Of a stretch of DNA of 64,000 nucleotides, positions 1 through 64,000 are shown one piece after another. The position numbers were made by a program, and so were the translations under genes. Source of the stretch: Acidobacteriota bacterium (GTDB lineage: Bacteria; Acidobacteriota; Vicinamibacteria; Marinacidobacterales; Marinacidobacteraceae); assembly GCA_009840635.1 (NCBI GenBank), contig VXNL01000079.1, positions 3,782 to 67,781 of the forward strand, given 5' to 3'. The notes beneath the pieces are model-generated. The model had not been told where the DNA came from. It did not search any database and saw only the letters and a program-made list of their open reading frames with translations. Every line of letters begins with the position of its first letter. Within the stretch, counting starts at the first letter, position 1.

Positions 1-614
1 TGCTCCTGAAGCTCGGCGGGCACGTCGCCCGTCTTCGCTCCCTTCCCATCCGGCCCGGGACCGCTGATCGCCTTCATCGTGATGAGGTCCACGACCCCGG
101 AGAACCCGGACTCGCTCCCGATCGGCAACTGGACCGGGATCGCGGTCCGTCCGAACGTCTCCTGAATTGAACCCAGGGTGCGTTCGAAGGACGCGCGGTC
201 GCGGTCCATCCGGGTCACCGCGAAGATGGCGGCCGCGCGGTTTTCCTCCGCGAAGTTCCAGACCCGTTCGGTGTTGACCCCCACGCCGTCGACGGCGCAG
301 ACCGAAATGAGCGCGGTGTCGGCGACCGGCATGGCCAGCTTCGCCTCCGTGAGGAAGTTGCTGTAGCCCGGGGTGTCCACCAGATTGACCTTGACCCCGT
401 CCCAGTCGAAGTGGGTGGGCGCCGCGCTCAGGCTGATGCCGCGTTCGATCTCGTCCTCTTCGAAGTCCGTCGTGGTGTTTCCATCTTCCACCCGGGCAAG
501 CCGGGTCACGGCGCCGGCCGCGTAGAGCAGCGCCGACACGAGCGTTGTCTTGCCGGACGTTCCGTGTCCGACTACGGCGAGGTTGCGAAGTTCGGCGGTC
601 TGATAGTCGCGCAT
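1..614 (-). CDS. Translation elongation factor G family GTPase (EF-G paralog), N-terminal part; the gene continues beyond the window start
   Basis: Reverse translation from the ATG at 612-614 gives MRDYQTAELRNLAVVGHGTSGKTTL (P-loop), then LVDTPGYSNF (G3) and VVDLITMKAI. These are collinear with the EF-G G-domain. No stop occurs before position 1. Confidence 0.8.
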   Translation of the reverse strand, partial: MRDYQTAELRNLAVVGHGTSGKTTLVSALLYAAGAVTRLARVEDGNTTTDFEEDEIERGISLSAAPTHFDWDGVKVNLVDTPGYSNFLTEAKLAMPVADTALISVCAVDGVGVNTERVWNFAEENRAAAIFAVTRMDRDRASFERTLGSIQETFGRTAIPVQLPIGSESGFSGVVDLITMKAISGPGPDGKGAKTGDVPAELQE

Positions 615-979
615 GCTGCTCCAGATTGGGGACGTTAGGGGTTCGCTCCGAACCGGGAACCCTTTGGGAGTCGTTCGAATCCCGGCGCCCGGACCGGACG
701 CCGAACGACGTGCGCCAACTCGAAACGCTGGACCTCGTTCGGCCGGTAGTCACGCGGGCGAATGGCCGCCGCGCTCGTTCGCACGGGCGGAATTCGTCCG
801 CAGCCCGACCGCCGATCCTACCATTCCCAAGGCGTTCGCGTTCCCGTTCTTCGCGCACGGAACCGCCTCCAACGCGCCCGGTCCAGCGCCAATGGAGTTA
901 CGCTAAATCCATCCCCACGGTCGGAGTCTTGCCCTCGCTACCCCACCTGCGCCTCGGTTCGCGTGACCGGGCCGTGGCG

Positions 980-1864
980 ATGACCTTCCGGCGAGACCAC
1001 CTGATGATTCGCGCGGGCGACGGCCGTTGGGTCCGGTGGCGTCTGCCCGCGGACTTCGTCGCCCCTTCGCCGACGGAGCCGAACCTGGCGTCTTCGGTGG
1101 AAGCGGCCCGAGCAGTGCAAGCCGCACTGCGGGCACTCGCCGCTCCGAACGGCGGCTTCCGCGACGCGGTGATCGCGTTGCCGGACCGCGCCGCACACGC
1201 CGGCCTTTCCGAAGGGGCGGGTTCCGGAGCGGTGCGCCGGCTCCGCTCGGAGCTCGTCCGCGGGTTGGCCACGACTTCGGCCCCGTCTCCCTCCGAACTC
1301 GACGGGCGGTTCCGCTTCGGAACGTTGGCTTCCGGTTCGCTCGGCCGCCGATCCGTGCTCGGTGCGGTGACGGGTTCGCCGGTCGCCCGGCAGTACGAAG
1401 CGGCGGCCGAGGCGGCGGGACTGCGGGTGCGGTGGGTGGACGCTACGAGTCTCGCTCTGCTTCCCGAGTGGCTCGCACGCGCCGCGGACAAATCCGACCG
1501 GCGTCTCCTTCTGCTCCTCCATCGGCGCCATTTTGTGCTCGCCACCGCTACGGGCGGGCGCCTCTCGGGTTTCCGGATGAAGCTTCGCGCCGCACTGGAC
1601 CCGGATCCCCCGGCGCTGGCCATCCGACGGGCCACCGAGAGCGGGAGGCATGGCGTCTCGATCCTGGGGGATGGGGCGGCGGCAGTGGCGGAGGTCGCGC
1701 GCTCGATGGCGTCGGCGACGGTGGAAGCCCGGGACGCGGAGGAAGACGGGGGGACTCCTGCCGTGTCCCCCGTGACCGATGGGGCCCTGGCCGCGCTGCT
1801 GCGGCGGGTTGGCGAGCGGCCGGCGCCGCTCAAACCGACTCCCGTCGCCATTTCCGAGACCTAG
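980..1864 (+). CDS. PilM/GspL-like actin-fold assembly-platform protein (type IV pilus or T2SS inner-membrane platform)
   Basis: A 295-aa ORF in the frame of track ORF 545..1864, starting at ATG 980. Its segments resemble PilM: VARQYEAAAEAAGLRVRWVDATSLALL and LLLLHRRHFVLATATGGRLSGFRMKL. It is followed by PilN- and PilO/P-like genes. Confidence 0.45.
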   Translation: MTFRRDHLMIRAGDGRWVRWRLPADFVAPSPTEPNLASSVEAARAVQAALRALAAPNGGFRDAVIALPDRAAHAGLSEGAGSGAVRRLRSELVRGLATTSAPSPSELDGRFRFGTLASGSLGRRSVLGAVTGSPVARQYEAAAEAAGLRVRWVDATSLALLPEWLARAADKSDRRLLLLLHRRHFVLATATGGRLSGFRMKLRAALDPDPPALAIRRATESGRHGVSILGDGAAAVAEVARSMASATVEARDAEEDGGTPAVSPVTDGALAALLRRVGERPAPLKPTPVAISET

Positions 1865-1866
1865 AC

Positions 1867-2403
1867 ATGCGTCGTCCACCTGCCGGCATTCAGCTCGGCA
1901 AGGCCGTCCGGCCGGGTTTCCTGCGGGCCCTCGACCTGCTGATCCTGGGAGGGCTTCTGATGTCCCTGTGGGGTGGCGCGTCGCTCTGGAGAACGCGGGT
2001 GGACCTCGCCGCCGCGGGGCCTTCCGGCCCGGCTGAATCCTCCGGGAGAGGCGTCCCGGCTGGTTCTCCGGCGCTCGAGCCGGCCCACGCTCAGGAGGCG
2101 GCCGCCCTCCTCTTCGCCGGGGTGCTCGATGCCCCCGCCATCAGCGCCGCCCTCGACACGGTGCGGAGCACGGCTCCGTCCGGAATCCGGGTTGCCGGCA
2201 TCGAGGTTCGGCCGGCCGCCGGGCCCGGCCGGGTCGAAACGGTCATCGCGGCCGACGCCGCCTCGACGGCGGCCGTTGCGAGCTTCCTCGCCGAGCTGGC
2301 GGGCCACGATTCCGTTCTCTCGACCGAGGTCATCAGCGAAACCCGGCAGACGGACGGAACGGCGCTGGTCCGGATCACCGCCCAACTCGCCATCGGCCGG
2401 TAG
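1867..2403 (+). CDS. PilN/GspM-like bitopic membrane protein
   Basis: The ATG lies 2 nt after the previous stop. It has an N-terminal TM helix (LLILGGLLMSLWGGASLW) and then a periplasmic domain. Its position between the PilM-like and PilO-like genes supports the call. Confidence 0.45.
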   Translation: MRRPPAGIQLGKAVRPGFLRALDLLILGGLLMSLWGGASLWRTRVDLAAAGPSGPAESSGRGVPAGSPALEPAHAQEAAALLFAGVLDAPAISAALDTVRSTAPSGIRVAGIEVRPAAGPGRVETVIAADAASTAAVASFLAELAGHDSVLSTEVISETRQTDGTALVRITAQLAIGR

Positions 2404-2407
2404 CACC

Positions 2408-3322
2408 ATGGACCAACGCCTCCGGCTCCGGGTTCTGCTCGCGCTGTTGTCCGTTTCGCTCGCCTGGCTCGTCTGGGGTGAGGCGCGGCGCGCCTCGGCC
2501 GAGTTTGCCGCGGCGCTCGACATGCAGACCCGGTCGGCTCGGGAGAGCGTCCAGACGGCGCAGGAGCGGGAGCGGCGCGAACGCCTGCTTCGGGTCTCGG
2601 AGCGGCTCGCCGACCGCGCCCCCGCACCTGAGAGTGCCGCCGGGACACGCGAGTTCCTGGTGCGGACGGCCGGCGAAGGCGGCGTCGAGCTTTCGCAGCT
2701 ACGGCTCCAGCCGCTCGTTCGTCCGCCGGAGGGGACCGCGGGCGCCGAGGCCGGAATCACTGCGTTGGGCGATCCTGACTCCCTCTCGCGGTTCCTGGCT
2801 GCCGTGGAGGGGACGGGATGGCCGCTCCGCGTCGAGCGGGCGACCCTCGCGGTCCGGGGCGGCCTCGGCACGCTCACCGCTTCGGTTCTCGTCCTGTGGC
2901 CGAACCCGGCGGCTGCGTTCACCGCGGCAGACGCGGGCCGTCTGGCGGACGATCCGCGGCTCGAGCAGTTGGCCGCCTGGCTGGAATCGGTTCCGAGGCA
3001 AGACGCGGCCGTTTCCCGCGCGGCCGCCGAGCCGATCGAGGCGGCGCCCGCGGTCGACCCCGGACTCGGGGAGCCGCTCGTGCAGCCTCCGGACACGGCA
3101 ACGCCGCCATCGGAACCGCGCGTCGAAACTCCGGAACTCCACGGCTTCGTGGACGTCGGCTCCGGCACTCCCATTCGAGCCGCGCTCTTCTACCGGGGGG
3201 AGACCACCCTGGTCGGGGTTGGCGGCCGGGTCGGGGACTACACCGTCGTCACGCTCGAGCCGTCGGAAGCGGTCGTTCTCTCGCGCGGCGAGGGGCCGCC
3301 CCTTCGCCTGGTGCTTCGCTGA
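2408..3322 (+). CDS. PilO-like plus PilP-like fusion protein
   Basis: It begins with a TM helix (LRVLLALLSVSLAWLVW). A coiled-coil region follows (QERERRERLLRVSERLADR), then a Pro/Ala-rich linker. The C-terminus is a beta domain (IRAALFYRGETTLVGVGGRVGDYTVVTLEPSEAVVL) typical of PilP/GspC. Confidence 0.45.
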   Translation: MDQRLRLRVLLALLSVSLAWLVWGEARRASAEFAAALDMQTRSARESVQTAQERERRERLLRVSERLADRAPAPESAAGTREFLVRTAGEGGVELSQLRLQPLVRPPEGTAGAEAGITALGDPDSLSRFLAAVEGTGWPLRVERATLAVRGGLGTLTASVLVLWPNPAAAFTAADAGRLADDPRLEQLAAWLESVPRQDAAVSRAAAEPIEAAPAVDPGLGEPLVQPPDTATPPSEPRVETPELHGFVDVGSGTPIRAALFYRGETTLVGVGGRVGDYTVVTLEPSEAVVLSRGEGPPLRLVLR

Positions 3323-3344
3323 CCAACCGTCGCGGAGCCCCCGG

Positions 3345-4367
3345 TTACCCGGCGCCCGACAGCCTCGAGAAGGCCGCGCCAATCTCTCCGGCGGTCCGTC
3401 CGGCTCCGAGCGCCACGGTGAGCAGGATGCGGGCCTTCAGGCCGTCGAGGTCCCCCCCGGAGAGGATCCCCCGCTCCTGCTGGGCGTCCGAAAGCACCAC
3501 CCGGCCGGCCCCGGTGCGGGTCACGAACACCACCACCGCGCCGGCCTGAATGGCGGCATCCACCGCTTCCGCGACGGGTGGCGGTGCGTTGCCGCGGCCG
3601 AAGACCTCCACGACCAGGCCCCTGGCGCCGGCCTGGGCCGCCGCGCGGATCGAGGAGGCGCCGCCGCCTGCGGTGAGCCGCACCAGTTCTACCGCCGGCT
3701 CGACGCCCGTGGCGGGAAGGTGGAGACGGCGGGCCGGAGTCGTGAAGAGCAGCACCGTGCCCTCGTCCACCGCGCCGATGGGGCCGGTGTCCGGTGAGGC
3801 GAAAGCGTGCAGCGCGATGGAGTGGGTCTTCTTCACCTCGCGCGCCGCGTGGATCTGACCGTTCAGCACCACGAGCACGCCCAGGTCGCGACTTCGTTCC
3901 GAAGCGGCGACCCGGATCGCATCGAGCAGGTTGCGCGGCCCGTCGGAGTCCTCGTACCGGGGCGGGCGCTGTGCGGCGGCAAACACGACGGGACGGCCGG
4001 ACGGCAGCACGAGGTCCAGCAGGAAGGCGGTTTCCTCGAGGGAGTCGGTGCCGTGGGTCACCACGACCCCGGCCAGTCCCGGCCGCTCGGCGAAGACTGC
4101 GGCAATCCGTTCCGCGAGCTGGAACTGGAGTTCCGGATGCATCCGGGAACTTCCGATGCGGACGAAGTCCTCGGTGGTGACCGAAGCCACGGAGTCCAGG
4201 CCGGGCAGGGCGGCGCGGAGATCGCCGGCGTTCAACGGTCCACCCGCCCCCCCGGAGATGGTGCCCCCGGTGCCGATCAGGTGCACCTCGGGCAGCGGTT
4301 GTCCCGACGCTTGCGAAGCGAAGACGACGATGAGGGAAGCGGCTCCCGCGCGCACGAATCGGTTCAT
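3345..4367 (-). CDS. ansB: L-asparaginase type II, periplasmic
   Basis: It has a signal peptide and the motifs HLIGTGGTISG and VVTHGTDSLEETAF. Length is 340 aa. Confidence 0.9.
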   Translation of the reverse strand: MNRFVRAGAASLIVVFASQASGQPLPEVHLIGTGGTISGGAGGPLNAGDLRAALPGLDSVASVTTEDFVRIGSSRMHPELQFQLAERIAAVFAERPGLAGVVVTHGTDSLEETAFLLDLVLPSGRPVVFAAAQRPPRYEDSDGPRNLLDAIRVAASERSRDLGVLVVLNGQIHAAREVKKTHSIALHAFASPDTGPIGAVDEGTVLLFTTPARRLHLPATGVEPAVELVRLTAGGGASSIRAAAQAGARGLVVEVFGRGNAPPPVAEAVDAAIQAGAVVVFVTRTGAGRVVLSDAQQERGILSGGDLDGLKARILLTVALGAGRTAGEIGAAFSRLSGAG

Positions 4368-4475
4368 GGGCGGGGTTTATACCCGGTGGGCGGCAAGAAG
4401 GAGGACGACCGCATCCGCTGTCCCTGGCCGAGGGAGCAGTCTCCGGGGATTGCGAGTCCCCGCGAACCTGACTTG

Positions 4476-5279
4476 CTAGTCGTCCGTGACGTGGATGGTG
4501 CCGTTCACGGTGCGCACCCGGCACTCGCCGCCACCGTCACGCACCTGCACGCGCTTGTGGCGGCGGGTGGGGGTGTCCAGATGCTCCAGATCGGCCAGCT
4601 CCATGATCACCCGGCCGTTGATTGCCCGGGCATCGACCCGGCCTCGGGCCTCGGGGCCCAGGGTCAATTGCACCCGGCCGTTCACGGTGCGGAGCGAGTG
4701 GCTTTCGCCCTCGCCGAAGCTCTCGAGTTCGCATTCGATCCGTCCGTTGACCGTCTTGGCGTTCACGCTCCCCCGGTGCCCCGTCAGGCGGAGCGAGCCG
4801 TTGACCGTCTGCGCCTCGAGCTCCCCTGAGAACTCGGCGACCTCGACGGGTCCGTGGACCGTGGAGATCTTGAGGTCGGCGCTCTCCGGCAGCCGGATGG
4901 AATAGTGGACGCTGCCGTACCGCTGTCCCCACATCCGGCCCTTCTTCGGGTAACGCGTGCGAACCTGGAGGCCGCGCGACGAACGGTTGACCTCGATCCG
5001 GATGTCCTGGAGCGCGGCGCTGCTCGGCCCCACCTTCCGCGCCACGATTTCCGCCTCGTCCCGGTCCCACGCAGTGAGTTCCACGCGCCCGTTGATGTTC
5101 CTGAGGTCGAGGAGTTCTCCCGCCGCAAACGGTTCGGTGAACGTCTCCGTTTCCTCGACGTTCGGCTCGGTCTGGAACGGGACGGCGCAGTTGGCGGAGC
5201 CGGCTACCGCAAACGCCCCGAACACGAGCGCGAGAGGACGGCGGCCCAAGGCGCGGCCGCACGTGGTCCCGTGAACCAT
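4476..5279 (-). CDS. DUF4097-type putative adhesin/beta-repeat lipoprotein
   Basis: It has a signal/lipobox-like N-terminus (LALVFGAFAVAGSANC) and repeated TVNG/INGR beta-strand repeats. The start is the in-frame ATG at 5277-5279. The longer track ORF extension shows no signal for translation. Confidence 0.6.
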   Translation of the reverse strand: MVHGTTCGRALGRRPLALVFGAFAVAGSANCAVPFQTEPNVEETETFTEPFAAGELLDLRNINGRVELTAWDRDEAEIVARKVGPSSAALQDIRIEVNRSSRGLQVRTRYPKKGRMWGQRYGSVHYSIRLPESADLKISTVHGPVEVAEFSGELEAQTVNGSLRLTGHRGSVNAKTVNGRIECELESFGEGESHSLRTVNGRVQLTLGPEARGRVDARAINGRVIMELADLEHLDTPTRRHKRVQVRDGGGECRVRTVNGTIHVTDD

Positions 5280-5391
5280 GACGGAGGGGCTAACGAACCG
5301 GGCGTCCAGAATGTTCCGTGCTGTCGAGAGGCCGAACGCTTCCCGTATCCTCCGGGGCTCTTCCCAGAGGCTCCTGATTCCGGAGGTTCCG

Positions 5392-6594
5392 ATGAAACAA
5401 GCCCACCGCATCCCGGCGTTCCTCGCCGCCTGCCTGCTCGCCGCCCCGTTCGCCCTCGGGCAGGGCGACTCCCGGCCCCGGGCCCGGGACATCGGTCTGT
5501 CGCCGGGAGTTCTGGACCCCGGACCGCACAACGCCATCACCGACGTCCCCGGCGTCCTCGTCGGGCAGGTCACCCTGATGGAGGGAAACCACATCCGCAC
5601 CGGGGTCACCGCGATCCTGCCTCACGCCGGGAACATCTTTCAGGAGAAAGTTCCGGGCGCCGTCCATATCGGGAATGCCTTCGGCAAGCTGGCGGGGTCC
5701 ACCCAGGTCGTGGAACTCGGGACCATCGAGACTCCGGTCGTGCTCACCAACACCCTGTCGGTCTGGGACGCGGCGCGCGCGGTGGTGACCTACACCCTCG
5801 GCCTTCCCGGCAACGACGACGTGCGGTCCGTGAACCCGCTCGTCGGCGAAACCAACGACGGGTTCCTCAACAACATCCGGGGACTCCACGTGAAGGAAAG
5901 CCACGTGCTGGAGGCGATCCGCACCGCGTCCGCGGGACCGGTGGCGGAGGGCGCGGTGGGAGCCGGAACCGGAACGTCCGCCTTCGGCTGGAAGGGAGGG
6001 ATCGGCACCTCCTCGCGGCGACTTCCCGAGAGTCTCGGCGGCTACACGGTCGGAGCGCTCATCCAGAGCAACTACGGCGGAGTCCTCGTCATGGACGGAA
6101 TCCCGGTCGGCGAGGAACTCGACCGCTACTACCTGCGAGACCAGTTGCGCGGCGGCGCGGGCGCGGCGGGCGACGACTCCCTGGACAACCCGGACGGGTC
6201 CATCATGATGGTGGTGGCCACCGATGCCCCGATGCGCTCGCTCGGCCTCACGCGGCTGGCGCGCCGGGTCATGCTCGGTCTCGCCCGCACCGGGGCCACC
6301 TCATCCCACGGGAGCGGCGACTTCGTCATCGCCTTCTCCTCGGCGGAGTCGCTCCGCACCGGATTCCGGAGTGACTCTCCGGTGGACTCCGGCGCCGTGC
6401 TCCGGGGCGACCGGCTGTCGCCGCTCTTCCAGGCGGCGATCGAGGCTACCGAGGAGGCGGTCTACAACTCGATGCTCAAGGCAACCACGGTCGTCGGCAA
6501 GAACGGGAACACCCGGGAGGCGATCTCGATCGAGGATCTGCTGGAGATCGGAGCGAAGTACAACCGCCTCCACCCGCCGGGCGGCAGCCGCTGA
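5392..6594 (+). CDS. Peptidase S58 (DmpA/L-aminopeptidase family), secreted
   Basis: An RBS GGAGG lies 6 nt upstream of ATG 5392. It has a signal peptide and the NAITDVPGV...GHIRTGVTAIL motif of the DmpA/ArgJ-like fold. Confidence 0.8.
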   Translation: MKQAHRIPAFLAACLLAAPFALGQGDSRPRARDIGLSPGVLDPGPHNAITDVPGVLVGQVTLMEGNHIRTGVTAILPHAGNIFQEKVPGAVHIGNAFGKLAGSTQVVELGTIETPVVLTNTLSVWDAARAVVTYTLGLPGNDDVRSVNPLVGETNDGFLNNIRGLHVKESHVLEAIRTASAGPVAEGAVGAGTGTSAFGWKGGIGTSSRRLPESLGGYTVGALIQSNYGGVLVMDGIPVGEELDRYYLRDQLRGGAGAAGDDSLDNPDGSIMMVVATDAPMRSLGLTRLARRVMLGLARTGATSSHGSGDFVIAFSSAESLRTGFRSDSPVDSGAVLRGDRLSPLFQAAIEATEEAVYNSMLKATTVVGKNGNTREAISIEDLLEIGAKYNRLHPPGGSR

Positions 6595-7955
6595 TGCTCT
6601 ACCGGTCCCTGAATCCGGCCACCGAGGAGGTGGTGGCCGAGTTCCCGACGGCGACCGACCGCGAGGTGGACGCCGCCCTCGACCGCGCCGACGCCGCGTT
6701 CCGCCTCTGGCGCCGGTCCCCGTTCGCCGAGCGATGCGCGGTGAACGAACGCCTGGCCGATCTTCTCGAGGCGCAGGCGGACGAGCTGGCCGCCCTCATG
6801 GCGCTCGAGATGGGAAAGCCGCTCGCGCAGGGAGTGGCCGAAGCGCAGAAGTGCGCGTGGGTCGCGAGGCACTACGCGGAGACCGCGGAGGAGTCGCTCC
6901 GGCCGCGCCGCTACCCCTCCGACGGCAGCGACGCCTACGTGCGCTACGACCCCATCGGGCCGATCTTGGCGGTCATGCCCTGGAACTTCCCCCTGTGGCA
7001 GGTCATCCGGGTCTCCGCGCCCAACTTTATCTCCGGAAACGCCATGGTGCTGAAGCACGCGCCGTCGGTGCCCCAGTGCGCACTCCGGATCGTCGAGCTC
7101 TACCGGGAGGCGGGAGCTCCGGAGGGGCTCGTCCAGAACCTCTTCCTGACGAACGCGCAGGCGGCTTCCTGCATCGCCGACCGGCGGATCCGGGGCGTCA
7201 CATTGACCGGCAGTTCCCGCGCCGGCAGCGAGGTGGCCGCGGTCGCGGGCCGCCACCTCAAGCCGATGGTCGCCGAGCTCGGGGGCAGCGATCCCTTCAT
7301 CGTGTTCGAGGACTGTGACGTGGAGGAGGCGGCCGTCGCGGGCGCGGGGGCGCGGCTCATCAACTCGGGCCAGAGCTGCATCGCCGCCAAACGCTTCCTC
7401 GTGCAGCGAGCCGTGCTGGACTCGTTTCTGTCGGTCTTCGAGGCGCAGTTCCAGAAAACGGGGGTCGGCGATCCGCTGGCGCCGGAGACCACGGTCGGCC
7501 CGCTGGCCCGGGAAGACCTCCGGGACCGCCTCGAGGAGCAGGTTGCGCGGTCGGTCCGCGCCGGCACGGACCTCATCTACCGGGGAACCGCGCCGGAACG
7601 CGGGTTCTTCTCCGCGACCGGGATCCTGGCGGCGCCGCCGGCGGGAGCGCCGGCCGCCGAGGAGGAACTCTTCGGGCCGGTCGCGACGGTGATCCCGTTC
7701 GCGGACGAAATGGAGGCGGTGGAGATCGCCAACCGGACGAACTACGGACTCGGATCGTCGCTCTGGACCTCCGCTCCGCCGCGGGCGGAACGGCTCGTGG
7801 CGCAGATCGAATCGGGGGCCGTCTTCGTGAACGGCATCACCAAGTCGGATCCCCGGGTGCCCTTCGGCGGGACCAAGGACAGCGGGTTCGGCCGCGAGCT
7901 GGGCCCGGACGGCCTCATCGAGTTCACCAACCGGAAGACCGTCTGGATCCGCTGA
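6594..7955 (+). CDS. NAD(P)-dependent aldehyde dehydrogenase (succinate-semialdehyde dehydrogenase-like)
   Basis: The start overlaps the upstream stop as ATGA. ALDH motifs are present: VMPWNFP, GSSRAGSEV, ELGGSDP and the catalytic Cys in GQSCIAAKR. Confidence 0.9.
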   Translation: MLYRSLNPATEEVVAEFPTATDREVDAALDRADAAFRLWRRSPFAERCAVNERLADLLEAQADELAALMALEMGKPLAQGVAEAQKCAWVARHYAETAEESLRPRRYPSDGSDAYVRYDPIGPILAVMPWNFPLWQVIRVSAPNFISGNAMVLKHAPSVPQCALRIVELYREAGAPEGLVQNLFLTNAQAASCIADRRIRGVTLTGSSRAGSEVAAVAGRHLKPMVAELGGSDPFIVFEDCDVEEAAVAGAGARLINSGQSCIAAKRFLVQRAVLDSFLSVFEAQFQKTGVGDPLAPETTVGPLAREDLRDRLEEQVARSVRAGTDLIYRGTAPERGFFSATGILAAPPAGAPAAEEELFGPVATVIPFADEMEAVEIANRTNYGLGSSLWTSAPPRAERLVAQIESGAVFVNGITKSDPRVPFGGTKDSGFGRELGPDGLIEFTNRKTVWIR

Positions 7956-7975
7956 GGCGGGTCAACCCCGCGCCG

Positions 7976-8026
7976 TGCGCGGTGCGGAGCACCGCGGTGC
8001 CGGTCTGGAAACCGGCGTTCCAAGCC
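7976..8026 (-). repeat. REP-like element, family 1 (hairpin GCGGTGC-GGA-GCACCGC plus GTGCCGGTCTGGAAACCGGCGTTCCAAGCC)
   Basis: It lies in the convergent intergenic gap between the ALDH and tenA genes. The core ...CCGGCGTTCCAAGCC recurs at 26.1, 39.9, 42.7 and 49.2 kb. Confidence 0.7.
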
Positions 8027-8072
8027 GGCGCGCCATGCGGGCGCGGGGTATCCCCGTGCGGTTCCCGGGTCG

Positions 8073-8756
8073 CTACAGGGGCCAGGCCTCCTGGCGCCAG
8101 GCCATGTCCCAGAACATCCACTCGTAGCGGGAACTCATGGCGAAGTGCCCGGCCATCGCTTTCCGGGCGTCCGGGCCGAGCCCCTCGGCGACGTCGTCCG
8201 TGAGCTGCACCACCCGCTGCACCACCGCGTCGTACTCCTCGCTCCCGTAGCTCTCGATCCAGCGGCGGTATAGCGGGTCTGGCGAGGAAGGACGCTTGAG
8301 CAACTCCTTGCCGACTTCGGCGTAGATCCAGTAACAGGGGAGGACGGCGGCGAGCCCTTCGTGGAAGGGCTGCGAGTGCACCTTTGAGAGGAAATAGCTT
8401 GTGTAGGCGCGGTTGGTGGGCGCGGGCTGGCGGGCGAAGAGTTCCTCGCGGGAGCCGCCCAGTTCGGTCAGGAACTGCCCGAGCTGTTCGCGCTCGGCCT
8501 CGATGGTCGCCACCGCGTCGCCGCAGAGCGCCGCGGTGACGTCCGGGTGCGGGGCCTTCCCTCCCAGGATGGCCACCGCCCGCGCGAACTCGTGCAGGTA
8601 GAGCGCATCCTCGATCACGTAGAAGCGGAAGACCTGCCGGTCCAGCGTGCCGTCCGCGAGCCCGTCCAGGAACGGGTGGCGAAGGATCTCCGCATAGATC
8701 GGCTCGATCCCGGCCCGGAGGCGGGAAGTGAAACGGTCCTCGTGCGGTGCGGTCAT
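8073..8756 (-). CDS. tenA: TenA/THI-4 family thiaminase II / aminopyrimidine aminohydrolase
   Basis: A 227-aa protein with the typical TenA helical pattern (FYVIEDALYLHEFARA, YTSYFLSKV). Confidence 0.85.
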   Translation of the reverse strand: MTAPHEDRFTSRLRAGIEPIYAEILRHPFLDGLADGTLDRQVFRFYVIEDALYLHEFARAVAILGGKAPHPDVTAALCGDAVATIEAEREQLGQFLTELGGSREELFARQPAPTNRAYTSYFLSKVHSQPFHEGLAAVLPCYWIYAEVGKELLKRPSSPDPLYRRWIESYGSEEYDAVVQRVVQLTDDVAEGLGPDARKAMAGHFAMSSRYEWMFWDMAWRQEAWPL

Positions 8757-8787
8757 GACGGAGGAATGCTAGTGCGGCGAATCGTCG

Positions 8788-10233
8788 CTACCCGAACACC
8801 ACCGGCACCCAGAAGACCGCGAACAGGCAGGTGAGGACCGCGCCGATGATGTTCACCCCGATGCCGGCGCGCACCATCTGAGGGATCGTGAAGTGTCCGG
8901 TTCCGAACACGATGGCGTTCGGCGGGGTGGCTGCGGGCAGCATGAATGCGCAGGAGGCGGCGACCGTCACCGGAAGCAGCAGCATCAGCGGCGGGATGCC
9001 GGCGCCCGTGGCGACGGCGGCCAGGATGGGCACCATCATCGCGGTCGACGCGAGGTTCGAGGCCAGCTCGGTGAGCAGGATGATGAACACCACCACCATG
9101 ATCACGAACAGCGGAAGCGGCAGCGCCGAAGCGCCGGCGAGACGGTCGCCCAGAAACTGGGACAGCCCGCTCACCTCCAGACCGTTCGCGAGCGAGAAGC
9201 CGCCGCCGATCAGGATCAGGACGTCCCAGGGAATCTTCACTCCCCATTCCCAGTTGAGGATGCGTTCCCCCGAGCCGTTCCCGGCGGGGACGAGGAAGCA
9301 CAGCACTGTCGCCGCCATGGCGATCGTGGAATCGCTGATGAGCCCGCCGGTCGGCAGGAACCCGGTCCAGACCGGGCGGAACATCCAGGCCAGGGCAGTG
9401 GCCCCGAACAGGACGGAGAGTCGCTTCTCCGGGGTGGAGAGCGGTCCGAGCGCCTGGTAGGCGGAGCGGACCGGCTCCCGGCCGCCGGGAATGTCCTTGA
9501 TCCGGATCGGAAACGCGACGCGGGTGAGCCAGAGCCAGGTCAGGGGGAGAAACAGGACCGTCAGCGGCATCGCGAAGGCGAGCCAGCGCACGAAGGTGAT
9601 CTGGATGTCCAGTTGCTCGCTCAGGAAACCGGCGAGGAACACGTTGGGCGGCGTTCCGATGAGGGTCGAGAACCCACCGATGGAGGCCCCGTAGGCGCAG
9701 CCGAGCATCAGGCAGACCGCGAACGGGAAATCCCCGGGGGCGGGCCGCCTGGGCCCGTGGACCGCCCTCGATATCTCCGCGATCACGGCGACCCCGATCG
9801 GCATCATCATCGCGGTGGTGGCCGTGTTGGAGACCCACATGGACAAGAACGCGGACGCCACCATGAAGCCGAGCACCAGCCGGGGAGGCGAGCTGCCCAT
9901 CGCCATCACCGTCCGGAGCGCGATCCGCCGGTGCAGGTTCCAGCGCTGCATCGCCTGGGCGATCATGAACCCGCCCAGGAAGAGGTACACGAGGTGGTTG
10001 GCGTAGGGCGCCGCCGCCCCCGCCGCGTTCGTGATCCCGAACGGCGGGAGGAGCGCCAGCGGCAACAGGGAGGTCACCGCCAGCGGCGCCGCTTCCGTAA
10101 CCCACCAGGTGGCCATGATCGCGGCCACCGCCAGCATCCGGCGCGCCTCGTCGGGAATGCCCGGGATCGGGACGACGGCGATGCCGACCAACAGGGCCAG
10201 CCCGAGGACGAGTCCGATCCGCTCGCGCTTCAT
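8788..10233 (-). CDS. DASS family (SLC13-like) sodium-coupled anion symporter
   Basis: A 481-aa polytopic membrane protein with the SNTATTAMMMP and PPNAIVFGTG hairpin motifs of DASS/CitT transporters. Confidence 0.85.
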   Translation of the reverse strand: MKRERIGLVLGLALLVGIAVVPIPGIPDEARRMLAVAAIMATWWVTEAAPLAVTSLLPLALLPPFGITNAAGAAAPYANHLVYLFLGGFMIAQAMQRWNLHRRIALRTVMAMGSSPPRLVLGFMVASAFLSMWVSNTATTAMMMPIGVAVIAEISRAVHGPRRPAPGDFPFAVCLMLGCAYGASIGGFSTLIGTPPNVFLAGFLSEQLDIQITFVRWLAFAMPLTVLFLPLTWLWLTRVAFPIRIKDIPGGREPVRSAYQALGPLSTPEKRLSVLFGATALAWMFRPVWTGFLPTGGLISDSTIAMAATVLCFLVPAGNGSGERILNWEWGVKIPWDVLILIGGGFSLANGLEVSGLSQFLGDRLAGASALPLPLFVIMVVVFIILLTELASNLASTAMMVPILAAVATGAGIPPLMLLLPVTVAASCAFMLPAATPPNAIVFGTGHFTIPQMVRAGIGVNIIGAVLTCLFAVFWVPVVFG

Positions 10234-10365
10234 CCGTTTGATCGTCGGAATTCGATGCCGGGCCGGGCGTTATCGCCGGCCGGGGGCGCGAGAGCGTATG
10301 CCATTCGGCCGGCAACGTGTCGTCCCCAAACCCCGAGGCGGCTGGGGCGGCGGCGTGGCCGGCCG

Positions 10366-13125
10366 CTATTGCTGGTCGGTCGTTTCCGGCTGGTACCCGA
10401 GGCTGAGGAGGTTCGCGAGCAGCCGGTAGGCCCCCGGCGTGCCGGCGGGAAGCTGTCGCCAGAGGCCGAGGCCGAGGTAGAGCCACCGGCCCTCGCCGTG
10501 GCGGGCCTCCACCAGGATGCCGCGCTTCTCCCCGGCGTTGTATTCAAAGGGGTCCTCGGAGGCGAGGAGGTCCCGGTAGGCGGGGTCCCCGCCCGGGGCC
10601 AGGAAATAGAGCCCGCGCTCCTGCACCCAGCCGGCCCAGTCGGAGTCGTCGATCCGGTTCGGCCCGGTGAAGGCCGGATGTTCCGGGATCAGGACCTGCA
10701 TCGGGGCGTCTTCGTCGGTGATCCGGCCCCGCCCGACCGAAATCGGATACGGCCCCCAGGGTCCGGAGTTGAACTCGAACTTGTTGTACTGGACGAGCAG
10801 GGTCCCGCCTCCGGCGACGTAGTCGAGCAGACGCTGGTTGTGCGTCCTGAGGTCGGGACGGGCCAGATACGCGCGCACCCCGAGGACGATGGTGTCGAAC
10901 CCCGAGAGGTCCCCCTCGGCGAGCGCCGCCTCGTCCAGGAAGGTCAGAGGCACTCCGAGCTGCGCGATGGCCTCGGCGACTTCGTCCCCGACCCCCTCGA
11001 CGTAGCCGACGTGGACCGGGGCGACCGCCGCGTCCAGTACCCGCGCCGCGGCTACCGCCGGTCGGAAGAGGTAGCGCGTCTCGATGTGGTGGTAGGCGAT
11101 CTCCTGAACCGTTTCGGTGAACGGGTCGCCGCCTTCCGCGGGCTGCGCCGAAGCGGCGAGCCGGTAGCCGCCGTCGGCCGCTCCGGCCGGAGCGCTCACT
11201 TCGAACTCGACGCGGGTTTCACCCGGGCCGTAAAAAGCGACCGGAATGCGTTCCGGGGCAACGGCCCACCCCGCGGGGGCCTCGAGCACCGCGTCGAACT
11301 CCGCCGCGCCGTCCCCGCGATAGACGACGGAGACGCCGAGCCGGCGGGGGTTCTGCCCGCGGGGAAAGACGACGATCTCGGGTGACACGGCGACCGAAGC
11401 GAGCGGGAGCACCGAGATCTCCTTCTGTTTCTCCGTGCCCACCCAGGGTCCCTCGTAGCGGTACTCGACCGGCGTCGAGATCTCGACGGGAACGCCGGCG
11501 GACTCGAAGACAACGCGCGCCCTGACCTGGGGCGGTCGGGCCGACAGAGCGAACAGCTCCTCCGACAGCGGGTCGAAGCGGTCCGCGTCGGGGTCGTCGA
11601 GCCAGGGCTGGCGGCTCAGGGCCGCGTTCTCGGCCACCGAGACCCCGAACTCCGCGCGCAGCGGGCGGCGGGAGCTCGTTTCGAGAGGCAGGTCGCCGGG
11701 GCCGATCGCCGGGGTCGGGGCGCGGCGGCGGGGGCCCGGGCGAGAAGGGACCGCTGTCGTGGCCGGTGAGGCATCGACCTCCCAGCCCTCCGGGACCTCG
11801 ATGTGGATGCCGGTCACGGTCGCGCCTTCGACGGGTCCTCCACGGACGAAGACCTGGGCGGCGAACCGGGCGCCCGGAACGGCGGTTCCGGTGTCCGCCA
11901 CCGCGTCCACCACGAGTCCGTGGGCGAGCGCGATCGCCTCCTGGATCTGGGCCGTCCGCGGCGCCATCCGGTGCTCGATCTCCGCGCGGCTCTCAGCGGC
12001 CAGTCCCTCCGGCAAGGTGTCCCGGCGCAGACCCTTGGCGGCTGCGAGCGCCCTCCTGAGGCCGGGCAGCGAGTCCTGGGGCGCGGTCGCCGAGAAGGCG
12101 CTCGTAGCTTCCTCCACCGCCTCGCGCAGGGAGTCCAGTCGTTCGCGGGTCACGGCTGCGGCCTCCGGCGTCCCCGCGACGAACGCTTCCAGCCGCTCGA
12201 GTCCGGTCGGAATCCCGGCGAAGAGACCGTCCGTCCCTTCCGGTCCAAGCGCCGTTCCGTCCTCCGCGCCGCGGGTCTCGACGAGTTCCGCAGGAAATCC
12301 GCTCGGTGCGCCGCGCACCTGGCCCATCCCCTGGCACCGGTGGGCCGAACGCGCCTCCGCTCCGAGGTCGGCGTACGTGCGGCCGAGGAGCGGATCCCAG
12401 ACCGCCGTCTCCACCCGTACGGTGCGGGTTTCCCGGGAAACCGGACTGCCGCCCACGCCGCCGATCAGCAGGCGCACCGGCCGCCAGGGCAGCAGGCCCA
12501 ACCCGGCATGCTCCGGGAAGCGGGCCGGATCGTCCGCCACGTCGAAAGCCTCGTGCACAAGCCGTCCCGTCGCCTGGTGGTGTTGGCCCCCGCCGGTACC
12601 GGAAGGAGGCAGAGTGAGCACCACGTCCGGACGGAACATCCGGATCAACCGCACCACCTCGCCGAGCGTCTTCTCCTCGTCCCACTTCTCGAGCGTCTCT
12701 TCGACGCTGAAGGAGTAGCCGAAGTCGGACACCATGCCGAAGTACTGCTCCACGGCGTCGAGCCGGTGAGAGGTGAGAAGCTCTTCGGTGCGCAGGATGC
12801 GCAGCCCGTCGAAGAGTTCGGGTCCGATTTCGTTCTGTCCGCCGCCGCCCCGGGTCAGGCTCACGAGCGAGACCCGGGCGCCCAGGCCGCGGCTGAGCAG
12901 GGCGTGGAGGGCGTTGTTCTCGTCGTCCGGGTGCGCCACGATGGTGAGCACCGAAACGCCGCTCCCGATCTTGCGGAGCGCGAGTCCGAGTCCGGTGGCG
13001 CCCCGGTCCTCGGCGAGGGGCCGGAGCTGTGCGGGCGCAACGGCGGCGCTGAAAGCGACGATCGCCGCCGTCAACAGCGCCAGGGGCCGAAGCGCGAACC
13101 GCCGCGCCGGTCGTGAAGTTGTCAT
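10366..13125 (-). CDS. Secreted PIG-L/LmbE-family deacetylase fused to a ThuA/class-I-amidotransferase-like C-terminal domain
   Basis: It has a signal peptide and the AHPDDE motif of LmbE deacetylases near the N-terminus. The C-terminus (TIVLGVRAYL...GGTLLVQYNKF) is ThuA-like. Length is 919 aa. Confidence 0.8.
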   Translation of the reverse strand: MTTSRPARRFALRPLALLTAAIVAFSAAVAPAQLRPLAEDRGATGLGLALRKIGSGVSVLTIVAHPDDENNALHALLSRGLGARVSLVSLTRGGGGQNEIGPELFDGLRILRTEELLTSHRLDAVEQYFGMVSDFGYSFSVEETLEKWDEEKTLGEVVRLIRMFRPDVVLTLPPSGTGGGQHHQATGRLVHEAFDVADDPARFPEHAGLGLLPWRPVRLLIGGVGGSPVSRETRTVRVETAVWDPLLGRTYADLGAEARSAHRCQGMGQVRGAPSGFPAELVETRGAEDGTALGPEGTDGLFAGIPTGLERLEAFVAGTPEAAAVTRERLDSLREAVEEATSAFSATAPQDSLPGLRRALAAAKGLRRDTLPEGLAAESRAEIEHRMAPRTAQIQEAIALAHGLVVDAVADTGTAVPGARFAAQVFVRGGPVEGATVTGIHIEVPEGWEVDASPATTAVPSRPGPRRRAPTPAIGPGDLPLETSSRRPLRAEFGVSVAENAALSRQPWLDDPDADRFDPLSEELFALSARPPQVRARVVFESAGVPVEISTPVEYRYEGPWVGTEKQKEISVLPLASVAVSPEIVVFPRGQNPRRLGVSVVYRGDGAAEFDAVLEAPAGWAVAPERIPVAFYGPGETRVEFEVSAPAGAADGGYRLAASAQPAEGGDPFTETVQEIAYHHIETRYLFRPAVAAARVLDAAVAPVHVGYVEGVGDEVAEAIAQLGVPLTFLDEAALAEGDLSGFDTIVLGVRAYLARPDLRTHNQRLLDYVAGGGTLLVQYNKFEFNSGPWGPYPISVGRGRITDEDAPMQVLIPEHPAFTGPNRIDDSDWAGWVQERGLYFLAPGGDPAYRDLLASEDPFEYNAGEKRGILVEARHGEGRWLYLGLGLWRQLPAGTPGAYRLLANLLSLGYQPETTDQQ

Positions 13126-13238
13126 TGCCGCGCTCTCCTCGGGGGATTCGGGAGCCAGTCCTCCTAGAATCTCCGCGCCCGGGCCGGTCAGCGCCCGGCC
13201 CCGCCAGTGAGTCTAGCCGGGACTCCGCCGGAGCACCG

Positions 13239-13376
13239 ATGGAAACGCCTTCCGACCAGCCCCCCTCTCCAGGCGGGTTCTTCCGCTCCTGGCGGCGGCT
13301 CTACGCGGCGGTACTCCTGACCGCGCTCTCCGTTTACGTCCTTCTCTTCGCGTTCTCGCGGATCTTCGCCCCTTAG
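13239..13376 (+). CDS. Small single-TM protein, putative SSF-transporter small subunit (DUF3311/DUF4212-like)
   Basis: A 45-aa ORF, METPSDQPPSPGGFFRSWRRLYAAVLLTALSVYVLLFAFSRIFAP. It ends 9 nt before the SSF permease start. Confidence 0.4.
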   Translation: METPSDQPPSPGGFFRSWRRLYAAVLLTALSVYVLLFAFSRIFAP

Positions 13377-13385
13377 GCGTCCTCC

Positions 13386-15104
13386 TTGCAGCTCCTCGAC
13401 TGGATCGTCGTCGCGGCCTACTTCGGGCTGATCATCACCGTCGGCTACTGGACGGGGCGGGGGAACCGGGGCCTCGAGGACTACTTCCTGGCTCGCCGCT
13501 CGATGCCTTGGTACGCGATGGGCCTCTCGGTGATGGCCACGCAGGCGAGCGCCATCACGCTGGTGGGCACGACCGGCCAGGCCTACGTGGACGGGATGCG
13601 TTTCATCCAGATCTACTTCGCCCTGCCGATCGCCATGGTGATCCTGTGCGTCACCCTGGTGCCGCTGTTCTACCGGGCGAGGGTCTTTACCGCCTACGAG
13701 TACCTGGAGCGGCGGTGCGGTCCGCACACCCGGTCCCTCACCAGCCTGCTCTTCCTCTTCGGGAGGGCGCTTTCCGGGGCGGTGGTGATCTACGCGCCGT
13801 CGGTGGTCCTCTCGGTGGTCTTCTCGCTCGACGAGACGCTCACCATCCTGATCATCGGCGGCTTCGCCACGGTCTACACCGCGCTCGGGGGCATGCGCGC
13901 CGTGATGTGGGTCGAGACCTGGCAGATGCTGATCATCCTGCTCGGCATCCTGTTCTGCCTCGGGTCGGTCATCTGGGGGCTGCCCGACGAGGTGAGTCTC
14001 GGGGAGGCGCTGCGGCTCGCCGGTTCCACCGGCCGCCTGGAGACCCTGTCCTTCGACACCGACCCGCGCCAGACCTACACCGTCTGGACGGGGCTCCTCG
14101 GCGGGCTCTTCCTGATGCTCTCCTACTTCGGTTGCGACCAGAGCCAGGTCCAGCGCTATCTCACCGGGCGTTCGCTCCGCGAGAGCCGGCTTTCGCTGAT
14201 CTTCAACGCCTTCGCCAAGCTGCCGGTGCAGTTCGTGATCCTGCTCACCGGGGCGCTCCTCTTCGTCTTCTACCAGTTCGAAAGGCCGCCGGTGCTCTTC
14301 GATCCGGTGACGCTCGCCGAGACGCGCGCGGCCGAGCCCGAGGCGATGGCGGCCATGGAAGCCCGCTATGAGACCGCGTTCGCCGAACGCCGCACGGCCG
14401 CGCTCGACTACGCGGAGGCGGACGGCGGTTCCTCCGAGGCGGCGCTGAAGGAGCGCTACGTGGCGGCCGACCTGGCGTTCCAGGAGACGCGCGCCGATGC
14501 GGTCCGCACTGCGGCCGAGGTCAAGGGCGAACCCTGGACCGACACGAACCACGTGTTCCCGACCTTCGTGTTCACGCAGCTCCCCCCGGGGGTCGTCGGC
14601 CTGATCCTCATCGCAGTGCTCGCGGCGGCGATGTCCACCGTGGAGTCGGAACTGTCGGCGCTCTCGACCGCCAGCGTGGTGGACTTCTACCGCCGGTTCC
14701 GGAACCGATTCGTGCGTGGCCCCACGTCCGACCGCCATGACCTGATCGCGGGGCGGGTGGGGATCCTGTTCTGGGGGACGGTCGCCACCGGGGCCGCCCT
14801 GTACATGGGGAGGCTCGGGTCCGCGGTGGAAGCGGTGAACCGGGTGGGGTCCTTCTTCTACGGCCCCATCCTGGGGGCGTTCGTCCTCGCCGCCGTCTTC
14901 CCGAACCGGGGCGCTCGCCGCGCCTTCCCGGCGGTGATCTGCGGCGTCGCCGCCGTCTGGGCCGCGGACCTGGTCCCCCGGGCGCTCGGCATCGAGGGTG
15001 TTTCCTACCTCTACTACAACCTGATCGGAACCGCCGTCACCGTGGGGGTCGGTCTGTTTCTGGGGCGCTTGGGGGGCGATCCGCGGGAGGCCGGGATCCG
15101 ATGA
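13386..15104 (+). CDS. Sodium:solute symporter family (SSF) transporter
   Basis: A 572-aa membrane protein with SSF topology, using a TTG start per the ORF track. It has a large cytoplasmic loop. Confidence 0.85.
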   Translation: MQLLDWIVVAAYFGLIITVGYWTGRGNRGLEDYFLARRSMPWYAMGLSVMATQASAITLVGTTGQAYVDGMRFIQIYFALPIAMVILCVTLVPLFYRARVFTAYEYLERRCGPHTRSLTSLLFLFGRALSGAVVIYAPSVVLSVVFSLDETLTILIIGGFATVYTALGGMRAVMWVETWQMLIILLGILFCLGSVIWGLPDEVSLGEALRLAGSTGRLETLSFDTDPRQTYTVWTGLLGGLFLMLSYFGCDQSQVQRYLTGRSLRESRLSLIFNAFAKLPVQFVILLTGALLFVFYQFERPPVLFDPVTLAETRAAEPEAMAAMEARYETAFAERRTAALDYAEADGGSSEAALKERYVAADLAFQETRADAVRTAAEVKGEPWTDTNHVFPTFVFTQLPPGVVGLILIAVLAAAMSTVESELSALSTASVVDFYRRFRNRFVRGPTSDRHDLIAGRVGILFWGTVATGAALYMGRLGSAVEAVNRVGSFFYGPILGAFVLAAVFPNRGARRAFPAVICGVAAVWAADLVPRALGIEGVSYLYYNLIGTAVTVGVGLFLGRLGGDPREAGIR

Positions 15105-16846
15105 GCCGGTTCCGGACCCGCACGGTCTCCCGGATCGTCGAGGCGCTGTCCTCGCGGGAGATCCTGCGCCGCTCCGGCTTCTTCACCGGTCTCAACCTCG
15201 GGATCGGGGCGCTGGTGGGCGGCGTCATCGTGTCGTTCATCGTGGTGACCGAGTGGCTCGCCGACATCGTGGTCCACGGCCCGGCGCTCGGTGCGTTCCG
15301 CTTCGCCGCGCCCGTCCTCGGGGCCCTGGCCGCCGGATTCCTGATGCACCGCTGGTTCGAGGGGGCGCGGGGCAGCGGGATTCCCCAGACGAAGGCCGCG
15401 CTGGTCGCGAAGGACGGCCGGATTCCGTTCCGGGTGCCCTTCGGGAAGTACCTCTGCGGGGTCCTCACCCTGGGGAGCGGCATTCCGCTCGGACGCGAAG
15501 GACCGTCCGCGCAGATCGGCGCCGGGATCGCCTCCTCCGTGGGAGAGGCGCTGCATCTGGATACCGAGCAGCGCCGGCAGTTGGTACCCGTCGGGACCGC
15601 GGCGGCGATCGCGGCGGCCTTCAACACCCCGATCGCCGCGATCCTGTTCTCGCTCGAGGAGATCGTCGGCAACCTGCACGCCCGGGTGCTCGGCTCCGTC
15701 GTCCTCAGCGCCGTGGCGAGCTGGCTGGTGCTCCGCCTGTCGCTGGGCGACGAGCCGCTGTTCTCGGTTCCCGCCTACGAACTCGGGTCGCCCTGGGAAC
15801 TGCTCATCTACGCGGTGCTCGGCGTGCTCGGCGGGCTGATGTCGGTGGGCTTCGTGCGCGCGCTCCTCTGGCTGCGCGCCGCGTTCCGGCGGCTCCCGGT
15901 CTCGAGCCGCTGGTTCCAGCCGGCGCTCGGCGGTCTCGCGGTGGCCGCCGCCTGGGTCCTGCTGCCCGGGTTCTTCGAGGTCGGCTACGGCCCGGTGGGC
16001 CGGGCGCTCGCCGGTGAACTGTCCATGGGAACGATGGCGGTTCTGCTGGCCCTCCACCTGGCGCTGGTGGTCTTCGCCTACGCCTCGGGCAACGCGGGGG
16101 GGATCTTCGGCCCCAGCATCTTCCTCGGCGCCATGCTGGGAGGAGTCGTCGGCAGCCTCGCAAATACCTGGTTCGACTTCGCCTCCGGCCCGGGGGCCTA
16201 CTCCCTGGTCGGCATGGGGGCCGCCTTCGCCGGGATCCTCCGTGTGCCGATGGCGTCGGTCTTCATGATCTTCGAGATCACCCAGAGCTATGCGGTCATC
16301 GTGCCGATGATGATCGCCAACCTCACCTCGTTCTTCGTCTCCCGGCGGCTCCAGCGGGTGTCCGTTTATGAGGCCCTCGCCGCGCAGGACGGGATCCGGC
16401 TCCCGTCGACGGAGGACGAGGAGCCGCATCCGGTGGTCCGCGCGGCCATGCGCCCGCCGCGGGAGCTCCTCCCTCCGAGTCTTACCGTGGAGGACGCCAT
16501 CGAGCGGGTGGCGCTCAGCGGCAAGCGGGCCTGGCCGGTGGCGGAAGGCAACCGGATCTCAGGGCTGATCACGCTGGCCGAGCTGGAGCGGTGGCACGCT
16601 TGGGGCCAGGATCAGGAACGCCTCGGCGACCTCGTGCGCGGCCGGAAGTTCCCGCACGCGCACGCCGATCAGCCTATCGACCATGTGCTCGCGACGATGG
16701 GCCGGATCCGCATGGACACCCTGCCCGTGGTGAGTCGGGTAGACCTCCATCAGCTCGAGGCCGTCGTCACCGTCTCCGACCTGCTCCGGGCCTACGGCAT
16801 CGCGCCGGGGACGGGTGATGGCCCGCCCCGGGGCATCCCGGGATAG
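15101..16846 (+). CDS. ClC voltage-gated chloride channel / H+-Cl- antiporter with C-terminal CBS domains
   Basis: It carries the GSGIPLGREGP selectivity-filter motif and GIFGPS. The C-terminal region is CBS-like. The start overlaps the upstream stop as ATGA. Confidence 0.9.
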   Translation: MSRFRTRTVSRIVEALSSREILRRSGFFTGLNLGIGALVGGVIVSFIVVTEWLADIVVHGPALGAFRFAAPVLGALAAGFLMHRWFEGARGSGIPQTKAALVAKDGRIPFRVPFGKYLCGVLTLGSGIPLGREGPSAQIGAGIASSVGEALHLDTEQRRQLVPVGTAAAIAAAFNTPIAAILFSLEEIVGNLHARVLGSVVLSAVASWLVLRLSLGDEPLFSVPAYELGSPWELLIYAVLGVLGGLMSVGFVRALLWLRAAFRRLPVSSRWFQPALGGLAVAAAWVLLPGFFEVGYGPVGRALAGELSMGTMAVLLALHLALVVFAYASGNAGGIFGPSIFLGAMLGGVVGSLANTWFDFASGPGAYSLVGMGAAFAGILRVPMASVFMIFEITQSYAVIVPMMIANLTSFFVSRRLQRVSVYEALAAQDGIRLPSTEDEEPHPVVRAAMRPPRELLPPSLTVEDAIERVALSGKRAWPVAEGNRISGLITLAELERWHAWGQDQERLGDLVRGRKFPHAHADQPIDHVLATMGRIRMDTLPVVSRVDLHQLEAVVTVSDLLRAYGIAPGTGDGPPRGIPG

Positions 16847-16971
16847 TTTTGTTCGGAACGATGGTCAGCCCAGGCACGGGTTTCGCTGTTCTATTGACTT
16901 TGCGCCGTCCATGGCGTTGACAGCAATGACCAAACCAGCTTGCCGATCCACTGATTTCGAGGGAATTCAAC

Positions 16972-17481
16972 ATGACATCACCTTCACTCCTGGAAAAGGC
17001 AACGGATGTTCCCAAGATGATTGCCATGCAAGCAGTCAAGCCCTTGCGTCTCATGTTGCGTGAGCCGTTGGATTACCCAAACACTCAAGGAGAGCTGGCT
17101 GCTTTGGTGGACAACGCGCTTGCTCATGAGATCCGTGCCGGGTTTACGCACCGCTTCATCACCTTGTTGTTCGTCACCGTGGGTGAGCGGGTGTTCTGTC
17201 GTCGCTACCAATACACCGAACCATCGTGGCACAGCGTGTTCCGAGCCAATCCGGCAGGTCAGATAAGGCTCGACAAGACCGTTGTAAACATCACGGCCCA
17301 GGTTCCAGACGATCTGAGCGACACCCTTCCGGCCATTGATGCGAGCTATGCAGCCAAGCTCAAACAGCTGGGCGCGCGTTTTCTGTTGGAAGGAGCGGTG
17401 GAACCGCGAGCCCAGGAAAGCACGCTGGAACTGATGCTGGCGCCCGGGCCGGCGATCACCGACCGGATCGACAGACAGTGA
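16972..17481 (+). CDS. DUF2255 family protein (split-barrel / PNPOx-like)
   Basis: The core VTVGERVFCRRYQYTEPSWHSVFRANPAGQIRLDKTVVNITAQV and the C-terminal IDASYAAKL match the DUF2255 pattern. It lies in a roughly 56% GC patch. Confidence 0.55.
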   Translation: MTSPSLLEKATDVPKMIAMQAVKPLRLMLREPLDYPNTQGELAALVDNALAHEIRAGFTHRFITLLFVTVGERVFCRRYQYTEPSWHSVFRANPAGQIRLDKTVVNITAQVPDDLSDTLPAIDASYAAKLKQLGARFLLEGAVEPRAQESTLELMLAPGPAITDRIDRQ

Positions 17482-17527
17482 GCGGAGGGGAGCAACACAT
17501 GAGCGTGGCTGTCCCGCTGGCTGCAAC

Positions 17528-18010
17528 GTGATCGCTGCCGTCCAGCGGGTCTCTCGCGCCTCGGTCGCGGTGGAGGGGGAACTCGTCTCCGAGATCGGCG
17601 AGGGACTTCTGGTGCTGCTCGGGGTGTCCGTCACCGATACCGCTGGGGACGCCGCCTGGCTCGCGAAGAAGATCGCCGGGCTCCGGATGTTCCGGGCGCC
17701 CGAGGGGGAGCCGGAGCGGAGCGTGCTCGAAATCGGCGGGGAGGTGCTCGCGGTGTCGCAGTTCACCCTGCTCGGGAACTGCCGCAAGGGGCGGCGTCCG
17801 TCCTTTACCCGCGCCGCTCCGGGGCCGGAAGCCGAAGCGCTCTACGAGGAGTTTTGCGCCCGGCTGCGGGAACTCGGAGTTCCGGTGGGCACCGGCCGCT
17901 TCGGGGCGATGATGGAGGTCTCGCTGGTGAACGACGGGCCCTACACCCTGCTCGTCGAGAGTCCCGGCGGCTCCACGCGGCGGGGTATCCTTTCCGCTTC
18001 TCGCGAATAG
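17528..18010 (+). CDS. dtd: D-aminoacyl-tRNA deacylase
   Basis: It starts MIAAVQRVSRASV and carries the SQFTL motif. A GTG start overlaps the stop of a 10-codon uORF. Confidence 0.85.
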   Translation: MIAAVQRVSRASVAVEGELVSEIGEGLLVLLGVSVTDTAGDAAWLAKKIAGLRMFRAPEGEPERSVLEIGGEVLAVSQFTLLGNCRKGRRPSFTRAAPGPEAEALYEEFCARLRELGVPVGTGRFGAMMEVSLVNDGPYTLLVESPGGSTRRGILSASRE

Positions 18011-18078
18011 CGGCGGCTGGCCGGGTCGGCCCGTCGTGCGCCGACCGCCCCCATTCGCTCGAGAGCGAGGTATTTCTC

Positions 18079-19152
18079 ATGCGCATGCTCTTCCGGACGG
18101 CCGCTCCACTTGCGGTCCTCGTCCTTTCGTTCGCGTTCGCCGGCTGCGGCGGGCCCGCGGCCGGCTCCGGCGGCGGGGCCGCCGGCTCCGGCTCGCTGCT
18201 CCCCGACACCGTGGACTCCGAGGTGCTCGGCGTCCTGAACGGCGAGGAGATCACGCTCGACGATCTGGGCGACCGGGACATTTCCCAGCTCGCGCAACTT
18301 CGCACCGATTACTACACCGAGACTCACGGCCTGCTCGAGGAAGCCACGGTGCGGACTGCCCGGGAGCAGTTGCTGCTCGCTGCCGCCGCCGAGAAGGGCA
18401 TGACCCTGAACCAGTACTACACGCAGGAGATCGGCCTTCCGGAAGTGAGCGACGAGGAACTGCAGTACGTCTACAACCAGAACCGCCAGCAGATCGGCCG
18501 GCCGCTCGAGGACATCGCGACCGACCTCCGCCGGCAGATCGCCAACCAGAAGATGGCGCGGAGCATCGAGCTCGAGGGCAACCGCCTGCTGCGTGAGGCC
18601 GACTGGGACCTGACGGTCCCCGCCTATCGGGTCGCCATCGAGACCGACGGTCACGCCACGCTCGGCGCGGACAGCGCACCGGTGGAACTCGTGGTCTTCT
18701 CCTGCTTCGAGTGTCCCTTCTGCCGGCGTTTCGACGGGTCGATCAACCGGCTTCGGGAGAACGAGGCCCTTGCCAGCCAGGTCCGATTGGTGTTCCGGCA
18801 CTTCCCGCTGCGCAACATGCACCCGATGGCCCAGAAGGCGCACGAGGCGTCCGTCTGCGCCGAAGACCAGGGGAAGTTCTGGGAGTACCACGACGCGCTG
18901 TGGGCGGATGACAACATCTCGGCCGATAGCTTGGAACAGCACGCCAGGCTGGTCGGTCTGGACACCGAGGAGTTCGCGCAGTGCCTCAACTCCGGCCGCA
19001 GCTACGAGCGGGTGCAGACCGATCTGGAAGCCGCCCTGGCGCTCGGACAGACCGGGACTCCGGCCGTCTTCGTGAACGGGCGGTACATCGGCGGCGCGGT
19101 GTCGTTCGAGCAGTTGACCGCCCAGATCGAGCGCGAGATCGAGTCGAACTGA
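18079..19152 (+). CDS. DsbA-family thiol:disulfide oxidoreductase lipoprotein
   Basis: It has a lipobox (LSFAFAGCGG) and a CxxC active site (CFECPFC) in a thioredoxin fold. The ATG is at 18079. Confidence 0.85.
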   Translation: MRMLFRTAAPLAVLVLSFAFAGCGGPAAGSGGGAAGSGSLLPDTVDSEVLGVLNGEEITLDDLGDRDISQLAQLRTDYYTETHGLLEEATVRTAREQLLLAAAAEKGMTLNQYYTQEIGLPEVSDEELQYVYNQNRQQIGRPLEDIATDLRRQIANQKMARSIELEGNRLLREADWDLTVPAYRVAIETDGHATLGADSAPVELVVFSCFECPFCRRFDGSINRLRENEALASQVRLVFRHFPLRNMHPMAQKAHEASVCAEDQGKFWEYHDALWADDNISADSLEQHARLVGLDTEEFAQCLNSGRSYERVQTDLEAALALGQTGTPAVFVNGRYIGGAVSFEQLTAQIEREIESN

Positions 19153-19172
19153 CTCCCCGGAGACACCAGGAA

Positions 19173-19574
19173 ATGCCCCGAACCAACACCCTGTCTCCCG
19201 AGGTCCGGGAGTTCCTGGCGACCCGCTGCTACGTCCACCTGGCCACCCTGATGGCCGACGGCAGCCCCCAGGTCTCCCCGGTCTGGGCGGAGACCGACGG
19301 AGACCTCATCGTGGTCAACTCGGCGGCCGGTCGGGTCAAGGACCGGAACATCAAGCGCGACGCCCGGGTCGCGCTCTCCGCGACCCATCCGGAGGACCCG
19401 TTCAAGGCGCTCATGATCCGGGGCCGGGTGGTGAAGGTCACCGAGGACGGCGCCGAGGACGGGATCGACCGCCTCGCCCGGAAGTACATCGGCGGCGAGC
19501 GCTACGAGTGGCGGCGTCCGGGCGAAGTGCGGGTCGCCTACTACATCCAGCCGGAGACCGTAAAGACGCTCTAA
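19173..19574 (+). CDS. Pyridoxamine 5'-phosphate oxidase family (PPOX-class) protein
   Basis: A 133-aa protein with the pattern CYVHLATLMADGSPQVSPVW...LIVVNS. An RBS GGAG lies upstream. Confidence 0.75.
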   Translation: MPRTNTLSPEVREFLATRCYVHLATLMADGSPQVSPVWAETDGDLIVVNSAAGRVKDRNIKRDARVALSATHPEDPFKALMIRGRVVKVTEDGAEDGIDRLARKYIGGERYEWRRPGEVRVAYYIQPETVKTL

Positions 19575-19580
19575 CGCGTC

Positions 19581-19623
19581 GGAGCGCCGGCCTCTGGCCG
19601 GCATCGCGGCCCGGGAGGGCCGC
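19581..19623 (+). repeat. REP-like element, family 2 (GGAGCGCCGGCCTCTGGCCGGCATCGC plus GGCCCGGGAGGGCCG hairpin)
   Basis: It starts 7 nt after the PPOX stop. The same element occurs after stop codons at 20.6, 30.9, 32.9 and 39.8 kb. Confidence 0.75.
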
Positions 19624-19746
19624 GAAACGGGACCTCACTGCCCGCGCAGACGGCAGGAACGCGTCGGAGGATCGGCCTTCGGCCGGCCCGGCTTTCCATG
19701 GGTACGAAGCACCAGACGGGCTGGACGCCGAGGTGCCATCGTTTGT

Positions 19747-19773
19747 GGTATTTTTCTTACCATGGTAACTACC
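19747..19773. promoter_or_regulatory. Cluster of GGTA/TACC inverted half-sites, including the perfect palindrome TTACCATGGTAA over the vapB start codon; candidate VapB operator
   Basis: GGTA-N7-TACC, TTACCATGGTAA (19757-19768) and GGTA-AC-TACC are read directly from the sequence. They overlap the ATG at 19762. Confidence 0.5.
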
Positions 19774-20034
19774 ATAGATTCTGCCGGCCGGTTGGTCATT
19801 CCGAAGACGATCCGAGAAGCGGCGGGACTCGGAGCCGGTACACGGGTCCATCTGCGACTCGAATCCGACCGGGTGGTTGTGGAACCGGCGCCGCTTTCCG
19901 TAACCCTTGAGCAACGTGGGACGATGGTCGTGGCGGTGGCGCCTCCGGGAACGCCGCAAATGAAGGCGTCGGACGTTGCTCGCACGATCGAGGAACTGCG
20001 GGGGATGGATCCCTCGGCGGATCCGATGGCGTGA
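19762..20034 (+). CDS. vapB: AbrB/SpoVT-fold antitoxin
   Basis: IDSAGRLVIPKTIREAAGL...VVVEP is a looped-hinge-helix motif. Length is 90 aa. It overlaps the vapC start. Confidence 0.8.
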   Translation: MVTTIDSAGRLVIPKTIREAAGLGAGTRVHLRLESDRVVVEPAPLSVTLEQRGTMVVAVAPPGTPQMKASDVARTIEELRGMDPSADPMA

Positions 20035-20465
20035 CCCGTTACCTGTGCGACACCAGCGTCCTGGTCGCCTCCCTCTGCGACTGGCATCAGCACTACAGCC
20101 TTTCGCGTAACGAGATCCTTGGGCGAACTCAAGCTGGACAGGAACTCGTACTTGCGGCGCACTCGTTGGCCGAGACGTACGCAGTACTGACGCGGCTACC
20201 GGGGCACTACCGACTTCCGCCTGAGGCTGCCATCGCTCTCATTCAACGGAACTGGCTCGAGACGCCAACCATCCACCTCGATGGGCGCGAAGTCTGGGAT
20301 GCCCTGGGTGAGGCGTATCGTCAGGGAGCGACCGGGGGCCGAACGTACGACCTGCTCATCGCCCACTGTGCGATCAAGGCCGGTGCTTCCGCCTTGGTGA
20401 CCTGGAACCTTCGGCACTTCGCCGCCTTCGCAAACAGACTGAACGTCGTGACGCCAGCGGGTTGA
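20031..20465 (+). CDS. vapC: PIN-domain toxin
   Basis: It begins YLCDTSVLVA (acidic D). A Glu lies in the LAETYAVL region, followed by DLLIAHCAIKAGASALVTWNLRHF. The GTG start overlaps the vapB stop (GTGA). Confidence 0.8.
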   Translation: MTRYLCDTSVLVASLCDWHQHYSLSRNEILGRTQAGQELVLAAHSLAETYAVLTRLPGHYRLPPEAAIALIQRNWLETPTIHLDGREVWDALGEAYRQGATGGRTYDLLIAHCAIKAGASALVTWNLRHFAAFANRLNVVTPAG

Positions 20466-20593
20466 CTGGTGCCGAGTTCGCAGAGCGTGAGGGGGATGCG
20501 TCGGCGGGGAATCTCCCGGCTGGCGACGAATGTCCGCTCCGTCCGGCGGGCGTCTGCGGCGGCCGTGGAAGCCGGGGGCGCCTGGGTACGCAG

Positions 20594-20639
20594 TTTCGCC
20601 CGCCTTCGGCGGACGATGCCGGCCGGAGGCCGGCGCTCC
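20594..20639 (-). repeat. REP-like element, family 2, inverse orientation (GATGCCGGCCGGAGGCCGGCGCTCC) plus CCGCCTTCGGCGG hairpin
   Basis: Its reverse complement is GGAGCGCCGGCCTCCGGCCGGCATC. It lies 13 nt downstream of the minus-strand SDR stop. Confidence 0.7.
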
Positions 20640-20652
20640 GAATCGGCGTTCC

Positions 20653-21381
20653 CTATCCGGGGGCGTCCACGACGGAGCCGCTCATCGAAGCTGGGGCCTC
20701 ACTGCCGAGCCAGACGATGACGTCGGCCACCGCCTCGGGCGCGGACCGCGGTTTGGCGCCGGGTATGGCGGTTCGATAGGACTCGGTATCCACTGACCCG
20801 GGACAGACGGCGAAGACCGAGATCCCGGCCGGCCGCAGCTCCTCCGCGGCAGCCTTGGTGAGGCCCACGACGCCCCACTTGGAGGCGCAGTAGGCGGCGA
20901 GGCGGGGTGCGCCGATCCGTCCGGCCATGGCCGCGAGGTTCACGATGCGGCCTTGCCGCCGCTCGATCATGCCGGGGAGCACGGCGCGGGTGCAGAGGAA
21001 CGTCCCCTTCAGGTTTACGCCGAGAACGCTGTCGAAGTCCGCATCGGACGTCGAGGTCAACGGGGCCCGGTGGACGGCGCCGGCGGCGTTGACCAGCAGC
21101 TCGACGGGACCCAGGCGGCGCTCCGTCTCCTGCACGAGTTCGGCGACCTGACCCGGCTCGGTGACGTCAGTCGGCGCCACAAACGCGTGGCCGCCCGCCT
21201 GGCGAATCCGGTTCTGCACGGCAACCAGCCCCACCGGACGCCGCGCCGCGATGCCGACGGCGAAACCGCGTTCGACCAGTTTCAGCGCCGTGGCCGCTCC
21301 GATCCCCTGACTCGCGCCGGTGACGATGGCTACGGATAGTCCGGCCGGGCCGGAGGCGGCAGGTTGCGCGGGCGCCGTCAT
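20653..21381 (-). CDS. Short-chain dehydrogenase/reductase (SDR)
   Basis: It has the TGASQGIG Rossmann motif, NAAG, and the YCASK catalytic Tyr-Lys. Confidence 0.9.
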   Translation of the reverse strand: MTAPAQPAASGPAGLSVAIVTGASQGIGAATALKLVERGFAVGIAARRPVGLVAVQNRIRQAGGHAFVAPTDVTEPGQVAELVQETERRLGPVELLVNAAGAVHRAPLTSTSDADFDSVLGVNLKGTFLCTRAVLPGMIERRQGRIVNLAAMAGRIGAPRLAAYCASKWGVVGLTKAAAEELRPAGISVFAVCPGSVDTESYRTAIPGAKPRSAPEAVADVIVWLGSEAPASMSGSVVDAPG

Positions 21382-21421
21382 CTCCGGCCGGCGCCGGGTT
21401 GGTGCGTCGGAAGCGCCTGGA

Positions 21422-21925
21422 TCAGACGCCGATCAGATGCGCGGTGACCGTGCGGTCGCGCGGCCCGTCCAGTTCCGCGAAGAGGATGCTCTGCCACTGG
21501 CCGAGGGTGATCTCTCCGTCGTGGATCGGCACCGTCACGTTGTGGCCCAGCAGCGTCGCCCGGAGATGGGCGTCGGCGTTCTTCCGCTCGCAGTCGGAGC
21601 AGTCCTCGCAGTTGTGGAGGTATCCGTCTTCCGGATCGGCCAGGCGCTCGAGGCACTCGGTGAGGTCGGCCATCAGGGCCGCCTGGAACTCGTTCAGGAA
21701 GAGCGCCGTCGTCGTGTGGAGGGTTGAAAGGATGAGGAAACCCGCCTTGATGCCCGACGCGCGGACCTGATCACGAACGCGGTCGCTGATGTTGTGCAGT
21801 TCCACACGGGAATCCGTCACCACTTTCAGCGTGCGATGCATGATCTTCATCTGCCCGCGGATCACCTCTTCCGTGGACTTCGCCGGTGCGGCCTTGACCG
21901 TCGGCTGCGTCAGTACGCTTTGCAT
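21422..21925 (-). CDS. yjbQ: YjbQ/UPF0047 family protein (secondary thiamine-phosphate synthase-like)
   Basis: It contains LSTLHTTTALFLNEF, ADPEDGYLHN and DAHLRATLLGHNVTVPI. An SD AAGGAG lies 4-7 nt upstream of the tandem ATGATG at 21923-21928. The track ORF extension beyond this is antisense noise. Confidence 0.75.
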   Translation of the reverse strand: MQSVLTQPTVKAAPAKSTEEVIRGQMKIMHRTLKVVTDSRVELHNISDRVRDQVRASGIKAGFLILSTLHTTTALFLNEFQAALMADLTECLERLADPEDGYLHNCEDCSDCERKNADAHLRATLLGHNVTVPIHDGEITLGQWQSILFAELDGPRDRTVTAHLIGV

Positions 21926-22108
21926 CATGAACTCCTTGACCCGAGCCGCTCGGCGCCGATCCGGGACCGCCGCGAGCAGGCGGAGAGCCAGTATACCAAG
22001 CACAACCGGGTGCAAACGCCAGCTCAGCCTCGGTCCGGCGCCGGGGGGCTGGGATACTCCCATCGGCGCCCGCGCCACGGAATCCGCCCGGATGCGACCC
22101 TGTCCCTG

Positions 22109-23557
22109 ATGGAAGCTCTCGCCGCTGAACTCCGCCCGCTCCTCGGGAAACACGGGTTTCTGCTGCGGCCGGAGCACACCCTTCCCTACGAGTGCGACGG
22201 GAGCACTGCCTACCGGAGCCCGCCCCAGGCGGTGGCGCTGCCGCGTTCCACCGCCGAGGTCGCCGAGGTGGTCCGGGCCTGCGCCGCCGCCGGGGTCCCG
22301 TTTACGGCGCGGGGGGCCGGAACCGGCCTCTCCGGGGGAGCGACTCCGATCGAGGGCGGCGTGGTCATTTCCCTGGCCGGGATGAGCCGGGTCCTGGAGA
22401 TCAACCCCGGGGAGCGGACCGCGCGCTGCCAGACGGGGGTGGTCAACCTGGAGATCTCCCGGGCCGCCGCCCCGTTCGGACTCTTCTTCGCCCCCGACCC
22501 CTCGAGCCAATCCGCCTGCACGCTCGGGGGGAACATCGCCGAGAACTCGGGAGGGCCGCACTGCTTCAAGCTGGGGGCCACCACCTCGCACATCCTCTCG
22601 GTCACCGTGGTCCTCGACGACGGGGAGGTCGTGGTTCTCTCCGAAGATGACGCCGGCTATGACCTGCTCGGCCTCTTCGTCGGTTCCGAGGGCACCCTCG
22701 GGATCGCGACCGAGGCGACGGTACGGCTGCTGCCGGTTCCCGAGACCGTCGAGACCCTCCTCGCGCCGTTCGCCGGACTGGTTCCCGCCTGCGAAGCGGT
22801 CTCCCGCATCGTGGCGGCCGGCACCGTGCCGGTGGCGATGGAGATGCTCGACGCCGCCACCATCGAGGTGGTCGAGGCCGGGATCGGAGCGGGCTACCCG
22901 AAGGACGCCGGAGCGGTGCTGCTGCTCGAACTCGACGGCGCGAAACCGGCCGTCGCGCGCCAGCGCGCCGACGTGGACCGCATCCTCCAGGAGTGCGGGG
23001 CCTTGGAGATCCGGGTGGCGCACGACGCGGCGGAGCGCGAACTGCTCTGGCGCGGCCGCAAGTTCGCGTTCGGGGCCATGGGCCGCATCTCGACGGATCT
23101 CTACGTGCAGGACGGGGTGGTTCCGCGTTCGGCCCTCCCCGAGGCCATCGCCGAGGTCGAACGGATCGGCAAGCGGCACGACCTCCGGATAGCGAACGTG
23201 TTCCACGCCGGTGACGGCAACCTCCATCCCTGCATCTCCTACGACGGACGCGACGCGGACGAAAAGGCCCGGGTGATGGCCGCCAGCCACGACCTGCTCT
23301 CCCTCTGCGTGCGGCTCGGCGGGGTGCTTTCCGGCGAGCACGGGGTTGGGATCGAGAAGCGGGACTCGCTCGATCTGCTCTTCGGCGAGGACGACCTCGA
23401 AGCGATGCGCCGGGTCCGCGACGCCTGGAATCGGCAGGGGCTGTTGAACCCCGGGAAGATCCTTCCGGTCCGCGCCGGGTGCGGCGAGCCCCGGGCGGCC
23501 CTTCCGGACGGCGGCCTGCCCGGCCGGGTGGCCGCGATTCCCGGCGCCTGGATCTGA
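22109..23557 (+). CDS. glcD: Glycolate oxidase FAD-linked subunit GlcD
   Basis: It has an FAD-binding PCMH domain (RGAGTGLSGG) and a C-terminal FAD-oxidase domain. It is followed by glcE and glcF. Confidence 0.9.
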   Translation: MEALAAELRPLLGKHGFLLRPEHTLPYECDGSTAYRSPPQAVALPRSTAEVAEVVRACAAAGVPFTARGAGTGLSGGATPIEGGVVISLAGMSRVLEINPGERTARCQTGVVNLEISRAAAPFGLFFAPDPSSQSACTLGGNIAENSGGPHCFKLGATTSHILSVTVVLDDGEVVVLSEDDAGYDLLGLFVGSEGTLGIATEATVRLLPVPETVETLLAPFAGLVPACEAVSRIVAAGTVPVAMEMLDAATIEVVEAGIGAGYPKDAGAVLLLELDGAKPAVARQRADVDRILQECGALEIRVAHDAAERELLWRGRKFAFGAMGRISTDLYVQDGVVPRSALPEAIAEVERIGKRHDLRIANVFHAGDGNLHPCISYDGRDADEKARVMAASHDLLSLCVRLGGVLSGEHGVGIEKRDSLDLLFGEDDLEAMRRVRDAWNRQGLLNPGKILPVRAGCGEPRAALPDGGLPGRVAAIPGAWI

Positions 23558-24735
23558 TGGCTGGGACAGCGGCTCCGGCGAGCGAAGAGGGCGTTGGCCG
23601 GGCGCTCGCGGCGGCGTCCGAGGCGGGTGAACCGGTCGTCCTCCGGGGCGGCGGCACGCGGCTTGGGTTGGGAGCTCCGGCGCGAGCCAGCCGGATCGTG
23701 GATCTCGGCGGCCTGTCGGGCGTGATCGAGCACCACGTCAGCGACCTGACCGTCGAGGCCTGGGCGGGCACGACCGTCGGAGCGCTGAACCGCGAACTCG
23801 CGCCCCACCGGCAACTGCTCGCGCTCGATCCGCCGCTCCCGGAGCGGGCGACCCTGGGGGGCGTGATCGCCGCGGGCGATCCGGGGTTCCGCGTGTTCCC
23901 CGGCTCGCGGCCGCGCGATCTGCTGCTTGGCCTTTCCGCGGTGCTCGCCGACGGGACGCGCATCCGTTCCGGCGGACGCGTTGTGAAGAACGTGACGGGT
24001 TACGAGTTGACGAAGCTCTTCACCGGCTCGCTGGGGACCCTGGGGGCGATCACCCGGGTCACGCTGCGCCTCCGCGCGCTGCCAGAGGCCTCGCGCACGG
24101 TCGTCGCGGGCCTCCCGGTCTCTGACGCCGTGGATCAGTTTGCGGACCGGGTGCTGGCGGCCGCCGCCGCGGCGCCGGGTCCCGCGGCGGTCGCGGTGGT
24201 GCCGCCGGGGACGGGACTGCCCGGGCTCCCCGAAGACGGCGGTTTCCGCCTCGCGATCCGCTTCGAAGGACTGCGGGAGGAGGCGGCGATGCCGCCCGAA
24301 GGGGTGGCGACGGCGGCGGGAGGGGTCACCGTATTCCTCGGGGGTCCCGAGGAGGAGCAGTTCTGGGCGGGGGTCCGTGATTTCCCCGCGGTGGTGCCCG
24401 AGCGGGAGGGGGCGCTGGGCCTCGCCGTTCACGGCCCTCCCGGGGCCCTGCTGCGCACCGCCTGGAGACTCGCCGCCTTCGGCCCTCCGGTCGCCTTCCC
24501 CGATCAGCGGCACGCCATCGCGAGCATCCCGGCGGAGGACTTCGAGGCGGCGCTCGGTGCGCTTCAGGAGGAGCCGGACGTCTCCGCCGTCATCGAGACC
24601 GCTCCCGGTGACTGGAAGCGGAACCATCCGGTCTTTCACCCACCCCCTTCCGCGGCGGTCGCCGCGCTCTCGAGCCGAATCAAGGCGGCCCTCGATCCCG
24701 AGGGGATCCTGGCGCCCGGCCGCATGCCTTTCTGA
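23557..24735 (+). CDS. glcE: Glycolate oxidase FAD-binding subunit GlcE
   Basis: Its ATG overlaps the glcD stop (TGATG). It has an FAD_binding_4-like N-terminus (VVLRGGGTRLGLG). Confidence 0.85.
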   Translation: MAGTAAPASEEGVGRALAAASEAGEPVVLRGGGTRLGLGAPARASRIVDLGGLSGVIEHHVSDLTVEAWAGTTVGALNRELAPHRQLLALDPPLPERATLGGVIAAGDPGFRVFPGSRPRDLLLGLSAVLADGTRIRSGGRVVKNVTGYELTKLFTGSLGTLGAITRVTLRLRALPEASRTVVAGLPVSDAVDQFADRVLAAAAAAPGPAAVAVVPPGTGLPGLPEDGGFRLAIRFEGLREEAAMPPEGVATAAGGVTVFLGGPEEEQFWAGVRDFPAVVPEREGALGLAVHGPPGALLRTAWRLAAFGPPVAFPDQRHAIASIPAEDFEAALGALQEEPDVSAVIETAPGDWKRNHPVFHPPPSAAVAALSSRIKAALDPEGILAPGRMPF

Positions 24736-24769
24736 TGTGCCCGTCCCGCCTTTCGCATAGATTCGTCCC

Positions 24770-26041
24770 GTGACCCAACCGAGCGGCGGCGAGGCCCTCC
24801 GGATCTACGAGAAGACGCTCGCCTGTGTCCACTGCGGTCTCTGCCTGCCGGCGTGTCCCGCCTACGAGAACGCGCCGCGCGAGTCGCTCGCCCCGCGCGG
24901 GCAGGTCTTCAACGCCCGCGCCCTGCTGGAGGGCCGGCTGCCCGCGAGCGACGGCCTGGCGGAGGACCTCTACGAGTGCCTCGCCTGCCGCGGCTGCGAA
25001 AGCGTCTGTCCGGCGGGAGTGGAAGTCGGCGCCATCGTCGAGGGAGTCCGGGGGCTGCTGGACGAGGAAGCGGTCGAGCCGCGCCGGGTGCGGGTGCTGA
25101 AACGGTTCGCGCTCGGGGTGGTGGTGGCCCGGCCCGCGGTCCTGAAAGCGGCGATGTGGCTGCTCCGGTTTACGGGGCGCATCGGCCTTCGCCGGCTCGT
25201 GCAGCCGGTGCTGGCCCGCCTGGCGCCGAAGCTCGCGGCGCGGGAACGGTTGCTCCCCGACGTCCCGGCGCGGGAGCGTTTCCCGGCGCGGATCTCCCCG
25301 GGCGGCGAAGCGCGCGGGACGGTGGCGCTTTTCCTCGGCTGTGTCGCGCCGCATCTCCGGCCGGAAACCAGCCGGGCGGCGATCGAGGCGCTCGTCGCGA
25401 ACGGCTGGGAGGTGGTGATTCCCAGGGAGCAGGGATGTTGCGGCGCGCTCCATCTCCACGCCGGCCTGCCGGATCTGGCGCGGGGGCTGGCGCGCCGGAA
25501 CCTGGCGGCGTTTCCGGACGACCTTCCGGTGGTGACCACCGCCGCCGGCTGCGGCGCCGCGCTCTCGGAATACGGTGAGCTTCTGGACGCTGAACTACCC
25601 GCTGATGTTTTCTCGCGGCGGGTGACGGACGTCTCGGCGTTCCTCGCGGAGAGCGGCTGCCGCCCGCCCGCAGCCGGCCCCCGGGAGACGCCGCTGCGGG
25701 TCGTCTACGACGCGCCCTGCCATCTCTTCCACGCCCAGCAGGTCCGCGAGGAGCCGCTCCGGATCCTCCGCAGCCTGCCGGGCGTGGAGCTCGTCACCGT
25801 GCGTGACCCCGAGCGCTGCTGCGGCTCCGCCGGGATCTACAACGTGACCCGGCACGACACCTCAATGGCGGTCCTCGACCGGAAGATGGCGAACATCGCT
25901 CCCGCGGATCCCGACCTCATCGCCACCGGGAACATCGGCTGCCAGCTCCAGCTGGCCGAGGGCGCCCGGCGCGCCGGGATAAGCGCGGAGGTCGCCCACC
26001 CGGTCGAACTCCTCGCGGACGCCTACCGGCGGGAGAAATAG
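24770..26041 (+). CDS. glcF: Glycolate oxidase iron-sulfur subunit GlcF
   Basis: Two 4Fe-4S ferredoxin motifs are present (CVHCGLCLPACP and CLACRGCESVCP). It also has CCG domains (CCGSAG). A GTG start is used. Confidence 0.9.
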   Translation: MTQPSGGEALRIYEKTLACVHCGLCLPACPAYENAPRESLAPRGQVFNARALLEGRLPASDGLAEDLYECLACRGCESVCPAGVEVGAIVEGVRGLLDEEAVEPRRVRVLKRFALGVVVARPAVLKAAMWLLRFTGRIGLRRLVQPVLARLAPKLAARERLLPDVPARERFPARISPGGEARGTVALFLGCVAPHLRPETSRAAIEALVANGWEVVIPREQGCCGALHLHAGLPDLARGLARRNLAAFPDDLPVVTTAAGCGAALSEYGELLDAELPADVFSRRVTDVSAFLAESGCRPPAAGPRETPLRVVYDAPCHLFHAQQVREEPLRILRSLPGVELVTVRDPERCCGSAGIYNVTRHDTSMAVLDRKMANIAPADPDLIATGNIGCQLQLAEGARRAGISAEVAHPVELLADAYRREK

Positions 26042-26070
26042 GGAACCCCCGCGGTGGAGAATCGCGCGAC

Positions 26071-26117
26071 GGCTTGGAACGCCGGCTTCAGCCGGCACAG
26101 CCCGCCGAAGGCGGGCG
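26071..26117 (+). repeat. REP-like element, family 1 (GGCTTGGAACGCCGGCTTCAGCCGGCACAGC plus CCGCCGAAGGCGGG hairpin)
   Basis: This is the left arm of an inverted doublet with the copy at 26190-26235. Confidence 0.8.
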
Positions 26118-26189
26118 GCGAGACGGACCTCATTCGCCGGGATGACTCGGCTGCATGCGCCAATAAACCCGGGGTAGCGACGAACCGCC

Positions 26190-26235
26190 GCGGCCCTGCG
26201 GGCCGCTGTGCCGGCTGAAGCCGGCGTTCCAAGCC
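26190..26235 (-). repeat. REP-like element, family 1, inverse copy (GGCCCTGCGGGCC hairpin plus GTGCCGGCTGAAGCCGGCGTTCCAAGCC)
   Basis: It is the reverse complement of the unit at 39854-39900. The right arm of the doublet lies about 70 bp from the left arm. Confidence 0.8.
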
Positions 26236-26248
26236 GCTGCGCCCGGTA

Positions 26249-27811
26249 CTACCGCCCCTTTCGCGGCAGCTTCTCGTCCGCCATCGCCGCGTGGTAGACG
26301 AACGCCGCGACCACCACCGCGTTCTTCTTGAGGTCGTCGATCGGCAGGGTGTCGTAGAAGTCGAGGTTCGTGTGGCCGCCGGTGCCGCCGACCCGCGCCT
26401 GCAGGAACTGGAAGCCCGGCAGGCCCGCGTCGTCGAACGCCACGTGGTCGGTGCTGCCCACGCTGGCGGGCGCCAGCGTCGTCATCCCGAAGTCGTGGAA
26501 CGGCGCCATCCACGCTTCGAAGATCGGCCGCACGTGCTCGTTCTCCTGGAGCCAGACGCCCCGGTAGCGGCCGGGGCCGTAGTCCTGGTTGAAGTACGCG
26601 GAGACGTTGTCGTAGCCGGGTTTCGTCCCCGTCTCGGGGTCGCCGAAGTGCTGCTTCACGTAGGCCCGCGACCCGAAGATGCCCTGCTCCTCGCCGGACC
26701 AGAGCGCGATCCGGATCGTCCGGCGCGGCTCGGCGCCGACCGCCTTCAGGATGCGCATCGCCTCCAGCATCACCGCCACTCCCGAGGAGTTGTCGCTGGC
26801 GTTCGGGCTCGCGTGCCAGGTGTCGAAGTGGGCGCCCAGCATCACCAGCTCGTGGGCGAGGTCGGTCCCCGCGATCTCGCCCAGGACGTTCCGGGCCTCG
26901 CTCGCCGCCTCGCCGTGCCGGTTCCGGACCTCGAGCTCGATGGTGACGGGGACTTCGCGCCGCCGGATCCGGTACATCCGGTTGTAGTGCTCCGGGGTGA
27001 CCGCGATGATCGGCACCGAAGACAGGGTCGCCTCCCTGTCCCACATGTCCACCTTGGCGCCGGGGCGGGCGAACCCGCGCACCGCGCCCGGCCAGCCGCT
27101 CCGTGACTCGAGTACTGCGGCGGCTCCCTCGTCGACGTAGAACTGGAGTCGTTCGAAGGGGCTCAGGACGTCCGGGTGCGGCGGCAGGTCCGCGTACTCG
27201 CTCGTGAAGAGCGGGTCCGTCGCCAGCCTCGGCAGCACGTTCGCCGCGAGCTGCTCCATCGCCTCGTCGGTGCGTTCGGGCGTCCCGGTGGCGAAGCGGG
27301 TCCGGTCCACCGCCGCCGGGGGCGTCGAGAGGACCGCCTTGCCGTGGAGCTTCCCGCGCAGGGCGTCGAGGTCGCCCCGCGTCCGGACGTCGGCGATGAC
27401 GACCTCCAGCGTTTCAGGGCCTTCGGTCCCCGGCGTGTGGGCGATGGGGTAGCCGACGAGCGTCTGGTACACCGGCTCCCGCATGTGGAGCGAGAAGTAG
27501 TCGTTGTCCCAGCTCGCCCCGTAGTTCATGAAGGGCTCGCGGACCGTGTTCACGAGCCCGATCTCGGCCATCTCCTCGAGCAGCCACTGCTGGGCCCGGT
27601 CCATCGCCGCCGAGTTGGTGAGCCGGCCGCCGATCACGTCGGTCATGTAGGAGAGGGTGTCGGGAAGCTGCGACCGATGAAGTCCCTCCTCCCGGATCTT
27701 CGCGATCATCTCCCGGTCCACGGGGAAGGGATCCTGGGCCGCGGCGGCGGTGGTGACGCCGAAGACCGCAGCCGCACCCGCGATCGACGCCCGGATCAGG
27801 TACTGCCTCAT
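26249..27811 (-). CDS. M28-family secreted aminopeptidase with PA domain
   Basis: It has a signal peptide and Zn ligands in the HFDTWHA...DNSSG and EEQG motif context. Length is 520 aa. Confidence 0.85.
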   Translation of the reverse strand: MRQYLIRASIAGAAAVFGVTTAAAAQDPFPVDREMIAKIREEGLHRSQLPDTLSYMTDVIGGRLTNSAAMDRAQQWLLEEMAEIGLVNTVREPFMNYGASWDNDYFSLHMREPVYQTLVGYPIAHTPGTEGPETLEVVIADVRTRGDLDALRGKLHGKAVLSTPPAAVDRTRFATGTPERTDEAMEQLAANVLPRLATDPLFTSEYADLPPHPDVLSPFERLQFYVDEGAAAVLESRSGWPGAVRGFARPGAKVDMWDREATLSSVPIIAVTPEHYNRMYRIRRREVPVTIELEVRNRHGEAASEARNVLGEIAGTDLAHELVMLGAHFDTWHASPNASDNSSGVAVMLEAMRILKAVGAEPRRTIRIALWSGEEQGIFGSRAYVKQHFGDPETGTKPGYDNVSAYFNQDYGPGRYRGVWLQENEHVRPIFEAWMAPFHDFGMTTLAPASVGSTDHVAFDDAGLPGFQFLQARVGGTGGHTNLDFYDTLPIDDLKKNAVVVAAFVYHAAMADEKLPRKGR

Positions 27812-27920
27812 GTTCGCCTCCGATCCGCGGCGTGGGCGCGGTCTGCGCGGGCCCGCGGGTCAGCGGAGAGGGTACTTTCGGGGCCGACACCGCCGGAATC
27901 GTGCGCCCTAGAATGGGTCG

Positions 27921-28544
27921 GTGAACGTGTCGCGGGACGCCGGTGAACGCGTGGCGGGGCCGTCGGGGACGGTTACCGCAGGCCGGCACATCCTGGGGAA
28001 GGGCCGCCGGCATGTCGCCACGGGCCGGACGACGGCCTTCCGGGCGGCCGTGTTCGGGATCAACGACGGCCTGGTCTCGAACACCGCGCTGATCCTGGGC
28101 GTGGGCGGGGCGACCGACGATTCCGGCTTCGTGCTGCTGGCCGGCGCCGCCGGCCTGATCGCGGGATCCCTTTCCATGGCGGCCGGGGAGTACCTGTCGG
28201 TGCGGTCCCAGATCGAGATGCTGGAGAAACAGCTCGCGCGCGAGGAACTGGGGATCGGTCCCGGTGACGTGGATTCACCCTTTGCGGCCGCCATCTCCTC
28301 CTTCCTGAGCTTCGCCGTGGGCGCGGCCGTTCCGCTCCTCCCGTTCGCGCTGACAGGCGGGACGGCGGCGCTCGCCGCCGGGGCGTCGCTGGCGCTCCTG
28401 GCGCTGTTCCTTGCGGGCGCCGCCGCCAGTCTGTTCACCGGACGCGGCGCGGTCTTCAGCGGCCTGCGCATGGCCGCCATCGGCGGCGGCGCGGCGGCCG
28501 TCACCCACGCCGTGGGTCGCCTGTTCGGCGTCGCGATCGGCTGA
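27921..28544 (+). CDS. VIT1/CCC1-family iron/manganese transporter
   Basis: It has the FGINDGLVS motif, an MAAGEYLS motif, and five TM helices. Confidence 0.8.
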   Translation: MNVSRDAGERVAGPSGTVTAGRHILGKGRRHVATGRTTAFRAAVFGINDGLVSNTALILGVGGATDDSGFVLLAGAAGLIAGSLSMAAGEYLSVRSQIEMLEKQLAREELGIGPGDVDSPFAAAISSFLSFAVGAAVPLLPFALTGGTAALAAGASLALLALFLAGAAASLFTGRGAVFSGLRMAAIGGGAAAVTHAVGRLFGVAIG

Positions 28545-28644
28545 TTCGCCCGGTCCAGCCGTGCGCAAGCGTCCGGCCGGAGGACCCCGGTGATTGGTAG
28601 AATCCCGGGCTGTTTCGCGAGTCGTGCGTTGCCGTGAGGACTCT

Positions 28645-28662
28645 GGATCGGAGGACCGATCC
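28645..28662. promoter_or_regulatory. Inverted repeat GGATCGG-AGGA-CCGATCC upstream of katG; candidate regulator operator
   Basis: A 7-bp perfect inverted repeat with a 4-bp spacer, about 60 bp upstream of the katG ATG. TAGAAT lies further upstream at 28598-28603. Confidence 0.3.
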
Positions 28663-28668
28663 CGATAG

Positions 28669-30852
<2,184 letters not shown>

Positions 30853-30864
30853 ACGGTCCGCCTC

Positions 30865-30906
30865 GGAGCGCCGGCCTCCGGCCGGCATCGCCCGCGCAGC
30901 GGGCGA
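30865..30906 (+). repeat. REP-like element, family 2 (GGAGCGCCGGCCTCCGGCCGGCATCGC plus CGCCCGCGCAGCGGGCG hairpin)
   Basis: It starts 12 nt after the katG stop, in the convergent gap with the carbonic anhydrase gene. Confidence 0.75.
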
Positions 30907-30921
30907 AACCCGCAACGCCCC

Positions 30922-31611
30922 TCAGCGCGCGTCGGTCACCAGCCGCCGCCCGTTCAGCGGCTGCACCGGCCGGTTGTTTACGGGGAAGAGCGCGCGGAAC
31001 GCCTCGATCTGTTCCCGCGAAGCCGTCACCGGCTCGCTCATCATCAGCCAGGACACGCCCTCGCTGCACGGCGGCGTGGTCAGCGAACCCGAATAGCGCC
31101 AGGTCGTCCGCCGCTCGGGCAGCAGCGCGGCGGCGTCCACCGTCCCCGCAACCAGCGCGGCAGGTCCCGCCTCCGCCGGCACGTGACGCCAGACCGGAGC
31201 GAGGGCCTCGTTCGCTGCGCCCTCCTCGAGAAACACGCCGACCACGGCGAGCGCACCATCGGCGTCCTCGTGAACCAGGTGCAGTTCCAGCGGAAAGTCC
31301 GCGCCGTCCACGGTGTGCTCGCTCCGGTGGTGGAAATGAAACTGGGTCAGTCCGTAGCGCGTTCCGTCGAGGACGATGCCGCTCCCGGCCTGGTAGTCCA
31401 CCTGGATGGTGTGGCCGTTGTTCTGGATGGAGATCGGGCTCGGCGCGTACTCGAAGCCGATCTCCGACAGGGCTTCCCGTTCGGCGCCCGTGAGGTCGAT
31501 CGGCGACTGCTCGCGGCCGCCCGTGCACACGGCGAACGCGGGGTCCAGCGAACCCCAGTGGTCAGGGCCGAGCTCGCCCTCATATCCCCAGTGCGGCCCT
31601 CCGGCGATCAT
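30922..31611 (-). CDS. Alpha-class carbonic anhydrase
   Basis: It has the QSPIDL and FHFHHRSEH zinc histidines and SGSLTTPPC. No N-terminal signal peptide is present in the called ORF. Confidence 0.85.
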   Translation of the reverse strand: MIAGGPHWGYEGELGPDHWGSLDPAFAVCTGGREQSPIDLTGAEREALSEIGFEYAPSPISIQNNGHTIQVDYQAGSGIVLDGTRYGLTQFHFHHRSEHTVDGADFPLELHLVHEDADGALAVVGVFLEEGAANEALAPVWRHVPAEAGPAALVAGTVDAAALLPERRTTWRYSGSLTTPPCSEGVSWLMMSEPVTASREQIEAFRALFPVNNRPVQPLNGRRLVTDAR

Positions 31612-31723
31612 GACTGCGTTCCGTTCAACATCGGTCCTTCGTCCCGCTGCGTAGTGTGTAATTGATCGCCTCCGTGTCCACGTCCAGGTGTGGCCGGGTC
31701 ACTGGGGAAGGAGGGAAGGGGTC

Positions 31724-32860
31724 ATGATCGAGTGGCTCGGCATCGGCCACCTGCTGGAGCTTTCCGGAACGGAGGCGGTTCTGGGGTTTCTTACCCCCCT
31801 GCTGGTCTTCGTCTTCTTCTTCGTGGCGCAGCTCATCCTGCCGGGACGGTGGGTTCCCGGCTACGTCGTCGATCCGAAGACCGGTGAGCCACGGAAGTAT
31901 CGGCTGAACGGCCTCCTGGTGTTCGTCATCGCCCTGGTTGTGTGGGCCTTCGAGCTCACCGGCATGCCCCGCGACTGGTTCTACCGGTCTTCGCTCTACG
32001 CCGTCGCCGGGGGAACCCTCCTCACCATCATCTTCACGATCCTCGCGGTGTTCAGCCAGCCGGAAGGCAGGGTCAAGAACCGGTTCCTGGCGTGGTGGTT
32101 CGGGCGGGCGCAGGAGCTGCAGTTCTTCAACCACCGCTTCGACGTGAAGATGTGGTTCTACGTCGTCGGCGGGACGATGCTGTCGCTGAACGCCCTGTCG
32201 GGGGCCGTCTACCACTATGAACTCTTCGGCGAGAACTCCAATCCGGGCGTCTTCGTGTACGCGGGGTTCTTCACGTTCTACGTGCTGGACTACTTCGTCT
32301 TCGAGCGCGTCCAGCTCTACACCTACGACCTGATCCACGAGAACGTCGGTTTCAAGCTCTTCTGGGGCGGCCTCATCGTCTACGGCTGGATGTTCATCCT
32401 CCCGCTCTGGGGCATGGCCGTCTACCCGCATCCGGGATTCTCGCCGGCGGCGACGAACGCTTGGCTCATCGGGACGGTGGCGATGTTCCTCTTCGGGTGG
32501 GGCATCTCGCGCGGCGCCAACCTGCAGAAGTACACGTTCAAGCGCTGGCCCGACCGCACGTTCCTGGGCATCGAGCCCGAGGTCATCGAGGCCGGCGACC
32601 GCAGGATCCTGTGCAGCGGTTTCTGGGGCGTCGCCCGTCACTTCAACTACCTGGGCGAGGGATTTCTGGGGCTGTCGATCGCCCTGATCTTCGGCCACTT
32701 CACAAACTTCTGGGCCTGGACCTACTTCATCTTCGTCGTCTCGATGTTCACCTACCGCCAACGGGACGACGACGCGCACTGCGCCCAGAAATACGGCCCC
32801 GAGAAGTGGGCGGAGTACCAGGCACGGGTGAAGTACCGGATCGTCCCCGGGATCTACTGA
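31724..32860 (+). CDS. ERG4/ERG24/DHCR7-family sterol reductase homolog
   Basis: Sterol reductase signature 2 is present (LCSGFWGVARHFNYLGE), as is the GANLQKYTFKRWPD motif. It is a polytopic membrane protein of 378 aa. An RBS GGAAGGGAGG lies upstream of ATG 31724. Confidence 0.8.
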   Translation: MIEWLGIGHLLELSGTEAVLGFLTPLLVFVFFFVAQLILPGRWVPGYVVDPKTGEPRKYRLNGLLVFVIALVVWAFELTGMPRDWFYRSSLYAVAGGTLLTIIFTILAVFSQPEGRVKNRFLAWWFGRAQELQFFNHRFDVKMWFYVVGGTMLSLNALSGAVYHYELFGENSNPGVFVYAGFFTFYVLDYFVFERVQLYTYDLIHENVGFKLFWGGLIVYGWMFILPLWGMAVYPHPGFSPAATNAWLIGTVAMFLFGWGISRGANLQKYTFKRWPDRTFLGIEPEVIEAGDRRILCSGFWGVARHFNYLGEGFLGLSIALIFGHFTNFWAWTYFIFVVSMFTYRQRDDDAHCAQKYGPEKWAEYQARVKYRIVPGIY

Positions 32861-32864
32861 GCTT

Positions 32865-32909
32865 GGAGCGCCGGCCTCCGGCCGGCATCGCGGCCCGAGA
32901 GGGCCGCGA
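32865..32909 (+). repeat. REP-like element, family 2 (GGAGCGCCGGCCTCCGGCCGGCATCGC plus GGCCCGAGAGGGCCG hairpin)
   Basis: It starts 5 nt after the sterol-reductase stop. Confidence 0.75.
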
Positions 32910-33004
32910 TACCGTGAACGGCAGATGGAGCGAGTGGCGCGCAGGGTGGGACCGCCGGTCTGAAGGCCGCTACCGCGAGAACCGGCCGGCGGTCCCGGCC
33001 GCCC

Positions 33005-33976
33005 CTACGGCCTCAGGATCAGCTTGCCCATCGTGGCGCGGCCCTCGAGGAGGCGATGGGCCTCGGCGGCCTGGGCCAGGGGGAGTTCCCGGTCGATGGT
33101 GAGCTGGAGCCGGCCGCTCGCCACGCTGTCGAGGACCTCGCCGGCGCGCCAGCGGAGTTCGTCCGTGGTCGCCGCGTAGTCGCCGAGGGTGGGCCGGGTC
33201 ACGAACAGGGAGCCGTGCTGGGACAGCAGCAGCGGGTCGATCGGGGGCACCGGTCCGGATGACTGGCCGTAGAGGACGAGCATCCCGCGCGGCCGCAACA
33301 GACCCATGCTCTTCCGCCACGTCGTCTCGCCCACCGAGTCGTAGGCGACCGCCAGCCGCTCGACCCCGAGCTCCTCGCGGATCACCTCCGCGAAGTCCTG
33401 CTCGGTGTAGCGGATCACGGTGTCGGCGCCGGCGGCGAGCGCGGCCTTGGCCTTCGCTTCCGTGGACACGGTCCCGAAGACCCGAGCTCCGAGCGCGCGG
33501 CACATCTGGCAGAGCAGCAGTCCCATGCCGCCCGCCGCCGCGTGGACCAGCACCGGCATCCCGGACTGCACCCGGAACGTCGAGCGCACCAGGTAGTGGG
33601 CGGTCATCCCCTGGAGGAGTGCGGCGGCGGCCTGGTCGGTGGAGACCCCGTCCGGAAGCCGGACGAGCTTCGCCGCGGGGCGGACCGCCGCTTCGGCGTA
33701 GCTGCCCATCTGCATCACCCAGCCGACCCGGTCGCCGGGCGCCAGGTCCGAAACGCCCTCGCCAACGGCCTCCACGACGCCGGCGCCCTCGACACCCGGA
33801 GTGAACGGAAGAGGAATCGGATACAGCCCCGTCCGGTGGTAGGTGTCGATGAAGTTGACCCCGGCGGCCTCCACCCGGACGAGGGCCTCTCCGGCGCCGG
33901 GGGCCGCGTCGGGGGCGGAGCCGAGGCTCATGACCTCGGGGCCGCCGGGTTCCTGGATGCGGATGGCTTGGGGCAT
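33005..33976 (-). CDS. qor: NADPH:quinone oxidoreductase / zeta-crystallin (MDR superfamily)
   Basis: It has the GVNFID motif and a GAAGGMG Rossmann fold. Length is 323 aa. Confidence 0.85.
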   Translation of the reverse strand: MPQAIRIQEPGGPEVMSLGSAPDAAPGAGEALVRVEAAGVNFIDTYHRTGLYPIPLPFTPGVEGAGVVEAVGEGVSDLAPGDRVGWVMQMGSYAEAAVRPAAKLVRLPDGVSTDQAAAALLQGMTAHYLVRSTFRVQSGMPVLVHAAAGGMGLLLCQMCRALGARVFGTVSTEAKAKAALAAGADTVIRYTEQDFAEVIREELGVERLAVAYDSVGETTWRKSMGLLRPRGMLVLYGQSSGPVPPIDPLLLSQHGSLFVTRPTLGDYAATTDELRWRAGEVLDSVASGRLQLTIDRELPLAQAAEAHRLLEGRATMGKLILRP

Positions 33977-34015
33977 GGGGGTCCTTTCGAGCGGCGCATC
34001 CTACAATTCGCCCAA

Positions 34016-35833
34016 ATGACGACCGGTTCCCCCACCGGTCTTGAGAACAAGATCGCCCGGCTCCCGGAGAGCGCCGGGGTCTATCTCTTCCGCTCGGCCG
34101 AGGGGAAGACGCTCTATGTCGGCAAGGCCGCTTCGGTGAAGGCGCGGGTGCTGTCGCACCTCCGCACCCCGCCACCCGATGCCCGCAAGGGGAACCTGCT
34201 CTCCCAGATCGCCGACGTGGAGGTGGTGCTCACCGACTCCGCGCGCGAGGCGCTGCACCTCGAGAACAACCTCATCAAGACGCGCCGGCCCCGCTACAAC
34301 ATCCTGCTCCGGGACGACAAGAACCCGCCGCTCGTCCGGCTCACGATGAACGAGAAGTACCCGCGGGTCCACATCGTCCGGGGCGCCGGCACCGACGGCG
34401 CGGTGTACGCGGGTCCTTATTTCCCGGCGAGTCTGGCCCGCCGGAGCATGAGCCTGGTGCACCGGCTCTTCGGGATCCGGAACTGCCGCGAGCAGCTCAA
34501 CGGGAAGCGCCCGCGCCCCTGCCTCCAGTACCAGATCCGGCGGTGCGTCGCGCCCTGCGTGGACTCGATCTGCTCGGTGGACGAATACCGCGAGACGTCG
34601 GAAGCGGCCCGGCTCTTCCTGCTCGGGCGCACCACCGAACTCTCGACCTCGCTCACCCGGCGCATGCGCGACGAGGCCGAAGCGGAACGCTTCGAGGAGG
34701 CCGCCCGGCTGCGCGACAGCCTGAAGCTGCTCGCGGAGCTGAACGACCGCCAGAAGATGGCCGCCGCCGAGGGCAAGGCCCGCGACGTGTTCGGCCTCTA
34801 CCGGGAAGGGGACCGCGCCCAGTTGCAGGTGTTCCTGGTCCGGGGCGGCAAGGTGGTGGACCGGGACACCTTCTCGCTCTCCGATCTGCCCCCGGTGGAC
34901 GACGCGGGACTCGTGGAAGCGGCGATGAAGCAGTTCTACGAGATGGGGCGCATGCCGCCGCCCCGGATCGAAGCGCCGCTCGATTTCGCCGAGCGCGAGC
35001 TGGTGGCCGATTGGCTGGGCGAGAAGCGCGGCGGCCGCGTGGAGATCCACGTTCCGGTAAAGGGCTCCCGCCGCCGGATGGTGGACCTCGTCTGCCGGAA
35101 CGCGCGGCTGGCGTTCGACCTCGACTTCCGGGAGGCCGGGCGGAAGGCCGCCGCCCGGGTCCGCGCCCTCCAGGAAGCCCTCCAGCTCCCGGCCGAGCCC
35201 CGCCGCATCGAGGCGTTCGACGTCTCCAACCTGGGCGGGCGCCAGGTGGTGGCCTCGATGGTGGTCTTCGAGCGCGGCGAGCCGCTCCCTTCGGCGTACC
35301 GGCGGTTCCGCATCCGCACCGTCAAGGGCAAGCCCGACGACTACGCCTCGATGCGCGAAGTCGTGCTCCGCCGCTACCGGAGGGTGCTCACCGAGGGAGC
35401 GGAACTCCCGGACCTGATCCTGGTGGACGGCGGGCGCGGCCAGCTCAGCTCGGCGGCGGCGGCCCTCCACGACCTCGGGCTGACCCACATCCCGCACGCG
35501 GGTCTCGCGAAGCGCGAGGAGGAGATCTTCCTGCCCGGTGCTCCGGAGCCGCTGCGGCTCCCCCGGAACTCCCCGGCGCTCCACCTCCTCGAACGGGCCC
35601 GGGACGAGGCGCACCGTTTCGCCATCACCTTCCACCGCAAGAGCCGGAGGGCCGACACGCTCCGTTCGGCGCTCGACGGCGTGCCCGGGATCGGCCCCCG
35701 GCGGCGGCAGGCGCTGCTGACCCGCTTCGGGAGTCTGCGGCGGGTGACGGAGGCCTCCGAAGCCGAACTCGCGGAGACCGTGGGCCCGGCGCTGGCCGCG
35801 AAACTGCACGCCCGCCTCCATCCCGGCCCGTAG
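34016..35833 (+). CDS. uvrC: Excinuclease ABC subunit C
   Basis: It has a GIY-YIG N-terminus (GVYLFRSAEGKTLYVGKA), a UvrBC-interaction region, an RNase H-like domain and a C-terminal (HhH)2. Confidence 0.9.
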   Translation: MTTGSPTGLENKIARLPESAGVYLFRSAEGKTLYVGKAASVKARVLSHLRTPPPDARKGNLLSQIADVEVVLTDSAREALHLENNLIKTRRPRYNILLRDDKNPPLVRLTMNEKYPRVHIVRGAGTDGAVYAGPYFPASLARRSMSLVHRLFGIRNCREQLNGKRPRPCLQYQIRRCVAPCVDSICSVDEYRETSEAARLFLLGRTTELSTSLTRRMRDEAEAERFEEAARLRDSLKLLAELNDRQKMAAAEGKARDVFGLYREGDRAQLQVFLVRGGKVVDRDTFSLSDLPPVDDAGLVEAAMKQFYEMGRMPPPRIEAPLDFAERELVADWLGEKRGGRVEIHVPVKGSRRRMVDLVCRNARLAFDLDFREAGRKAAARVRALQEALQLPAEPRRIEAFDVSNLGGRQVVASMVVFERGEPLPSAYRRFRIRTVKGKPDDYASMREVVLRRYRRVLTEGAELPDLILVDGGRGQLSSAAAALHDLGLTHIPHAGLAKREEEIFLPGAPEPLRLPRNSPALHLLERARDEAHRFAITFHRKSRRADTLRSALDGVPGIGPRRRQALLTRFGSLRRVTEASEAELAETVGPALAAKLHARLHPGP

Positions 35834-35847
35834 AATCCCGACGCTTC

Positions 35848-36876
35848 ATGGCAGAAACGGACACGTCACCGCGCAGCGGGCGCAAGCGCCTCCTCTCCGG
35901 GATGCGGCCCACCGGGTCGTCCCACCTCGGGCACCTGGTGGGGGCGTACCGCAACTGGGTCGCGATGCAGGACGAGTTCGACGCCTTCTACTGCATCGTG
36001 GACTGGCACGCGCTGACCACCGACTACAAGGACACCAGCGACCTCCGGGCGAGCACCCTCGAGATCGCCACCGACTGGCTCGCGGTGGGACTCGATCCGA
36101 AGCGGTGCACGCTCTTCGTCCAGTCGCAGGTGCCCGAGCACGCCGAACTCCATCTGCTGCTCTCGATGGTCGTGCCGCTCGGTTGGCTGGAGCGCGTCCC
36201 GACCTACAAGGAACTGATCAAGGAACTCAAGGAGAAGGACCTCCACACCTACGGGTTCCTCGGGTATCCCGTGCTGCAGGCGGCCGACATCCTCATGTAC
36301 GACGCCGCCGTGGTGCCGGTGGGCGAGGACCAGAAGCCCCACGTGGAACTCACCCGCGAGATCGCCCGCCGGTTCAACCAGTTCTACGGCGACGTGGTCA
36401 CCGAACCCGACGTCCGGCTCACGCCGTCGCCCCGCTTGCCGGGAACCGACGGACGCAAGATGTCCAAGAGCTACGGCAACGTCATCGGCATCGCCGAGGA
36501 CGAGGATTCGGTCCGCGGGAAGCTCAAGACCATGATGACCGACCCGGCCCGGAAGCGGCTGAAGGACCCGGGCGATCCGGCAAAGTGCCCGGTGTTCGAC
36601 CTCCACCGCATCTTCTCCGACGAGGAGACCCAGAACTGGGCCGCCGAAGGCTGCCGGACAGCCGGGATCGGTTGCATCCAGTGCAAGAACGCGCTGGCCG
36701 ACCACCTGGTCGCGGAGATCGCGCCGATCGGCGAGCGGCGCCGGGAATACGAGAAGCGGCCCGACGACGTACGGGACGTTCTGGCTGCCGGACGGCGCGA
36801 GGCGTCCGAGGCGGCCCGCGCGACCATGGAGCGGGTGCGCGCCGCGGTCCAGCTCCCGATCGCCAACAGCCCGTGA
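35848..36876 (+). CDS. trpS: Tryptophan--tRNA ligase
   Basis: It carries the HLGH-like motif (SSHLGHLVG) and KMSKS. Length is 342 aa. Confidence 0.9.
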   Translation: MAETDTSPRSGRKRLLSGMRPTGSSHLGHLVGAYRNWVAMQDEFDAFYCIVDWHALTTDYKDTSDLRASTLEIATDWLAVGLDPKRCTLFVQSQVPEHAELHLLLSMVVPLGWLERVPTYKELIKELKEKDLHTYGFLGYPVLQAADILMYDAAVVPVGEDQKPHVELTREIARRFNQFYGDVVTEPDVRLTPSPRLPGTDGRKMSKSYGNVIGIAEDEDSVRGKLKTMMTDPARKRLKDPGDPAKCPVFDLHRIFSDEETQNWAAEGCRTAGIGCIQCKNALADHLVAEIAPIGERRREYEKRPDDVRDVLAAGRREASEAARATMERVRAAVQLPIANSP

Positions 36877-37703
36877 AAGCGGTCCTCTACCAGCCGGAGA
36901 CCGAACTCGGGACGCCCGGCCCGGGCTTCCACATCCGCTTCGACGCCGGTGAGGGCTCCCCTGCCGACGACGGTTTCGACGGCCCGCTGGAACTGCTCCT
37001 CCGCATGGTGCGCGAGGGGCAGGCCGATCCGCTGCGCATCGAGATCGCCTCCATCACCCGGCAGTACCTGGAGACCCTCGAACTCCTCGAGATGCTCGAC
37101 CTCCAGGTCGGGTCCGAGTTCCTCAAGCTGGCGACCGCGCTCCTCCGGATCAAGGCGCGCCGCCTCCTGCCTCGGCCGCTCCCGGCCGCCGCTGGAGCGG
37201 AGGCGGACCCGCTGGCCGCGCTGGAGGACCGCCTCCGGGACTATGCCCGCTACCGGGACGCCGCCCGCAAGCTGCGGGAGAGCCTCGAGGCGCGCCGTTC
37301 GGTGTGGGTCCGGCAGCCCGCTCTCGGGTTCGTGGAGGGCGAGGCGGCCCACGGTGACTCCGCGGACGCCGAGCCGGAGACTCTCCTGCAGGTGGATCTC
37401 TTCGCGGTGGTGGAGGCGTTCCGGCGGGTCGTCGTCCGGGCGCGGGCGCGGCCCTCCGTGCCGATCCCCGAACGCCGGATCTCCATGGCGGTCCTGATCG
37501 GCCGTATCGAGACCGCCGTCCCGCCCGGCGCCGAGGCGGACTTCGAGGAACTGCTCTTCGAGGTCATCGAGGGCAACGTGGACCGGGGAACCCTGGTCGC
37601 GGCGTTCCTGGCGATCCTGGAACTCGCCCGCCGCCGCCGCATTTCGGTGGGCCAGGACGAGAACTTCGGTCCGATCCGCATCGCCGGGCTGGCGGCCGAC
37701 TGA
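36873..37703 (+). CDS. scpA: Segregation and condensation protein A
   Basis: The kleisin ScpA pattern is present (LELLLRMVREGQADPLRIEIASITRQYLE). A GTG start overlaps the trpS stop. Confidence 0.8.
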   Translation: MKAVLYQPETELGTPGPGFHIRFDAGEGSPADDGFDGPLELLLRMVREGQADPLRIEIASITRQYLETLELLEMLDLQVGSEFLKLATALLRIKARRLLPRPLPAAAGAEADPLAALEDRLRDYARYRDAARKLRESLEARRSVWVRQPALGFVEGEAAHGDSADAEPETLLQVDLFAVVEAFRRVVVRARARPSVPIPERRISMAVLIGRIETAVPPGAEADFEELLFEVIEGNVDRGTLVAAFLAILELARRRRISVGQDENFGPIRIAGLAAD

Positions 37704-37713
37704 GGAGCTTTCG

Positions 37714-38352
37714 GTGAGACCCGAAACCGCCAGCGCGGAGGCACCCGGGCCGGCCGTGGACCGCGAACGGCTCGCGTCGGCGGTCGAGGCGCTGCTCTTT
37801 TCCCACGGGGCGCCGGTCACGGGCGAACGCCTCGCCGAAGTGCTCGAGACCGGCCTGAAGGAGGTGCTCGCCGCCCTCGACGAGCTGGAGGTGCGGTATG
37901 CGGCCCTGGAGTCCGGGCTGCGGCTGGCCCGGATCGCGGGAGGCTTCCAGCTCACCACCCGGGCGGAATGGAAGGGCGCGATCGAGCGTCTCATCGCGCC
38001 GAAGCGGGAGCAGGCGCTGACCGAGGCGGCCCTCGAGGCGCTGTCCGTCATCGCCTACCGGCAGCCGATCACCTTGCCGGAGCTGAACGAGATCCGCGGG
38101 GTGAACTCCCACAGCGTGGTCACCACCCTCATGAAACACCGCCTGGTCCGCTCCCGGGGGCGCAAGCAGGTCGTCGGACGGCCGCTCCTCTACGGGACCA
38201 CGAAGGATTTCCTCGAGCGATTCGAGCTCGACCGGCTGGAGGACCTGCCGAAGCTCGGCGAATTCGAAGAGGCGCTGGCGTCGGCCGCGCCCGTTCCGAT
38301 GGAATCCGAAGTCGGGGAGCCTGGCGCCGATCCCGCCGAGGTCTCCGAATGA
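37714..38352 (+). CDS. scpB: Segregation and condensation protein B
   Basis: Winged-helix ScpB motifs are present (LEALSVIAYRQPITLPELNEIRGV). Confidence 0.8.
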   Translation: MRPETASAEAPGPAVDRERLASAVEALLFSHGAPVTGERLAEVLETGLKEVLAALDELEVRYAALESGLRLARIAGGFQLTTRAEWKGAIERLIAPKREQALTEAALEALSVIAYRQPITLPELNEIRGVNSHSVVTTLMKHRLVRSRGRKQVVGRPLLYGTTKDFLERFELDRLEDLPKLGEFEEALASAAPVPMESEVGEPGADPAEVSE

Positions 38353-39812
38353 CCGCCGAGCGGCTCCAGAAACTGATCGCGGCTGCCGGGATCGCCTCGC
38401 GGCGCGCCGCGGAACGGATGATCGCCGAGGGCCGGGTCACCGTGGACGGGGAGGTGGTCGGCGTTCCCGGGGTGCGCGCGGACCCGGCGCTCCAGGACAT
38501 CCGGGTGGACGGAGCCCGGCTCCGCAAGCTCGGCAAGCCCCGGCGCTACGTGATTCTCAACAAGCCCATCGGCCACCTGACGACCCGCTCGGACCCGGGA
38601 CGCCGTTCCACGGTGATGGATCTGCTGCCCCATTCGTTCCGCTCGCTGGTTCCGGTCGGGCGGCTCGACGGCAACAGCTCGGGACTCGTGCTGCTCACCG
38701 ACGACGGGGAGCTGGCGCAGCGGGTCACGCATCCGCGGTACCGGCTGCCGAAGACCTACTACGCCACCGTCCGGGGGCTTCCCGCCGAAGACGTGCTCGA
38801 GCGGGCGCAGCGCGGCGTCCGCGTCGATGGCGAGGGGCTGCGGCTCGACCAGGTCGAGGTCATCGCCCGTTTCCCGCACCGGGCGGAGTCGAAGCGCCGC
38901 GCGCGTCTCCGGGTCACCCTGCGGGGCGGGCGGAACCGGGAGATCCGGCGGGTGCTGAGCGTCCTGGGCCATCCGGTCCTCGAGCTGCACCGGACCCGGA
39001 TCGGCTCTCTCGCCGACACCGGGCTCACCCCCGGGGGCTGGCGCAAGCTGCGCGGCGACGAGGTGGACGAGTTGCGGGAGTTGATCCGGCGGTGCGCGGG
39101 CGAGCCGGCGGCGCCCGCCGAACCGGCTGATTCGGAACCGGCAGTTCCTGCCGCCCGGCCCGCGGCCGCGGCATTCGTGGTGGCGATCGACGGGCCGGCG
39201 GGGTCCGGCAAGACGTCCGTGGCGCGCGCGGTCGCCGAACGTTTCGAACTCGGTTACTTCAACACCGGGGCGTCGGTGCGCGCGGTGGCGCTCGCGGCGA
39301 TGCGGCAGGACATGGATCTCGACGAAGGCCCGTCCCTCAGGACCCTCGCCTTCCGGGTGATCCTCGATCCGGAAGGCCGCGTCTTCCTCGACGGCGAAGA
39401 TGTCTCCCAGGCCGTCCGCGCGCCCGAGGTCTCCGCCGGCGCCTCCCGCGTCGCCGTCCACCCCGAGCTGCGCGAGGTCCTGGTGGAGCGTTGGCGGCAG
39501 TTCGCGGCGGGCGGCGGCGTGGTCGAGGGCCGGGACATCGGCACTGTGGTCTTCCCCGAGGCGCCGGTGAAGGTCTTTCTGGACGCGCGGCCGGAGATCC
39601 GGGCCCGGCGCCGCTCCTCGGACGAGGGAGACCGCGACGTGGGCGCCGTCCAGTCCGAACTCCGCCACCGTGACCACACCGACTCCGGCCGGGCGGTGGC
39701 TCCCCTCCGCCGGGCGGAGGACGCCCACCATCTCGACACCAGCGACCTCACGCTCGAGGAAACGGTGGAGCGGGTGGCGGAACTGGTGGAAACGGCGCGA
39801 TCTCAAGCCTGA
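38349..39812 (+). CDS. In-frame fusion: S4-domain RluB/RsuA-type pseudouridine synthase plus cytidylate kinase
   Basis: The N-terminal half carries an S4 domain and a pseudouridine synthase catalytic region (VGRLDGNSSGLVLLTDDG). A Pro/Ala linker follows. The C-terminal half carries the Cmk P-loop (AIDGPAGSGKTSVARAVAERF). A single 487-aa ORF has no internal stop. Confidence 0.75.
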   Translation: MTAERLQKLIAAAGIASRRAAERMIAEGRVTVDGEVVGVPGVRADPALQDIRVDGARLRKLGKPRRYVILNKPIGHLTTRSDPGRRSTVMDLLPHSFRSLVPVGRLDGNSSGLVLLTDDGELAQRVTHPRYRLPKTYYATVRGLPAEDVLERAQRGVRVDGEGLRLDQVEVIARFPHRAESKRRARLRVTLRGGRNREIRRVLSVLGHPVLELHRTRIGSLADTGLTPGGWRKLRGDEVDELRELIRRCAGEPAAPAEPADSEPAVPAARPAAAAFVVAIDGPAGSGKTSVARAVAERFELGYFNTGASVRAVALAAMRQDMDLDEGPSLRTLAFRVILDPEGRVFLDGEDVSQAVRAPEVSAGASRVAVHPELREVLVERWRQFAAGGGVVEGRDIGTVVFPEAPVKVFLDARPEIRARRRSSDEGDRDVGAVQSELRHRDHTDSGRAVAPLRRAEDAHHLDTSDLTLEETVERVAELVETARSQA

Positions 39813-39816
39813 CGCT

Positions 39817-39900
39817 CCGAGCGCCGGCCTCTACTGCGCCGGGAGGCGCCGCCGGCTTGGAACGCCGGCTTCAGCCGGCACAGCGGCCCGCAGGGCCGCG
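39817..39900 (+). repeat. Composite REP: degenerate family-2 element (GAGCGCCGGCCTC...) followed by a family-1 unit (GGCTTGGAACGCCGGCTTCAGCCGGCACAGC plus GGCCCGCAGGGCC)
   Basis: It starts 5 nt after the rluB-cmk stop. It forms the left boundary of the low-GC island. Confidence 0.75.
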
Positions 39901-40094
39901 GGCGACGTGCCGTCATTTGCCTTGGGCGACTGAGGTCCGGGAACGTTCCGCCTGCTCGTTTGGACCGAGAGAAGCCCCTCTTCCGACAGGTCAGCGTTGC
40001 GACGCCATTGATTTATCGAATGTCCAGGACGGGTTCGAGTGTCCGAATGTCGATTCCCGTGTCGGAGACCTCCCGCGCGACGTGAGGCCAACAA

Positions 40095-40637
40095 TCAAAA
40101 GGCATCCGCTTCGGGCAACCGCAGAATGCTCCAATTCTCCCGATAGGCGTCAAGCCAGCCCGATCGATACCGATCAAGCGTCTTCCTTCCTTTCTCCGTG
40201 ATCGGCTTGATGTTCGAGTAGTCGGGTAACAGCCGACGCACGTCGCTGTCCTTGTGTGGCTGACCTGCTTTGCCGGGAGTGTCGAGCCACACTTGGTGGC
40301 AGTCGCGAATACAGGCCGCCACCACGCTGGAGGGAAGGACGTAGCAAACCGTCGTATCGGACGGCTGTTTGCCGACGTCGACTAAGACGTAGAACAGATC
40401 GTCGGCGACCATGGTCGCGTGCCTAGCCCTCATGTGCCAGCCCTTGTCGCCTCCGATGCCACGTCGCGTCTTTACTTGGATGGCACACAACTTCTTGGAG
40501 TTCTTGTCGGTGACCAGGATGTCCATGTTCGGTGCCCCATCCGGTGCGAGGGCCGCAATCCAGCCACGCCGCAACAACTGACTGAGCACGTGATACTCGC
40601 CGGCGGCGCCGACGATAGTCGAACTGATCTTGTGCAT
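40095..40637 (-). CDS. Mrr-cat / PD-(D/E)xK-like (Hjc-like) nuclease-fold protein
   Basis: GAAGEYHV (E), NMDILV (D) and CAIQVK (QxK) are spaced as in Mrr/Hjc catalytic cores. It lies in a lower-GC patch. The ATG at 40635 is preferred. The track ORF extends to 40700. Confidence 0.55.
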   Translation of the reverse strand: MHKISSTIVGAAGEYHVLSQLLRRGWIAALAPDGAPNMDILVTDKNSKKLCAIQVKTRRGIGGDKGWHMRARHATMVADDLFYVLVDVGKQPSDTTVCYVLPSSVVAACIRDCHQVWLDTPGKAGQPHKDSDVRRLLPDYSNIKPITEKGRKTLDRYRSGWLDAYRENWSILRLPEADAF

Positions 40638-40748
40638 CGGGTCAGAGCGGTCCTTCAGGCGGAGGTTCAACGGTACGGGGTTCTGACGCCAGTGAGGCAC
40701 AGAACAGGACGTCCACCCCGAGCGTGGCGCGCCTCCCGAGGCTTTGAA

Positions 40749-41303
40749 TCAGGACGAACGCCTCGATGCGGGCCCGAAGAGACTCCCCGGGGCCGCTTTC
40801 TGCGCATCGGCGCCGTTGCTGTCGAGAACGAAACGCGCCCGCTCGGCACGTAGCATGGCAAAGGGCGTCACGCATTTGACGCCGAGACCGATGCATACGT
40901 TGGGGATCTTGATTCTCCTTGGTGTATCGGCGGGCACCTCGTGCGTTACGACCGCGTGTCCCCCGGTCAGGGCCTGACCGACCAAGTAGTAGTCGGCGGC
41001 CTGCAGGAACGAGTTGATCGCCGCCGGGTCGTACGACTGCTCCCTTACCCATTCGCTTACTCGTTCCAATGACGGCAAGTCGGCTGCCTGAGGCAGGACG
41101 AAGAACTCCGGACCTCGCTGCTTGGCCCACTCCCGAAGTTCGTCGTCCGAGGCACCGATTTCGTCGCCCACTTTGTCGATACTGCGCACCAGCCCGCGGG
41201 CGTGGCCGACCACGATCCAATCCCAGAAGCCAGGACAGAAGTCGAAACCGTAGTGAAGGTTCTTCGCAGCGATCAGGACATTGGCGTCCAGGAGGTAGGC
41301 CAT
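40749..41303 (-). CDS. DUF4411 PIN-like domain protein (putative toxin/effector)
   Basis: The N-terminal MAYLLDANVLIAAKN is a PIN motif, followed by GFWDW. Downstream acidic residues lie in ADYYLVGQAL...VVTHE, then KIPNVC. The start overlaps the upstream gene stop (TGATG). Confidence 0.6.
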   Translation of the reverse strand: MAYLLDANVLIAAKNLHYGFDFCPGFWDWIVVGHARGLVRSIDKVGDEIGASDDELREWAKQRGPEFFVLPQAADLPSLERVSEWVREQSYDPAAINSFLQAADYYLVGQALTGGHAVVTHEVPADTPRRIKIPNVCIGLGVKCVTPFAMLRAERARFVLDSNGADAQKAAPGSLFGPASRRSS

Positions 41304-42451
41304 CAGGAAGTCAGGCCCAGGCGGCGGCTCAGTTCGTTGAAGGTCGCCATCTTGCGGAACCCGAGAAGGCGGAAGGCCTCCGTGTAGGACGAGCGGCCTT
41401 CCAGGGTGGCCCCGACGACGGCCCGGGCGAACTGCTTGCTGACCCGGGCGCCGATGCTCCTGTAGAAGTCGCCGCCGGAGTCACGGGCCACGGCGCGGAG
41501 CCTGTCGAGTTCTTCGTCGTAGGCGTTCCAGTACTCCTGCCGGGTGAGGGCGCCGAGTTCGTGGAGACGTCGTAGCACCACCAGCGTGCTCACCTTGAAG
41601 TGGCGGGCGAGTCGCGTGGCCTCTGCCGGAAGTGGCGCGCTGGGGCGATACTCCGCTCGCACCAGCCGGATCGGGGCCAGGATTTCCGCCGCCACCTGGT
41701 TGCAGAAGCGCTCCGTCTCGTGATCGGGGATGACGCGGTCCTGACTGTCGGAGAGCGCCGTTTCTCCAAGCCAGACATGAGCCAACTCGTGGGCTAGCGT
41801 GAACATCTGGGCCGACTTCGAGTCCGCTCCGTTCACGAAGATGACCGGCGCGAGATCGTCCACCAGAGCAAAACCGCGGAACTCCCGGAAGTCCAGCCGG
41901 CGGCGCGTGTTGCTCCCGACCACGCCGCTGACCATGACGAGCACCCCGAGGCTGTTGGCCTGTTCAACGAAGAGCCGCAGTGCCGCGGTCCACGTTGCGA
42001 GGCGGCGCCGTTCTTCGAGGTCGAACCGGAGCGCGGCGCGGATCCGATCGGCCACTCCCTCGACATCGTCCGAACGGCTCACCGAGCCGACAAAGTCCAG
42101 CGGCGCTTCTCCGTCCGTACGGGCGTTGTCGCGGTACCACGCCTGCCGTTGCTGGCAGAGGTAGATCGTGTCCAGCAGGTCGGCGCTGGGCCGGGCGACA
42201 GGTTTGTCAGCGATGGTGCGGAAGTCCGGGATGGGAAGGCGCTCCTCCGGCGGTTCGGGGAGGAAGAAGAAACCGATCGGGGTGCGCGAAGCCTTGGCAA
42301 AGCGTTCCAACTGTCTGAGCGTCGGGTTCTCCGCGCCGCGTGCCCAGGCCGGGAACGCCGGAAAACGCTGCGCCAGGGTCTCGGGCTCAAGGCGGCCGCG
42401 TTCGCACGCCCAGCGGAGTACACCGGCGTGGACGGGTATGCGCACAGTCAT
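41303..42451 (-). CDS. HTH (XRE-like) domain fused to an ImmA/IrrE-family (M78, COG2856) zinc metallopeptidase
   Basis: It carries the HEXXH motif HELAHVWLGE. The N-terminal helix-turn-helix region spans PTLRQLERFAKASRTPIGFF. Length is 382 aa. Confidence 0.75.
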   Translation of the reverse strand: MTVRIPVHAGVLRWACERGRLEPETLAQRFPAFPAWARGAENPTLRQLERFAKASRTPIGFFFLPEPPEERLPIPDFRTIADKPVARPSADLLDTIYLCQQRQAWYRDNARTDGEAPLDFVGSVSRSDDVEGVADRIRAALRFDLEERRRLATWTAALRLFVEQANSLGVLVMVSGVVGSNTRRRLDFREFRGFALVDDLAPVIFVNGADSKSAQMFTLAHELAHVWLGETALSDSQDRVIPDHETERFCNQVAAEILAPIRLVRAEYRPSAPLPAEATRLARHFKVSTLVVLRRLHELGALTRQEYWNAYDEELDRLRAVARDSGGDFYRSIGARVSKQFARAVVGATLEGRSSYTEAFRLLGFRKMATFNELSRRLGLTS

Positions 42452-42642
42452 GGGAAGCTATTGCCGAGGGCGCGACATGGGCCGTTCGATAGTTCCTTCA
42501 TGTGGGCTATTCGCTCGACACCGGGGCTGCTCACCGGGGTAAGCCCCCGGGGATCGTATTCTGCCGAAGCAACCGGAGTGAGCTGTTCCCGCGCATTCGC
42601 GACGGAATCGGAAAAGCCCATTCCTTCGAGCGCGGCCAGCCT

Positions 42643-42692
42643 GTTTCGCCCGCCTTCGGCGGGCTGTGCCGGCTGAAGCCGGCGTTCCAAGC
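42643..42692 (-). repeat. REP-like element, family 1, inverse orientation (CCGCCTTCGGCGGG hairpin plus GTGCCGGCTGAAGCCGGCGTTCCAAGC)
   Basis: It is the reverse complement of the 26071 unit. It forms the right boundary of the low-GC island. Confidence 0.8.
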
Positions 42693-42732
42693 TGTTGCGC
42701 CACTACGGCCCGTGGCGGCCGGCCGCGTCTTC

Positions 42733-44148
42733 CTACGGTGCGGCGGGCCGCTGCGCGACGAGGTGTCCGATCGAGTTGGCGTAGTAGTCCACGAAGTGGC
42801 GGCGCGGTTCCAGGATCCGTAGACGCCCCTCGTCGGCCTTCACCATCTGTCGCTGGATGAGAAGTTGCAGGCCGAGTTCGACCGCCGGCTCCCAGTCATC
42901 CCGGGGGATGTCGGGCTCGCCGGGGCGGGCCGCCAGCGTCTCCAGGATCTCGAAGGCGGCGGCCCGTGCCTCGGTCCTCGTGACGCCATTGTCGCCACGG
43001 TCGCGAATGACCGTTGCCATCAGCGGTACCGGGAGCACCGGCATGATGTCCGCGATGCGCCGCATGAGGTCGTCGGCCAGCACCCCCACCTCGGCGAAGC
43101 GTTCCTCGCGGTCGACCGCCCGCGGGTCGAAGTCCCGACTCCGTAGCCACTCCCGGAGCGAGACCGGTGCGCCCACGCTGAGGGTCGCATGGCCGAAGGG
43201 CTTCCAACGGCGGTTGAGCCGTAGCCAGAACTGGTGGCCCACGAACGCCGCGGTCGCTCGCCAGGATCCGAACCGTGTCGCCCGTTTGCCGCTGGCCTTC
43301 ATGATCTGGAGGTTCTTGTCTTCGATGACCCGGTCGTAGTTCACCGCCACCGGCACGAACGCCACGTCGCGGCCCGTTTGGGGGTCGAAGGACCGCACCG
43401 CGTAGTCGAGGAGGCCGAGGCGGGGGTTTCTGAGCTTCCCGTCTTCCGAGAAGCGTCCCTCGATGAAAAAGGCCTGTGGTACGCCGGCGCCGATGGCGGT
43501 CTTCACGTGGGCGGCGAGCACGGCCCGGTAGAGGGGATTCCCGGACCCCCGGCGGACGAAGAAGCCGCCGAGGGCGCGGAGGAAGCCCTCAAGAGGCCAG
43601 TAGCGCGCCCACTCGCCCACCGCGAAGGAAAGGATGGCCCGGTCCGCGAGGGAGGTAGCCGCGATCACGTAGTCGAGGTTGCTGCGGTGATTGAGGACGA
43701 AGACCGGGGTGGAGGTACGGGCGGCCCGCACGATCGCCCCTTCGTCCGCGTAACGGACCCGCACGCGGAAGAGATTCAGCATGGTCCGCTTCACCGGACC
43801 GTGAATGACCCGAAAATAGAGTCCGGCGCTGAGTGAGGGAACGATCTCCCGGGCGTAGTTCCGCGCCTCTGCCAGTGCGTCGCACTGGTCGGTTTCGCTC
43901 CGCTCCGCCTCCTTGACAATCGCATCCTGCACGAGCGGGTCCACCATCAGCAGGTCGGCCGTGCTCGTCGGCTTCAGGAGCTGGAAGGCGGACGGCTGGA
44001 TCGCGAGCCGACCCTGCGCCTCGTGGAAGGCGTGCGCGTTGCGCCGCTCGCTGCGCCGCCGCCAAAGTGGCCGAACGACCAATCCGTAGAGGCATCCGGC
44101 CACCAGCAGCGCGAGAACGGGAAGCGGAACGGAAACGGATTCGAACAC
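42733..44148 (-). CDS. PlsB-like glycerol-3-phosphate acyltransferase (GPAT family)
   Basis: Acyltransferase motif I HRSNLDY is present, along with FIEGRFSEDGKL and VPVAVNYDRV. It has an N-terminal TM helix. The GTG start at 44146-44148 was chosen because the longer ORF overlaps proS. Confidence 0.7.
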   Translation of the reverse strand: MFESVSVPLPVLALLVAGCLYGLVVRPLWRRRSERRNAHAFHEAQGRLAIQPSAFQLLKPTSTADLLMVDPLVQDAIVKEAERSETDQCDALAEARNYAREIVPSLSAGLYFRVIHGPVKRTMLNLFRVRVRYADEGAIVRAARTSTPVFVLNHRSNLDYVIAATSLADRAILSFAVGEWARYWPLEGFLRALGGFFVRRGSGNPLYRAVLAAHVKTAIGAGVPQAFFIEGRFSEDGKLRNPRLGLLDYAVRSFDPQTGRDVAFVPVAVNYDRVIEDKNLQIMKASGKRATRFGSWRATAAFVGHQFWLRLNRRWKPFGHATLSVGAPVSLREWLRSRDFDPRAVDREERFAEVGVLADDLMRRIADIMPVLPVPLMATVIRDRGDNGVTRTEARAAAFEILETLAARPGEPDIPRDDWEPAVELGLQLLIQRQMVKADEGRLRILEPRRHFVDYYANSIGHLVAQRPAAP

Positions 44149-44167
44149 GGCCTTCCGCCCCCGCCCG

Positions 44168-45934
44168 TCAGCCGAATTCGGGGACCCGGACGGCTTCCTC
44201 GATCCGATCGAGAAGCGCCGTCCGGCGCGCCGTGAGGGCTTCGGCGAGGTCCTCGAGCGGCACGATTTCGGACGCGTCCTCACCCCGGGTGCGAACCTCC
44301 GCTCCGCCACGGCCCAGCGAGCGCCCGGAGATCACCACCCGCAGGGGGATTCCGATGAGGTCCGCGTCCGCGAACTTCACGCCCGCCCGCTCGTCGCGGT
44401 CGTCGAGCAGAACCTCGAGTCCGGCGTCCTGAAGTTCGTCCTGCAGGCCTTCCGCCACCGGACCCGCCTCGTCCTCCGCCGCGCGTCCGGCCAGCGGGAT
44501 CAGGTGGACGTCGTACGGGGAAACGCTCATCGGCCAGCGGAGGCCGTTCTCGTCGTGGTGCTCTTCCGCCACGCAGGCGAGGAGCCGGCCCGAGCCGATG
44601 CCGTAGGAGCCCATCCAGATGGGCCGCTCGGCGCCCTCGTCGTCGAGGAAGCGGGCGCCCGCGGCATCTCCGTAGCGGGTTCCGAGCTGGAAGATGTTGC
44701 CGACCTCGACGCCCCGCGAAGTGCGGAGCGGCTTTCCACACCGGACGCAGCAATCGCCGGCCTCCGCCACCGCGATGTCGGTGACGAGCCCCGGGTCGTA
44801 GTCCCGCCCCGCGTTCACGTTCCGGAAGTGGACATCCGGTTCGTTCGCGCCGGCCACCAGGTTCGGCGACGCGGGAATCGAGTCGTCGACCACTACGGTG
44901 CCCGAGTTGAGCCCGATCGGCGAGGCGTATCCCGGCGTGGCGCCGGCGTTCAGGATGGCCTCGTCCTCGGCGGGACGGAGCCAGGAGGCGCCGACCGCGT
45001 TCGCGAGCTTGGTTTCGTTGACGTCCATGTCGCCGCGGATGATCGCGACCACAAGCTCCTCTCGGGCGCCTCCGTCGAGCCCCGCCGTGAGGAACACCGC
45101 TTTCGCCGTGCGGGCGGCCGGGATCTCCAGGAACGCGCTGAGTTCGTCGATCGTCCGGGCGCCCGGGGTGTCGACCCGCTCGAGCGGCAGCGGGGCCTCC
45201 GGCTCTGCCGGGGTCTTGGCGAAGCGGGCGATCTGGCGGTTCGCCGAGTAGCCGCAGGCGTCGCAGAGGACGAGGGTGTCTTCGCCCACCGGCGTCAGGT
45301 ACATGAACTCGTGGGCCTGGCTGCCGCCCATCATGCCGACGTCGGAGCCGACCGCGATCGTGGGCAGCCCGCAGCGCCAGAAGATGCGGAAATAGGCCTC
45401 GTAGTGGGCGCGGTACTGGCGCTCGAGTCCCTCGGCGTCAAGGTCGAGGGTGTAGGAGTCCTTCATGGTGAACTCGCGCACCCGGATCAGTCCCGCCCGG
45501 GGCCGGGGATCGTCCCGGAACTTGGTCTGGATGTGGTAGACGAGCTGGGGGAGTTGGCGGTGGGAGCGGATTTCGCTCCGGCAGAGGTCGGCCACTACCT
45601 CTTCGTGCGTCATGGCGAGGACGAGGTCGCTGTTCTTGCGGTCCTTGAACCGCGCCATCTCCGGCCCGACGGCGTCGTAGCGTCCCGACCGGCGCCAGAT
45701 CTCGGCCGGATGGACGACCGGCATGGTCATCTCCTGGCCTCCGATCCGGTTCATTTCCTCGCGCAGGATGTTCTCGATGCGAGTGATCGAGCGGTGCGCC
45801 AGGGGCAGGTAGGAATAAAGGCCCTGGCCGAGCTGCCGGATGAAGCCGGCGCGCAGCAGCAGCCGATGGCTCTCGGCCTCGATTCCGGCGGGGGCCTCGC
45901 GCAGGGTGAGACCGAAGTGGTGGGAGAGTCGCAT
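44168..45934 (-). CDS. proS: Proline--tRNA ligase (bacterial type with INS editing domain)
   Basis: It has class II motifs, an editing-domain insertion and a C-terminal anticodon-binding domain. Length is 588 aa. Confidence 0.95.
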   Translation of the reverse strand: MRLSHHFGLTLREAPAGIEAESHRLLLRAGFIRQLGQGLYSYLPLAHRSITRIENILREEMNRIGGQEMTMPVVHPAEIWRRSGRYDAVGPEMARFKDRKNSDLVLAMTHEEVVADLCRSEIRSHRQLPQLVYHIQTKFRDDPRPRAGLIRVREFTMKDSYTLDLDAEGLERQYRAHYEAYFRIFWRCGLPTIAVGSDVGMMGGSQAHEFMYLTPVGEDTLVLCDACGYSANRQIARFAKTPAEPEAPLPLERVDTPGARTIDELSAFLEIPAARTAKAVFLTAGLDGGAREELVVAIIRGDMDVNETKLANAVGASWLRPAEDEAILNAGATPGYASPIGLNSGTVVVDDSIPASPNLVAGANEPDVHFRNVNAGRDYDPGLVTDIAVAEAGDCCVRCGKPLRTSRGVEVGNIFQLGTRYGDAAGARFLDDEGAERPIWMGSYGIGSGRLLACVAEEHHDENGLRWPMSVSPYDVHLIPLAGRAAEDEAGPVAEGLQDELQDAGLEVLLDDRDERAGVKFADADLIGIPLRVVISGRSLGRGGAEVRTRGEDASEIVPLEDLAEALTARRTALLDRIEEAVRVPEFG

Positions 45935-45967
45935 CGGGGGATGGGCGGGCCGGAGTGTACCGACCCG

Positions 45968-47374
45968 TCAGGCGGCGGAAGATCGCCGCTCGGCGCTCGT
46001 CCGACGCGTGGGTTCCGTCGGGAGCAACGGCATCTCGATCACTTCCTGATCGAGGCGGTCGCCGTTCTCCTCGCGGAGCAGTCGAAGTGCGTCCCCCAGG
46101 AGGAAGATCGAGCCCGCGATCACCACCTCGCCCTTCCGGCCGGCGAGCCGGCAGGCCCTGGCGAGCGCTTGCGGGACGTCCTCCACGGTTTCCGCGTGGG
46201 TGCCGTTTCCGGCAAACACGCGCTCGGCGCCGGCCTTCAGGTCGGCGATGGGGAGCGCCCGCCGGGTCGCCGCGGCGGTGAGGAGGACCTGCTGGAAGTG
46301 CGGCGCCAGCGGTGCCAGCATCTCCTCGACCCGTTTGTCGCGACTGGCCCCGAAGACCAGCACCCGACGCCCGTTGCGCCCCAGGGTGTCCAGGTACTCC
46401 GCGAGTCGTTCGGCGCCGCTCGGATTGTGCGCGGCGTCGAGGAGGAGTCGCGGACGGCTGTCGTCGGCGGGCAGCCATTCCAGCCGTCCCGGCCACCGGA
46501 CAGCCGAGACGCCCCGCCGGACCCGGACCGGGTCGAGGATTCCGAGCCCCTGCCGGGCGAAGAACCGCTCCGCTCCCCGCACCGCGAGCGCCAGGTTGTC
46601 CAGTTGATGCCCGCCGGGCAGGGGCAGCCAGAGATCGTCGTACGTTGCTTCGGGGGTGGAAAGGACTCCCGCGGCTCCCGTTCGGTGGATGGTGAACTCG
46701 CTTCCGGTTTCGCCGGCCACATCCCGTGGGCGGGCACCGCGGTCCCGGGCGCTGGCCGCGAGAACCTCGGCCGCCTCGGGGTCCTGCCGCGCGATCAGCA
46801 ACTCGCCGCCGGGCCGGGCCACGGCTCCCTTCTCGCCGGCGATCTCGCGAACCGTCTTGCCCAGATAGCGCTCGTGATCGAGGGCGATGCGGGTCACGAG
46901 TCCGAGTGGCGCGTCGGTCGCTGTCGTCGCGTCCCATCGGCCGCCCATCCCCACCTCGAAGACCGCCGCGTCCACCTCGTGCCGGGCGAAGGCGAGGAAG
47001 GCGGCACCCGTGATCGTCTCGAAGAACGACGGCTGCTGATCCGCAGGCAGGCGCTCGGCCGCGCTCGCGATATCACCGATGAGGCTGGCGAACTCGTCCT
47101 CCGGAAGCTGGCGGCCGTTCACCAGGATCCGCTCCCCGATGGAAACGAGATGGGGCGAGGTAAAGCGCCCCGTGCGAAGCCCGTGGGCCCGGAGGGTCGA
47201 GTCCAGGATGGCGACGGTCGAGCCCTTTCCGTTCGTTCCCGCGACCACCACCGACGGGAACCGGTGCTCGGGGTGGCCGAGCGCCCGGGCGAGCAGCCGG
47301 ATGTTCCGGGTTCCCACCTTGACGTGGAACTGCTCGCGGCTCTTCAGGAAAGCGAGCGCCTCCTCGTACTTCAT
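45968..47374 (-). CDS. folC: Folylpolyglutamate synthase / dihydrofolate synthase
   Basis: A Mur-ligase fold with the P-loop VAGTNGKGST. Confidence 0.9.
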   Translation of the reverse strand: MKYEEALAFLKSREQFHVKVGTRNIRLLARALGHPEHRFPSVVVAGTNGKGSTVAILDSTLRAHGLRTGRFTSPHLVSIGERILVNGRQLPEDEFASLIGDIASAAERLPADQQPSFFETITGAAFLAFARHEVDAAVFEVGMGGRWDATTATDAPLGLVTRIALDHERYLGKTVREIAGEKGAVARPGGELLIARQDPEAAEVLAASARDRGARPRDVAGETGSEFTIHRTGAAGVLSTPEATYDDLWLPLPGGHQLDNLALAVRGAERFFARQGLGILDPVRVRRGVSAVRWPGRLEWLPADDSRPRLLLDAAHNPSGAERLAEYLDTLGRNGRRVLVFGASRDKRVEEMLAPLAPHFQQVLLTAAATRRALPIADLKAGAERVFAGNGTHAETVEDVPQALARACRLAGRKGEVVIAGSIFLLGDALRLLREENGDRLDQEVIEMPLLPTEPTRRTSAERRSSAA

Positions 47375-47401
47375 AAGGAGGTGCGGAAGGGACCGCCCGC
47401 T

Positions 47402-48337
47402 CTACCGGACGGTGCGGACCAGCGCCGGCTCCGGTGCGGTCTGCACCGTGGCGGCGGCGTCCTTCTCCACCGAAGCTGCGACTTCGGCGGGTTCGTACAT
47501 GAATCGCAGGAAACTGCCCAACGCACCCCGAAGGTCGCGGCGGTGGACCACCCGGTCGAGCATCCCGTGGCGGAGCAGGAATTCGGAACGCTGGAAGCCG
47601 GGAGGCAGTTCGCCGCGGATCGTCTGCTGGATCACGCGGGGACCGGCAAAGCCGATCAGTGCTCCGGGCTCGGCAAGGTTCATGTCTCCGAGCATCGCGT
47701 AGCTGGCCGTGACACCCCCGGTGGTCGGATGGGTGAGCACCGAGATGTAGGGCAGGCCCGCATCGTCGAGCACGGCGAGCGCCGACGAGATCTTGGCCAT
47801 CTGCATCAGCGAGAGGGCGCCCTCCTGCATCCGGGCGCCGCCCGAACAGGAGACCACGATCAGCGGGATCCGTGCCTCGCAGGCGGCTTCCACCGCGCGG
47901 GTGATCTGCTCGCCCACGACTACGCCCATGCTGCCGCCGATGAACGCGTACTCCATGACGGCGAGGACCACCGGCGTGCGCTCGATCTCGGCGCGCACCA
48001 CGATGACGGCGTCGTCGAGGCCGGTCTTTTCCGCGCCCTTCGAGAGCCGGTCGCGATACTCCACCCGGTCGCGAAAGCGGAGCGGGTCGTTGGAGCGGAT
48101 GTCTGCAGAGATCTCCCGGTAGACCCCTTCGTCAACCAGCATCTCGATGCGCTCGCGCGCCCCGAGCCGCAGGTGGAAGTCGCACCGGGGGCAGACTTCG
48201 AGGTTCTCGCGGAGCGCCCGCCCGTAAACGATCTCCGAGCACCCCTCGCAGCGGACGAAGAGGCCCTCGGGCACCTGGGGCCCGGGGCGACTGTCTCCGC
48301 CGGCGCCGGGACTCCCGCGCCCTTCCGACATGGACAT
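47402..48337 (-). CDS. accD: Acetyl-CoA carboxylase carboxyltransferase beta subunit
   Basis: It has an N-terminal Zn-ribbon (CEGC...CPRC) and a carboxyltransferase domain. Confidence 0.95.
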   Translation of the reverse strand: MSMSEGRGSPGAGGDSRPGPQVPEGLFVRCEGCSEIVYGRALRENLEVCPRCDFHLRLGARERIEMLVDEGVYREISADIRSNDPLRFRDRVEYRDRLSKGAEKTGLDDAVIVVRAEIERTPVVLAVMEYAFIGGSMGVVVGEQITRAVEAACEARIPLIVVSCSGGARMQEGALSLMQMAKISSALAVLDDAGLPYISVLTHPTTGGVTASYAMLGDMNLAEPGALIGFAGPRVIQQTIRGELPPGFQRSEFLLRHGMLDRVVHRRDLRGALGSFLRFMYEPAEVAASVEKDAAATVQTAPEPALVRTVR

Positions 48338-48444
48338 ATGAGCCGGGCATCCTAACAGACGGGTGGGGTCGCCGCCGGGCGGGGACGAGGCGCTCTCCGG
48401 AAGCCTGCGGCCCCGTCATCTGCCTGTTTTCGGGCGCCGGGACC

Positions 48445-49044
48445 TCAGTCGATAAACAGGGGCACGATGGCGGCAACGAGCAGCAGGCCCATCGCGACGT
48501 TGAAGGTCCGGAGCCAGCCGCCGCGCTTCAGGAGCCGCCCGATCCCGACGCCGAAGAGGGTCCAGACCGAAGCGCAGGCGTAGTTCACGGAGACGAAGCT
48601 CAGGGTGATCGCCCCCACTTCGAAGAAGAGGTCTCCCTCGACGGTCGTGAAGGCGCTGATCGCGCTGATGGCGACCACCCACCCCTTGGGGTTGACCCAC
48701 TGGAAGGCGGCGGCCTGCAGGAAGGTGAACGGGCGTCCGGGGCGCTCCTGCGCCGGCCCCGGCCCGCTGGCGGTGGCGATCCTCCAGGCCATCCAGAGGA
48801 TGGCAGCGGCGCCCACGTACTGGAGGACCACATGCACCGCGGGAACGGCCTCGAAGACACCCCCGAGGCCGAACCCCACCCCGGCCACCATCGCCGGATA
48901 CCCGAGGCCGATGCCGAGGAGATGCGGGATCGTCCGCCGGTATCCGAAGTTCGCGCCCGATGCGGTGACCATGACGTTGTTGGGTCCGGGCGTGATGGAC
49001 ATGGAGAACGCGAAGAGCGCGACGGGGAGGATCAGGTCGAGCAT
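48445..49044 (-). CDS. LysE/RhtB-family amino-acid exporter
   Basis: SITPGPNN is a LysE signature, and the protein has 6 TM helices. The start is ATG 49042-49044. The longer track ORF reads into a REP. Confidence 0.8.
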   Translation of the reverse strand: MLDLILPVALFAFSMSITPGPNNVMVTASGANFGYRRTIPHLLGIGLGYPAMVAGVGFGLGGVFEAVPAVHVVLQYVGAAAILWMAWRIATASGPGPAQERPGRPFTFLQAAAFQWVNPKGWVVAISAISAFTTVEGDLFFEVGAITLSFVSVNYACASVWTLFGVGIGRLLKRGGWLRTFNVAMGLLLVAAIVPLFID

Positions 49045-49136
49045 GAAGGGGGCAGCGGGGCGCCGGGGAGTATGGGCGTTGCGAGCCGTTTCGTCGTCAG
49101 GCGGGGGGCGTTGCGCACTTTGCGGACCTGTGGCCC

Positions 49137-49253
49137 GCGGTGCCGGCTGAAGCCGGCGTTCCAAGCCAGGGGTGCGCTCTGGGCGCGCGTCAGGTTGGGA
49201 CGTGCGCGGCGCGGAGCGCCGCTGTGCCGGTCTGGAGACCGGCGTTCCAAGCC
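49137..49253 (-). repeat. Two direct REP-like family-1 copies: 49137-49167 (loop CTGAAG) and 49204-49253 (GCGGCGC-GGA-GCGCCGC hairpin plus loop TCTGGAGA), in the divergent LysE/fadD spacer
   Basis: Both end in CCGGCGTTCCAAGCC. The second copy has the same subtype architecture as the copy at 7976-8026. Confidence 0.75.
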
Positions 49254-49310
49254 GGAGGTGAGGTCCTGGCGCGCGTGGTTGCGTAAGATCACTGGCCGGA
49301 GGTGCCCCCC

Positions 49311-51095
49311 ATGGAAGCGCAGACCCTCAATCAGCTTTTCGCCGCCGCGTGTGCGCGGCACAACAAGGAAGACGCCATCCTCCACAAGGAGGGAGGGGAG
49401 TGGAAGAAGCTCTCGTCCGCGGGCTGGCTCGACGCCGCGAGGGACGCGGCGGTCGGTCTGGCGCTCCGCGGAGTGCAGAAGGGAGACCGGGTGGTGCTCC
49501 TGTCGGAAAACCGGCTGGAGTGGTTCACGATCGAAGCGGGACTCCAGATCCTGGGCGCCGTGACGGTGCCGATCTATCCCACGCTCACGGCGCAGCAGGC
49601 CGCCTACATCATCCAGGACTCGGGTGCGCGGGTGGTGATCGCCTCCTCCGCGGAGCAGCAGGCCAAGATCGCGGCAGTCCGCGACTCGCTGTCGAGCGTC
49701 GAGATGGTCTTCACTCTCGACGCGCCGGTGGAGGGTTCGGGGGGTCAGTCGTGGTCGAGGGTGACCGACGCCGGGAAGAGTTCGCGCGCGGTGGATTCCG
49801 GAGGGGCCGAGCGCCTGGCGGCCGCGGTTTCCGGTGACGACGTCGCCACCATCATCTACACGTCGGGAACCACCGGCAATCCCAAGGGGGTGATGCTCAC
49901 CCAGCAGAACCTGGTGCAGAACACCCTCGCCTCCCACGAAGCGCTGACGCTGACACCGGAGGACCGCGCGATCTCCGTGCTGCCCTACAGCCACGTGTTC
50001 GCCCGCATGGTGGCGCACTACCTGTATCCGCACGCCGGGGTCACGATCGCGATCGCCGAGAGCATGGACACGCTGGTACAGAACATCGGGGAAGTCCATC
50101 CCACGGTGATGGCGTGCGTGCCCCGCTTCTACGAGAAGATGCGGGACAAGGTCCTCGAGTCGGCGGCCGCCGGCAGCCCGCTGAAGCAGAAGATCTTCAA
50201 CTGGGCGTTCTCGGTCGGGTACGCGGTCGGCAAACACCGCCAGGACGGCACCCCGGTGCCGGCGGGCCTGAAGTTCAAGTACGGCCTCGCGACCAAGCTG
50301 GTCTTCAGCAAGCTCCACGCCCGGATGGGCGGGCGGATGGAGCTCTTCGTCTCGGGCGGGGCGGCGCTTCCCCGCGACGTCGCCGAGTTCTTCCTGGCGG
50401 CGGGCTGGGTCGTGATCGAGGGCTACGGCCTGACGGAAACCTCGCCGGTCATCACCGTGAACCGCCGGGAGCGCTTCCGGTTCGGAACGGTGGGGACCAC
50501 CATTCGCGGGGTGGACGTGAAGATCGCCGACGACGGAGAGATCCTCTGCCGCGGCCACAACGTGATGAAGGGGTACTTCGGCAACGAGGCGGCTACAAGC
50601 GAAGCGGTCGTGGACGGCTGGTTCCATACCGGTGACGTCGGCGCCTTCGACGAGGACGGCTTCCTGCGGATCACGGATCGTAAGAAGGATCTGCTCGTCA
50701 CCGCCGGCGGCAAGAACGTCGCCCCGCAACCGATCGAGGGAAGCCTCAAGTCGAGCGTCTATATCGCCGAACTGGTGATGGTCGGGGACGGCAAGCCCTA
50801 CCTCTCGGCGCTGGTCGCGCCGGACTTCGAGCAGCTCGGAAGGTGGTGCGAGGGAGAAGGAATCCCGTCCGACAGCCCCGAGGCGATGGCCGCCGACGAA
50901 CGCGTCCAGGCGCATCTGATGGCCGAGATCGGCCGGCTGAGCGAGGGCCTCGCGTCCTTCGAGCAGGTCAAGAAGATTGCCGTGGTGACGGCGGCCTTCA
51001 CGATCGAAAGCGGGGAGCTGACGCCCACCATGAAGGTGAAGCGCCGGGTGGTGGCGAACCGGTACGCCGACCTGATCGAATCCCTGTACGCCTGA
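49311..51095 (+). CDS. fadD: Long-chain fatty-acid--CoA ligase (AMP-dependent synthetase)
   Basis: It carries the AMP-binding motif YTSGTTGNPKG. An RBS GGAGG lies 9 nt upstream of ATG 49311. Confidence 0.9.
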   Translation: MEAQTLNQLFAAACARHNKEDAILHKEGGEWKKLSSAGWLDAARDAAVGLALRGVQKGDRVVLLSENRLEWFTIEAGLQILGAVTVPIYPTLTAQQAAYIIQDSGARVVIASSAEQQAKIAAVRDSLSSVEMVFTLDAPVEGSGGQSWSRVTDAGKSSRAVDSGGAERLAAAVSGDDVATIIYTSGTTGNPKGVMLTQQNLVQNTLASHEALTLTPEDRAISVLPYSHVFARMVAHYLYPHAGVTIAIAESMDTLVQNIGEVHPTVMACVPRFYEKMRDKVLESAAAGSPLKQKIFNWAFSVGYAVGKHRQDGTPVPAGLKFKYGLATKLVFSKLHARMGGRMELFVSGGAALPRDVAEFFLAAGWVVIEGYGLTETSPVITVNRRERFRFGTVGTTIRGVDVKIADDGEILCRGHNVMKGYFGNEAATSEAVVDGWFHTGDVGAFDEDGFLRITDRKKDLLVTAGGKNVAPQPIEGSLKSSVYIAELVMVGDGKPYLSALVAPDFEQLGRWCEGEGIPSDSPEAMAADERVQAHLMAEIGRLSEGLASFEQVKKIAVVTAAFTIESGELTPTMKVKRRVVANRYADLIESLYA

Positions 51096-51114
51096 CGGTT
51101 CCGCCCCGGGCCCG

Positions 51115-52605
51115 GTGAACGACCCTTTCGAGACCGTCATCGGGCTCGAGGTACACGTCCAGCTCGATACCCGGACGAAGCTCTTCTGCGGCTGCCGGAA
51201 CGAGTTCGGCTCACCCCCGAACTCGCACCTCTGCCCGGTGTGTTACGGCCTCCCCGGAGCGCTCCCGGTGCCCAACGTGAGAGCCGTGGAACTCGCGGTT
51301 CTCGCGGGACTCGCCCTCGATTGCGAAATCAACGAGGAGTCGGTCTTCGAGCGGAAGCACTACTTCTATCCCGATCTCCCCAAGGGCTACCAGATCACCC
51401 AGTACGAGTTTCCGCTGGCGGAGGCGGGGTCCGTCCACATCCGGCTGGAGGCGGAGCGGGATGGGGAGACGGTGGACCGCAACGTCGGGATCAACCGGAT
51501 CCAGATCGAGGAGGACGCCGGCAAACTCGTTCACGACGGGTTCCCGGGGTCGGACAAGCGAAGCGGCGTGGACTTCAACCGCGCCGGCGTGCCGCTCATC
51601 GAGATCGTGAGCGACCCGGACATGCGTTCGGCCGCCGAGGCGGTTGCCTACGCGCGCGAACTCAGGAGCCGGATCGTCTATTGCGGGGTGTCCGACGCCG
51701 ACATGGAGAAGGGCAACCTGCGCATGGACGGCAACGTCTCGGTCCGGCGGCGGGGCGACCTGGACTACGGGGTCAAGGTGGAGCTGAAGAACCTGAACTC
51801 GTTCCGGTTCCTCCAGCGGGCGCTCGAATACGAGGAACGACGCCAGCGCGAAGTCCTGACCGGCGGACGGAAGGTCGTCCAGGAAACCCGCCTCTACGAC
51901 GAGGCACGCGGGGTGACCGAGCCCATGCGGAGCAAGGAGGAAGCCGAGGACTACCGCTACTTCCCGGATCCCGACCTTCCCCCGCTTCGACTGCCGGAGG
52001 GGCTGCTCGAGGCGTCGCGCGGCGCGCTTCCCGAATTCCCGCGCGCTCGCGCCGCCCGTTACCGGAGCGAGCACGGCATCGCCGCCGACCAGGCCGGACG
52101 GATCGCCGGACGCCGGGATCTGGCGGACTACTACGAGGCCACGGTGGCGGCGGCGACGGGCGCCGGCTCTCCGGTTGTCGAGGCTGCGGCCGTGGCCGGC
52201 GGCTGGATCACCACCGAGGTCGCATCCCGCGAAAAGCAGGACGGCCGACTCGCGGCGCCCCCGGAGCGGCTCGGCGAGCTGGTGCATCTCCTCGCCGCGA
52301 AGGAGCTGCCGCGGAACGCCGCGCGGGAGGTCTTCCAGGCGATGTGCGACACCGGACGCTCCGCTCGCGAACTGATGGCGGAGCTCGGATTCGCCGACCT
52401 CGCGGCCGGGTCCCGCCTGGACGAGATCGCCACCCGCCTCGTCGCCGCACACCCGGCCGACCGGGACGCCTACCGGGCGGGAAAGAAGAAGGTGATCGGC
52501 TTCTTCGTGGGGCAGTTGATGCGCGAACTCCGTGGGAAGGCGGACGCCCGCGAGGCCCGGGCGGCGCTCGAACGAGCGCTCGACGGAGATTCGGGAGAGT
52601 CCTGA
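51115..52605 (+). CDS. gatB: Asp-tRNA(Asn)/Glu-tRNA(Gln) amidotransferase subunit B
   Basis: It begins FETVIGLEVHVQL, and the GatB/YqeY C-terminal domain is present. A GTG start is used. Confidence 0.95.
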   Translation: MNDPFETVIGLEVHVQLDTRTKLFCGCRNEFGSPPNSHLCPVCYGLPGALPVPNVRAVELAVLAGLALDCEINEESVFERKHYFYPDLPKGYQITQYEFPLAEAGSVHIRLEAERDGETVDRNVGINRIQIEEDAGKLVHDGFPGSDKRSGVDFNRAGVPLIEIVSDPDMRSAAEAVAYARELRSRIVYCGVSDADMEKGNLRMDGNVSVRRRGDLDYGVKVELKNLNSFRFLQRALEYEERRQREVLTGGRKVVQETRLYDEARGVTEPMRSKEEAEDYRYFPDPDLPPLRLPEGLLEASRGALPEFPRARAARYRSEHGIAADQAGRIAGRRDLADYYEATVAAATGAGSPVVEAAAVAGGWITTEVASREKQDGRLAAPPERLGELVHLLAAKELPRNAAREVFQAMCDTGRSARELMAELGFADLAAGSRLDEIATRLVAAHPADRDAYRAGKKKVIGFFVGQLMRELRGKADAREARAALERALDGDSGES

Positions 52606-52628
52606 TCGCTCCTCCCGACACCGTCCGC

Positions 52629-53261
52629 GTGGTGGCCGTCGCCGGGTGGACGTGCACCGGGAAGACCCGTTTCGCCCAGGCGCTGGCCGCACGGTTTCCC
52701 GCCTGGCAGGCGGTCGTGCTATCCCAGGACGACTACTACCGGGACACCTCGCACCTGTCCCGCGCCGAGCGCACGGACGTCAACTACGACGAGCCGGACT
52801 CGTACGATCTCGACCTGTTCGCCGAGCACCTCGAGACGCTGCGCGCCGGTGGGTCCGTCCCTGATCTGGACTACGACTTCTCGACGGGCGCGCGCCGGGT
52901 AACCGGATCCCTCGGTCCAACGAGGCTGGTGGTCGCGGAGGGGGTGTTCGCCTTCTGGGATGCCCGCGTCCGGGCGGCGGCGGATCTCCGCGTCCTGCTG
53001 GAGGGCGACCTCGATGTCCTTCTCCACCGGCGCATCGCGAGGGACGGCGCGGAGCGCGCCTATACGCCGGCCGAGGTGCGGGAACGGTTCGAGAACATGG
53101 TGATCCCGGCGCAGCGGCTCTACCTCGGTGGCGCCGGGGACGTCGCCGACCTGATCTTCCCCGTGGACTGGGGAAAGGAATGCGTGGATCGGGCCGCGGC
53201 TTGCGTGAAAGGGGATACTTCCGGCCTTCCCGCCACCGAAACGAAAGGAACCAACCCGTGA
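52629..53261 (+). CDS. udk: Uridine kinase (PRK/Udk family)
   Basis: It has a P-loop-like AGWTCTGKT, SQDDYYRD and LVVAEGVFAF. The start is uncertain and is taken as the first in-frame GTG after the gatB stop. Confidence 0.65.
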   Translation: MVAVAGWTCTGKTRFAQALAARFPAWQAVVLSQDDYYRDTSHLSRAERTDVNYDEPDSYDLDLFAEHLETLRAGGSVPDLDYDFSTGARRVTGSLGPTRLVVAEGVFAFWDARVRAAADLRVLLEGDLDVLLHRRIARDGAERAYTPAEVRERFENMVIPAQRLYLGGAGDVADLIFPVDWGKECVDRAAACVKGDTSGLPATETKGTNP

Positions 53262-54097
53262 CCCCTGCTCCTATCCTGCGGGTCGGACACAGCCCCGACC
53301 CCGACGACGCCTTCATGTTCTGCGCCCTCGCGAAGGGGGCGGTGCGCATCCGCGACTACCAGGTGGAGCACGTGCTGGAGGACATCGAGAGCCTGAACGA
53401 CCGCGCCCTCGCCGGGGAACTTCCGATCACCGCGATCTCCGCCCACGCCTACCTTTCGGTCGCGGACCGCTACTGGATCATGGCGACCGGGGCCAGCATG
53501 GGGGAGGGGTACGGCCCGGTGGTGGTGAGCCGGAAGGCCGGAAGCCTCGAGGATCTTGCGGGGCGCCGGGTGGCGATTCCCGGTCCGCGGACCACGGCGG
53601 CGCTGCTGGCCCGGTGTTACATCGGGGAGTTCGAGCCTGTCGTCGTACCCTTCGACCAGATCTTCGAAACGGTCGAAGCGGGCCGCGCCGAAGCCGGTGT
53701 GGTCATCCACGAGGGACAACTCACCTACGAGGCGCGCGGGTTCCACCTGCTCTCGGACTTCGGGGTCCGTTTCGAGGACGAGCATGGTCTCCCGCTCCCG
53801 TTGGGGCTCGACGTCGTGCGGCGCGACCTGGGACGCGATCTCGCGATCGAGGTCAACCGCGCGATGCGGGCGAGCATCGACTGGGCCTACGCCAACGAGG
53901 ATGAGGCGCTCGACTACGCGCTCCTGTTCGGCCGCGGGCTCGAGCGCGAGTTGGGGCGGAAGTTCGTGAAGATGTACGTGTCCGCCCTGACCCGCGACAT
54001 GGGGGACTCCGGGGAGGCGGCGCTCCGGGCGCTCTTCACGATGGCCGAGCGCGCCGGCGTGGTCTCCGAAGCCCCCGATTTCGAACTGATCCGCTGA
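53258..54097 (+). CDS. MqnA/MqnD-family enzyme (futalosine-pathway menaquinone biosynthesis, periplasmic-binding-protein-like fold)
   Basis: The N-terminal LRVGHSPDPDDAFMFCAL matches MqnA/MqnD. A GTG start overlaps the udk stop. Confidence 0.65.
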   Translation: MTPAPILRVGHSPDPDDAFMFCALAKGAVRIRDYQVEHVLEDIESLNDRALAGELPITAISAHAYLSVADRYWIMATGASMGEGYGPVVVSRKAGSLEDLAGRRVAIPGPRTTAALLARCYIGEFEPVVVPFDQIFETVEAGRAEAGVVIHEGQLTYEARGFHLLSDFGVRFEDEHGLPLPLGLDVVRRDLGRDLAIEVNRAMRASIDWAYANEDEALDYALLFGRGLERELGRKFVKMYVSALTRDMGDSGEAALRALFTMAERAGVVSEAPDFELIR

Positions 54098-54172
54098 GAC
54101 CGCGTCCCGGACGTGGATGCGGCCGGGACGGCAACCGGCGACCCGTCCGGTAACGGGATTACGCTACCGCAC

Positions 54173-55129
54173 ATGGTCAGGGTCTTCTTGGCGAGCCGGT
54201 TGCCGGTCCGGCTCTCCGCCGCCGTCGTGGCGATCGCCGTTTCATGGGCCCCGGCGCCAGACGCGGTCGCCGAAGAAGAGCGCTCCGGCTTCTACCTGCG
54301 GGGCGAGTTTGGGGCGAACCAGGCGGCGGGGGTCGTCCTGCTGGGCAAGAGCAATGACCGGGCGAGCCGGTGCGACGAGTTCATCAACCCGCGCTACGCC
54401 GAGATCCCGGGCTGCACGGATCCGGACCGGGGCTCGGCGGCGGGTTGGCAGACCGCCTTCGATCCGGCCTACGGGACCCTGGCCGGTCTCGCGGTCGGCC
54501 ACCGGGTCTCCGACAGGTTCCGGATGGAGGTGGAGACCTTCTACCGGGAGTCCGAGTACGACCAGACCTCCCCGGTGGCGAGCGCCACGGGCGACACCGC
54601 CGGCAAGCTGGAGGGCGAGATCGTGCGCGCCGAGGACCGGATCGGCAGCGTGTCCTCCCGCAACGTCTTCCTGAACCTGGTCTTCGATCTGCCGGTCGAT
54701 GGCCCGCTGACGCCCTTCGCCGGGTTCGGGGTGGGAGTCTCCTGGACGGAGCTGGACTACGGGGACCTGTGGGTGCGCAACGCGGACCCGGCGAAGATCG
54801 CCACCGCCGCCGGCTTGCCGAACGAGGAGGAGGTCCGCCGGAACCTCGCCGCGACGACCACCAGCAAGCAGGGCGAGTTGAGCGACCGCCTCACGGCATT
54901 CCAGGCTCTGGCCGGCGTGGATTGGGAGCTCAACGACACCGCCTCCCTGGGACTCCAGGCGCGCTACGTCCGTTCGGACGCCTTCGAGGACGAGACCGAT
55001 TGGGAGCGACTGCGCAGCCACGCCTCGCAGCTCCGCCTCGATGGCAGCGAGCCGGTCAGTTTCCGGATCCGAACCGAGGAGAGCGTTTCCTACGCCGCCC
55101 TCACCTTCTTTCTGAAGCTGCGATTCTGA
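54173..55129 (+). CDS. Outer-membrane beta-barrel protein
   Basis: It has a signal peptide (VAIAVSWAPAPDAVA) and alternating amphipathic beta-strands. The C-terminal LKLRF ends in an aromatic residue typical of OMPs. Confidence 0.65.
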   Translation: MVRVFLASRLPVRLSAAVVAIAVSWAPAPDAVAEEERSGFYLRGEFGANQAAGVVLLGKSNDRASRCDEFINPRYAEIPGCTDPDRGSAAGWQTAFDPAYGTLAGLAVGHRVSDRFRMEVETFYRESEYDQTSPVASATGDTAGKLEGEIVRAEDRIGSVSSRNVFLNLVFDLPVDGPLTPFAGFGVGVSWTELDYGDLWVRNADPAKIATAAGLPNEEEVRRNLAATTTSKQGELSDRLTAFQALAGVDWELNDTASLGLQARYVRSDAFEDETDWERLRSHASQLRLDGSEPVSFRIRTEESVSYAALTFFLKLRF

Positions 55130-55149
55130 GCGGCTCCGACGCTGCGCGG

Positions 55150-56520
55150 CTAGAGGTAGCCGAACAGCGGGGGGAACAGGACGGCGACCGTCGCGGCCCA
55201 GCCGGCGTACACCGGCAGGAACCCCGTCTGCCAGCGTTCGAGGGCGGCGAACGAACCGAGCCCGCGCAGAAAGCGCAGGTAGAACCAGGCCGACCCGGCC
55301 AGGCTGGCGAGCAGGACCAGGTTCAGACCGAGCGCGGCCGTCCGGTTGGGGGTGAAGCCGAACTCGGCGATGCGCGCCCCGATGGCGCCCAGCGCCAGGA
55401 GATCCACGGCCAGCGCGAGCACGACCAGCAGCAACTGCAGCGTGTCGAACGCGGCGGGTGCACTGTCCGGCGCGCGAGCCGAGACGGCGTAGAGCACCAG
55501 GCCGACGACGACGGCCAGCAGCCCGTCGAGCACGATGAGGACCTCGCGCTCGATCCGGAGGCCGGTCCCCGTCCACGCCATCGTCAGAAGTAGCGCGAGC
55601 AGCGCGAAGGCGAAGAGCGGCGTGAAGATCCGGGCCAGCAGCGGCGCCAGGCTTCCGCTGACGCGGGTCCTGCTCTCCGCCAGCCAGGAGGCGATGACGA
55701 TGGTGCCGGCCGCTCCGCAGGGCAACACCCAGGCTCCCCAGAGCCGGTCGGTCTCCACGCCGATCCTCCCGAACAGAGTGAGCGTGATGGCGGAGAGGAC
55801 CAGCCCGCCGAGGGCGATCAGGACGCCGTGGATGAAGAGTTCGCCGGAAAACCGGACGAAACGCATCCGGACAGCGGAAACGCTCCAGCGTCCCGCGGTG
55901 TACGCGATACCTACCGCCAGCCACAGCGCGATGGGCAGATGGACCGAGGCGAGCACTTCGGTTGACCCTGCCGTGACGAACGGAAAGAGGTTGATCAGAG
56001 CCGCGGCGGCAACGAAGGCGGCGGCAACTCGTACCGAGCGGGCTGTGCTTGACCCACGTTTCCAGGCGAAGTAGCCGGCAACGCAGCCCAGCGCCACGAT
56101 GCTCTCGTTCCGGGCGTAGAAGGCGATGGCGTCCTCCGTGAGCGGAGGGCCGAGGAACTGCAGCGCTTTGGCCAGGATGGCGGCGAGCGCGGCCAGGCCC
56201 AGGGCGACCCAGGTCTCGGCGCCGACACCCCAGCGACCGGTCTCGGCTTGGGCCGGCGGCTCCAGAATCCGGACGGCGTGCTGGTGGGCGAACTCGCGGG
56301 TCGGGGGATGCTGTTCCCCGACGCGTTTCAGGGCCACGAGGAACGCCTCGTCGGGGTCGAGCCCCGCCTCGCGCAGCGAGCCGAATGCGCTGGAGAGCGC
56401 CTCCTCCAGTTCTTCCAGGTCGGTTTCCGGAGCGCCGCCGTCCCGAAGCAGATGGGAGCGCCACGCGGCGAAGCGCGCCGTCTCGTGTCCTTCGGTGGTT
56501 TCGCGGTTCATGTCTGGCAT
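55150..56520 (-). CDS. Polytopic integral membrane protein of unknown function (acidic cytoplasmic N-terminal domain plus about 10 TM helices)
   Basis: A 456-aa ORF with strong hydrophobic periodicity. No catalytic motif was recognised. Confidence 0.55.
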   Translation of the reverse strand: MPDMNRETTEGHETARFAAWRSHLLRDGGAPETDLEELEEALSSAFGSLREAGLDPDEAFLVALKRVGEQHPPTREFAHQHAVRILEPPAQAETGRWGVGAETWVALGLAALAAILAKALQFLGPPLTEDAIAFYARNESIVALGCVAGYFAWKRGSSTARSVRVAAAFVAAAALINLFPFVTAGSTEVLASVHLPIALWLAVGIAYTAGRWSVSAVRMRFVRFSGELFIHGVLIALGGLVLSAITLTLFGRIGVETDRLWGAWVLPCGAAGTIVIASWLAESRTRVSGSLAPLLARIFTPLFAFALLALLLTMAWTGTGLRIEREVLIVLDGLLAVVVGLVLYAVSARAPDSAPAAFDTLQLLLVVLALAVDLLALGAIGARIAEFGFTPNRTAALGLNLVLLASLAGSAWFYLRFLRGLGSFAALERWQTGFLPVYAGWAATVAVLFPPLFGYL

Positions 56521-56601
56521 CCCGCCGAACGGCGCGGAGCGCGGGTTTGGGTCACCGGACAGGAAACACTATCGGGCCGGCCCGCCCACTAAGCTCACCG
56601 G

Positions 56602-57582
56602 ATGCTGCATCAGGCCCTCCGCATCGGGACCTTTGCGTTCCCGGCCTGGGTCCTGTTGGCCAGCCTTCTCGCGCTCTGGCGGCCCGAGGTCTTCACGTGG
56701 TTCAGCGGCGGCCTGATCACCGTCGGGCTGGGCGTCATCATGCTGGGGATGGGGCTGACGCTGGAGGTGGACGACTTCCGGCGCGTCCTGCGGCGGCCGG
56801 CGCCGATCGGCCTGGGCGTGGTGCTCCAGTACTTCGTCATGCCCCTGATGGGCTGGACCGTGGCCTGGGCGCTCGATCTGCCGCGGGAGTTCGCGGTGGG
56901 GCTCATCCTGGTCTCCTGCTGTCCGGGCGGGGTGGCCTCGAACGTAATCTCGTATCTGGCGCTCGCCGACGTGCCGCTGTCCGTTTCGATGACCGCGGTC
57001 TCCACCGGCCTGTCCGTCCTGATGACCCCGGCGCTCGTGGCCATGCTGGCGAGCAGCCGCATCGATGTTCCCGCCGCCGGGCTGCTCCTCAGCACCGTGC
57101 AGGTGGTGATCCTGCCCATCGTCACCGGCCTCGTCCTGAGGCGCTACGCTCCTGGTCTCACCCGGGCCGTCCTCCCCTACGGTCCGTTCACGTCCGTGGT
57201 GCTGATCACCGTGATCGTGGCTTCCATCATCGGCTCGAGCCGGGCGATCATCCTCGAATCGGGCGACCTGCTGGTCGTCGCGGTATTCCTGCTCCACGCC
57301 GGCGGCTTCTTCTTCGGCTACACCCTCGCGCGTCTCGTCTCGCGCCGCGTTCCGACCGCGCGGACCGTCTCCATCGAAGTCGGGATGCAGAACTCCGGCC
57401 TCGGGGTGGTCCTCGCCGGCCAGAACTTCACGAGCCCGCTGGTCGCGGTCCCAAGCGCCATCTCGAGCCTCTTCCATTCGCTCATCGGCAGCGTGGTGGC
57501 GGGCGTCTGGCGGGCCAGCGCCGTGCGTCAGGCGGCGCGCGGATCGGACACTGACGAGCGGCCCGCGGTTTCGGTCCCGTAG
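56602..57582 (+). CDS. Bile acid:sodium symporter (BASS/SBF) family transporter
   Basis: It has the typical BASS helices and the conserved GLILVSCCPGGVASNV segment. Confidence 0.85.
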   Translation: MLHQALRIGTFAFPAWVLLASLLALWRPEVFTWFSGGLITVGLGVIMLGMGLTLEVDDFRRVLRRPAPIGLGVVLQYFVMPLMGWTVAWALDLPREFAVGLILVSCCPGGVASNVISYLALADVPLSVSMTAVSTGLSVLMTPALVAMLASSRIDVPAAGLLLSTVQVVILPIVTGLVLRRYAPGLTRAVLPYGPFTSVVLITVIVASIIGSSRAIILESGDLLVVAVFLLHAGGFFFGYTLARLVSRRVPTARTVSIEVGMQNSGLGVVLAGQNFTSPLVAVPSAISSLFHSLIGSVVAGVWRASAVRQAARGSDTDERPAVSVP

Positions 57583-57594
57583 GATTTCGGGGAA

Positions 57595-58371
57595 ATGCTC
57601 CTCGTCTTCGACGTCGGCAACACCAAGACCGCCATCGGGCTTCACGACGGCGACGCCTGGGTGCGGGACTGGCGGATCTCCACGCACGCGGAGCGCCTCG
57701 CGGACGAAACGGCGGCGCTGCTGGACAGCCTGCTTGCCGGGGCGGGGGTCTCGCGGCAGGACATCGACGGGCTCGCGGCGGCCAGCGTGGTTCCCTCGGC
57801 GACCGAGATCCTGCGGAATCTTGCGGAGCGTCACTTCGGGAGCCCGCTCTTCGTGCTGAATCACAAGACGGCCCGCGGGATCCGCCTGGCCGTGGACACT
57901 CCCGAGGAGACCGGCCCCGACCGCATCGCCAACACCGTGGCGGTCCATCACCTCTATGGAGTGGACGCCATCGTCCTGGATGCCGGAACGGCGCTGACGT
58001 TCGATGTGATCTCCCGGGAAGGGGAGTATCGGGGGGGGGCCATCGCTCCCGGGCTAGGGATCTCCGCCGAAGCGCTCGTCCGCCGGACGGCCCGGCTCCC
58101 GAAGGTGGAACTACGGCCGCCGAAGCGCGTGGTCGGGACGCACACTGTCGCCGCCATGCAGTCCGGCCTGGTCCACGGCTGGACCGGCATGGTGCGCGAG
58201 ATGGTCCGGCTGCTGAAGGAGGAGCTCGGCGGGAACTACACGGTCATCGCGACCGGCGGCCTGGCCCAGCAGGTGGCGGACTGGACCGGCGTGGTGGATC
58301 TCGTGGACGAGCGACTGACGCTGGAGGGCATCCGGATCGTGGTTTCCCGGGGCGCCGCGTCTCGCGCATAG
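57595..58371 (+). CDS. coaX: Type III pantothenate kinase
   Basis: It begins MLLVFDVGNTKTAIG. The DRIANTVAV and GTHTVAAMQSG segments are CoaX hallmarks. Confidence 0.9.
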   Translation: MLLVFDVGNTKTAIGLHDGDAWVRDWRISTHAERLADETAALLDSLLAGAGVSRQDIDGLAAASVVPSATEILRNLAERHFGSPLFVLNHKTARGIRLAVDTPEETGPDRIANTVAVHHLYGVDAIVLDAGTALTFDVISREGEYRGGAIAPGLGISAEALVRRTARLPKVELRPPKRVVGTHTVAAMQSGLVHGWTGMVREMVRLLKEELGGNYTVIATGGLAQQVADWTGVVDLVDERLTLEGIRIVVSRGAASRA

Positions 58372-58383
58372 ACTCCCGCGCCC

Positions 58384-59364
58384 ATGATCCCGCTGACCGA
58401 GATCGAGGCGGCGCGCGCCCGGATCGCGCCCTACGCCGTCCGGACTCCGCTCGTGCGGCTGCCCGCGGACGGCCCGGACGAGGTCTGGCTGAAGCTGGAG
58501 AACCTGCAGCCGTTCGCCTGCTTCAAGATCCGCGCTGCCGCCAATCTCTTCGGTTCGCTCAGCGACGCGGAACTCTCCCGCGGGGTCATGACCGCCAGCG
58601 CCGGGAACTGGGCCCAGGCGGCCGCGTTCATGGCCCGGGAGCGGGGCGTTCCCTGCACCGTTGTCGTCCCCGACACCTCACCGGAGAACAAACGCCGGTC
58701 CATTGCCGCGCTCGGGGCGGAGATCGTGGTCCAGCCGTTTCCGGAGTGGTGGAAGGCGATCGTCACCCACACCCATCCGGGGCTCAACGCCCGCTTCGTC
58801 CACCCGGTCGAGGAACGGGAGGTGATGGTGGGCAACGCCACCGCCGGGCTCGAGGTTTTCGAGGACCTGCCGGACGTGGACGCCGTGCTGGTTCCCTTCG
58901 GAGGCGGCGGCCTGAGTTGCGGGATCTCGAACGCCCTCCGCCAGAAGGGCTCCAGCGCGCGCGTTCACCCGGTCGAGGTCACCACCTCGGCGAAGGTGGA
59001 GGCGGCGGTCCGGCATGGATCGCCCCAGTGGATCGACACCGAGCCCAGCTTCGTGGACGGGATCGGCGGAAACACGGTGCTGGACCCGATGTGGCCGCTC
59101 GTCCAGGAGTTCCTGGAGGAACCGCTGCTGGCCTCACCCGACGAGATCGCCGAGGCGGTGCGCACGCTGGCGGCGCGAAGCCGGATCGTGGCCGAAGGCG
59201 CCGGCGCCAGCCCGGTGGCGGTGGCGCTCGCCGGCCGGGTGCCGCGGCGCCCGGGCGAGGCGGGCCGGAAACGGCGGATCGTCTGCGTGGTGTCCGGCGG
59301 CAACATCGAGATGGGCGTCTTCCGGCGCATCCTGGCCGGCGAGACCCCCAGATCGGCGCGCTAA
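58384..59364 (+). CDS. PLP-dependent threonine/serine dehydratase-family enzyme (PALP fold)
   Basis: The PLP-lysine lies in CFKIRAA. A Gly-rich loop VPFGGGGLSCG follows. Length is 326 aa. Confidence 0.75.
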   Translation: MIPLTEIEAARARIAPYAVRTPLVRLPADGPDEVWLKLENLQPFACFKIRAAANLFGSLSDAELSRGVMTASAGNWAQAAAFMARERGVPCTVVVPDTSPENKRRSIAALGAEIVVQPFPEWWKAIVTHTHPGLNARFVHPVEEREVMVGNATAGLEVFEDLPDVDAVLVPFGGGGLSCGISNALRQKGSSARVHPVEVTTSAKVEAAVRHGSPQWIDTEPSFVDGIGGNTVLDPMWPLVQEFLEEPLLASPDEIAEAVRTLAARSRIVAEGAGASPVAVALAGRVPRRPGEAGRKRRIVCVVSGGNIEMGVFRRILAGETPRSAR

Positions 59365-59396
59365 GCGAAGACCACGGGATTCCATATCCTGTGTCC

Positions 59397-59747
59397 ATGA
59401 AGATCACGCTGAGGGTGAACGAATCCGTCCTCCGCGCGATGCGTCTGTACGCCGCCCAACGTGGGTCCTCGGTCAACGCACTCGTTCGCGAGTTCTTCGC
59501 CGAGATCGCAGCTCGTGAAGACCGGGTCAGCAGCGCCCGCAAACGCATCCATGGATCTGAGCGGCAGGTCCTCCGCCTGCATCGGGTCCCGGAGCTGGAC
59601 GCGCGACGATCTCCATGTGCGCTGAGTTGTTCGTCGATCAGCTCGATGCGAAGATCAGCGACACGTACCGAATCAGCTATTGGGATGGCGCCATCCTGGC
59701 TGCGGCGCACTCCCTCGGTGCGCGCACCCTTTTCGCGGAAGACGTGA
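59397..59747 (+). CDS. Ribbon-helix-helix (VapB/CopG-like) antitoxin with an unusually long C-terminal extension
   Basis: The N-terminal MKITLRVNESVLRAMRLYAAQRGSSVNALVREFFAEIAARED matches RHH antitoxins. The ORF reads on for 116 aa, across the region where a toxin N-terminus would be expected. Confidence 0.5.
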   Translation: MKITLRVNESVLRAMRLYAAQRGSSVNALVREFFAEIAAREDRVSSARKRIHGSERQVLRLHRVPELDARRSPCALSCSSISSMRRSATRTESAIGMAPSWLRRTPSVRAPFSRKT

Positions 59748-59803
59748 GCGACGGCCAGGACTACGGAGGGATTCGGGCGGTGAATCCCGTCCGGAACGGG
59801 TAA
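59615..59803 (+). pseudogene. Truncated PIN-domain (VapC-like) toxin remnant, C-terminal 62 aa only
   Basis: ISYWDGAILAAAHSLGARTLFAEDVSDGQDYGGIRAVNPV matches the C-terminal half of a PIN domain. An in-frame stop at 59558-59560 prevents an N-terminal half. Confidence 0.5.
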
Positions 59804-59842
59804 GCGGCCCCTCGAAGGACTCCCCCCGGAGCCGCCCAGTCT

Positions 59843-62554
59843 TCAGGCGGTGGCCGGCTCTTCCTCCCGGGCCAGGTCGCGCATCACGGTCTGCAGGATG
59901 CCGCCGTTCCGGTAGTAGTCCACTTCCACCGCCGAGTCGAGGCGGCAGCGCGCCTTGAACGAACGCGAGCCACTGTGCCCGGTGGCGGTCACCGTGACGC
60001 TGGCCCCGGGTCCCAGACCATTGCTGACGCCCTCGATGTCGAGGACCTCGTCGCCGGTCAACCCCAGGGACTCCGCGTTCTCGCCGGGCGGGAACTCGAG
60101 CGGCAGAACGCCCATGCCGACCAGGTTGCTGCGGTGGATGCGCTCGAAGCTCTCGGCGATCACCGCCTTGACGCCCAGCAGCAGCGTTCCCTTGGCCGCC
60201 CAGTCACGGGAGGAGCCGGTCCCGTACTCCTTGCCGGCGAGGATCACGAGCGGGGTGCCCTCCTCGCGGTAGCGCTTCGCGGCCTCGAAGATGGTGGTCT
60301 GCTCGCCCGACGGGTAGTGCACCGTGAATCCGCCCTCGGCGCCGCCGGCGATCTGGTTCCGGAACCGGATGTTCGCGAACGTGCCGCGGAGCATGATCCG
60401 GTCGTTGCCGCGGCGCGAGCCGTACGAGTTGAAGTCGCGTCGCTCGATCCCGCGCTCCCGCAGCCAGCTGCCGGCGGGCGAGTCGAAGGCGATGGTCCCG
60501 GCAGGCGAGATGTGGTCGGTCGTGACCGAATCGCCGCAGCGGACGAGCACCCGCGCTCCCCGGATATCGGCCGGGGGCGCCGGGTCGGCGGTCATTCCGG
60601 AGAAAAACGGCGGCTCCTGGATGTAGGTGGAGCTCTCGTCCCACGGGTAGATCTCGGAGGCGTCCACCGGAATCTCGTTCCAGGTCGGATTTCCGTCCCA
60701 GACGTTGCCGTACATGCGGCGGAACGTCTCCGGGCGGAGCGCCCGGTCGAGCGCGTCGCGGACGTCCTCGCTGCCCGGCCAAATGTCGCGCAGGAACACC
60801 GGATTGCCGTCGGCGCCGGTCCCGAGCGGTTCCTCCTCCAGATCGATGTCCACGGTGCCGGCGAGCGCGTAGGCCACGACCAGCGGTGGAGACGCCAGGT
60901 AGTTGGCGCGCACGCTCGGGTGCACGCGGCCCTCGAAGTTGCGGTTCCCGGAAAGGACCGAAGCCGCCACCAGGTCGGCGCTCTCGATGGCCCGCTCCAC
61001 CCTCTCCGGCAGCGGCCCGCTGTTCCCGATACAGGTCGTGCACCCGTAGCCCACCAGGTGGAAGCCGAGGTCCGCGAGGGGGCCGAGAAGTCCCGCGTCC
61101 CGCAGGTATTCCGTAACCGCCTTCGAACCCGGTGCGAGCGATGTCTTGACGTGATCGGGGGTGGTGAGCCCGAGCCCCACCGCCCGCTGCGCGAGGAGAC
61201 CGGCGGCAAGCATCACGCCCGGGTTCGAGGTGTTCGTGCAGGAGGTGATCGCCGCGATCACGACGGCGCCGTGGCCCAGGTTCCGGCCGTTCCCGGCGCT
61301 TGCCGTCCGCGCGAGCTGTCCGGACTCAAGCGCGAATCCCCGCTCCGCCACCGGCGCGGTCAGGGACGCGCGGAAGGCGCGCTGCATGTCGGAGAGCGCC
61401 ACCCGGTCCTGCGGCCGCTTCGGACCCGCGAGGCTCGGCTCCACCGTTCCCAGGTCGAGTTCGAGTACGTCGGTGTACTCCGGGTCCGGCGTTTCGTCGG
61501 TCCGGAACAGGCCCTGGCGCTTGGTGTACGCCTCGACCCGGTCCACTTCCTCGTCGCTCCGACCGGTGCGGCGGAGGTAGGAGAGGGTCTCGGCGTCCAC
61601 CGGGAAGAAGCCCATCGTGGCGCCGTATTCGGGCGCCATGTTGGCCACCGTGGCGCGGTCGGAGAGCGAGATCTCCGAAAGCCCTTCCCCGAAGAACTCG
61701 ACGAAACTCTCCACCACTCCGTGGGCGCGCAGCCGCTCGGTGATGGTGAGCACGAGGTCGGTTGCGGTGACCCCTTCCTGCAGGCTGCCGCTCAGGCGGA
61801 AACCGACCACCTTCGGCGTGATGAGGTAGCACGGCTGGCCGAGCATGGCCGCCTCGGCCTCGATGCCCCCGACGCCCCAGCCCAGGACGCCGAGGCCGTT
61901 GATCATGGTGGTGTGGGAATCGGTTCCCACCAGGGTGTCCGGCAGCAGCACCCGCTCGTCGCCATCGCCGTCCTCCATGACCACCTTGGCCAGGAGTTCG
62001 AGGTTCACCTGGTGGACGATGCCGGTGGCGGGCGGAACGACCCGGAAGCGGGAGAACGCCTCCGCTCCCCAGCGGAGGAACCGGTAGCGCTCCTGGTTCC
62101 GTTCGAACTCGATCGCCGCGTTCTGGCGGGCCGCCATCGGGGTGCCGAAGGAATCCACCACCACCGAGTGGTCGATGACCAGGTCCACCGGCGCCTTCGG
62201 GTTGATGCGCGCCGGGTCGCCGCCCATCCGGGCCAGCGCGGACCGCATGGCGGCGAGGTCCACGAGCGCGGGCACTCCCGTGAAATCCTGCAGGATGACG
62301 CGGGCCGGGCGGAACGGAACCTCGCGCCGGGCCGGCGCTTCGGCGTTCCAGCCCGCGAGGGCCGCCACGTCCTCTTCGCGAACCGTCCGTCCGTCCACTC
62401 CGCGGAGCAACGACTCGAGAAGGACCCGGATCGAGAACGGAAGCCGGGAAATGGACCCGAGTCCTTCCCGCTCAACCGCTTCGAGCGCGTAAACGTGCAC
62501 GTCCCCGCCAGCAGCGCGGTGTTTTTCCAGGGATCCGAAGGAGTTATGTAACAT
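59843..62554 (-). CDS. acnA: Aconitate hydratase A
   Basis: A 903-aa protein with Fe-S cluster Cys motifs ([16 protein letters not shown]) and the four-domain AcnA layout. Confidence 0.95.
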
Positions 62555-62606
62555 CGGCCGAGGCGAGGGGCGGTAAGGCTAACGCCCGGCCCCTCCGGGG
62601 GCCAAG

Positions 62607-63449
62607 ATGAACGACGAAGCGACCACCGCTGCTGCCGCGCCGCCGGCGCGAATCGATCTCGGGTTCCTGCTCGGTTTCGCGTTCCGCGATCCGCGCGCGT
62701 TCCGCAAGTGGATGATTGGCTGCCTCGCGGTCCTGCTGATCCCGGTCCTCGGGTTCGGGCTGCTGTGGCTGCTCGGTTTCGCGGTCCAGACGGCGCGCGG
62801 CGCGCTCCGTGGGGAAGAGCACCCGATGCCGGGCTGGGACGCCGTGGCCAGCCAGCTCGCCGACGGCTTGCGGGTCGTGTTGGTCGTTCTCGTCTATGCC
62901 GCCGTGGTGGCCGTCGTCGGGGGTGGGCTCTTCCTGGTGGGCACCCTGATCGGCCTGGTGGCGGTTGGGATTGCCGGCGGCGTCTTCGCCGGGATAGCCG
63001 GCGCCGCGATGGAGAGCGGGGTCGCTCCCGACGTCTTCGGGCAGATCCTGCCGGAGATGGTCGCGGTCCCGGTCGCCGGAGCCGGCCTGATGGGAGCGGC
63101 GGCCGTCTTCGGTCTGGTCGTTACCGGCTGGTTCGTGGTGCTACTGGCCGGGTTCGCCAAGGCGCTCCTGCCGGCCGGGCTGATGCAGCTCGCCGCTACC
63201 GGCCGGATCCGCCCGGCCCTCGGCTGGGTCCGGAACCTGCGGGGGGTCCGCGCCCACCCGGGGACGTACATCCTGCTTCTGCTGATCCTCATTCTGTTCG
63301 GAATCCTCGCCAACCTCAGCCTGTCGCTCTTCCTGGTGGGCCTCGTGCCGGGCCTCTTCTGGACCTGGACGGCGTCCGGCGCCGCGATCGGCCACGCGGG
63401 CCGCATCATGGGCGTCGAAATGGAAGCGGCGGAAACCGCGGCGGACTGA
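62607..63449 (+). CDS. DUF4013-family membrane protein
   Basis: It contains FRDPRAFRKWMIGCL, and the GFAVQTARGALRGEEHPMPGW loop is typical of DUF4013. Multiple Gly/Ala-rich TM helices follow. Confidence 0.6.
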   Translation: MNDEATTAAAAPPARIDLGFLLGFAFRDPRAFRKWMIGCLAVLLIPVLGFGLLWLLGFAVQTARGALRGEEHPMPGWDAVASQLADGLRVVLVVLVYAAVVAVVGGGLFLVGTLIGLVAVGIAGGVFAGIAGAAMESGVAPDVFGQILPEMVAVPVAGAGLMGAAAVFGLVVTGWFVVLLAGFAKALLPAGLMQLAATGRIRPALGWVRNLRGVRAHPGTYILLLLILILFGILANLSLSLFLVGLVPGLFWTWTASGAAIGHAGRIMGVEMEAAETAAD

Positions 63450-63478
63450 AACCCGTTACGGATTGCAGAGGCAAATCG

Positions 63479-64000
63479 CATGACCGAAGAACTACCCACC
63501 CCGAGCGGCGGCAGCGCTGCGTCCGCAACCCTGGATCTCGGAGCCATTCTCGGGGGCCCCTTCCGCGACCCGCGCGCCCTGCCGAAGTTCCTCGGCGGGT
63601 GCCTCGCCGTGATCGGCATCCTGTTCTTCGGACTCGGTCTGCTGGCGCTGCTCGGCTTCTCCTTCCAGACGGCCCAGCGCGCCCGGGCGGGGGAGGAGCA
63701 TCCGATGCCCGAGTGGTCGGACATCGGAAGTCTGCTGGGTGACGGGCTTCGGGTGCTCGGGGTGGCCCTCGGCTATTTCCTGGCTCCGCTTGCGCTGACC
63801 ATCGTCGCCGCAGTCCTCAGCGTCATCCCGGTGCTCGGAGGGCTAGCCGACTTTGTCCTCGGTCCCGTGACGCTGCTTCTCGGCCTGCTCGCGGTGATCC
63901 TCCTGCCCGTTGCCCTGGCGCAGATGGTGGCGAGCAACGAGATCGGCTCCGCCTTCCGGATCCAGGAGAACCTCCGGCTTATCCAGGCCCACCTCGGCAC
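63479..64000 (+). CDS. Second DUF4013-family membrane protein (tandem paralog), truncated by the window end
   Basis: It contains FRDPRALPKFLGGCL...GFSFQTAQRARAGEEHPMPEW, collinear with the upstream paralog. The frame stays open to position 64000. Confidence 0.55.

What the first reader, a model, noticed from the sequence alone, without database searches (positions are those of the whole stretch)
31724..32860. Eukaryote-type sterol reductase (ERG4/ERG24/DHCR7 family) homolog in a bacterial housekeeping neighbourhood
The ORF carries the sterol-reductase signature LCSGFWGVARHFNYLGE and the DHCR7-like GANLQKYTFKRWPD segment, within a polytopic fold of about 8 TM helices.

This family is rare in bacteria. 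No squalene or oxidosqualene cyclase or other sterol gene is nearby. The substrate is open: sterol, hopanoid-like, or another isoprenoid double bond.

The gene is divergently paired with a signal-peptide-less alpha-carbonic anhydrase and followed by a family-2 REP.
Basis: partly seen in the sequence, partly recalled or inferred. Interest (0 to 1): 0.6.

Follow-up and report, generated by a model that had tools for sequence, protein, structure and literature searches.

The report
Orphan sterol-reductase-like gene of sponge symbionts
This is a real membrane NADPH-reductase gene of the sterol-reductase (ERG4/ERG24) family, standing alone in an acidobacterial sponge-symbiont genome; it belongs to a tightly conserved clade shared by sponge-associated bacteria of many phyla and probably modifies sterols the bacterium does not make, but enrichment of such genes in sponge symbionts is already published.

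Summary
The ORF is real: 31724-32860 (+), 378 aa. It scores 125 bits against PF01222 (cut-off 27). Its closest solved structure is the bacterial delta14-sterol reductase MaSR1 (4QUV). The NADPH-pocket residues and the proposed catalytic Tyr are conserved and invariant among 42 homologues.

It is not a canonical DHCR7/ERG24/ERG4 orthologue (24-33% identity). It is also not the ERG24 of the published sponge-symbiont sterol operon ("CSG": ERG24-CYP51-oxidosqualene cyclase), to which it is 29% identical.

It belongs to a separate clade of about 379 aa. Members share 77-96% identity with the window protein across at least 12 phylum- or class-level labels. At least 583 matches were found in species-representative genomes. 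Every MAG whose source I could check comes from Ircinia sponges.

The window is an Acidobacteriota "Bin61"-type symbiont. The four Bin61 MAGs checked, three of them carrying this gene, are recorded as lacking the CSG.

In other lineages, orthologues sit beside two sterol methyltransferases, P450s and a transporter with a sterol-sensing domain, or beside sulfotransferase/SDR/Rieske(KshA-like) modules.

Best reading: an NADPH-dependent C=C reductase acting on acquired (host or community) sterols. Which double bond it reduces is unknown.

The general enrichment and horizontal transfer were published by Kelly et al. (2022). The distinct clade is uncharacterised. Interest is moderate.

The parts
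31724..32860 (+). CDS of the 378-aa ERG4/ERG24-family membrane reductase (sponge-symbiont clade). An alternative GTG start lies at 31688.
   Evidence: ORF. PF01222 at 125 bits. 4QUV at E = 1.7e-35. Homologues start at the same Met. Fold matches 4QUV with TM-score 0.73-0.75.
31710..31714 (+). GGAGG Shine-Dalgarno-like motif, 9 nt upstream of the ATG at 31724
   Evidence: Read from the sequence. It supports 31724 as the start.
31612..31723 (.). 112-bp divergent intergenic region between the carbonic anhydrase and the reductase
   Evidence: Coordinates. No sigma-70 consensus was found there, so the promoter is unassigned.
32279..32281 (+). Codon of Tyr186, the equivalent of the proposed catalytic Tyr241 of MaSR1
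   Evidence: Residue mapping. Invariant in 42 homologues. Role taken from PMC12489058.
32513..32554 (+). GANLQKYTFKRWPD segment (residues 264-277). It contains Lys269, which aligns with MaSR1 K319.
   Evidence: A265, Q268, K269, Y270, K273, R274, W275 and P276 are invariant.
32609..32659 (+). LCSGFWGVARHFNYLGE signature (residues 296-312). R305, H306 and N308 align with the MaSR1 NADPH-pocket residues R356, H357 and N359. E312 replaces D363.
   Evidence: The role of N359 is described in PMC4951196.
32756..32818 (+). C-terminal cofactor-binding segment, R345 to Y365. R345, D349, K356, Y357 and Y365 align with MaSR1 R395, D399, K406, Y407 and Y414.
   Evidence: All five are invariant.
32870..32914 (+). 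REP-like double hairpin just after the stop codon. A second copy lies at 19586-19626.
   Evidence: Inverted repeats I4 and I1. The 41-nt motif occurs twice against 0 expected.
30922..31611 (-). Divergent neighbour: an alpha-carbonic anhydrase without a signal peptide. It is context only and is not shown to be functionally linked.
   Evidence: PF00194 at 150 bits. It lies next to the reductase only in L001-L006. Eukaryotic-type carbonic anhydrases are reported as enriched in sponge-dwelling prokaryotes.

Best explanation
The gene encodes a polytopic inner-membrane, NADPH-dependent C=C reductase of the ERG4/ERG24 fold.

**Proposed mechanism (inferred)**
- NADPH binds in the cytoplasm-facing pocket formed by the C-terminal helices. 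The pocket residues are K269, R305, H306, N308, R345, D349, K356, Y357 and Y365.
- A hydrophobic polycyclic substrate enters sideways from the membrane.
- A hydride passes from NADPH to one carbon of a double bond. Tyr186, with Glu312, protonates the other carbon.

**Biological setting**
- The protein belongs to a distinct, strongly constrained clade that has spread horizontally among sponge-associated bacteria of many phyla.
- In this organism (an Acidobacteriota 'Bin61'-type sponge symbiont) it is a single, separately transcribed gene with no sterol-ring biosynthesis genes nearby.
- Its most likely job is to saturate a double bond in sterols the cell acquires from the sponge host or from neighbouring symbionts.
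- The bond is probably not delta14. A side-chain bond, delta24(28)/delta24(25)/delta25, is my leading guess. A nuclear bond, delta7 or delta4/5, is also possible.

**Shown versus inferred**
- Shown: family membership, fold, conserved cofactor and catalytic residues, clade separation, distribution across phyla, purifying selection, and sterol-type neighbours of orthologues.
- Inferred: that the substrate is a sterol, that it comes from outside the cell, and which bond is reduced.
For: **Family and active site**
- PF01222 scores 125 bits.
- MaSR1 (4QUV) is the best solved relative by sequence and by fold (TM-score 0.73-0.75).
- The equivalents of MaSR1 Y241, K319, W352, R356, H357, N359, R395, D399, K406, Y407 and Y414 are identical here and invariant in 42 homologues. 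D363 is conservatively replaced by Glu.
- The roles of N359/R395 and Y241/D363 come from PMC4951196 and PMC12489058.

**Distinct clade**
- Identity is 29% to a CSG-operon ERG24 taken from Kelly et al. Data File S1, and 33% to MaSR1. The CSG ERG24 is itself 39% identical to MaSR1.
- At 50% clustering the whole group collapses to one full-length representative. The next full-length relatives are 49% and 41% identical.
- The core clade has 79% bootstrap support.

**Spread and constraint**
- At least 583 matches were found in species-representative genomes. The best 80 are 76-96% identical and carry at least 12 phylum- or class-level labels.
- Median identity between labels is 80%, and 123 of 380 columns are invariant. 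Several taxa are split across the tree.
- Gene GC tracks flank GC (r = 0.83).
- dN/dS is about 0.14 within the window's lineage.

**Sterol link**
- A 79%-identical orthologue (L081) lies between two GPP34-P450 fusions and two Sterol_MT_C methyltransferases. A DUF1329 protein and an MMPL transporter with a sterol-sensing domain follow. No cyclase is within 10 kb.
- The 41%-identical gammaproteobacterial relative lies in an operon of sulfotransferase, SDRs, an SRPBCC protein and a Rieske/KshA_C oxygenase. Parts of that module recur next to orthologues in Nitrospirales and Thermodesulfobacteriota.

**Acquired rather than self-made substrate**
- No cyclase, SMT or squalene-synthase gene occurs in the 64 kb window.
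- All four Bin61 MAGs listed in Kelly Table S1 are 86-91% complete and recorded as 'CSG present: No'. Three of them carry the gene at 92-95% identity (L002, L004, L006).

**Probably not delta14**
- One UBA8248 MAG holds both a CSG with its own ERG24 and this gene (L033).
Against: - No biochemical data exist for any member of this clade.
- The clade is as far from every characterised sterol reductase (24-33% identity) as those enzymes are from each other or further, so the substrate class is not guaranteed.
- In the window, and in most of the 80 loci, the neighbours are unrelated housekeeping genes.
- In the Gemmatimonadota-like group the neighbours are PhyH dioxygenases, a thioester-reductase-sulfotransferase fusion and a protein with weak similarity to ceramidase. 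These would fit a non-sterol lipid equally well.
- Absence of sterol synthesis in the window's organism rests on incomplete MAGs and on a CSG-specific screen, not on a whole-genome search.
- Deep branches of my NJ tree are poorly supported.
Only their strong matches to MaSR1 and to database proteins validate them.
Confidence: 0.55

Rival explanations
1. It is an ordinary delta14-sterol reductase (ERG24/TM7SF2 orthologue, KEGG K00222). It would act after CYP51 in de novo bacterial sterol synthesis, with the rest of the pathway encoded elsewhere in the genome.
For: - JGI labels clade members 'delta14-sterol reductase'.
- The best solved relative is the delta14 reductase MaSR1.
- Sponge symbionts of many phyla do carry sterol operons.
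Against: - Identity is only 29% to the ERG24 of the sponge-symbiont operon and 33% to MaSR1. It sits outside the group where MaSR1, plant FACKEL (P0244) and the CSG ERG24 are each other's nearest relatives.
- None of the 80 closest loci has a cyclase motif, and none has a P450 identified as CYP51, within 10 kb.
- The four Bin61 MAGs checked, three of them carrying the gene, are recorded as lacking the operon. One MAG has both the operon's own ERG24 and this gene.
Confidence: 0.1
2. It reduces a non-sterol lipid. Candidates are another isoprenoid (polyprenol, hopanoid-like compound, carotenoid, sponge terpenoid) or a long-chain unsaturated lipid typical of the sponge environment. It would use the same NADPH chemistry.
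For: - The clade is divergent and has no characterised member.
- There is a weak additional DUF1295 match.
- In 12-14 Gemmatimonadota-like loci the neighbours are PhyH dioxygenases, a methyltransferase, an SDR, a thioester-reductase-sulfotransferase fusion and a protein with weak similarity to ceramidase. These are not specifically steroid enzymes.
- Nothing sterol-related lies in the window.
Against: - Every characterised PF01222 enzyme acts on sterols (established knowledge of the family).
- Orthologues sit directly beside genuine Sterol_MT_C methyltransferases, a transporter with a sterol-sensing domain and a KshA-type Rieske oxygenase.
- Restriction to animal-associated (sterol-rich) microbiomes fits a sterol substrate.
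Confidence: 0.25
3. It is a 5alpha-reductase-like (delta4/delta5) nuclear reductase. It would act in a pathway that turns host delta5-sterols into stanols and stanol sulfates: SDR oxidation and isomerisation, then reduction, then sulfation.
For: - Sulfotransferase plus SDR genes recur beside the reductase or its 41% relative in Nitrospirales and Gammaproteobacteria. A sulfotransferase fusion lies nearby in the Gemmatimonadota-like group.
- SRD5A enzymes share structural features with MaSR1 (titles and abstracts).
- From my own knowledge, sponges are rich in stanols and sterol sulfates.
Against: - The PF01222 score far exceeds the DUF1295 score, and no SRD5A structure is matched even at E = 1.
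- The window lineage has none of these neighbours.
- This is a sub-case of the best explanation with a different bond, and no direct evidence discriminates between them.
Confidence: 0.08
4. It is a non-catalytic relic or a sterol-binding or sensing membrane protein that has kept the fold.
For: Nothing specific, beyond the orphan context in the window.
Against: - All cofactor-pocket residues and the catalytic Tyr are invariant across phyla.
- dN/dS is about 0.14.
- 123 of 380 columns are invariant in 81 sequences.
Confidence: 0.02

Closest known systems
MaSR1, delta14-sterol reductase of Methylotuvimicrobium alcaliphilum (PDB 4QUV)
   Same: - Same Pfam family.
- Same overall fold (TM-score 0.73-0.75).
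- Same NADPH-pocket residues and the same proposed catalytic Tyr.
- Bacterial origin.
   Different: - Only 33% identical.
- MaSR1 groups with eukaryotic TM7SF2, DHCR7 and ERG24, and the window protein does not.
- The window protein is about 50 residues shorter at the N-terminus and has Glu in place of Asp363.
- From my own knowledge, MaSR1 comes from a sterol-producing methanotroph.
ERG24 of the sponge-symbiont 'cluster of steroid genes' (CSG: ERG24-CYP51-SMO/OSC), Kelly et al. 2022, PMC9531527
   Same: - Same habitat: Ircinia and other sponge symbionts, many phyla.
- Same family.
- Same KEGG label (K00222).
- Evidence of horizontal transfer.
- Strong purifying selection (omega 0.13 there, about 0.14 here).
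   Different: - 29% identity, 343 aa against 378 aa.
- The CSG type lies in an operon with CYP51 and a cyclase. The window type stands alone or sits with side-chain and tailoring genes.
- Both types can occur in one MAG.
Orphan sterol reductases of intracellular bacteria (Coxiella burnetii delta24 reductase; chlamydial homologues), cited in PMC9666466 and PMC10070321
   Same: A eukaryote-type sterol reductase in a host-associated bacterium that lacks sterol synthesis, thought to act on host sterols.
   Different: - I could not compare the sequences, so the relationship is conceptual only.
- Those bacteria are intracellular pathogens or symbionts. Here the gene is shared by bacteria of at least 12 phylum- or class-level labels.
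Uncharacterised ERG4/ERG24-like proteins of unicellular eukaryotes (Monosiga A9VAA6, Salpingoeca F2U813, Corallochytrium, a chytrid, an amoebozoan)
   Same: 38-42% identical over the C-terminal 240 residues, which is closer than any canonical sterol reductase.
   Different: - Their N-terminal halves differ.
- They have no known function.
- The nearest full-length relatives of the window protein are bacterial (P0125, P0134).

Membership tests
Pfam PF01222 ERG4/ERG24 (sterol reductase family) | HMM score above the curated gathering threshold over most of the domain | tested here: met
   125.4 bits against a cut-off of 27, covering profile positions 75-432 of 432. The profile of 42 homologues hits 4QUV at E = 2.3e-39.
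Pfam PF01222 ERG4/ERG24 (sterol reductase family) | MaSR1-type polytopic fold | tested here: met
   The AlphaFold model (pLDDT 69, pTM 0.74) has 4QUV as its only significant PDB match, at TM-score 0.73-0.75 over 375-378 columns. Model confidence is moderate.
Pfam PF01222 ERG4/ERG24 (sterol reductase family) | NADPH-pocket residues (MaSR1 N359, R395 and neighbours) | tested here: met
   N308, R345, K269, W301, R305, H306, D349, K356, Y357 and Y365 are all identical to MaSR1 and invariant in 42 homologues. Roles come from PMC4951196.
Pfam PF01222 ERG4/ERG24 (sterol reductase family) | Proposed catalytic pair Tyr241/Asp363 (MaSR1 numbering) | tested here: inconclusive
   The Tyr is conserved (Y186). 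The Asp is replaced by an invariant Glu (E312). The CSG ERG24 also has Glu at this position (NYTGE).
Pfam PF01222 ERG4/ERG24 (sterol reductase family) | NADPH-dependent reduction of a sterol C=C bond | not testable with these tools
   This needs an enzyme assay.
Canonical delta14-sterol reductase (ERG24/TM7SF2/LBR/FACKEL/MaSR1; K00222) | Groups with characterised delta14 reductases | tested here: not met
   Identity is 33% to MaSR1, and 25-30% to ERG24 and TM7SF2 recalled from memory. MaSR1, P0244 (plant FACKEL cluster) and P0259 are each other's nearest relatives, while the window protein's nearest are P0125, P0134 and P0142. Deep nodes are weakly supported.
Canonical delta14-sterol reductase (ERG24/TM7SF2/LBR/FACKEL/MaSR1; K00222) | Genomic company of CYP51 and oxidosqualene cyclase | tested here: not met
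   None in the 64 kb window. No cyclase motif in the 80 loci within 10 kb on either side. Bin61 MAGs are recorded as 'CSG present: No'. The whole genome was not searched.
DHCR7 (delta7-sterol reductase) | Closer to DHCR7 than to other family branches | tested here: not met
The SGFWGVARHFNY resemblance is a short motif only.
ERG4 (delta24(28)-sterol reductase) | Sequence affinity to ERG4 | tested here: not met
   24% identity and 54 bits to yeast ERG4 recalled from memory, the lowest of the four references. A side-chain role is suggested only by the SMT neighbours of an orthologue.
Sponge-symbiont CSG operon (Kelly et al. 2022) | ERG24-CYP51-LSS gene order and orthology to the CSG ERG24 | tested here: not met
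   29% identity to a CSG ERG24. There is no CYP51 or LSS beside the gene in the window, and no cyclase beside it in the related loci.
DUF1295 / SRD5A / ICMT-like reductases and methyltransferases | Best match to PF06966 or to solved SRD5A/ICMT structures | tested here: not met
   DUF1295 scores 24 bits over the C-terminal part only, against 125 bits for PF01222. No SRD5A or ICMT chain is matched even at E = 1.
REP-like repeated palindromic element | Imperfect palindrome repeated in intergenic regions | tested here: met
   Two copies of the 41-nt double hairpin in the window, both just after stop codons, against 0 expected. Only two copies were seen, and the family numbering was not verifiable.

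The most novel reading that the evidence does not exclude
This clade may be the missing sterol side-chain reductase of sponge microbiomes. Bacteria that cannot make the sterol ring system would take up host sterols and tailor the side chain, using SMTs where present, and this enzyme would then saturate it.

That would complete a bacterial route from the unsaturated products of symbiont SMTs (24-methylene, isofucosterol, 24-isopropyl-5,25-dienol) to saturated 24-alkyl sterols, including 24-isopropylcholesterol. Such a route bears on the 'sponge biomarker' reading of Neoproterozoic 24-isopropylcholestane.

Brown et al. (2023) list no ERG4-type reductase in the sponge-symbiont clusters I saw in their Supplementary Data 1. 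An orthologue of this gene lies between two SMTs and two P450s, with a sterol-type transporter alongside.
Probability: 0.15. Interest if true: 0.75.

Novelty: new member of a known kind. Interest (0 to 1): 0.42.

Why it matters
**What the gene would mean**
- Sponges hold unusual sterols, and it is debated who makes or modifies them.
- This gene is kept under strong purifying selection in symbionts of at least a dozen phylum- or class-level groups, including lineages whose MAGs show no sterol operon.
- That points to a common need to process acquired sterols. Possible purposes are membrane incorporation, detoxification, or signalling to the host.

**What is already published**
- The enrichment and horizontal transfer of 'ERG24' genes in sponge symbionts are known.

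**What this adds**
- Two different reductase types hide under that label.
- The more conserved, more widespread type is usually not next to ring-biosynthesis genes.
- The enzyme is small, single-gene and easy to express, so the question is directly testable.

Tried and rejected
**Neighbour conservation**
- I clustered ORFs from 80 loci plus the window.
- No neighbour is conserved across all lineages. The carbonic anhydrase and quinone oxidoreductase are specific to one lineage.
- KatG lies within 10 kb in 22 of 81 loci. Its cross-lineage identity is only 66-68%, which is ordinary for KatG, so I did not treat it as co-transferred.

**Using dS to date the transfers**
- Cross-phylum pS is 0.34-0.60, which looks unsaturated.
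- Shared GC3 bias of up to 0.92 depresses apparent dS, so I drew no conclusion on timing.

**Phylogeny**
- The bootstrapped NJ tree supports the core clade at 79%. Deeper groupings, including a clean 'canonical' clade, get only 4-22%.
- Placement therefore rests mainly on pairwise scores and nearest neighbours.
- Labelling clades through cluster names was only partly informative.

**Other negative results**
- NCBIfam has no model for the protein.
- The promoter and terminator scans found nothing convincing. The one terminator-like hit lies inside the CDS.
- A simple hydropathy scan undercounts the helices, so I relied on the structural model.
- The GPP34-P450 fusions next to the L081 orthologue match CYP51 structures only weakly (70 bits), so I did not call them CYP51.
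- I could not confirm the sponge origin of the loci labelled only with UUIDs.
Full report
**1. The observation**

The window (about 70% G+C) has an ORF at 31688/31724-32860 on the + strand. The ATG at 31724 is preceded by GGAGG at 31710-31714. It coincides with the first residue of all homologues, so the product is 378 aa.

Both quoted motifs are present: GANLQKYTFKRWPD at residues 264-277 and LCSGFWGVARHFNYLGE at residues 296-312.

Pfam gives PF01222 (ERG4_ERG24) at E = 3.4e-36 and 125 bits, against a cut-off of 27. DUF1295 is only a weak secondary hit at 24 bits. NCBIfam has no model for the protein.

The closest solved structure by sequence is MaSR1, the delta14-sterol reductase of a methanotroph (4QUV, E = 1.7e-35; E = 2.3e-39 with a profile). 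An AlphaFold model (pLDDT 69, pTM 0.74) matches only 4QUV in the PDB, at TM-score 0.73-0.75.

**2. The active site**

I mapped residues through the MaSR1 alignment. The two NADPH-binding residues whose human LBR equivalents cause Greenberg dysplasia, N359 and R395 (PMC4951196), are N308 and R345 here. The proposed catalytic Tyr241 (PMC12489058) is Y186. Its partner Asp363 is Glu312.

K269, W301, R305, H306, D349, K356, Y357 and Y365 also match MaSR1. All of these are invariant in an alignment of 42 homologues. This looks like a working NADPH-dependent reductase.

**3. Where it comes from**

A protein search gave 1186 hits. The best 120 are all about 379 aa and 77-95% identical, yet they are labelled as Actinomycetia, Gemmatimonadetes, Dadabacteria, Chloroflexi and others.

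A scan of species-representative genomes found at least 583 matching stretches, using peptide patterns specific to this protein. The best 80 loci are 76-96% identical. Their labels include Acidobacteriota (several classes), Gemmatimonadota, Latescibacterota, Nitrospirales, Nitrospinota, Binatia, Thermodesulfobacteriota, Dehalococcoidia, Acidimicrobiales and Opitutales.

The closest loci (L001-L006, 90-96%) share the window's synteny: M28 peptidase, VIT1, KatG, carbonic anhydrase, reductase, with neighbours 82-97% identical.

Three of these are MAGs from Kelly et al. 2022. Their Table S1 lists them as Acidobacteriota class 'Bin61', from Ircinia felix, I. lowi and I. bocatorensis, at 69.4-69.7% GC. 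The window is therefore from a Bin61-type acidobacterial sponge symbiont.

The other isolate names (SB06xx, RHO/COS, Plut_, Langseth, UUID series) look to me like sponge or coral MAG series. That rests on my own knowledge and is not verified.

**4. What is already published**

Kelly et al. (preprint 10.1101/2020.08.31.276493; Microbiome 2022, PMC9531527) reported the following:
- 'delta14-sterol reductase (TM7SF2/ERG24, K00222)', SMT, FDFT1, LSS and CYP51 are enriched in sponge symbionts.
- These genes occur scattered, in doublets, or in a conserved ERG24-CYP51-LSS operon (the CSG).
- The CSG is present in 115 of 537 MAGs from 10 phyla.
- Gene trees indicate horizontal transfer, and omega is 0.13 for ERG24.

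Brown et al. 2023 (PMC10070321) showed that symbiont SMTs build 24-isopropyl side chains in vitro.

The broad phenomenon is therefore known.

**5. This gene is not the CSG reductase**

I took one CSG from Kelly's Data File S1. Its ERG24 is 343 aa. It is only 29% identical to the window protein but 39% identical to MaSR1. The window protein is 33% identical to MaSR1.

In an exhaustive search of 1.84 billion representatives at 50% identity, the whole 77-95% group collapses to a single full-length representative (P0121). The next full-length relatives are 49% (P0125) and 41% (P0134, a gammaproteobacterial MAG) identical.

In an NJ tree the window protein groups with these bacterial proteins. MaSR1, the CSG ERG24 and P0244 form another region of the tree. 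P0244's cluster contains a plant delta14 reductase.

They are validated only by their 34-45% matches to MaSR1. They find MaSR1 or P0259 as best hits, and match the window protein at only 24-31%.

Proteins of unicellular eukaryotes are somewhat closer, at 38-42% over the C-terminal half. These come from Monosiga, Salpingoeca, Corallochytrium, a chytrid and an amoebozoan, and none has a known function.

Bootstrap support is 79% for the core clade and poor for deeper nodes.

**6. Evolution**

Among the 81 sequences:
- Median identity is 85% within a taxon label and 80% between labels.
- 123 of 380 columns are invariant.
- Small clades are taxon-coherent, but Nitrospirales, Binatia, Acidobacteriota and Thermodesulfobacteriota each appear at several places in the tree.
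- Gene GC (0.53-0.65) and GC3 (0.66-0.92) follow the flanking GC (r = 0.83 and 0.80), so the copies have adapted to their hosts.
- dN/dS within the Bin61 group is about 0.14.

This is the pattern of a gene exchanged among co-resident symbionts and then kept under strong constraint.

**7. Clues to the substrate**

The window holds housekeeping and transport genes only. These include KatG, VIT1, quinone oxidoreductase, UvrC, TrpRS, ProRS, GatB and transporters. No cyclase, SMT or squalene-synthase motif occurs.

The gene is monocistronic. It is divergent from the carbonic anhydrase and convergent with the oxidoreductase, with a double hairpin after its stop codon.

Orthologues elsewhere are more informative:
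- **Thermodesulfobacteriota (L081, 79% identical).** The gene lies among a FAD amine-oxidase-type protein, two GPP34-P450 fusions, two methyltransferases with the Sterol_MT_C domain, a DUF1329/TP_0789-like protein and an MMPL transporter with a sterol-sensing domain. No cyclase is within 10 kb. The transporter is related to HpnN.
- **Nitrospirales.** A TonB-dependent receptor follows directly in seven loci. One lineage also has DUF1214, a sulfotransferase, an SDR and an SRPBCC protein upstream.
- **The gammaproteobacterial 41% relative.** It lies in an operon of DUF1214, sulfotransferase, SDR, SDR, SRPBCC, SDR, reductase and a Rieske/KshA_C oxygenase. That module is 57-82% identical to the Nitrospirales one. 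The Rieske gene recurs at 63-66% identity downstream of the orthologue in another Thermodesulfobacteriota group.
- **A Gemmatimonadota-like group of 12-14 loci.** The neighbours are three PhyH dioxygenases, an SDR, a methyltransferase and, in some, a thioester-reductase-sulfotransferase fusion. This is less specifically steroid-like.

Kelly's Table S1 records 'CSG present: No' for all four Bin61 MAGs listed, three of which carry this gene, and for two Binatia MAGs that carry it. It records 'Yes' for a UBA8248 MAG (L033), which therefore has both reductase types.

Brown et al.'s sponge-symbiont clusters, as far as their Supplementary Data 1 was shown to me, list ERG24-type but no ERG4-type reductases.

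**8. Interpretation**

The best-supported reading (confidence about 0.55) is an NADPH-dependent sterol C=C reductase acting on sterols obtained from the sponge or from neighbouring bacteria.

Co-occurrence with a separate CSG ERG24 in one genome, and adjacency to SMTs in another, argue against delta14 and mildly for a side-chain bond. A nuclear bond (delta7, or delta4/5 in a stanol or sulfate route) cannot be excluded.

Rivals:
- A canonical delta14 enzyme of a dispersed de novo pathway (about 0.1).
- A reductase of a non-sterol lipid (about 0.25).
- A 5alpha-reductase-like role (about 0.08).
- A non-catalytic protein (about 0.02).

**9. Verdict**

It is a new, uncharacterised member of a known enzyme family. 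Its ecological pattern is already described in outline, so interest is moderate.

The most novel reading still open is that this clade is the side-chain reductase that lets symbionts finish saturated 24-alkyl sterols. That would matter for the sponge-biomarker debate (probability about 0.15).

Noticed in passing
window 30922-31611 (-): An alpha (eukaryotic-type) carbonic anhydrase whose ORF starts right at the mature domain (MIAGGPHWGYEG), so it has no signal peptide. It lies next to the reductase only in the Bin61-like loci L001-L006 (82-91% identical). Eukaryotic-type carbonic anhydrases are reported as enriched in sponge-dwelling prokaryotes, so two 'symbiosis-enriched' genes sit back to back here.
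   Followed up: partly
window 32870-32914 and 19586-19626 (+): A conserved double-hairpin element of about 41-50 nt (GCCGGCCTCYGGCCGGC + ATCGCGGCCCGRGAGGGCCGCGA) lies immediately after two unrelated stop codons. It looks like a REP or a terminator. Only two copies were seen in the window.
   Followed up: partly
window 28720-30852 (+); L001-L003, L006; L009-L016, L022, L028, L036, L039-L042, L060: KatG lies within 10 kb of the reductase in 22 of 81 loci, from two or three unrelated lineages. It is duplicated in tandem in some Bin61-like MAGs. Cross-lineage identity is 66-68%. Whether this is coincidence or a shared island is unresolved.
   Followed up: partly
L081 3729-18777 (same island in L059, L062, L073, L082): A putative sterol side-chain tailoring and transport island without a cyclase. 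It holds a FAD amine-oxidase-like protein, two GPP34(GOLPH3)-P450 fusion proteins of 672 aa, the reductase, two sterol methyltransferases, a 448-aa protein with no family, a DUF1329 protein and an MMPL transporter with a sterol-sensing domain. The GPP34-P450 fusion is unusual in itself.
   Followed up: partly
L087 4293-12133; L083 3564-7599: A module of DUF1214, sulfotransferase, SDRs and an SRPBCC protein is shared at 57-82% identity between a gammaproteobacterial MAG and a Nitrospirales MAG. In L087 it forms an operon with a 41%-identical ERG4/ERG24-like reductase and a Rieske/KshA_C oxygenase. In L083 it lies upstream of the 79%-identical orthologue.
   Followed up: partly
L027, L037, L041, L048, L054, L055, L083, about 70-170 bp downstream of the reductase: In Nitrospirales sponge MAGs a TonB-dependent receptor of about 980 aa follows the reductase on the same strand (83-100% identical among them). 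This hints at uptake of an outer-membrane-impermeant substrate.
   Followed up: no
window 56602-57582 (+): A transporter of the sodium/bile-acid symporter family (PF01758, 152 bits), 24 kb from the reductase. It is probably unrelated.
   Followed up: no
window 40001-42451: G+C dips to 0.63 against about 0.70 elsewhere, around a Peptidase_M78/IrrE-domain gene (41303-42451, -). This may be a foreign or mobile segment.
   Followed up: no
L059 and L062 (contig CAXXCU010000001.1, about 2.15 Mb apart): There are two copies of the whole reductase/SMT island on one contig, with the same internal coordinates. This is either a large duplication or a redundantly assembled circular chromosome.
   Followed up: no
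Kelly et al. Data File S1, first CSG: The third CSG gene is a fusion of a squalene-monooxygenase-like FAD domain with the oxidosqualene cyclase. Brown et al.'s table gives the same gene ID for ERG1 and ERG7, which agrees with this. It explains the long 'LSS' alignment.
   Followed up: no

Follow-up and report, generated by a model that had tools for sequence, protein, structure and literature searches.

VapBC52 of Mycobacterium tuberculosis, characterised in 2026, pairs a tRNA-cleaving toxin with an antitoxin whose self-cleavage is triggered by ssDNA, and provides phage resistance (PMC13273310). The antitoxin, VapB52, has a fused HTH, and its ssDNA-activated cleavage is autocatalytic and involves an FR motif; residue C229 was described as a Cys-switch that occludes the Zn site, and D6A as an inactive mutant of the toxin (PMC13273310). 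Matelska et al. had earlier found DUF4411.1 downstream of a fused HTH–DUF955 (COG2856) gene, and predicted a three-component toxin–antitoxin (TA) system (2017, PMC5499597). RosmerTA (RmrT/RmrA) is a phage-defence TA class (Millman et al. 2022, preprint 10.1101/2022.05.11.491447; PMC10440598), in which the toxin of Gordonia phage Kita is membrane-depolarising (PMC10440598).

Here we describe a segment of an Acidobacteria MAG that sits between two convergent housekeeping genes and holds three genes, A, B and C, within a 64-kb stretch of DNA that was analysed as a whole (the window). A first-pass annotation had read these genes as one module whose architecture had no assigned mechanism. The A–B part of that architecture was, however, already known from a bioinformatic study of 2017 (PMC5499597), and VapBC52, characterised in 2026 (PMC13273310), gave it a mechanism; the segment is very probably a composite of two independently acquired units, a VapBC52-type A–B pair and a separate C cassette, which are neighbours by chance. 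It is plausible that the region serves in defence. Its features are as follows.

41303..42451, minus strand: gene A, an antitoxin/sensor of 382 aa in which an HTH-like domain (N-terminal) is followed by an M78 (ImmA/IrrE) Zn-peptidase and a C-terminal domain; VapB52 homolog
40749..41303, minus strand: gene B, a 184-aa DUF4411 PIN-like toxin; VapC52 homolog
40095..40637, minus strand: gene C, a 180-aa stand-alone PD-(D/E)xK nuclease with the core E14...D39...Q54-V55-K56
40063..40681, minus strand: transferable C cassette, comprising the ORF, a leader of ~45 nt and a tail of ~20-30 nt
42452..42652, minus strand: 5' non-coding region of the A–B operon, with a presumed promoter and operator
39855..39894, plus strand: REP-like double-hairpin element 3' of the convergent rluB-cmk-type ORF (stop 39812), oriented as that ORF
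42653..42692, minus strand: REP-like double-hairpin element 3' of the acyltransferase gene (stop 42733), oriented as that gene

The three minus-strand ORFs lie where they had first been placed, and an ORF scan of the segment confirmed that it holds no integrase or transposase ORF.

Base composition and borders of the segment

The segment had been said to fall to 57-58% GC. The dip is real, but its value is 64-65% over 2.7 kb; this is still the lowest-GC 2.4-2.9 kb of the window, at 0.643-0.646 where the window averages 0.697 (sd 0.017), or ~3 sd under that mean. Values of 58-59% are reached only by gene C and its surroundings, while gene A has a GC content of 67.4% and a GC3 of 0.83, compared to 0.86-0.89 in neighbouring genes. 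The 5' region of A–B shows ~93% mean column identity in a three-sequence alignment with L003 and L026, which are close relatives only. A promoter scan of the island gave no match to the sigma-70 consensus, a terminator scan returned terminator-like sites at about chance frequency, and Rfam gave no match within 39300-43000 at E<=1.

At both edges of the segment stand REP copies whose 40-nt inverted arms (39855-39894 and 42653-42692) are 90% complementary, and GC is low between them, as might be expected if the whole 2.9 kb were one mobile island ending at these copies. We consider this extremely unlikely, as the arms have the character of local gene-end sequences: each follows a flanking housekeeping gene, ~40 bp after its stop codon and in its orientation. 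The copies reported to bracket the island do exist, but they are not specific to it, since the REP core is dispersed, with five exact copies in the 64-kb window, and a second convergent pair (ORFs 24770-26041, plus strand, and 26249-27811, minus strand) has a matching inverted layout at 26076 (plus) and 26210 (minus), with only ~130 bp between the copies. Against a single island there is also the dissimilarity of A, B and C in GC and GC3, their unequal identity to the related locus L003 (A 93%, B 63%, C 93%), and the finding of the segment as a block at no other locus. The REP copies are ordinary 3'-end elements of the convergent flanking genes and not island ends. Similarity between the window and the related contigs L056/L057 stops at the REP element, at position 39853.

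The A–B pair and its relation to gene C

The assignment of A as an HTH protein with an HEXXH M78 peptidase is upheld by a Pfam Peptidase_M78 match (PF06114, 1.4e-15), by the motif HELAH at residues 221-225, with E247 as the third Zn ligand, and by collinearity with the VapB52 chain 9vzy_A over residues 7-348 of 382 (phmmer, E 3.8e-23). It is this last alignment that shows the HTH-like domain, for which no HTH model in Pfam matched at E<=1. The protein, named ‘ImmA/IrrE family metallo-endopeptidase’ by NCBI, also matches phrog_2439 ‘transcriptional regulator’ (3e-42), the IrrE structures 3dte and 8slm, PADLOC capP on the peptidase domain (6.6e-14) and 12 PADLOC RmrA models, mostly over the peptidase region only (best 1.6e-13). 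The residues DFR at 76-78 align with the DFR of 9vzy_A, so that the FR self-cleavage motif is present where the N-terminal domain meets the middle one. At the Cys-switch position of VapB52 (C229), A has Ser234; its cysteines are at 16, 99 and 250. Gene B is, as previously assigned, a DUF4411 PIN-like protein (PF14367, 2.3e-49); it matches the VapBC52 structures 9vzy_D and 9vzz_A at 2.8e-7 and 5.1e-7, respectively, and has the catalytic Asp6, while no PADLOC RmrT model matched. The two Pfam profiles proposed for A and B were found, whereas Mrr_cat and DUF4365, proposed for C, were not.

A direct reading of the sequence confirmed that the stop of A and the start of B overlap as TGATG (1 nt). The pairing recurs elsewhere: in all 16 of the other loci found through B, which comprise four annotated plasmids and 12 viral or prophage loci, an A homolog abuts the start of B, and C is present in none of them. 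In the four plasmids a 380-388-aa XRE/ImmA protein overlaps a DUF4411 gene (~165 aa), and the downstream gene differs in each. A–B is a fixed two-gene module and, as judged from sequence, it is a VapBC52-type TA/phage-defence (abortive-infection) module of the RosmerTA class, for which a mechanism can be proposed by homology. B would be a PIN-fold RNase that cleaves tRNAs, and A would bind the B dimer via its N-terminal HTH-like domain, with its C-terminal domain covering the active site. Build-up of ssDNA, whether from phage replication or DNA damage, would lead the Zn-peptidase of A to cut A at the FR linker (DFR 76-78), and this self-cleavage would release B and bring about translation arrest. 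The auto-inhibition of A may differ from that of VapB52, given the replacement of the Cys-switch residue by Ser234, and the low identity to VapBC52 (B at E 2.8e-7) leaves room for a substrate other than tRNA and a trigger other than ssDNA.

The question is then whether C belongs to this module. Translational coupling had been claimed for all three genes, and it holds for A–B but not for B–C, where the spacer is 111 bp rather than 48 bp; the shorter value needs a GTG start at 40700, while homolog alignment favours the ATG at 40637. Most of the 111 bp is C's own conserved leader, which is common to copies in other phyla. B and C are read in one direction, with C as the next gene after B, and no terminator is predicted in the spacer, so that co-transcription by read-through is possible in this lineage. 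One could therefore imagine a lineage-specific three-gene system in which A–B has recruited C, either as a second effector under the control of A or as the maker of the ssDNA that triggers A; VapB52 is activated by ssDNA, which a nuclease could supply, and the trio ORFs are intact on several contigs of the lineage (L001, L002, L057). We regard such recruitment as very unlikely. The absence of C from the 16 other A–B loci is matched by the absence of A–B from ~32 other C loci, which speaks against the three-gene module originally proposed, and the trio as a neighbourhood is confined to relatives in which this locus is syntenic, and is damaged there in L003, L026 and L056.

The form of this damage is also informative. 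Within the lineage B is inactivated in three separate ways, by one frameshift (L003) and two deletions, and C is lost with it in both deletions, while A persists intact, which is unlike the behaviour of a selected three-part unit. The deletions remove 1,113 bp in L026 (window 41294-40182) and 1,224 bp in L056 (window 41171-39948), the latter on a 71x contig with the intact form coexisting at 8x, and on megabase contigs B is cut short to products of 54 and 143 aa. As the comparison genomes are mostly MAGs, misassembly could account for frameshifts and for breakpoints at repeats. L026 and L056 are secondary deletions rather than empty sites, in which the two convergent genes would have neither A–B nor C between them. 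In this lineage toxin B is decaying and A is retained.

Gene C: fold, distribution and neighbours

The first-pass annotation had described C as an Mrr/Hjc-like protein with a PD-(D/E)xK fold. The fold, which is restriction-endonuclease-like, is borne out by structural comparison, in which the top match is I-Ssp6803I, and by the conserved core: all of 54 close homologs share E14, D39, V55 and K56, with Q54 in at least 90% of them, and 65 distant members likewise vary at neither V55 nor K56 and have E14, D39 and Q54 each conserved at or above 90%. The narrower likeness to Mrr did not survive, as the Mrr_cat, DUF4365 and Hjc HMMs were matched by none of the 65 family members (E<=0.01). C itself matches no Pfam model, of a nuclease or otherwise, at E<=1. 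Searches of Pfam, NCBIfam and PDB sequences gave nothing usable (PRK14689 matched weakly, at 0.0033, and PDB entries no better than by chance), the family profile found no PDB sequence at E<=10, and tblastn gave no match in phage GenBank records. A BFVD fold search returned only generic PD-(D/E)xK and unnamed phage proteins. The nearest relatives of C are probably I-Ssp6803I and PDDEXK_5; the latter (PF11645) is reached by only three of the 65 distant relatives, at a best E of 9.2e-5, and not by the window protein. Assignment as PADLOC TmtA was considered and rejected, the matches (window protein E 0.0055-0.0099; three of the 65 relatives, best 2.3e-4) being read as shared fold. C would accordingly be a metal-dependent PD-(D/E)xK DNA endonuclease in the structural neighbourhood of I-Ssp6803I and Hjc, and probably oligomeric. 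Clustering at 50% leaves ~2,300 representatives of its family, most of them single-domain proteins with lengths of 150-190 aa; NCBI names the protein ‘hypothetical protein’, and neither Pfam nor PADLOC has a model for it.

C is a self-contained cassette of ~0.62-0.66 kb that moves between genomes alone. Against loci in other phyla, blastn alignments cover 40678-40087 (L004) or 40681-40063 (L007), with no similarity beyond. MAFFT alignment of the flanks revealed weaker leader similarity to ~95 nt upstream (window, L007 and L036), such that the leader may reach ~40732 in some comparisons, and a conserved tail, TGATTGCTGGCCTCACGCTG. The flanks of unrelated loci share no similarity and no conserved element ends. 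A genome scan yielded 24 C loci, with A and B only in the syntenic relatives L003 and L026, and 10 more loci also have C without A–B (L030, L035-L038, L039-L041, L054 and L055). All-against-all comparison of ORFs within 3.5 kb on either side gave no conserved partner outside the syntenic relatives. C is found across phyla at 62-93% identity, and its GC is below that of the host locus in 20 of the 20 loci examined. No intron or other RNA was matched beside C by Rfam in 12 loci, nor was a tRNA seen in 19 loci. Matches to tmRNA, 6S RNA and a riboswitch in L004, L015 and L020 lie kilobases from C.

In raw recurrence, the genes around C are often those of defence islands, although several C loci, such as L027 and L038, have ordinary metabolic genes on either side. 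C lies between DISARM DrmMI and DrmA in L005, adjoins type IIG R-M enzymes in L006 and L014, overlaps with its start an LmuB-like ATPase gene in L013 and stands among SIR2, AbiEii and ThsB-TIR genes in L036, and the census of neighbours also includes Thoeris, BREX PglX, MADS, Dsr1 and AriA matches. From these neighbours, on which the role is based, C is most likely a stand-alone defence-type nuclease.

An alternative is that C is not a defence gene but a selfish, free-standing gene resembling a homing endonuclease, which cuts a long target in genomes that have no C and is copied in at repair; such copying would account for the spread of a lone gene without a recombinase. The sharp homology borders of a single-gene cassette with neither repeats nor recombinase fit this idea, as do the match of distant relatives to PDDEXK_5, the cross-phylum identity and low GC noted above, the tight fit of C between ordinary metabolic or housekeeping genes in L027 and L038, and the many degraded or interrupted copies (L019, L021 and L023-L026), which an invade–decay cycle predicts. 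Site-specific homing, in contrast, would not lead one to expect insertion sites that share neither flanking sequence nor a neighbour gene, and C is not within an intron or intein. Its frequent embedding in defence islands also counts against the idea, and non-selfish nucleases such as Hjc and PvuII occupy a like structural neighbourhood. On balance we think this purely selfish origin unlikely, and the defence-type reading is preferred.

A wider proposal, which we put forward tentatively and to which we give somewhat less than even weight, concerns the ~2,300 clusters of the C family as a whole. These would be single-gene nuclease cassettes of ~0.65 kb that lack any recognisable recombinase, repeat or intron, yet cross between bacterial phyla (Acidobacteria, Gammaproteobacteria and Alphaproteobacteria), plasmids and prophages and settle by preference in defence islands. 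They would then be a new anti-phage nuclease that acts as a single protein, or else a new kind of homing-type selfish gene, free-standing and directed at defence loci.

Implications and comparison with known systems

The analysis removes a false lead, in that an apparently new three-gene architecture resolves into chance neighbours, namely a characterised TA pair and an unrelated gene. The loss of the toxin in three ways, with the peptidase-antitoxin kept and intact and deleted alleles present in one sample, bears on how such modules are maintained, and Ser234 at the reported Cys-switch position is a natural variant for testing the activation model of VapB52. The C family is widespread, unannotated and found in DISARM, R-M, Thoeris and Lamassu-like neighbourhoods with no visible means of mobility; recurring as it does next to defence genes, C would be worth including in a phage-challenge screen and describing by a family model.

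The homing endonuclease I-Ssp6803I (PDB 2ost) is encoded by a group I intron that interrupts a tRNA gene, mainly in cyanobacteria, whereas C is free-standing, has no intron or tRNA nearby and carries an extra C-terminal region of ~60 aa. Archaeal Hjc, NhoI/Eco15I, PvuII/EcoRV and the SPARDA DREN nuclease domain share no sequence-level family membership with C, which in the window has no adjacent methyltransferase or Argonaute partner.

For A, the systems CapP/CapH, ImmA/ImmR and IrrE/DdrO offer the same M78/IrrE-type peptidase fold, and CapP is also activated by ssDNA; in those systems a separate repressor is cleaved, whereas cleavage of A would, by analogy with VapB52, be autocatalytic. RosmerTA resembles A–B in pairing an HTH and ImmA/IrrE Zn-peptidase antitoxin with a variable toxin, and differs in that B has no RmrT match and is predicted from its sequence to be a PIN RNase, compared to the membrane-depolarising Kita toxin. 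The TA system of Matelska et al. (2017, PMC5499597) has the exact HTH–DUF955 plus DUF4411.1 architecture of A–B; its three components are three domains (HTH, protease and nuclease) in two genes, with no third gene like C.

VapBC52 (PDB 9vzy/9vzz) is set apart from A–B by low sequence identity and by C229 in place of Ser234, and A–B is known from sequence in an uncultured Acidobacteria MAG host, with its toxin decaying in sister strains. The two systems nevertheless share an antitoxin gene that comes first and overlaps the toxin gene, an antitoxin of ~380-415 aa built from an N-terminal HTH-like domain, an HEXXH Zn-peptidase and a C-terminal domain, an FR motif at the domain linker (DFR 76-78 in A), and a DUF4411 PIN toxin with a catalytic Asp6.

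A low-GC patch between convergent housekeeping genes

The first-pass annotation had proposed a three-gene defence island bracketed by inverted REP copies. All three minus-strand ORFs were found where they had been placed, and the overlap of the A stop with the B start, TGATG, can be read in the sequence.

Genes of the patch (window positions)
A: 41303–42451, minus strand, 382 aa, HTH and M78 peptidase; NCBI name 'ImmA/IrrE family metallo-endopeptidase'
B: 40749–41303, minus strand, 184 aa, DUF4411 PIN protein; NCBI name 'DUF4411 family protein'
C: 40095–40637, minus strand, 180 aa, PD-(D/E)xK protein; NCBI name 'hypothetical protein'

The spacer between B and C, previously put at 48 bp, has that length when a GTG at 40700 is taken as an alternative start of C, giving a 201-aa protein. 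Nearly all C homologues in an alignment of 54 are 180 aa long with the N-terminus MxKISST, so the start is assigned to the ATG at 40637 and the spacer is therefore 111 bp. The reported GC dip is present, although its size was overstated: mean GC is 0.646 in the segment and 0.697 over the window (sd 0.017 for stretches of similar size), and the segment is the lowest-GC 2.4–2.9 kb stretch in the 64 kb, but only C and its surroundings reach 58–59%. A has a GC content of 67.4% and a GC3 of 0.83, near the 0.86–0.89 of neighbouring genes. Over 543 bp, GC is lowest in the window at 16851–17500 (0.551), where a 169-aa ORF (16972–17481, plus strand) is flanked by a ClC-channel-like gene (15101–16846) and a D-Tyr-tRNA-deacylase-like gene (17528–18010); this may be another small foreign insert.

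The inverted repeat is also real, with 40-nt arms (39855–39894 and 42653–42692) that are 90% complementary, and the 64 kb contain five exact copies of the 21-nt REP core, where 0.01 would be expected by chance.

REP copies at the patch
39859, plus strand: starts about 45 bp past the stop of the plus-strand pseudouridine-synthase/cytidylate-kinase-type ORF
42668, minus strand: about 40 bp past the stop of the minus-strand acyltransferase gene

These positions identify the copies as the 3' ends of the flanking housekeeping genes, in gene orientation, and they are inverted because the two genes are convergent. A matching layout is seen at 26076 (plus) and 26210 (minus), about 130 bp apart, between the convergent ORFs 24770–26041 (plus) and 26249–27811 (minus). 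Their position 3' of flanking genes, repeated at this second convergent pair, rules them out as island ends. The second hairpin varies in sequence among copies and keeps its self-complementarity in each; the REPs here are ordinary dispersed REP-type 3' elements.

In two loci of the window's own lineage, L056 (from about 4874) and L057 (from about 6100), both 99.7% identical to the window, similarity ends exactly at the REP downstream of C (window 39853), beyond which L056 carries a sigma-70 factor gene and a MacB-type gene; these REPs correspond either to breakpoints of strain-level rearrangement or to joins made in metagenome assembly. A Vicinamibacteria MAG chromosome (L025, 4900–5120) also has copies, with identity reaching 96% over 48 nt, so the REP family is shared between Acidobacteriota lineages. 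The island-flanking ORF 37968–39812 (plus strand) appears to join RluB-like pseudouridine-synthase (S4 domain) and cytidylate-kinase (GPAGSGKT motif) regions in one frame, and its real start is probably internal.

A–B and C as separate units

A matches Pfam Peptidase_M78 (1.4e-15), the PADLOC RmrA and capP models and phrog_2439 'transcriptional regulator', and B matches DUF4411 (2.3e-49). The A–B architecture was previously described by Matelska et al. (PMC5499597). Homologues of B with 36–61% identity are present on four annotated plasmids, in all of which a 380–388-aa 'XRE family' or 'ImmA-IrrE' protein gene overlaps the DUF4411 gene (about 165 aa) by 4 bp, and the pairing also occurs on 12 viral or prophage contigs. 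Downstream of the plasmid pairs come, variously, an Abi protein gene located in a type I R-M operon, an opposite-strand hypothetical gene (two cases) and a Tn3 transposase. The closest pair from a cultured organism (57% and 61% identity) lies on Acetobacter vaccinii plasmid NZ_CP043507.1 (1–7480), as part of an insertion that also includes an Abi-family gene and separates hsdS from hsdR in a type I R-M operon.

State of the trio within the window's lineage
Window, L001, L002, L057: A, B and C intact
L003: A 93% identical; B frameshifted after about codon 17, 63% identical; C 93% identical
L026: A intact; B deleted (window 41294–40182, 1,113 bp); C residues 153–180 only
L056: A identical; B a 44-codon stub (window 41171–39948 deleted, 1,224 bp); C absent

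L056 is a 1.9-Mb contig at 71x, and the intact allele L057 (8x) comes from the same sample. The 90% cluster of B includes 54- and 143-aa products on megabase contigs. The three B lesions are independent, two of them remove C, and A is intact in every case, a pattern that fits toxin decay with antitoxin retention and not selection for a three-part unit, with the proviso that single frameshifts may be MAG or metagenome assembly errors.

A scan of reference genomes with C gave 24 loci at 48–100% best-segment identity (most full-length copies 62–93%), in MAGs labelled Acidobacteria, Gamma- and Alphaproteobacteria, Vicinamibacteria and Gemmatimonadetes. Only L003 and L026 among these carry A and B, both with the window's flanking genes, and A–B is absent from 10 more C loci (L030, L035–L038, viral contigs L039–L041 and plasmids L054–L055). 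Since the trio is confined to the syntenic lineage and no C homologue accompanies A–B in any of the 16 other loci (four plasmid, 12 viral or prophage), the proposal of one three-gene unit does not hold. Chance adjacency had been offered as the reading should the three genes never co-occur, which is what every locus outside the syntenic lineage shows. A, B and C do not form a real three-gene unit; the window very probably carries two independent units that together make up a miniature defence-type patch.

C as a putative mobile nuclease cassette

C gave no usable match against Pfam, NCBIfam or PDB sequences. For a confident AlphaFold2 model from 54 homologues (pLDDT 90.5, pTM 0.87), Foldseek put 2ost first, with the SPARDA nuclease domain, Hjc and EcoRV next. 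Residues E14, D39, V55 and K56 are invariant in close homologues, with Q54 at least 90% conserved; a distant set of 65 members keeps V55 and K56 without exception, and the other three residues at 90% conservation or more. The model, the structural matches and these residues bear out the PD-(D/E)xK fold, and nuclease activity is predicted with high confidence. The 'Mrr-like' label is not confirmed: none of the 65 distant members reaches the Mrr_cat, DUF4365 or Hjc models; three reach Pfam PDDEXK_5. C itself is unannotated; its fold is a known one.

An exhaustive profile search gave 2,303 C-family representatives at 50% clustering (855 with E<=1e-10), mostly single-domain proteins of 150–190 aa. 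DNA similarity among loci extends over the ORF plus about 45 nt of leader (about 95 nt at most, in three loci) and about 20–30 nt on the downstream side, then ends, so most of the 111-bp B–C spacer belongs to the C cassette. Flanks of unrelated loci have no sequence in common, no neighbouring ORF is conserved across loci, and the GC content of C is below that of its host locus in 20 of 20 loci examined. No intron RNA, tRNA, integrase or repeat was found to accompany C (Rfam near C in 12 loci, tRNA in 19).

A full-length copy (L014, about 3.41 Mb) and a 70-aa fragment (L024, about 4.14 Mb) lie on one chromosome, OZ253541.1, so the cassette went into this one genome more than once. The homologue in L021 (6001–7448) is split by an insertion of about 880 bp, with residues 1–99 at 6001–6297 and 90–180 at 7176–7448. 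On the viral or prophage contig L040 (IMG/VR UViG_2773857666_000002, 4648–5498), a 168-aa homologue (47% identity) follows tail-fibre-like genes and shares 4 bp at its start with a 115-aa ORF upstream; that ORF could be a partner gene in a phage version of C.

Some copies of C lie between metabolic genes, as in L027 and, with 78-bp and 16-bp spacers, in L038. Many others have defence genes around them.

Defence-type surroundings of C homologues
L005: 81% identity, in a DISARM locus (153–10951) between DrmMI (153–4175, E 0) and DrmA (7565–10951, 2e-270)
L006: 430 bp from a type IIG enzyme
L014: 77 bp upstream of a type IIG/I-like enzyme
L013: region 2460–6543, start (6001) overlapping a 1,182-aa ORF that ends at 6005 and weakly matches LmuB (Lamassu SMC ATPase)
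L020: near a PD-T4-6/mad6-like kinase
L036: among SIR2, AbiEii, ThsB-TIR and an M78 peptidase
L035: after an AAA_15/21 ATPase
L037: near Abi_2, an SMC-like ATPase and three integrases
L030: near IS elements and an SMC/Schlafen pair

In L013, C may have been recruited as the effector of a Lamassu-like system. A census of 198 neighbour ORFs from 25 C loci added matches to ThsA/ThsB (Thoeris), BREX PglX, MADS, Dsr1, AriA, PDC-S01 and PDC-M50; enrichment of C among defence genes is an impression, not a statistic. A stand-alone defence-type nuclease is a plausible role for C and a selfish homing-type gene a less likely one; what probability these two leave falls to others such as repair or junction resolution. 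More tentatively, the C family could consist of mobile single-gene nuclease cassettes favouring defence islands, either a new anti-phage nuclease or a free-standing homing-type selfish gene. The mobility and defence association of C are interesting but unproven.

A–B compared with VapBC52 and RosmerTA

A matches PDB chain 9vzy_A (E 3.8e-23, residues 7–348) and B matches 9vzy_D and 9vzz_A (about 3e-7 to 5e-7), which are structures of VapBC52 from M. tuberculosis (PMC13273310). VapBC52 is a characterised homologue, so the earlier view of the architecture as lacking an assigned mechanism is out of date. VapC52, a DUF4411 PIN toxin, cleaves tRNAs; the VapB52 N-terminal domain binds the VapC52 dimer and its C-terminal domain occludes the active site, while the HEXXH peptidase, once activated by ssDNA, cuts VapB52 at an FR motif, and the pair confers phage resistance in M. 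smegmatis (PMC13273310). A has HELAH at 221–225, a third Zn ligand, E247, and DFR at 76–78 aligned with the VapB52 DFR, and B keeps Asp6; at the reported Cys-switch position A has Ser234. Judged by homology, A–B would probably work by a VapBC52-like mechanism, the Ser-for-Cys change being a caveat. It belongs to a known, now characterised kind of module and fits the broader RosmerTA definition of an ImmA-protease antitoxin with variable toxins.

Follow-up and report, generated by a model that had tools for sequence, protein, structure and literature searches.

I-Ssp6803I (PDB 2ost) is a homing endonuclease of the PD-(D/E)xK type encoded in the group I intron of Synechocystis tRNA-fMet. Enzymes of the I-Ssp6803I type are tetramers and recognise a target of about 23 bp. 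Mrr, a Type IV restriction enzyme, has no cognate methyltransferase gene, as is also the case for the nuclease gene described here. The relatives of I-Ssp6803I are described as mostly cyanobacterial (PMC3384342), whereas the hosts of the nuclease family described below belong to many phyla. In NhoI and Eco15I of the BisI family, the 'PD' aspartate and the glutamine of the QVK/QIK motif chelate the metal, the helix-1 glutamate contributes, and mutating any of these active-site residues abolishes cleavage (PMC11347163). The tetramer of the SPARDA nuclease DREN mirrors that of I-Ssp6803I and binds DNA non-specifically (bioRxiv 10.1101/2025.04.08.647717). Here we describe a gene on the minus strand of a 64,000-nucleotide stretch of Acidobacteria DNA (the window), and find that it belongs, as an autonomous gene, to a large PD-(D/E)xK family that has no name. 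The initial annotation of this DNA, which had read the gene as a nuclease, was thus right in kind.

The window contains a minus-strand open reading frame at 40095-40700, for which two in-frame ATG starts (40700 and 40635) had been proposed. The codon at 40700-40698 is in fact GTG, and the only ATG spans 40637-40635, with 40635 as its last base. The shorter of the two products is the favoured one. More than 100 homologs (most of the best 120) have the same 180-aa length and the same start Met, and where homologs have longer gene calls, their N-terminal extensions are mutually unrelated. At locus L001 the conserved ATG is preceded by a stop one codon upstream, and at several other loci a stop comes 3-10 codons before it. 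When the 201-aa version was modelled with AlphaFold, its residues 1-23 had pLDDT values below 50, as expected of a disordered extension, and the remainder was unchanged. Taken together, the conserved Met and the unconserved, predicted disordered extension favour ATG 40637 as the translation start. The coding sequence of the nuclease therefore occupies 40095-40637 on the minus strand (180 aa plus a TGA stop), and the in-frame extension up to the GTG (40638-40700, minus strand) is probably untranslated.

Most of this upstream stretch appears to be a non-coding leader (40638-40690, minus strand) that travels together with the nuclease gene, as indicated by its nucleotide similarity to copies in other phyla. 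Within the upstream stretch, the copy at locus L006 differs from the window by a 1-nt indel, which indicates that the upstream DNA is conserved as non-coding sequence. The leader contains a GAAGGA box 13 nt upstream of ATG 40637 and also a TTGGCG-like box. Scanning for sigma-70 promoters gave no site close to the nuclease gene, and the conserved leader is the one feature that would point to a promoter there.

An AlphaFold2 model of the 180-aa protein, built with a 34-sequence alignment, had a pLDDT of 89.5 and a pTM of 0.85. In this model the nuclease core, residues 1-119 (40281-40637, minus strand), consists of a helix (6-23), four strands (27-30, 40-43, 50-58 and 67-70), a short helix (71-74), two further strands (81-87 and 97-102) and a closing helix (103-119). 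The candidate catalytic residues, all encoded on the minus strand, are arranged in the canonical PD-(D/E)xK layout: Glu14 (40596-40598) is the acidic residue of helix 1, Asp39 (40521-40523), the 'PD' aspartate, lies where strand 2 begins, and Gln54-Val55-Lys56 (40470-40478), a QxK variant of (D/E)xK, lies on strand 3. The same QVK is catalytic in NhoI (PMC11347163). The peptides from which an E...D...QxK core had been proposed, GAAGEYHV, APDGAPNMDILV and KKLCAIQVKTRR, are indeed present and supply E14, D39 and Q54-V55-K56, with D39 in the context NMDILV and Q54-V55-K56 in IQVKT; the proposed spacing of 25 and 15 aa holds in the 180-aa numbering. Because the literal 'PD' aspartate, Asp33, varies, we assign D39 as the catalytic Asp.

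Conservation was counted over 268 aligned homologs, and E14, D39, Q54 and K56 were each retained in at least 96% of them. Among close homologs, E14 was kept in 115 of 116, D39 in 120 of 120, Q54 in 119 of 120 and K56 in 120 of 120; among distant homologs the corresponding counts were 120/124, 140/144, 138/144 and 144/144. To judge from this conservation, the E14/D39/QxK pattern is more than a chance motif. Other near-invariant positions are W67, K72-H73-E74, W117, R134, W161 and W169.

The initial annotation had named a structure lacking the alpha-beta-beta-beta-alpha-beta core as grounds for rejecting a nuclease. The AlphaFold2 model shows this core, and the nuclease assignment therefore stands. 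Foldseek placed 2ost, SPARDA DREN, Hjc, EcoRV and PvuII at the top of its matches, and in the model the enzymes that appear structurally nearest are I-Ssp6803I and those of the BisI type. The protein is thus predicted to be an endonuclease of the PD-(D/E)xK (restriction-enzyme) fold.

A separate C-terminal domain of about 90 aa had also been described. In the model the core reaches to about residue 119, which leaves a family-specific extension of only about 60 residues (120-180; 40098-40280, minus strand) that is mostly helical and contains the invariant R134, W161 and W169. The pTM of 0.85 suggests that the modelled protein is one compact body rather than two domains. The extension may serve in oligomerisation or DNA contact.

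The window allele departs from the family at codon 74 (40416-40418, minus strand), which is GCG (Ala) in the window and GAG in the three other copies that were read. Glu occupies position 74 in nearly all homologs (119/120 close and 141/147 distant), and its conservation equals that of the catalytic residues. In the model, residue 74 lies in the short helix after strand 3. Some PD-(D/E)xK enzymes, of the Cfr10I and NgoMIV types, have a relocated acidic catalytic residue at that position. Relative to locus L005, the window has three clustered non-synonymous changes, P71A, K72R and E74A. Since the near-invariant Glu74 is missing, the window allele may be inactive, and this Ala74 copy may be weakened or heading to decay.

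The protein is a member of a large bacterial family that has no name in any curated library. A database search recovered homologs that formed 382 clusters at 90% identity, and in an exhaustive HMM search of representatives clustered at 50% identity, 2,306 reached E<=1e-3 and 858 of these also passed E<=1e-10. Pairwise dN/dS values between the window gene and 13 homologs were 0.04-0.27, which indicates that the family is under purifying selection. The RefSeq and GenBank copies are labelled 'hypothetical protein', and in PHROGs the core-only phage relatives fall in families of unknown function (phrog_29029, E 3e-10). A Pfam scan of the protein returned zero families at E<=1. The NCBIfam scan gave only a sub-threshold match to PRK14689 (17 bits against a cutoff of 122), which we take to be a model of UPF0102/YraN-type nucleases. 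Ten divergent or longer family members had no Pfam domain either, so that no informative fusions were found. When PDB sequences were searched with the single sequence and with two profiles, nothing significant was recovered, the best match being the Hjc protein ST1444 at E=1.2. The membership in the Mrr_cat/Hjc family that had been assigned to the protein is therefore not upheld, and at the level of sequence the protein does not appear to have demonstrable membership in the Mrr_cat, Hjc, BisI or I-Ssp6803I families.

The protein resembles I-Ssp6803I in being a small single-domain protein (about 150-180 aa) with a PD-(D/E)xK core. Unlike I-Ssp6803I, it has the additional C-terminal extension of about 60 aa with its invariant Arg and two Trp residues, and it has no sequence match to that enzyme, the PDB profile search not returning 2ost at E<=10. 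Its gene is free-standing and found in varied contexts; Rfam finds no intron in the window, and the neighbours of the gene at about 40 loci are unrelated to one another, unlike those of a homing endonuclease of this type. With the BisI family (NhoI, 8q5n; Eco15I N-terminal domain, 8q5m) the protein shares small size, the NhoI chain having 155 residues, and with NhoI also the Q-V-K variant of (D/E)xK and the helix-1 Glu. On the other hand, there is no detectable sequence similarity to the BisI family, and the C-terminal extension is different.

The E...D...(E/Q)xK layout and its spacing are also found in archaeal and viral Hjc proteins, and in the weak profile alignment to ST1444 (E=1.2) the E, D and (E/Q)xK residues are in register. 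However, no significant Pfam (Hjc models included) or NCBIfam match was obtained, Gln replaces Glu in the xK motif, and the protein is 40-60 residues longer than Hjc. The nuclease gene is bacterial, patchy and mobile, whereas Hjc is a conserved housekeeping gene. With the Mrr-type Type IV enzymes the protein has the QxK catalytic variant in common. Unlike Mrr, it gave no Mrr_cat or Mrr_cat_2 match at E<=1 in a search that readily found Mrr_cat_2 in Type ISP neighbours elsewhere, and it has no N-terminal DNA-binding domain, the nuclease helix beginning at residue 6. No separate modification-reading domain (SRA, EVE or winged helix) was found in the protein; a modification-dependent mode of action would need a pocket within the core, as in the BisI family, whose nuclease core has pockets for 5-methylcytosine.

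The genomic contexts of other copies were compared at about 40 loci, of which 31 came from species-representative genomes and further ones from metagenome assemblies; about 30 were checked by tblastn and the rest through called genes or annotation. An all-against-all clustering of the ORFs around 32 loci recovered no conserved partner gene, but only alternative frames of the nuclease gene itself and sporadic ABC-ATPase and Type ISP enzymes. In a census of 131 ORFs within 3 kb at 28 genome loci, the commonest Pfam families were N6_Mtase (4), Eco57I (3) and Phage_integrase (3), followed by transposase, C5 DNA methylase, HsdM_N, ThsB_TIR, MmeI_Mtase, Schlafen/AlbA_2 and Fic with two each. The recurrent flanking families are thus those of defence and mobility, and none is frequent enough to be a partner. 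With its own short leader and no conserved partner, the nuclease gene is autonomous.

Individual loci illustrate this variety. The copy at L038 lies among SIR2_2, AbiEii and ThsB_TIR genes, and the copy at L041 is directly upstream of a type I-E cas3. L042 has Abi_2, three tyrosine recombinases and a group II intron reverse transcriptase, and L040 a large serine recombinase and a GIY-YIG gene. An AAA_15/21 ATPase and a Type ISP restriction enzyme accompany the copies at L001, L008, L017 and L028. At L006 a tmRNA gene, itself beside an integrase-like ORF, lies within 5 kb, and at L005 an integrase is directly downstream. Plasmids gave five matches, annotated as hypothetical or unannotated, and plasmid accessory regions are among the contexts of the gene. 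The copies at L002 and L043 are among ordinary metabolic genes. Defence or mobile-element surroundings (L038, L041, L042, L040, the Type ISP loci and L006) count for a defence role of the gene, and the position of the L002 and L043 copies between metabolic genes counts against it.

We propose, with moderate confidence, that the gene encodes a solitary restriction-type defence nuclease. A scan with PADLOC v2.0.0 matched no defence model, and its best match was to the C-terminus of TmtA (E 0.0055, 12.5 bits); the case for a defence role is therefore one of guilt by association. With a pI of 9.2 the protein is basic, which fits DNA binding. As a restriction-type nuclease, it would bind double-stranded DNA as a homo-oligomer, by analogy either a dimer like NhoI and PvuII or a tetramer like I-Ssp6803I. 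For cleavage, D39, Q54 and E14, and possibly E74 as well, would hold one or two Mg2+ ions, and K56 would activate water. Since no cognate methyltransferase accompanies the gene, sparing of the host DNA would need either recognition of a modified base (Type IV/BisI-like) or a long, rare site.

The hosts of the family include Acidobacteria, Gamma- and Alphaproteobacteria, Opitutales, Syntrophales and candidate-phyla bacteria and, judged from MAG names alone, appear to be largely marine and sponge-associated; many of the source MAGs appear to be assembled to chromosome level. Sponge symbionts have been reported to exchange restriction-modification and CRISPR-associated genes laterally (PMC8163846). 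The window shares 79-88% nucleotide identity with copies from a second Acidobacteria MAG and from Gamma- and Alphaproteobacteria, and the similarity is limited to the ORF, about 40-45 nt upstream of it and about 8-30 nt past the stop. At the borders of this cassette the similarity fades, and no terminal repeats, defined ends or common target site were found. The GC content of the gene (59%, against 70-73% in the flanks) and the ORF-confined similarity across phyla point to a foreign origin, and with dS values of 0.3-0.9 to some copies, there has been recent transfer between phyla. Protein identity across phyla is 65-94%. Such identity is unusual for fast-evolving restriction enzymes, counts against a defence role and could mean a more constrained one. 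At six of the 31 genome loci (L023, L027, L028, L033, L034 and L035) the copy has decayed through a frameshift, a truncation, a nonsense interruption or an internal deletion. At L032 an ORF-less group II intron, lying on the same strand, interrupts the copy, and one genome has both an intact copy and a fragment (L017 and L034).

A tentative and rather unlikely extension of these observations is that the family is an unrecognised single-gene immunity or selfish element, in which an I-Ssp6803I-like endonuclease has left the intron niche and spreads among unrelated bacteria as a cassette of about 600 nt made of leader and ORF. Such an element would protect its host or propagate itself by recognising a long or modified site without a methyltransferase.

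In a strictly selfish form, which we consider improbable, the gene would encode a free-standing homing-type endonuclease that, as I-Ssp6803I does, cuts a long, specific site, here in genomes lacking the gene, and the gene would be copied in during repair. This would explain the spread of the gene and a cycle of invasion and decay, and the minimal transferred unit, the recent transfer between phyla, the six decayed and one intron-split loci, the genome with an intact copy and a fragment, and the structural match to I-Ssp6803I all agree with it. However, the flanks differ wholly among loci, leaving neither a shared target gene nor homologous arms, and the gene is in neither an intron nor an intein. 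Comparison with the 'empty' site at L047 shows no precise insertion, but about 750 nt exchanged raggedly for about 150 nt. Furthermore, a scan of 2.9 million viral contigs gave no copy, and a phage collection gave only one weak match, in an accessory region of a Burkholderia phage.

A different type of defence protein is suggested by the SPARDA DREN chains, which Foldseek ranks directly after 2ost and which use an I-Ssp6803I-like PD-(D/E)xK domain in defence. The protein could then be a latent toxic effector, a non-specific DNase that stays inactive until oligomerisation or another trigger and then kills or arrests the infected cell, much as the DREN domain cuts DNA only after a tetramer has formed. 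The resemblance between the DREN and I-Ssp6803I tetramers (bioRxiv 10.1101/2025.04.08.647717) and the defence-island contexts of the gene would suit such an effector, and the conserved Trp-rich C-terminal extension could be its regulatory or assembly module. On the other hand, in SPARDA, a short Argonaute defence system, DREN is fused to APAZ and needs an Argonaute partner and filament assembly, whereas the protein here is solitary. No conserved sensor domain or partner gene was found, the sequence gives no sign of a trigger, and a constitutive 20-kDa non-specific DNase without an inhibitor would be lethal. We therefore regard a latent effector as a doubtful explanation, with a low probability.

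It is still less likely that the protein is a structure-specific nuclease of branched DNA, that is, an Hjc- or RecU-like resolvase or a repair nickase serving mobile elements or host repair. The in-register alignment to ST1444 and the PRK14689 match, weak as both are, lean in this direction, and the high sequence conservation is as would be expected of a constrained, housekeeping-like activity. A core repair function, however, does not fit a gene that is patchy, varies in presence between sister genomes, is frequently a pseudogene and has a foreign GC content. Moreover, the best structural matches are enzymes that recognise sequences in duplex DNA, and no resolvase family model was matched in Pfam or NCBIfam.

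Upstream of the nuclease gene, on the same minus strand, is a toxin-antitoxin-like two-gene operon (40749-42451) that encodes an ImmA/IrrE metallopeptidase (41303-42451) and a DUF4411 protein (40749-41303), the operon being indicated by their TGATG stop/start overlap. In PADLOC the ImmA/IrrE protein matches models of RmrA, presumably the RosmerTA antitoxin. The nuclease gene had been described as the last gene of an island and possibly its DNA-targeting effector. Its position is as described: it lies 111 nt downstream of the DUF4411 gene in the same orientation, the three-gene block has a lower GC content than its flanks, and the same three genes occur together in L005, an Acidobacteria MAG whose nuclease copy is 93% identical to that of the window. 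A functional tie to the island is not borne out. The ImmA and DUF4411 genes are translationally coupled, whereas the nuclease gene has its own conserved leader, and its GC content (about 59%) is different from that of the ImmA gene (roughly 62-68%). Among the approximately 40 other loci, only L005 has these neighbours. Between the window and L005, DUF4411 is 63% identical and both flanking genes are 93% identical, which indicates a mosaic assembly.

A query with the ImmA gene showed that sister genomes share the site proS-acyltransferase-ImmA at about 92% nucleotide identity. In L047 the ImmA-DUF4411 pair is present and the nuclease gene is absent, with about 750 nt of the window (40745-39996) replaced by about 150 unrelated nt. 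In L045 and L046 a deletion of 1.1 kb (window 41295 to 40181) has taken out DUF4411 together with codons 1-152 of the nuclease gene, of which the last 28 codons are intact. The nuclease gene has thus been gained, lost and eroded independently of the ImmA-DUF4411 pair. That it is the effector of a three-gene island is accordingly so improbable that it can be set aside, and the other suggestion of the initial annotation, an independent restriction-like gene, is the best fit. A REP-like repeat lies downstream of the nuclease gene (39855-39894, no strand assigned) at the end of synteny with the sister genomes, and has an inverted partner at 42653-42692. These 40-nt inverted repeats were considered as ends of the island and rejected, as they belong to a genome-wide REP-like element with five copies in the 64 kb.

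For a large unannotated family that has no Pfam, NCBIfam or PADLOC model and comprises, at 50% identity, more than 2,300 clusters, the present analysis provides an anatomy: its fold, five residues that are candidates for catalysis, which start is the true one, and the status of the gene as autonomous. Small nucleases of the PD-(D/E)xK fold that work without partners have become reagents, such as the methylation-dependent cutters of the BisI family and I-Ssp6803I with its long site, and have given pointers to how bacteria discriminate self from foreign DNA; the family is an inexpensive candidate for screens of phage defence and specificity. For the annotation of the window, the nuclease gene is separated from the ImmA-DUF4411 module, and its allele is possibly impaired. 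If the homing-like version were true, the family would represent a free-standing homing endonuclease of bacterial chromosomes that is not bound to one target gene. The near-identity of copies across phyla provides a concrete example of the exchange of a defence-type gene within a microbial community.

When the window nuclease was compared with its closest homolog, three non-synonymous single-base changes (P71A, K72R and E74A) were found within four codons (codons 71-74; window 40416-40424, minus strand), and a family-invariant Glu is lost through these changes. Some other copies of the nuclease gene are damaged or interrupted. In two sister Acidobacteria MAGs (L045 and L046), a 1.1-kb deletion (window 40181-41295) joins the end of the ImmA gene to the nuclease gene's final 28 codons (6149-6240 in L045 and L046), and these remaining codons have 100% protein identity. 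In the homolog from a Rhodobacterales MAG (L032), an ORF-less group II intron lies on the coding strand after residue ~99 (5313-6194, with Rfam RF02003 at 5313-5456 and RF00029 at 6051-6194).

In two other loci (L008 and L017), the nuclease homolog has a Type ISP restriction-modification enzyme beside it; these enzymes are 1,385-1,644 aa long. Both scanned enzymes have the domains Mrr_cat_2, ResIII and N6_Mtase, and the L008 enzyme also has an ISP coupler and a C-terminal specificity domain. Related large ORFs are located near the nuclease homolog in L001 and L028.

In the window, the ImmA/IrrE metallopeptidase (382 aa), which matched the PADLOC models RmrA and capP, is encoded with DUF4411 as a gene pair (40749-42451, minus strand), and the DUF4411 gene is translationally coupled to the ImmA/IrrE gene via TGATG. 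The two genes resemble a toxin-antitoxin or defence pair of the RosmerTA type. Between sister genomes, the DUF4411 gene has 63-67% identity, far below the 92-94% of ImmA, which indicates that the toxin-like partner is swapped or fast-evolving.

On the plus strand of the window, one long ORF (37968-39812) appears to combine two parts, the first resembling a pseudouridine synthase (with an RluB-type S4 domain) and the second a cytidylate kinase (with a GPAGSGKT motif). This arrangement may reflect a gene fusion or a stop-free high-GC artefact.

A tmRNA gene is a classic island integration site. In L006, a tmRNA gene (1-175) is less than 5 kb from the nuclease copy and is adjoined by an integrase-like ORF region (183-1070) related to the integrase of L005, an Acidobacteria MAG in which ImmA and DUF4411 neighbour the nuclease gene as in the window.

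The REP-like repeat GGAACGCCGGCTTCAGCCGGCACAGC, which contains the hairpin GCCGGC-TTCA-GCCGGC, has five copies in the 64 kb (26076-26101, 26205-26230, 39855-39894, 42653-42692 and 49137-49162), and two copies, inverted to each other, flank the block of the ImmA/IrrE, DUF4411 and nuclease genes. Sister-genome synteny ends just beyond the copy at ~39853-39883. After the nuclease gene, beyond this break, the window carries cmk, L005 a P4-type tyrosine integrase (5893-7203), and L045 and L047 DUF418. Because synteny breaks just past one copy, the REP-like repeat may be a recombination hotspot.
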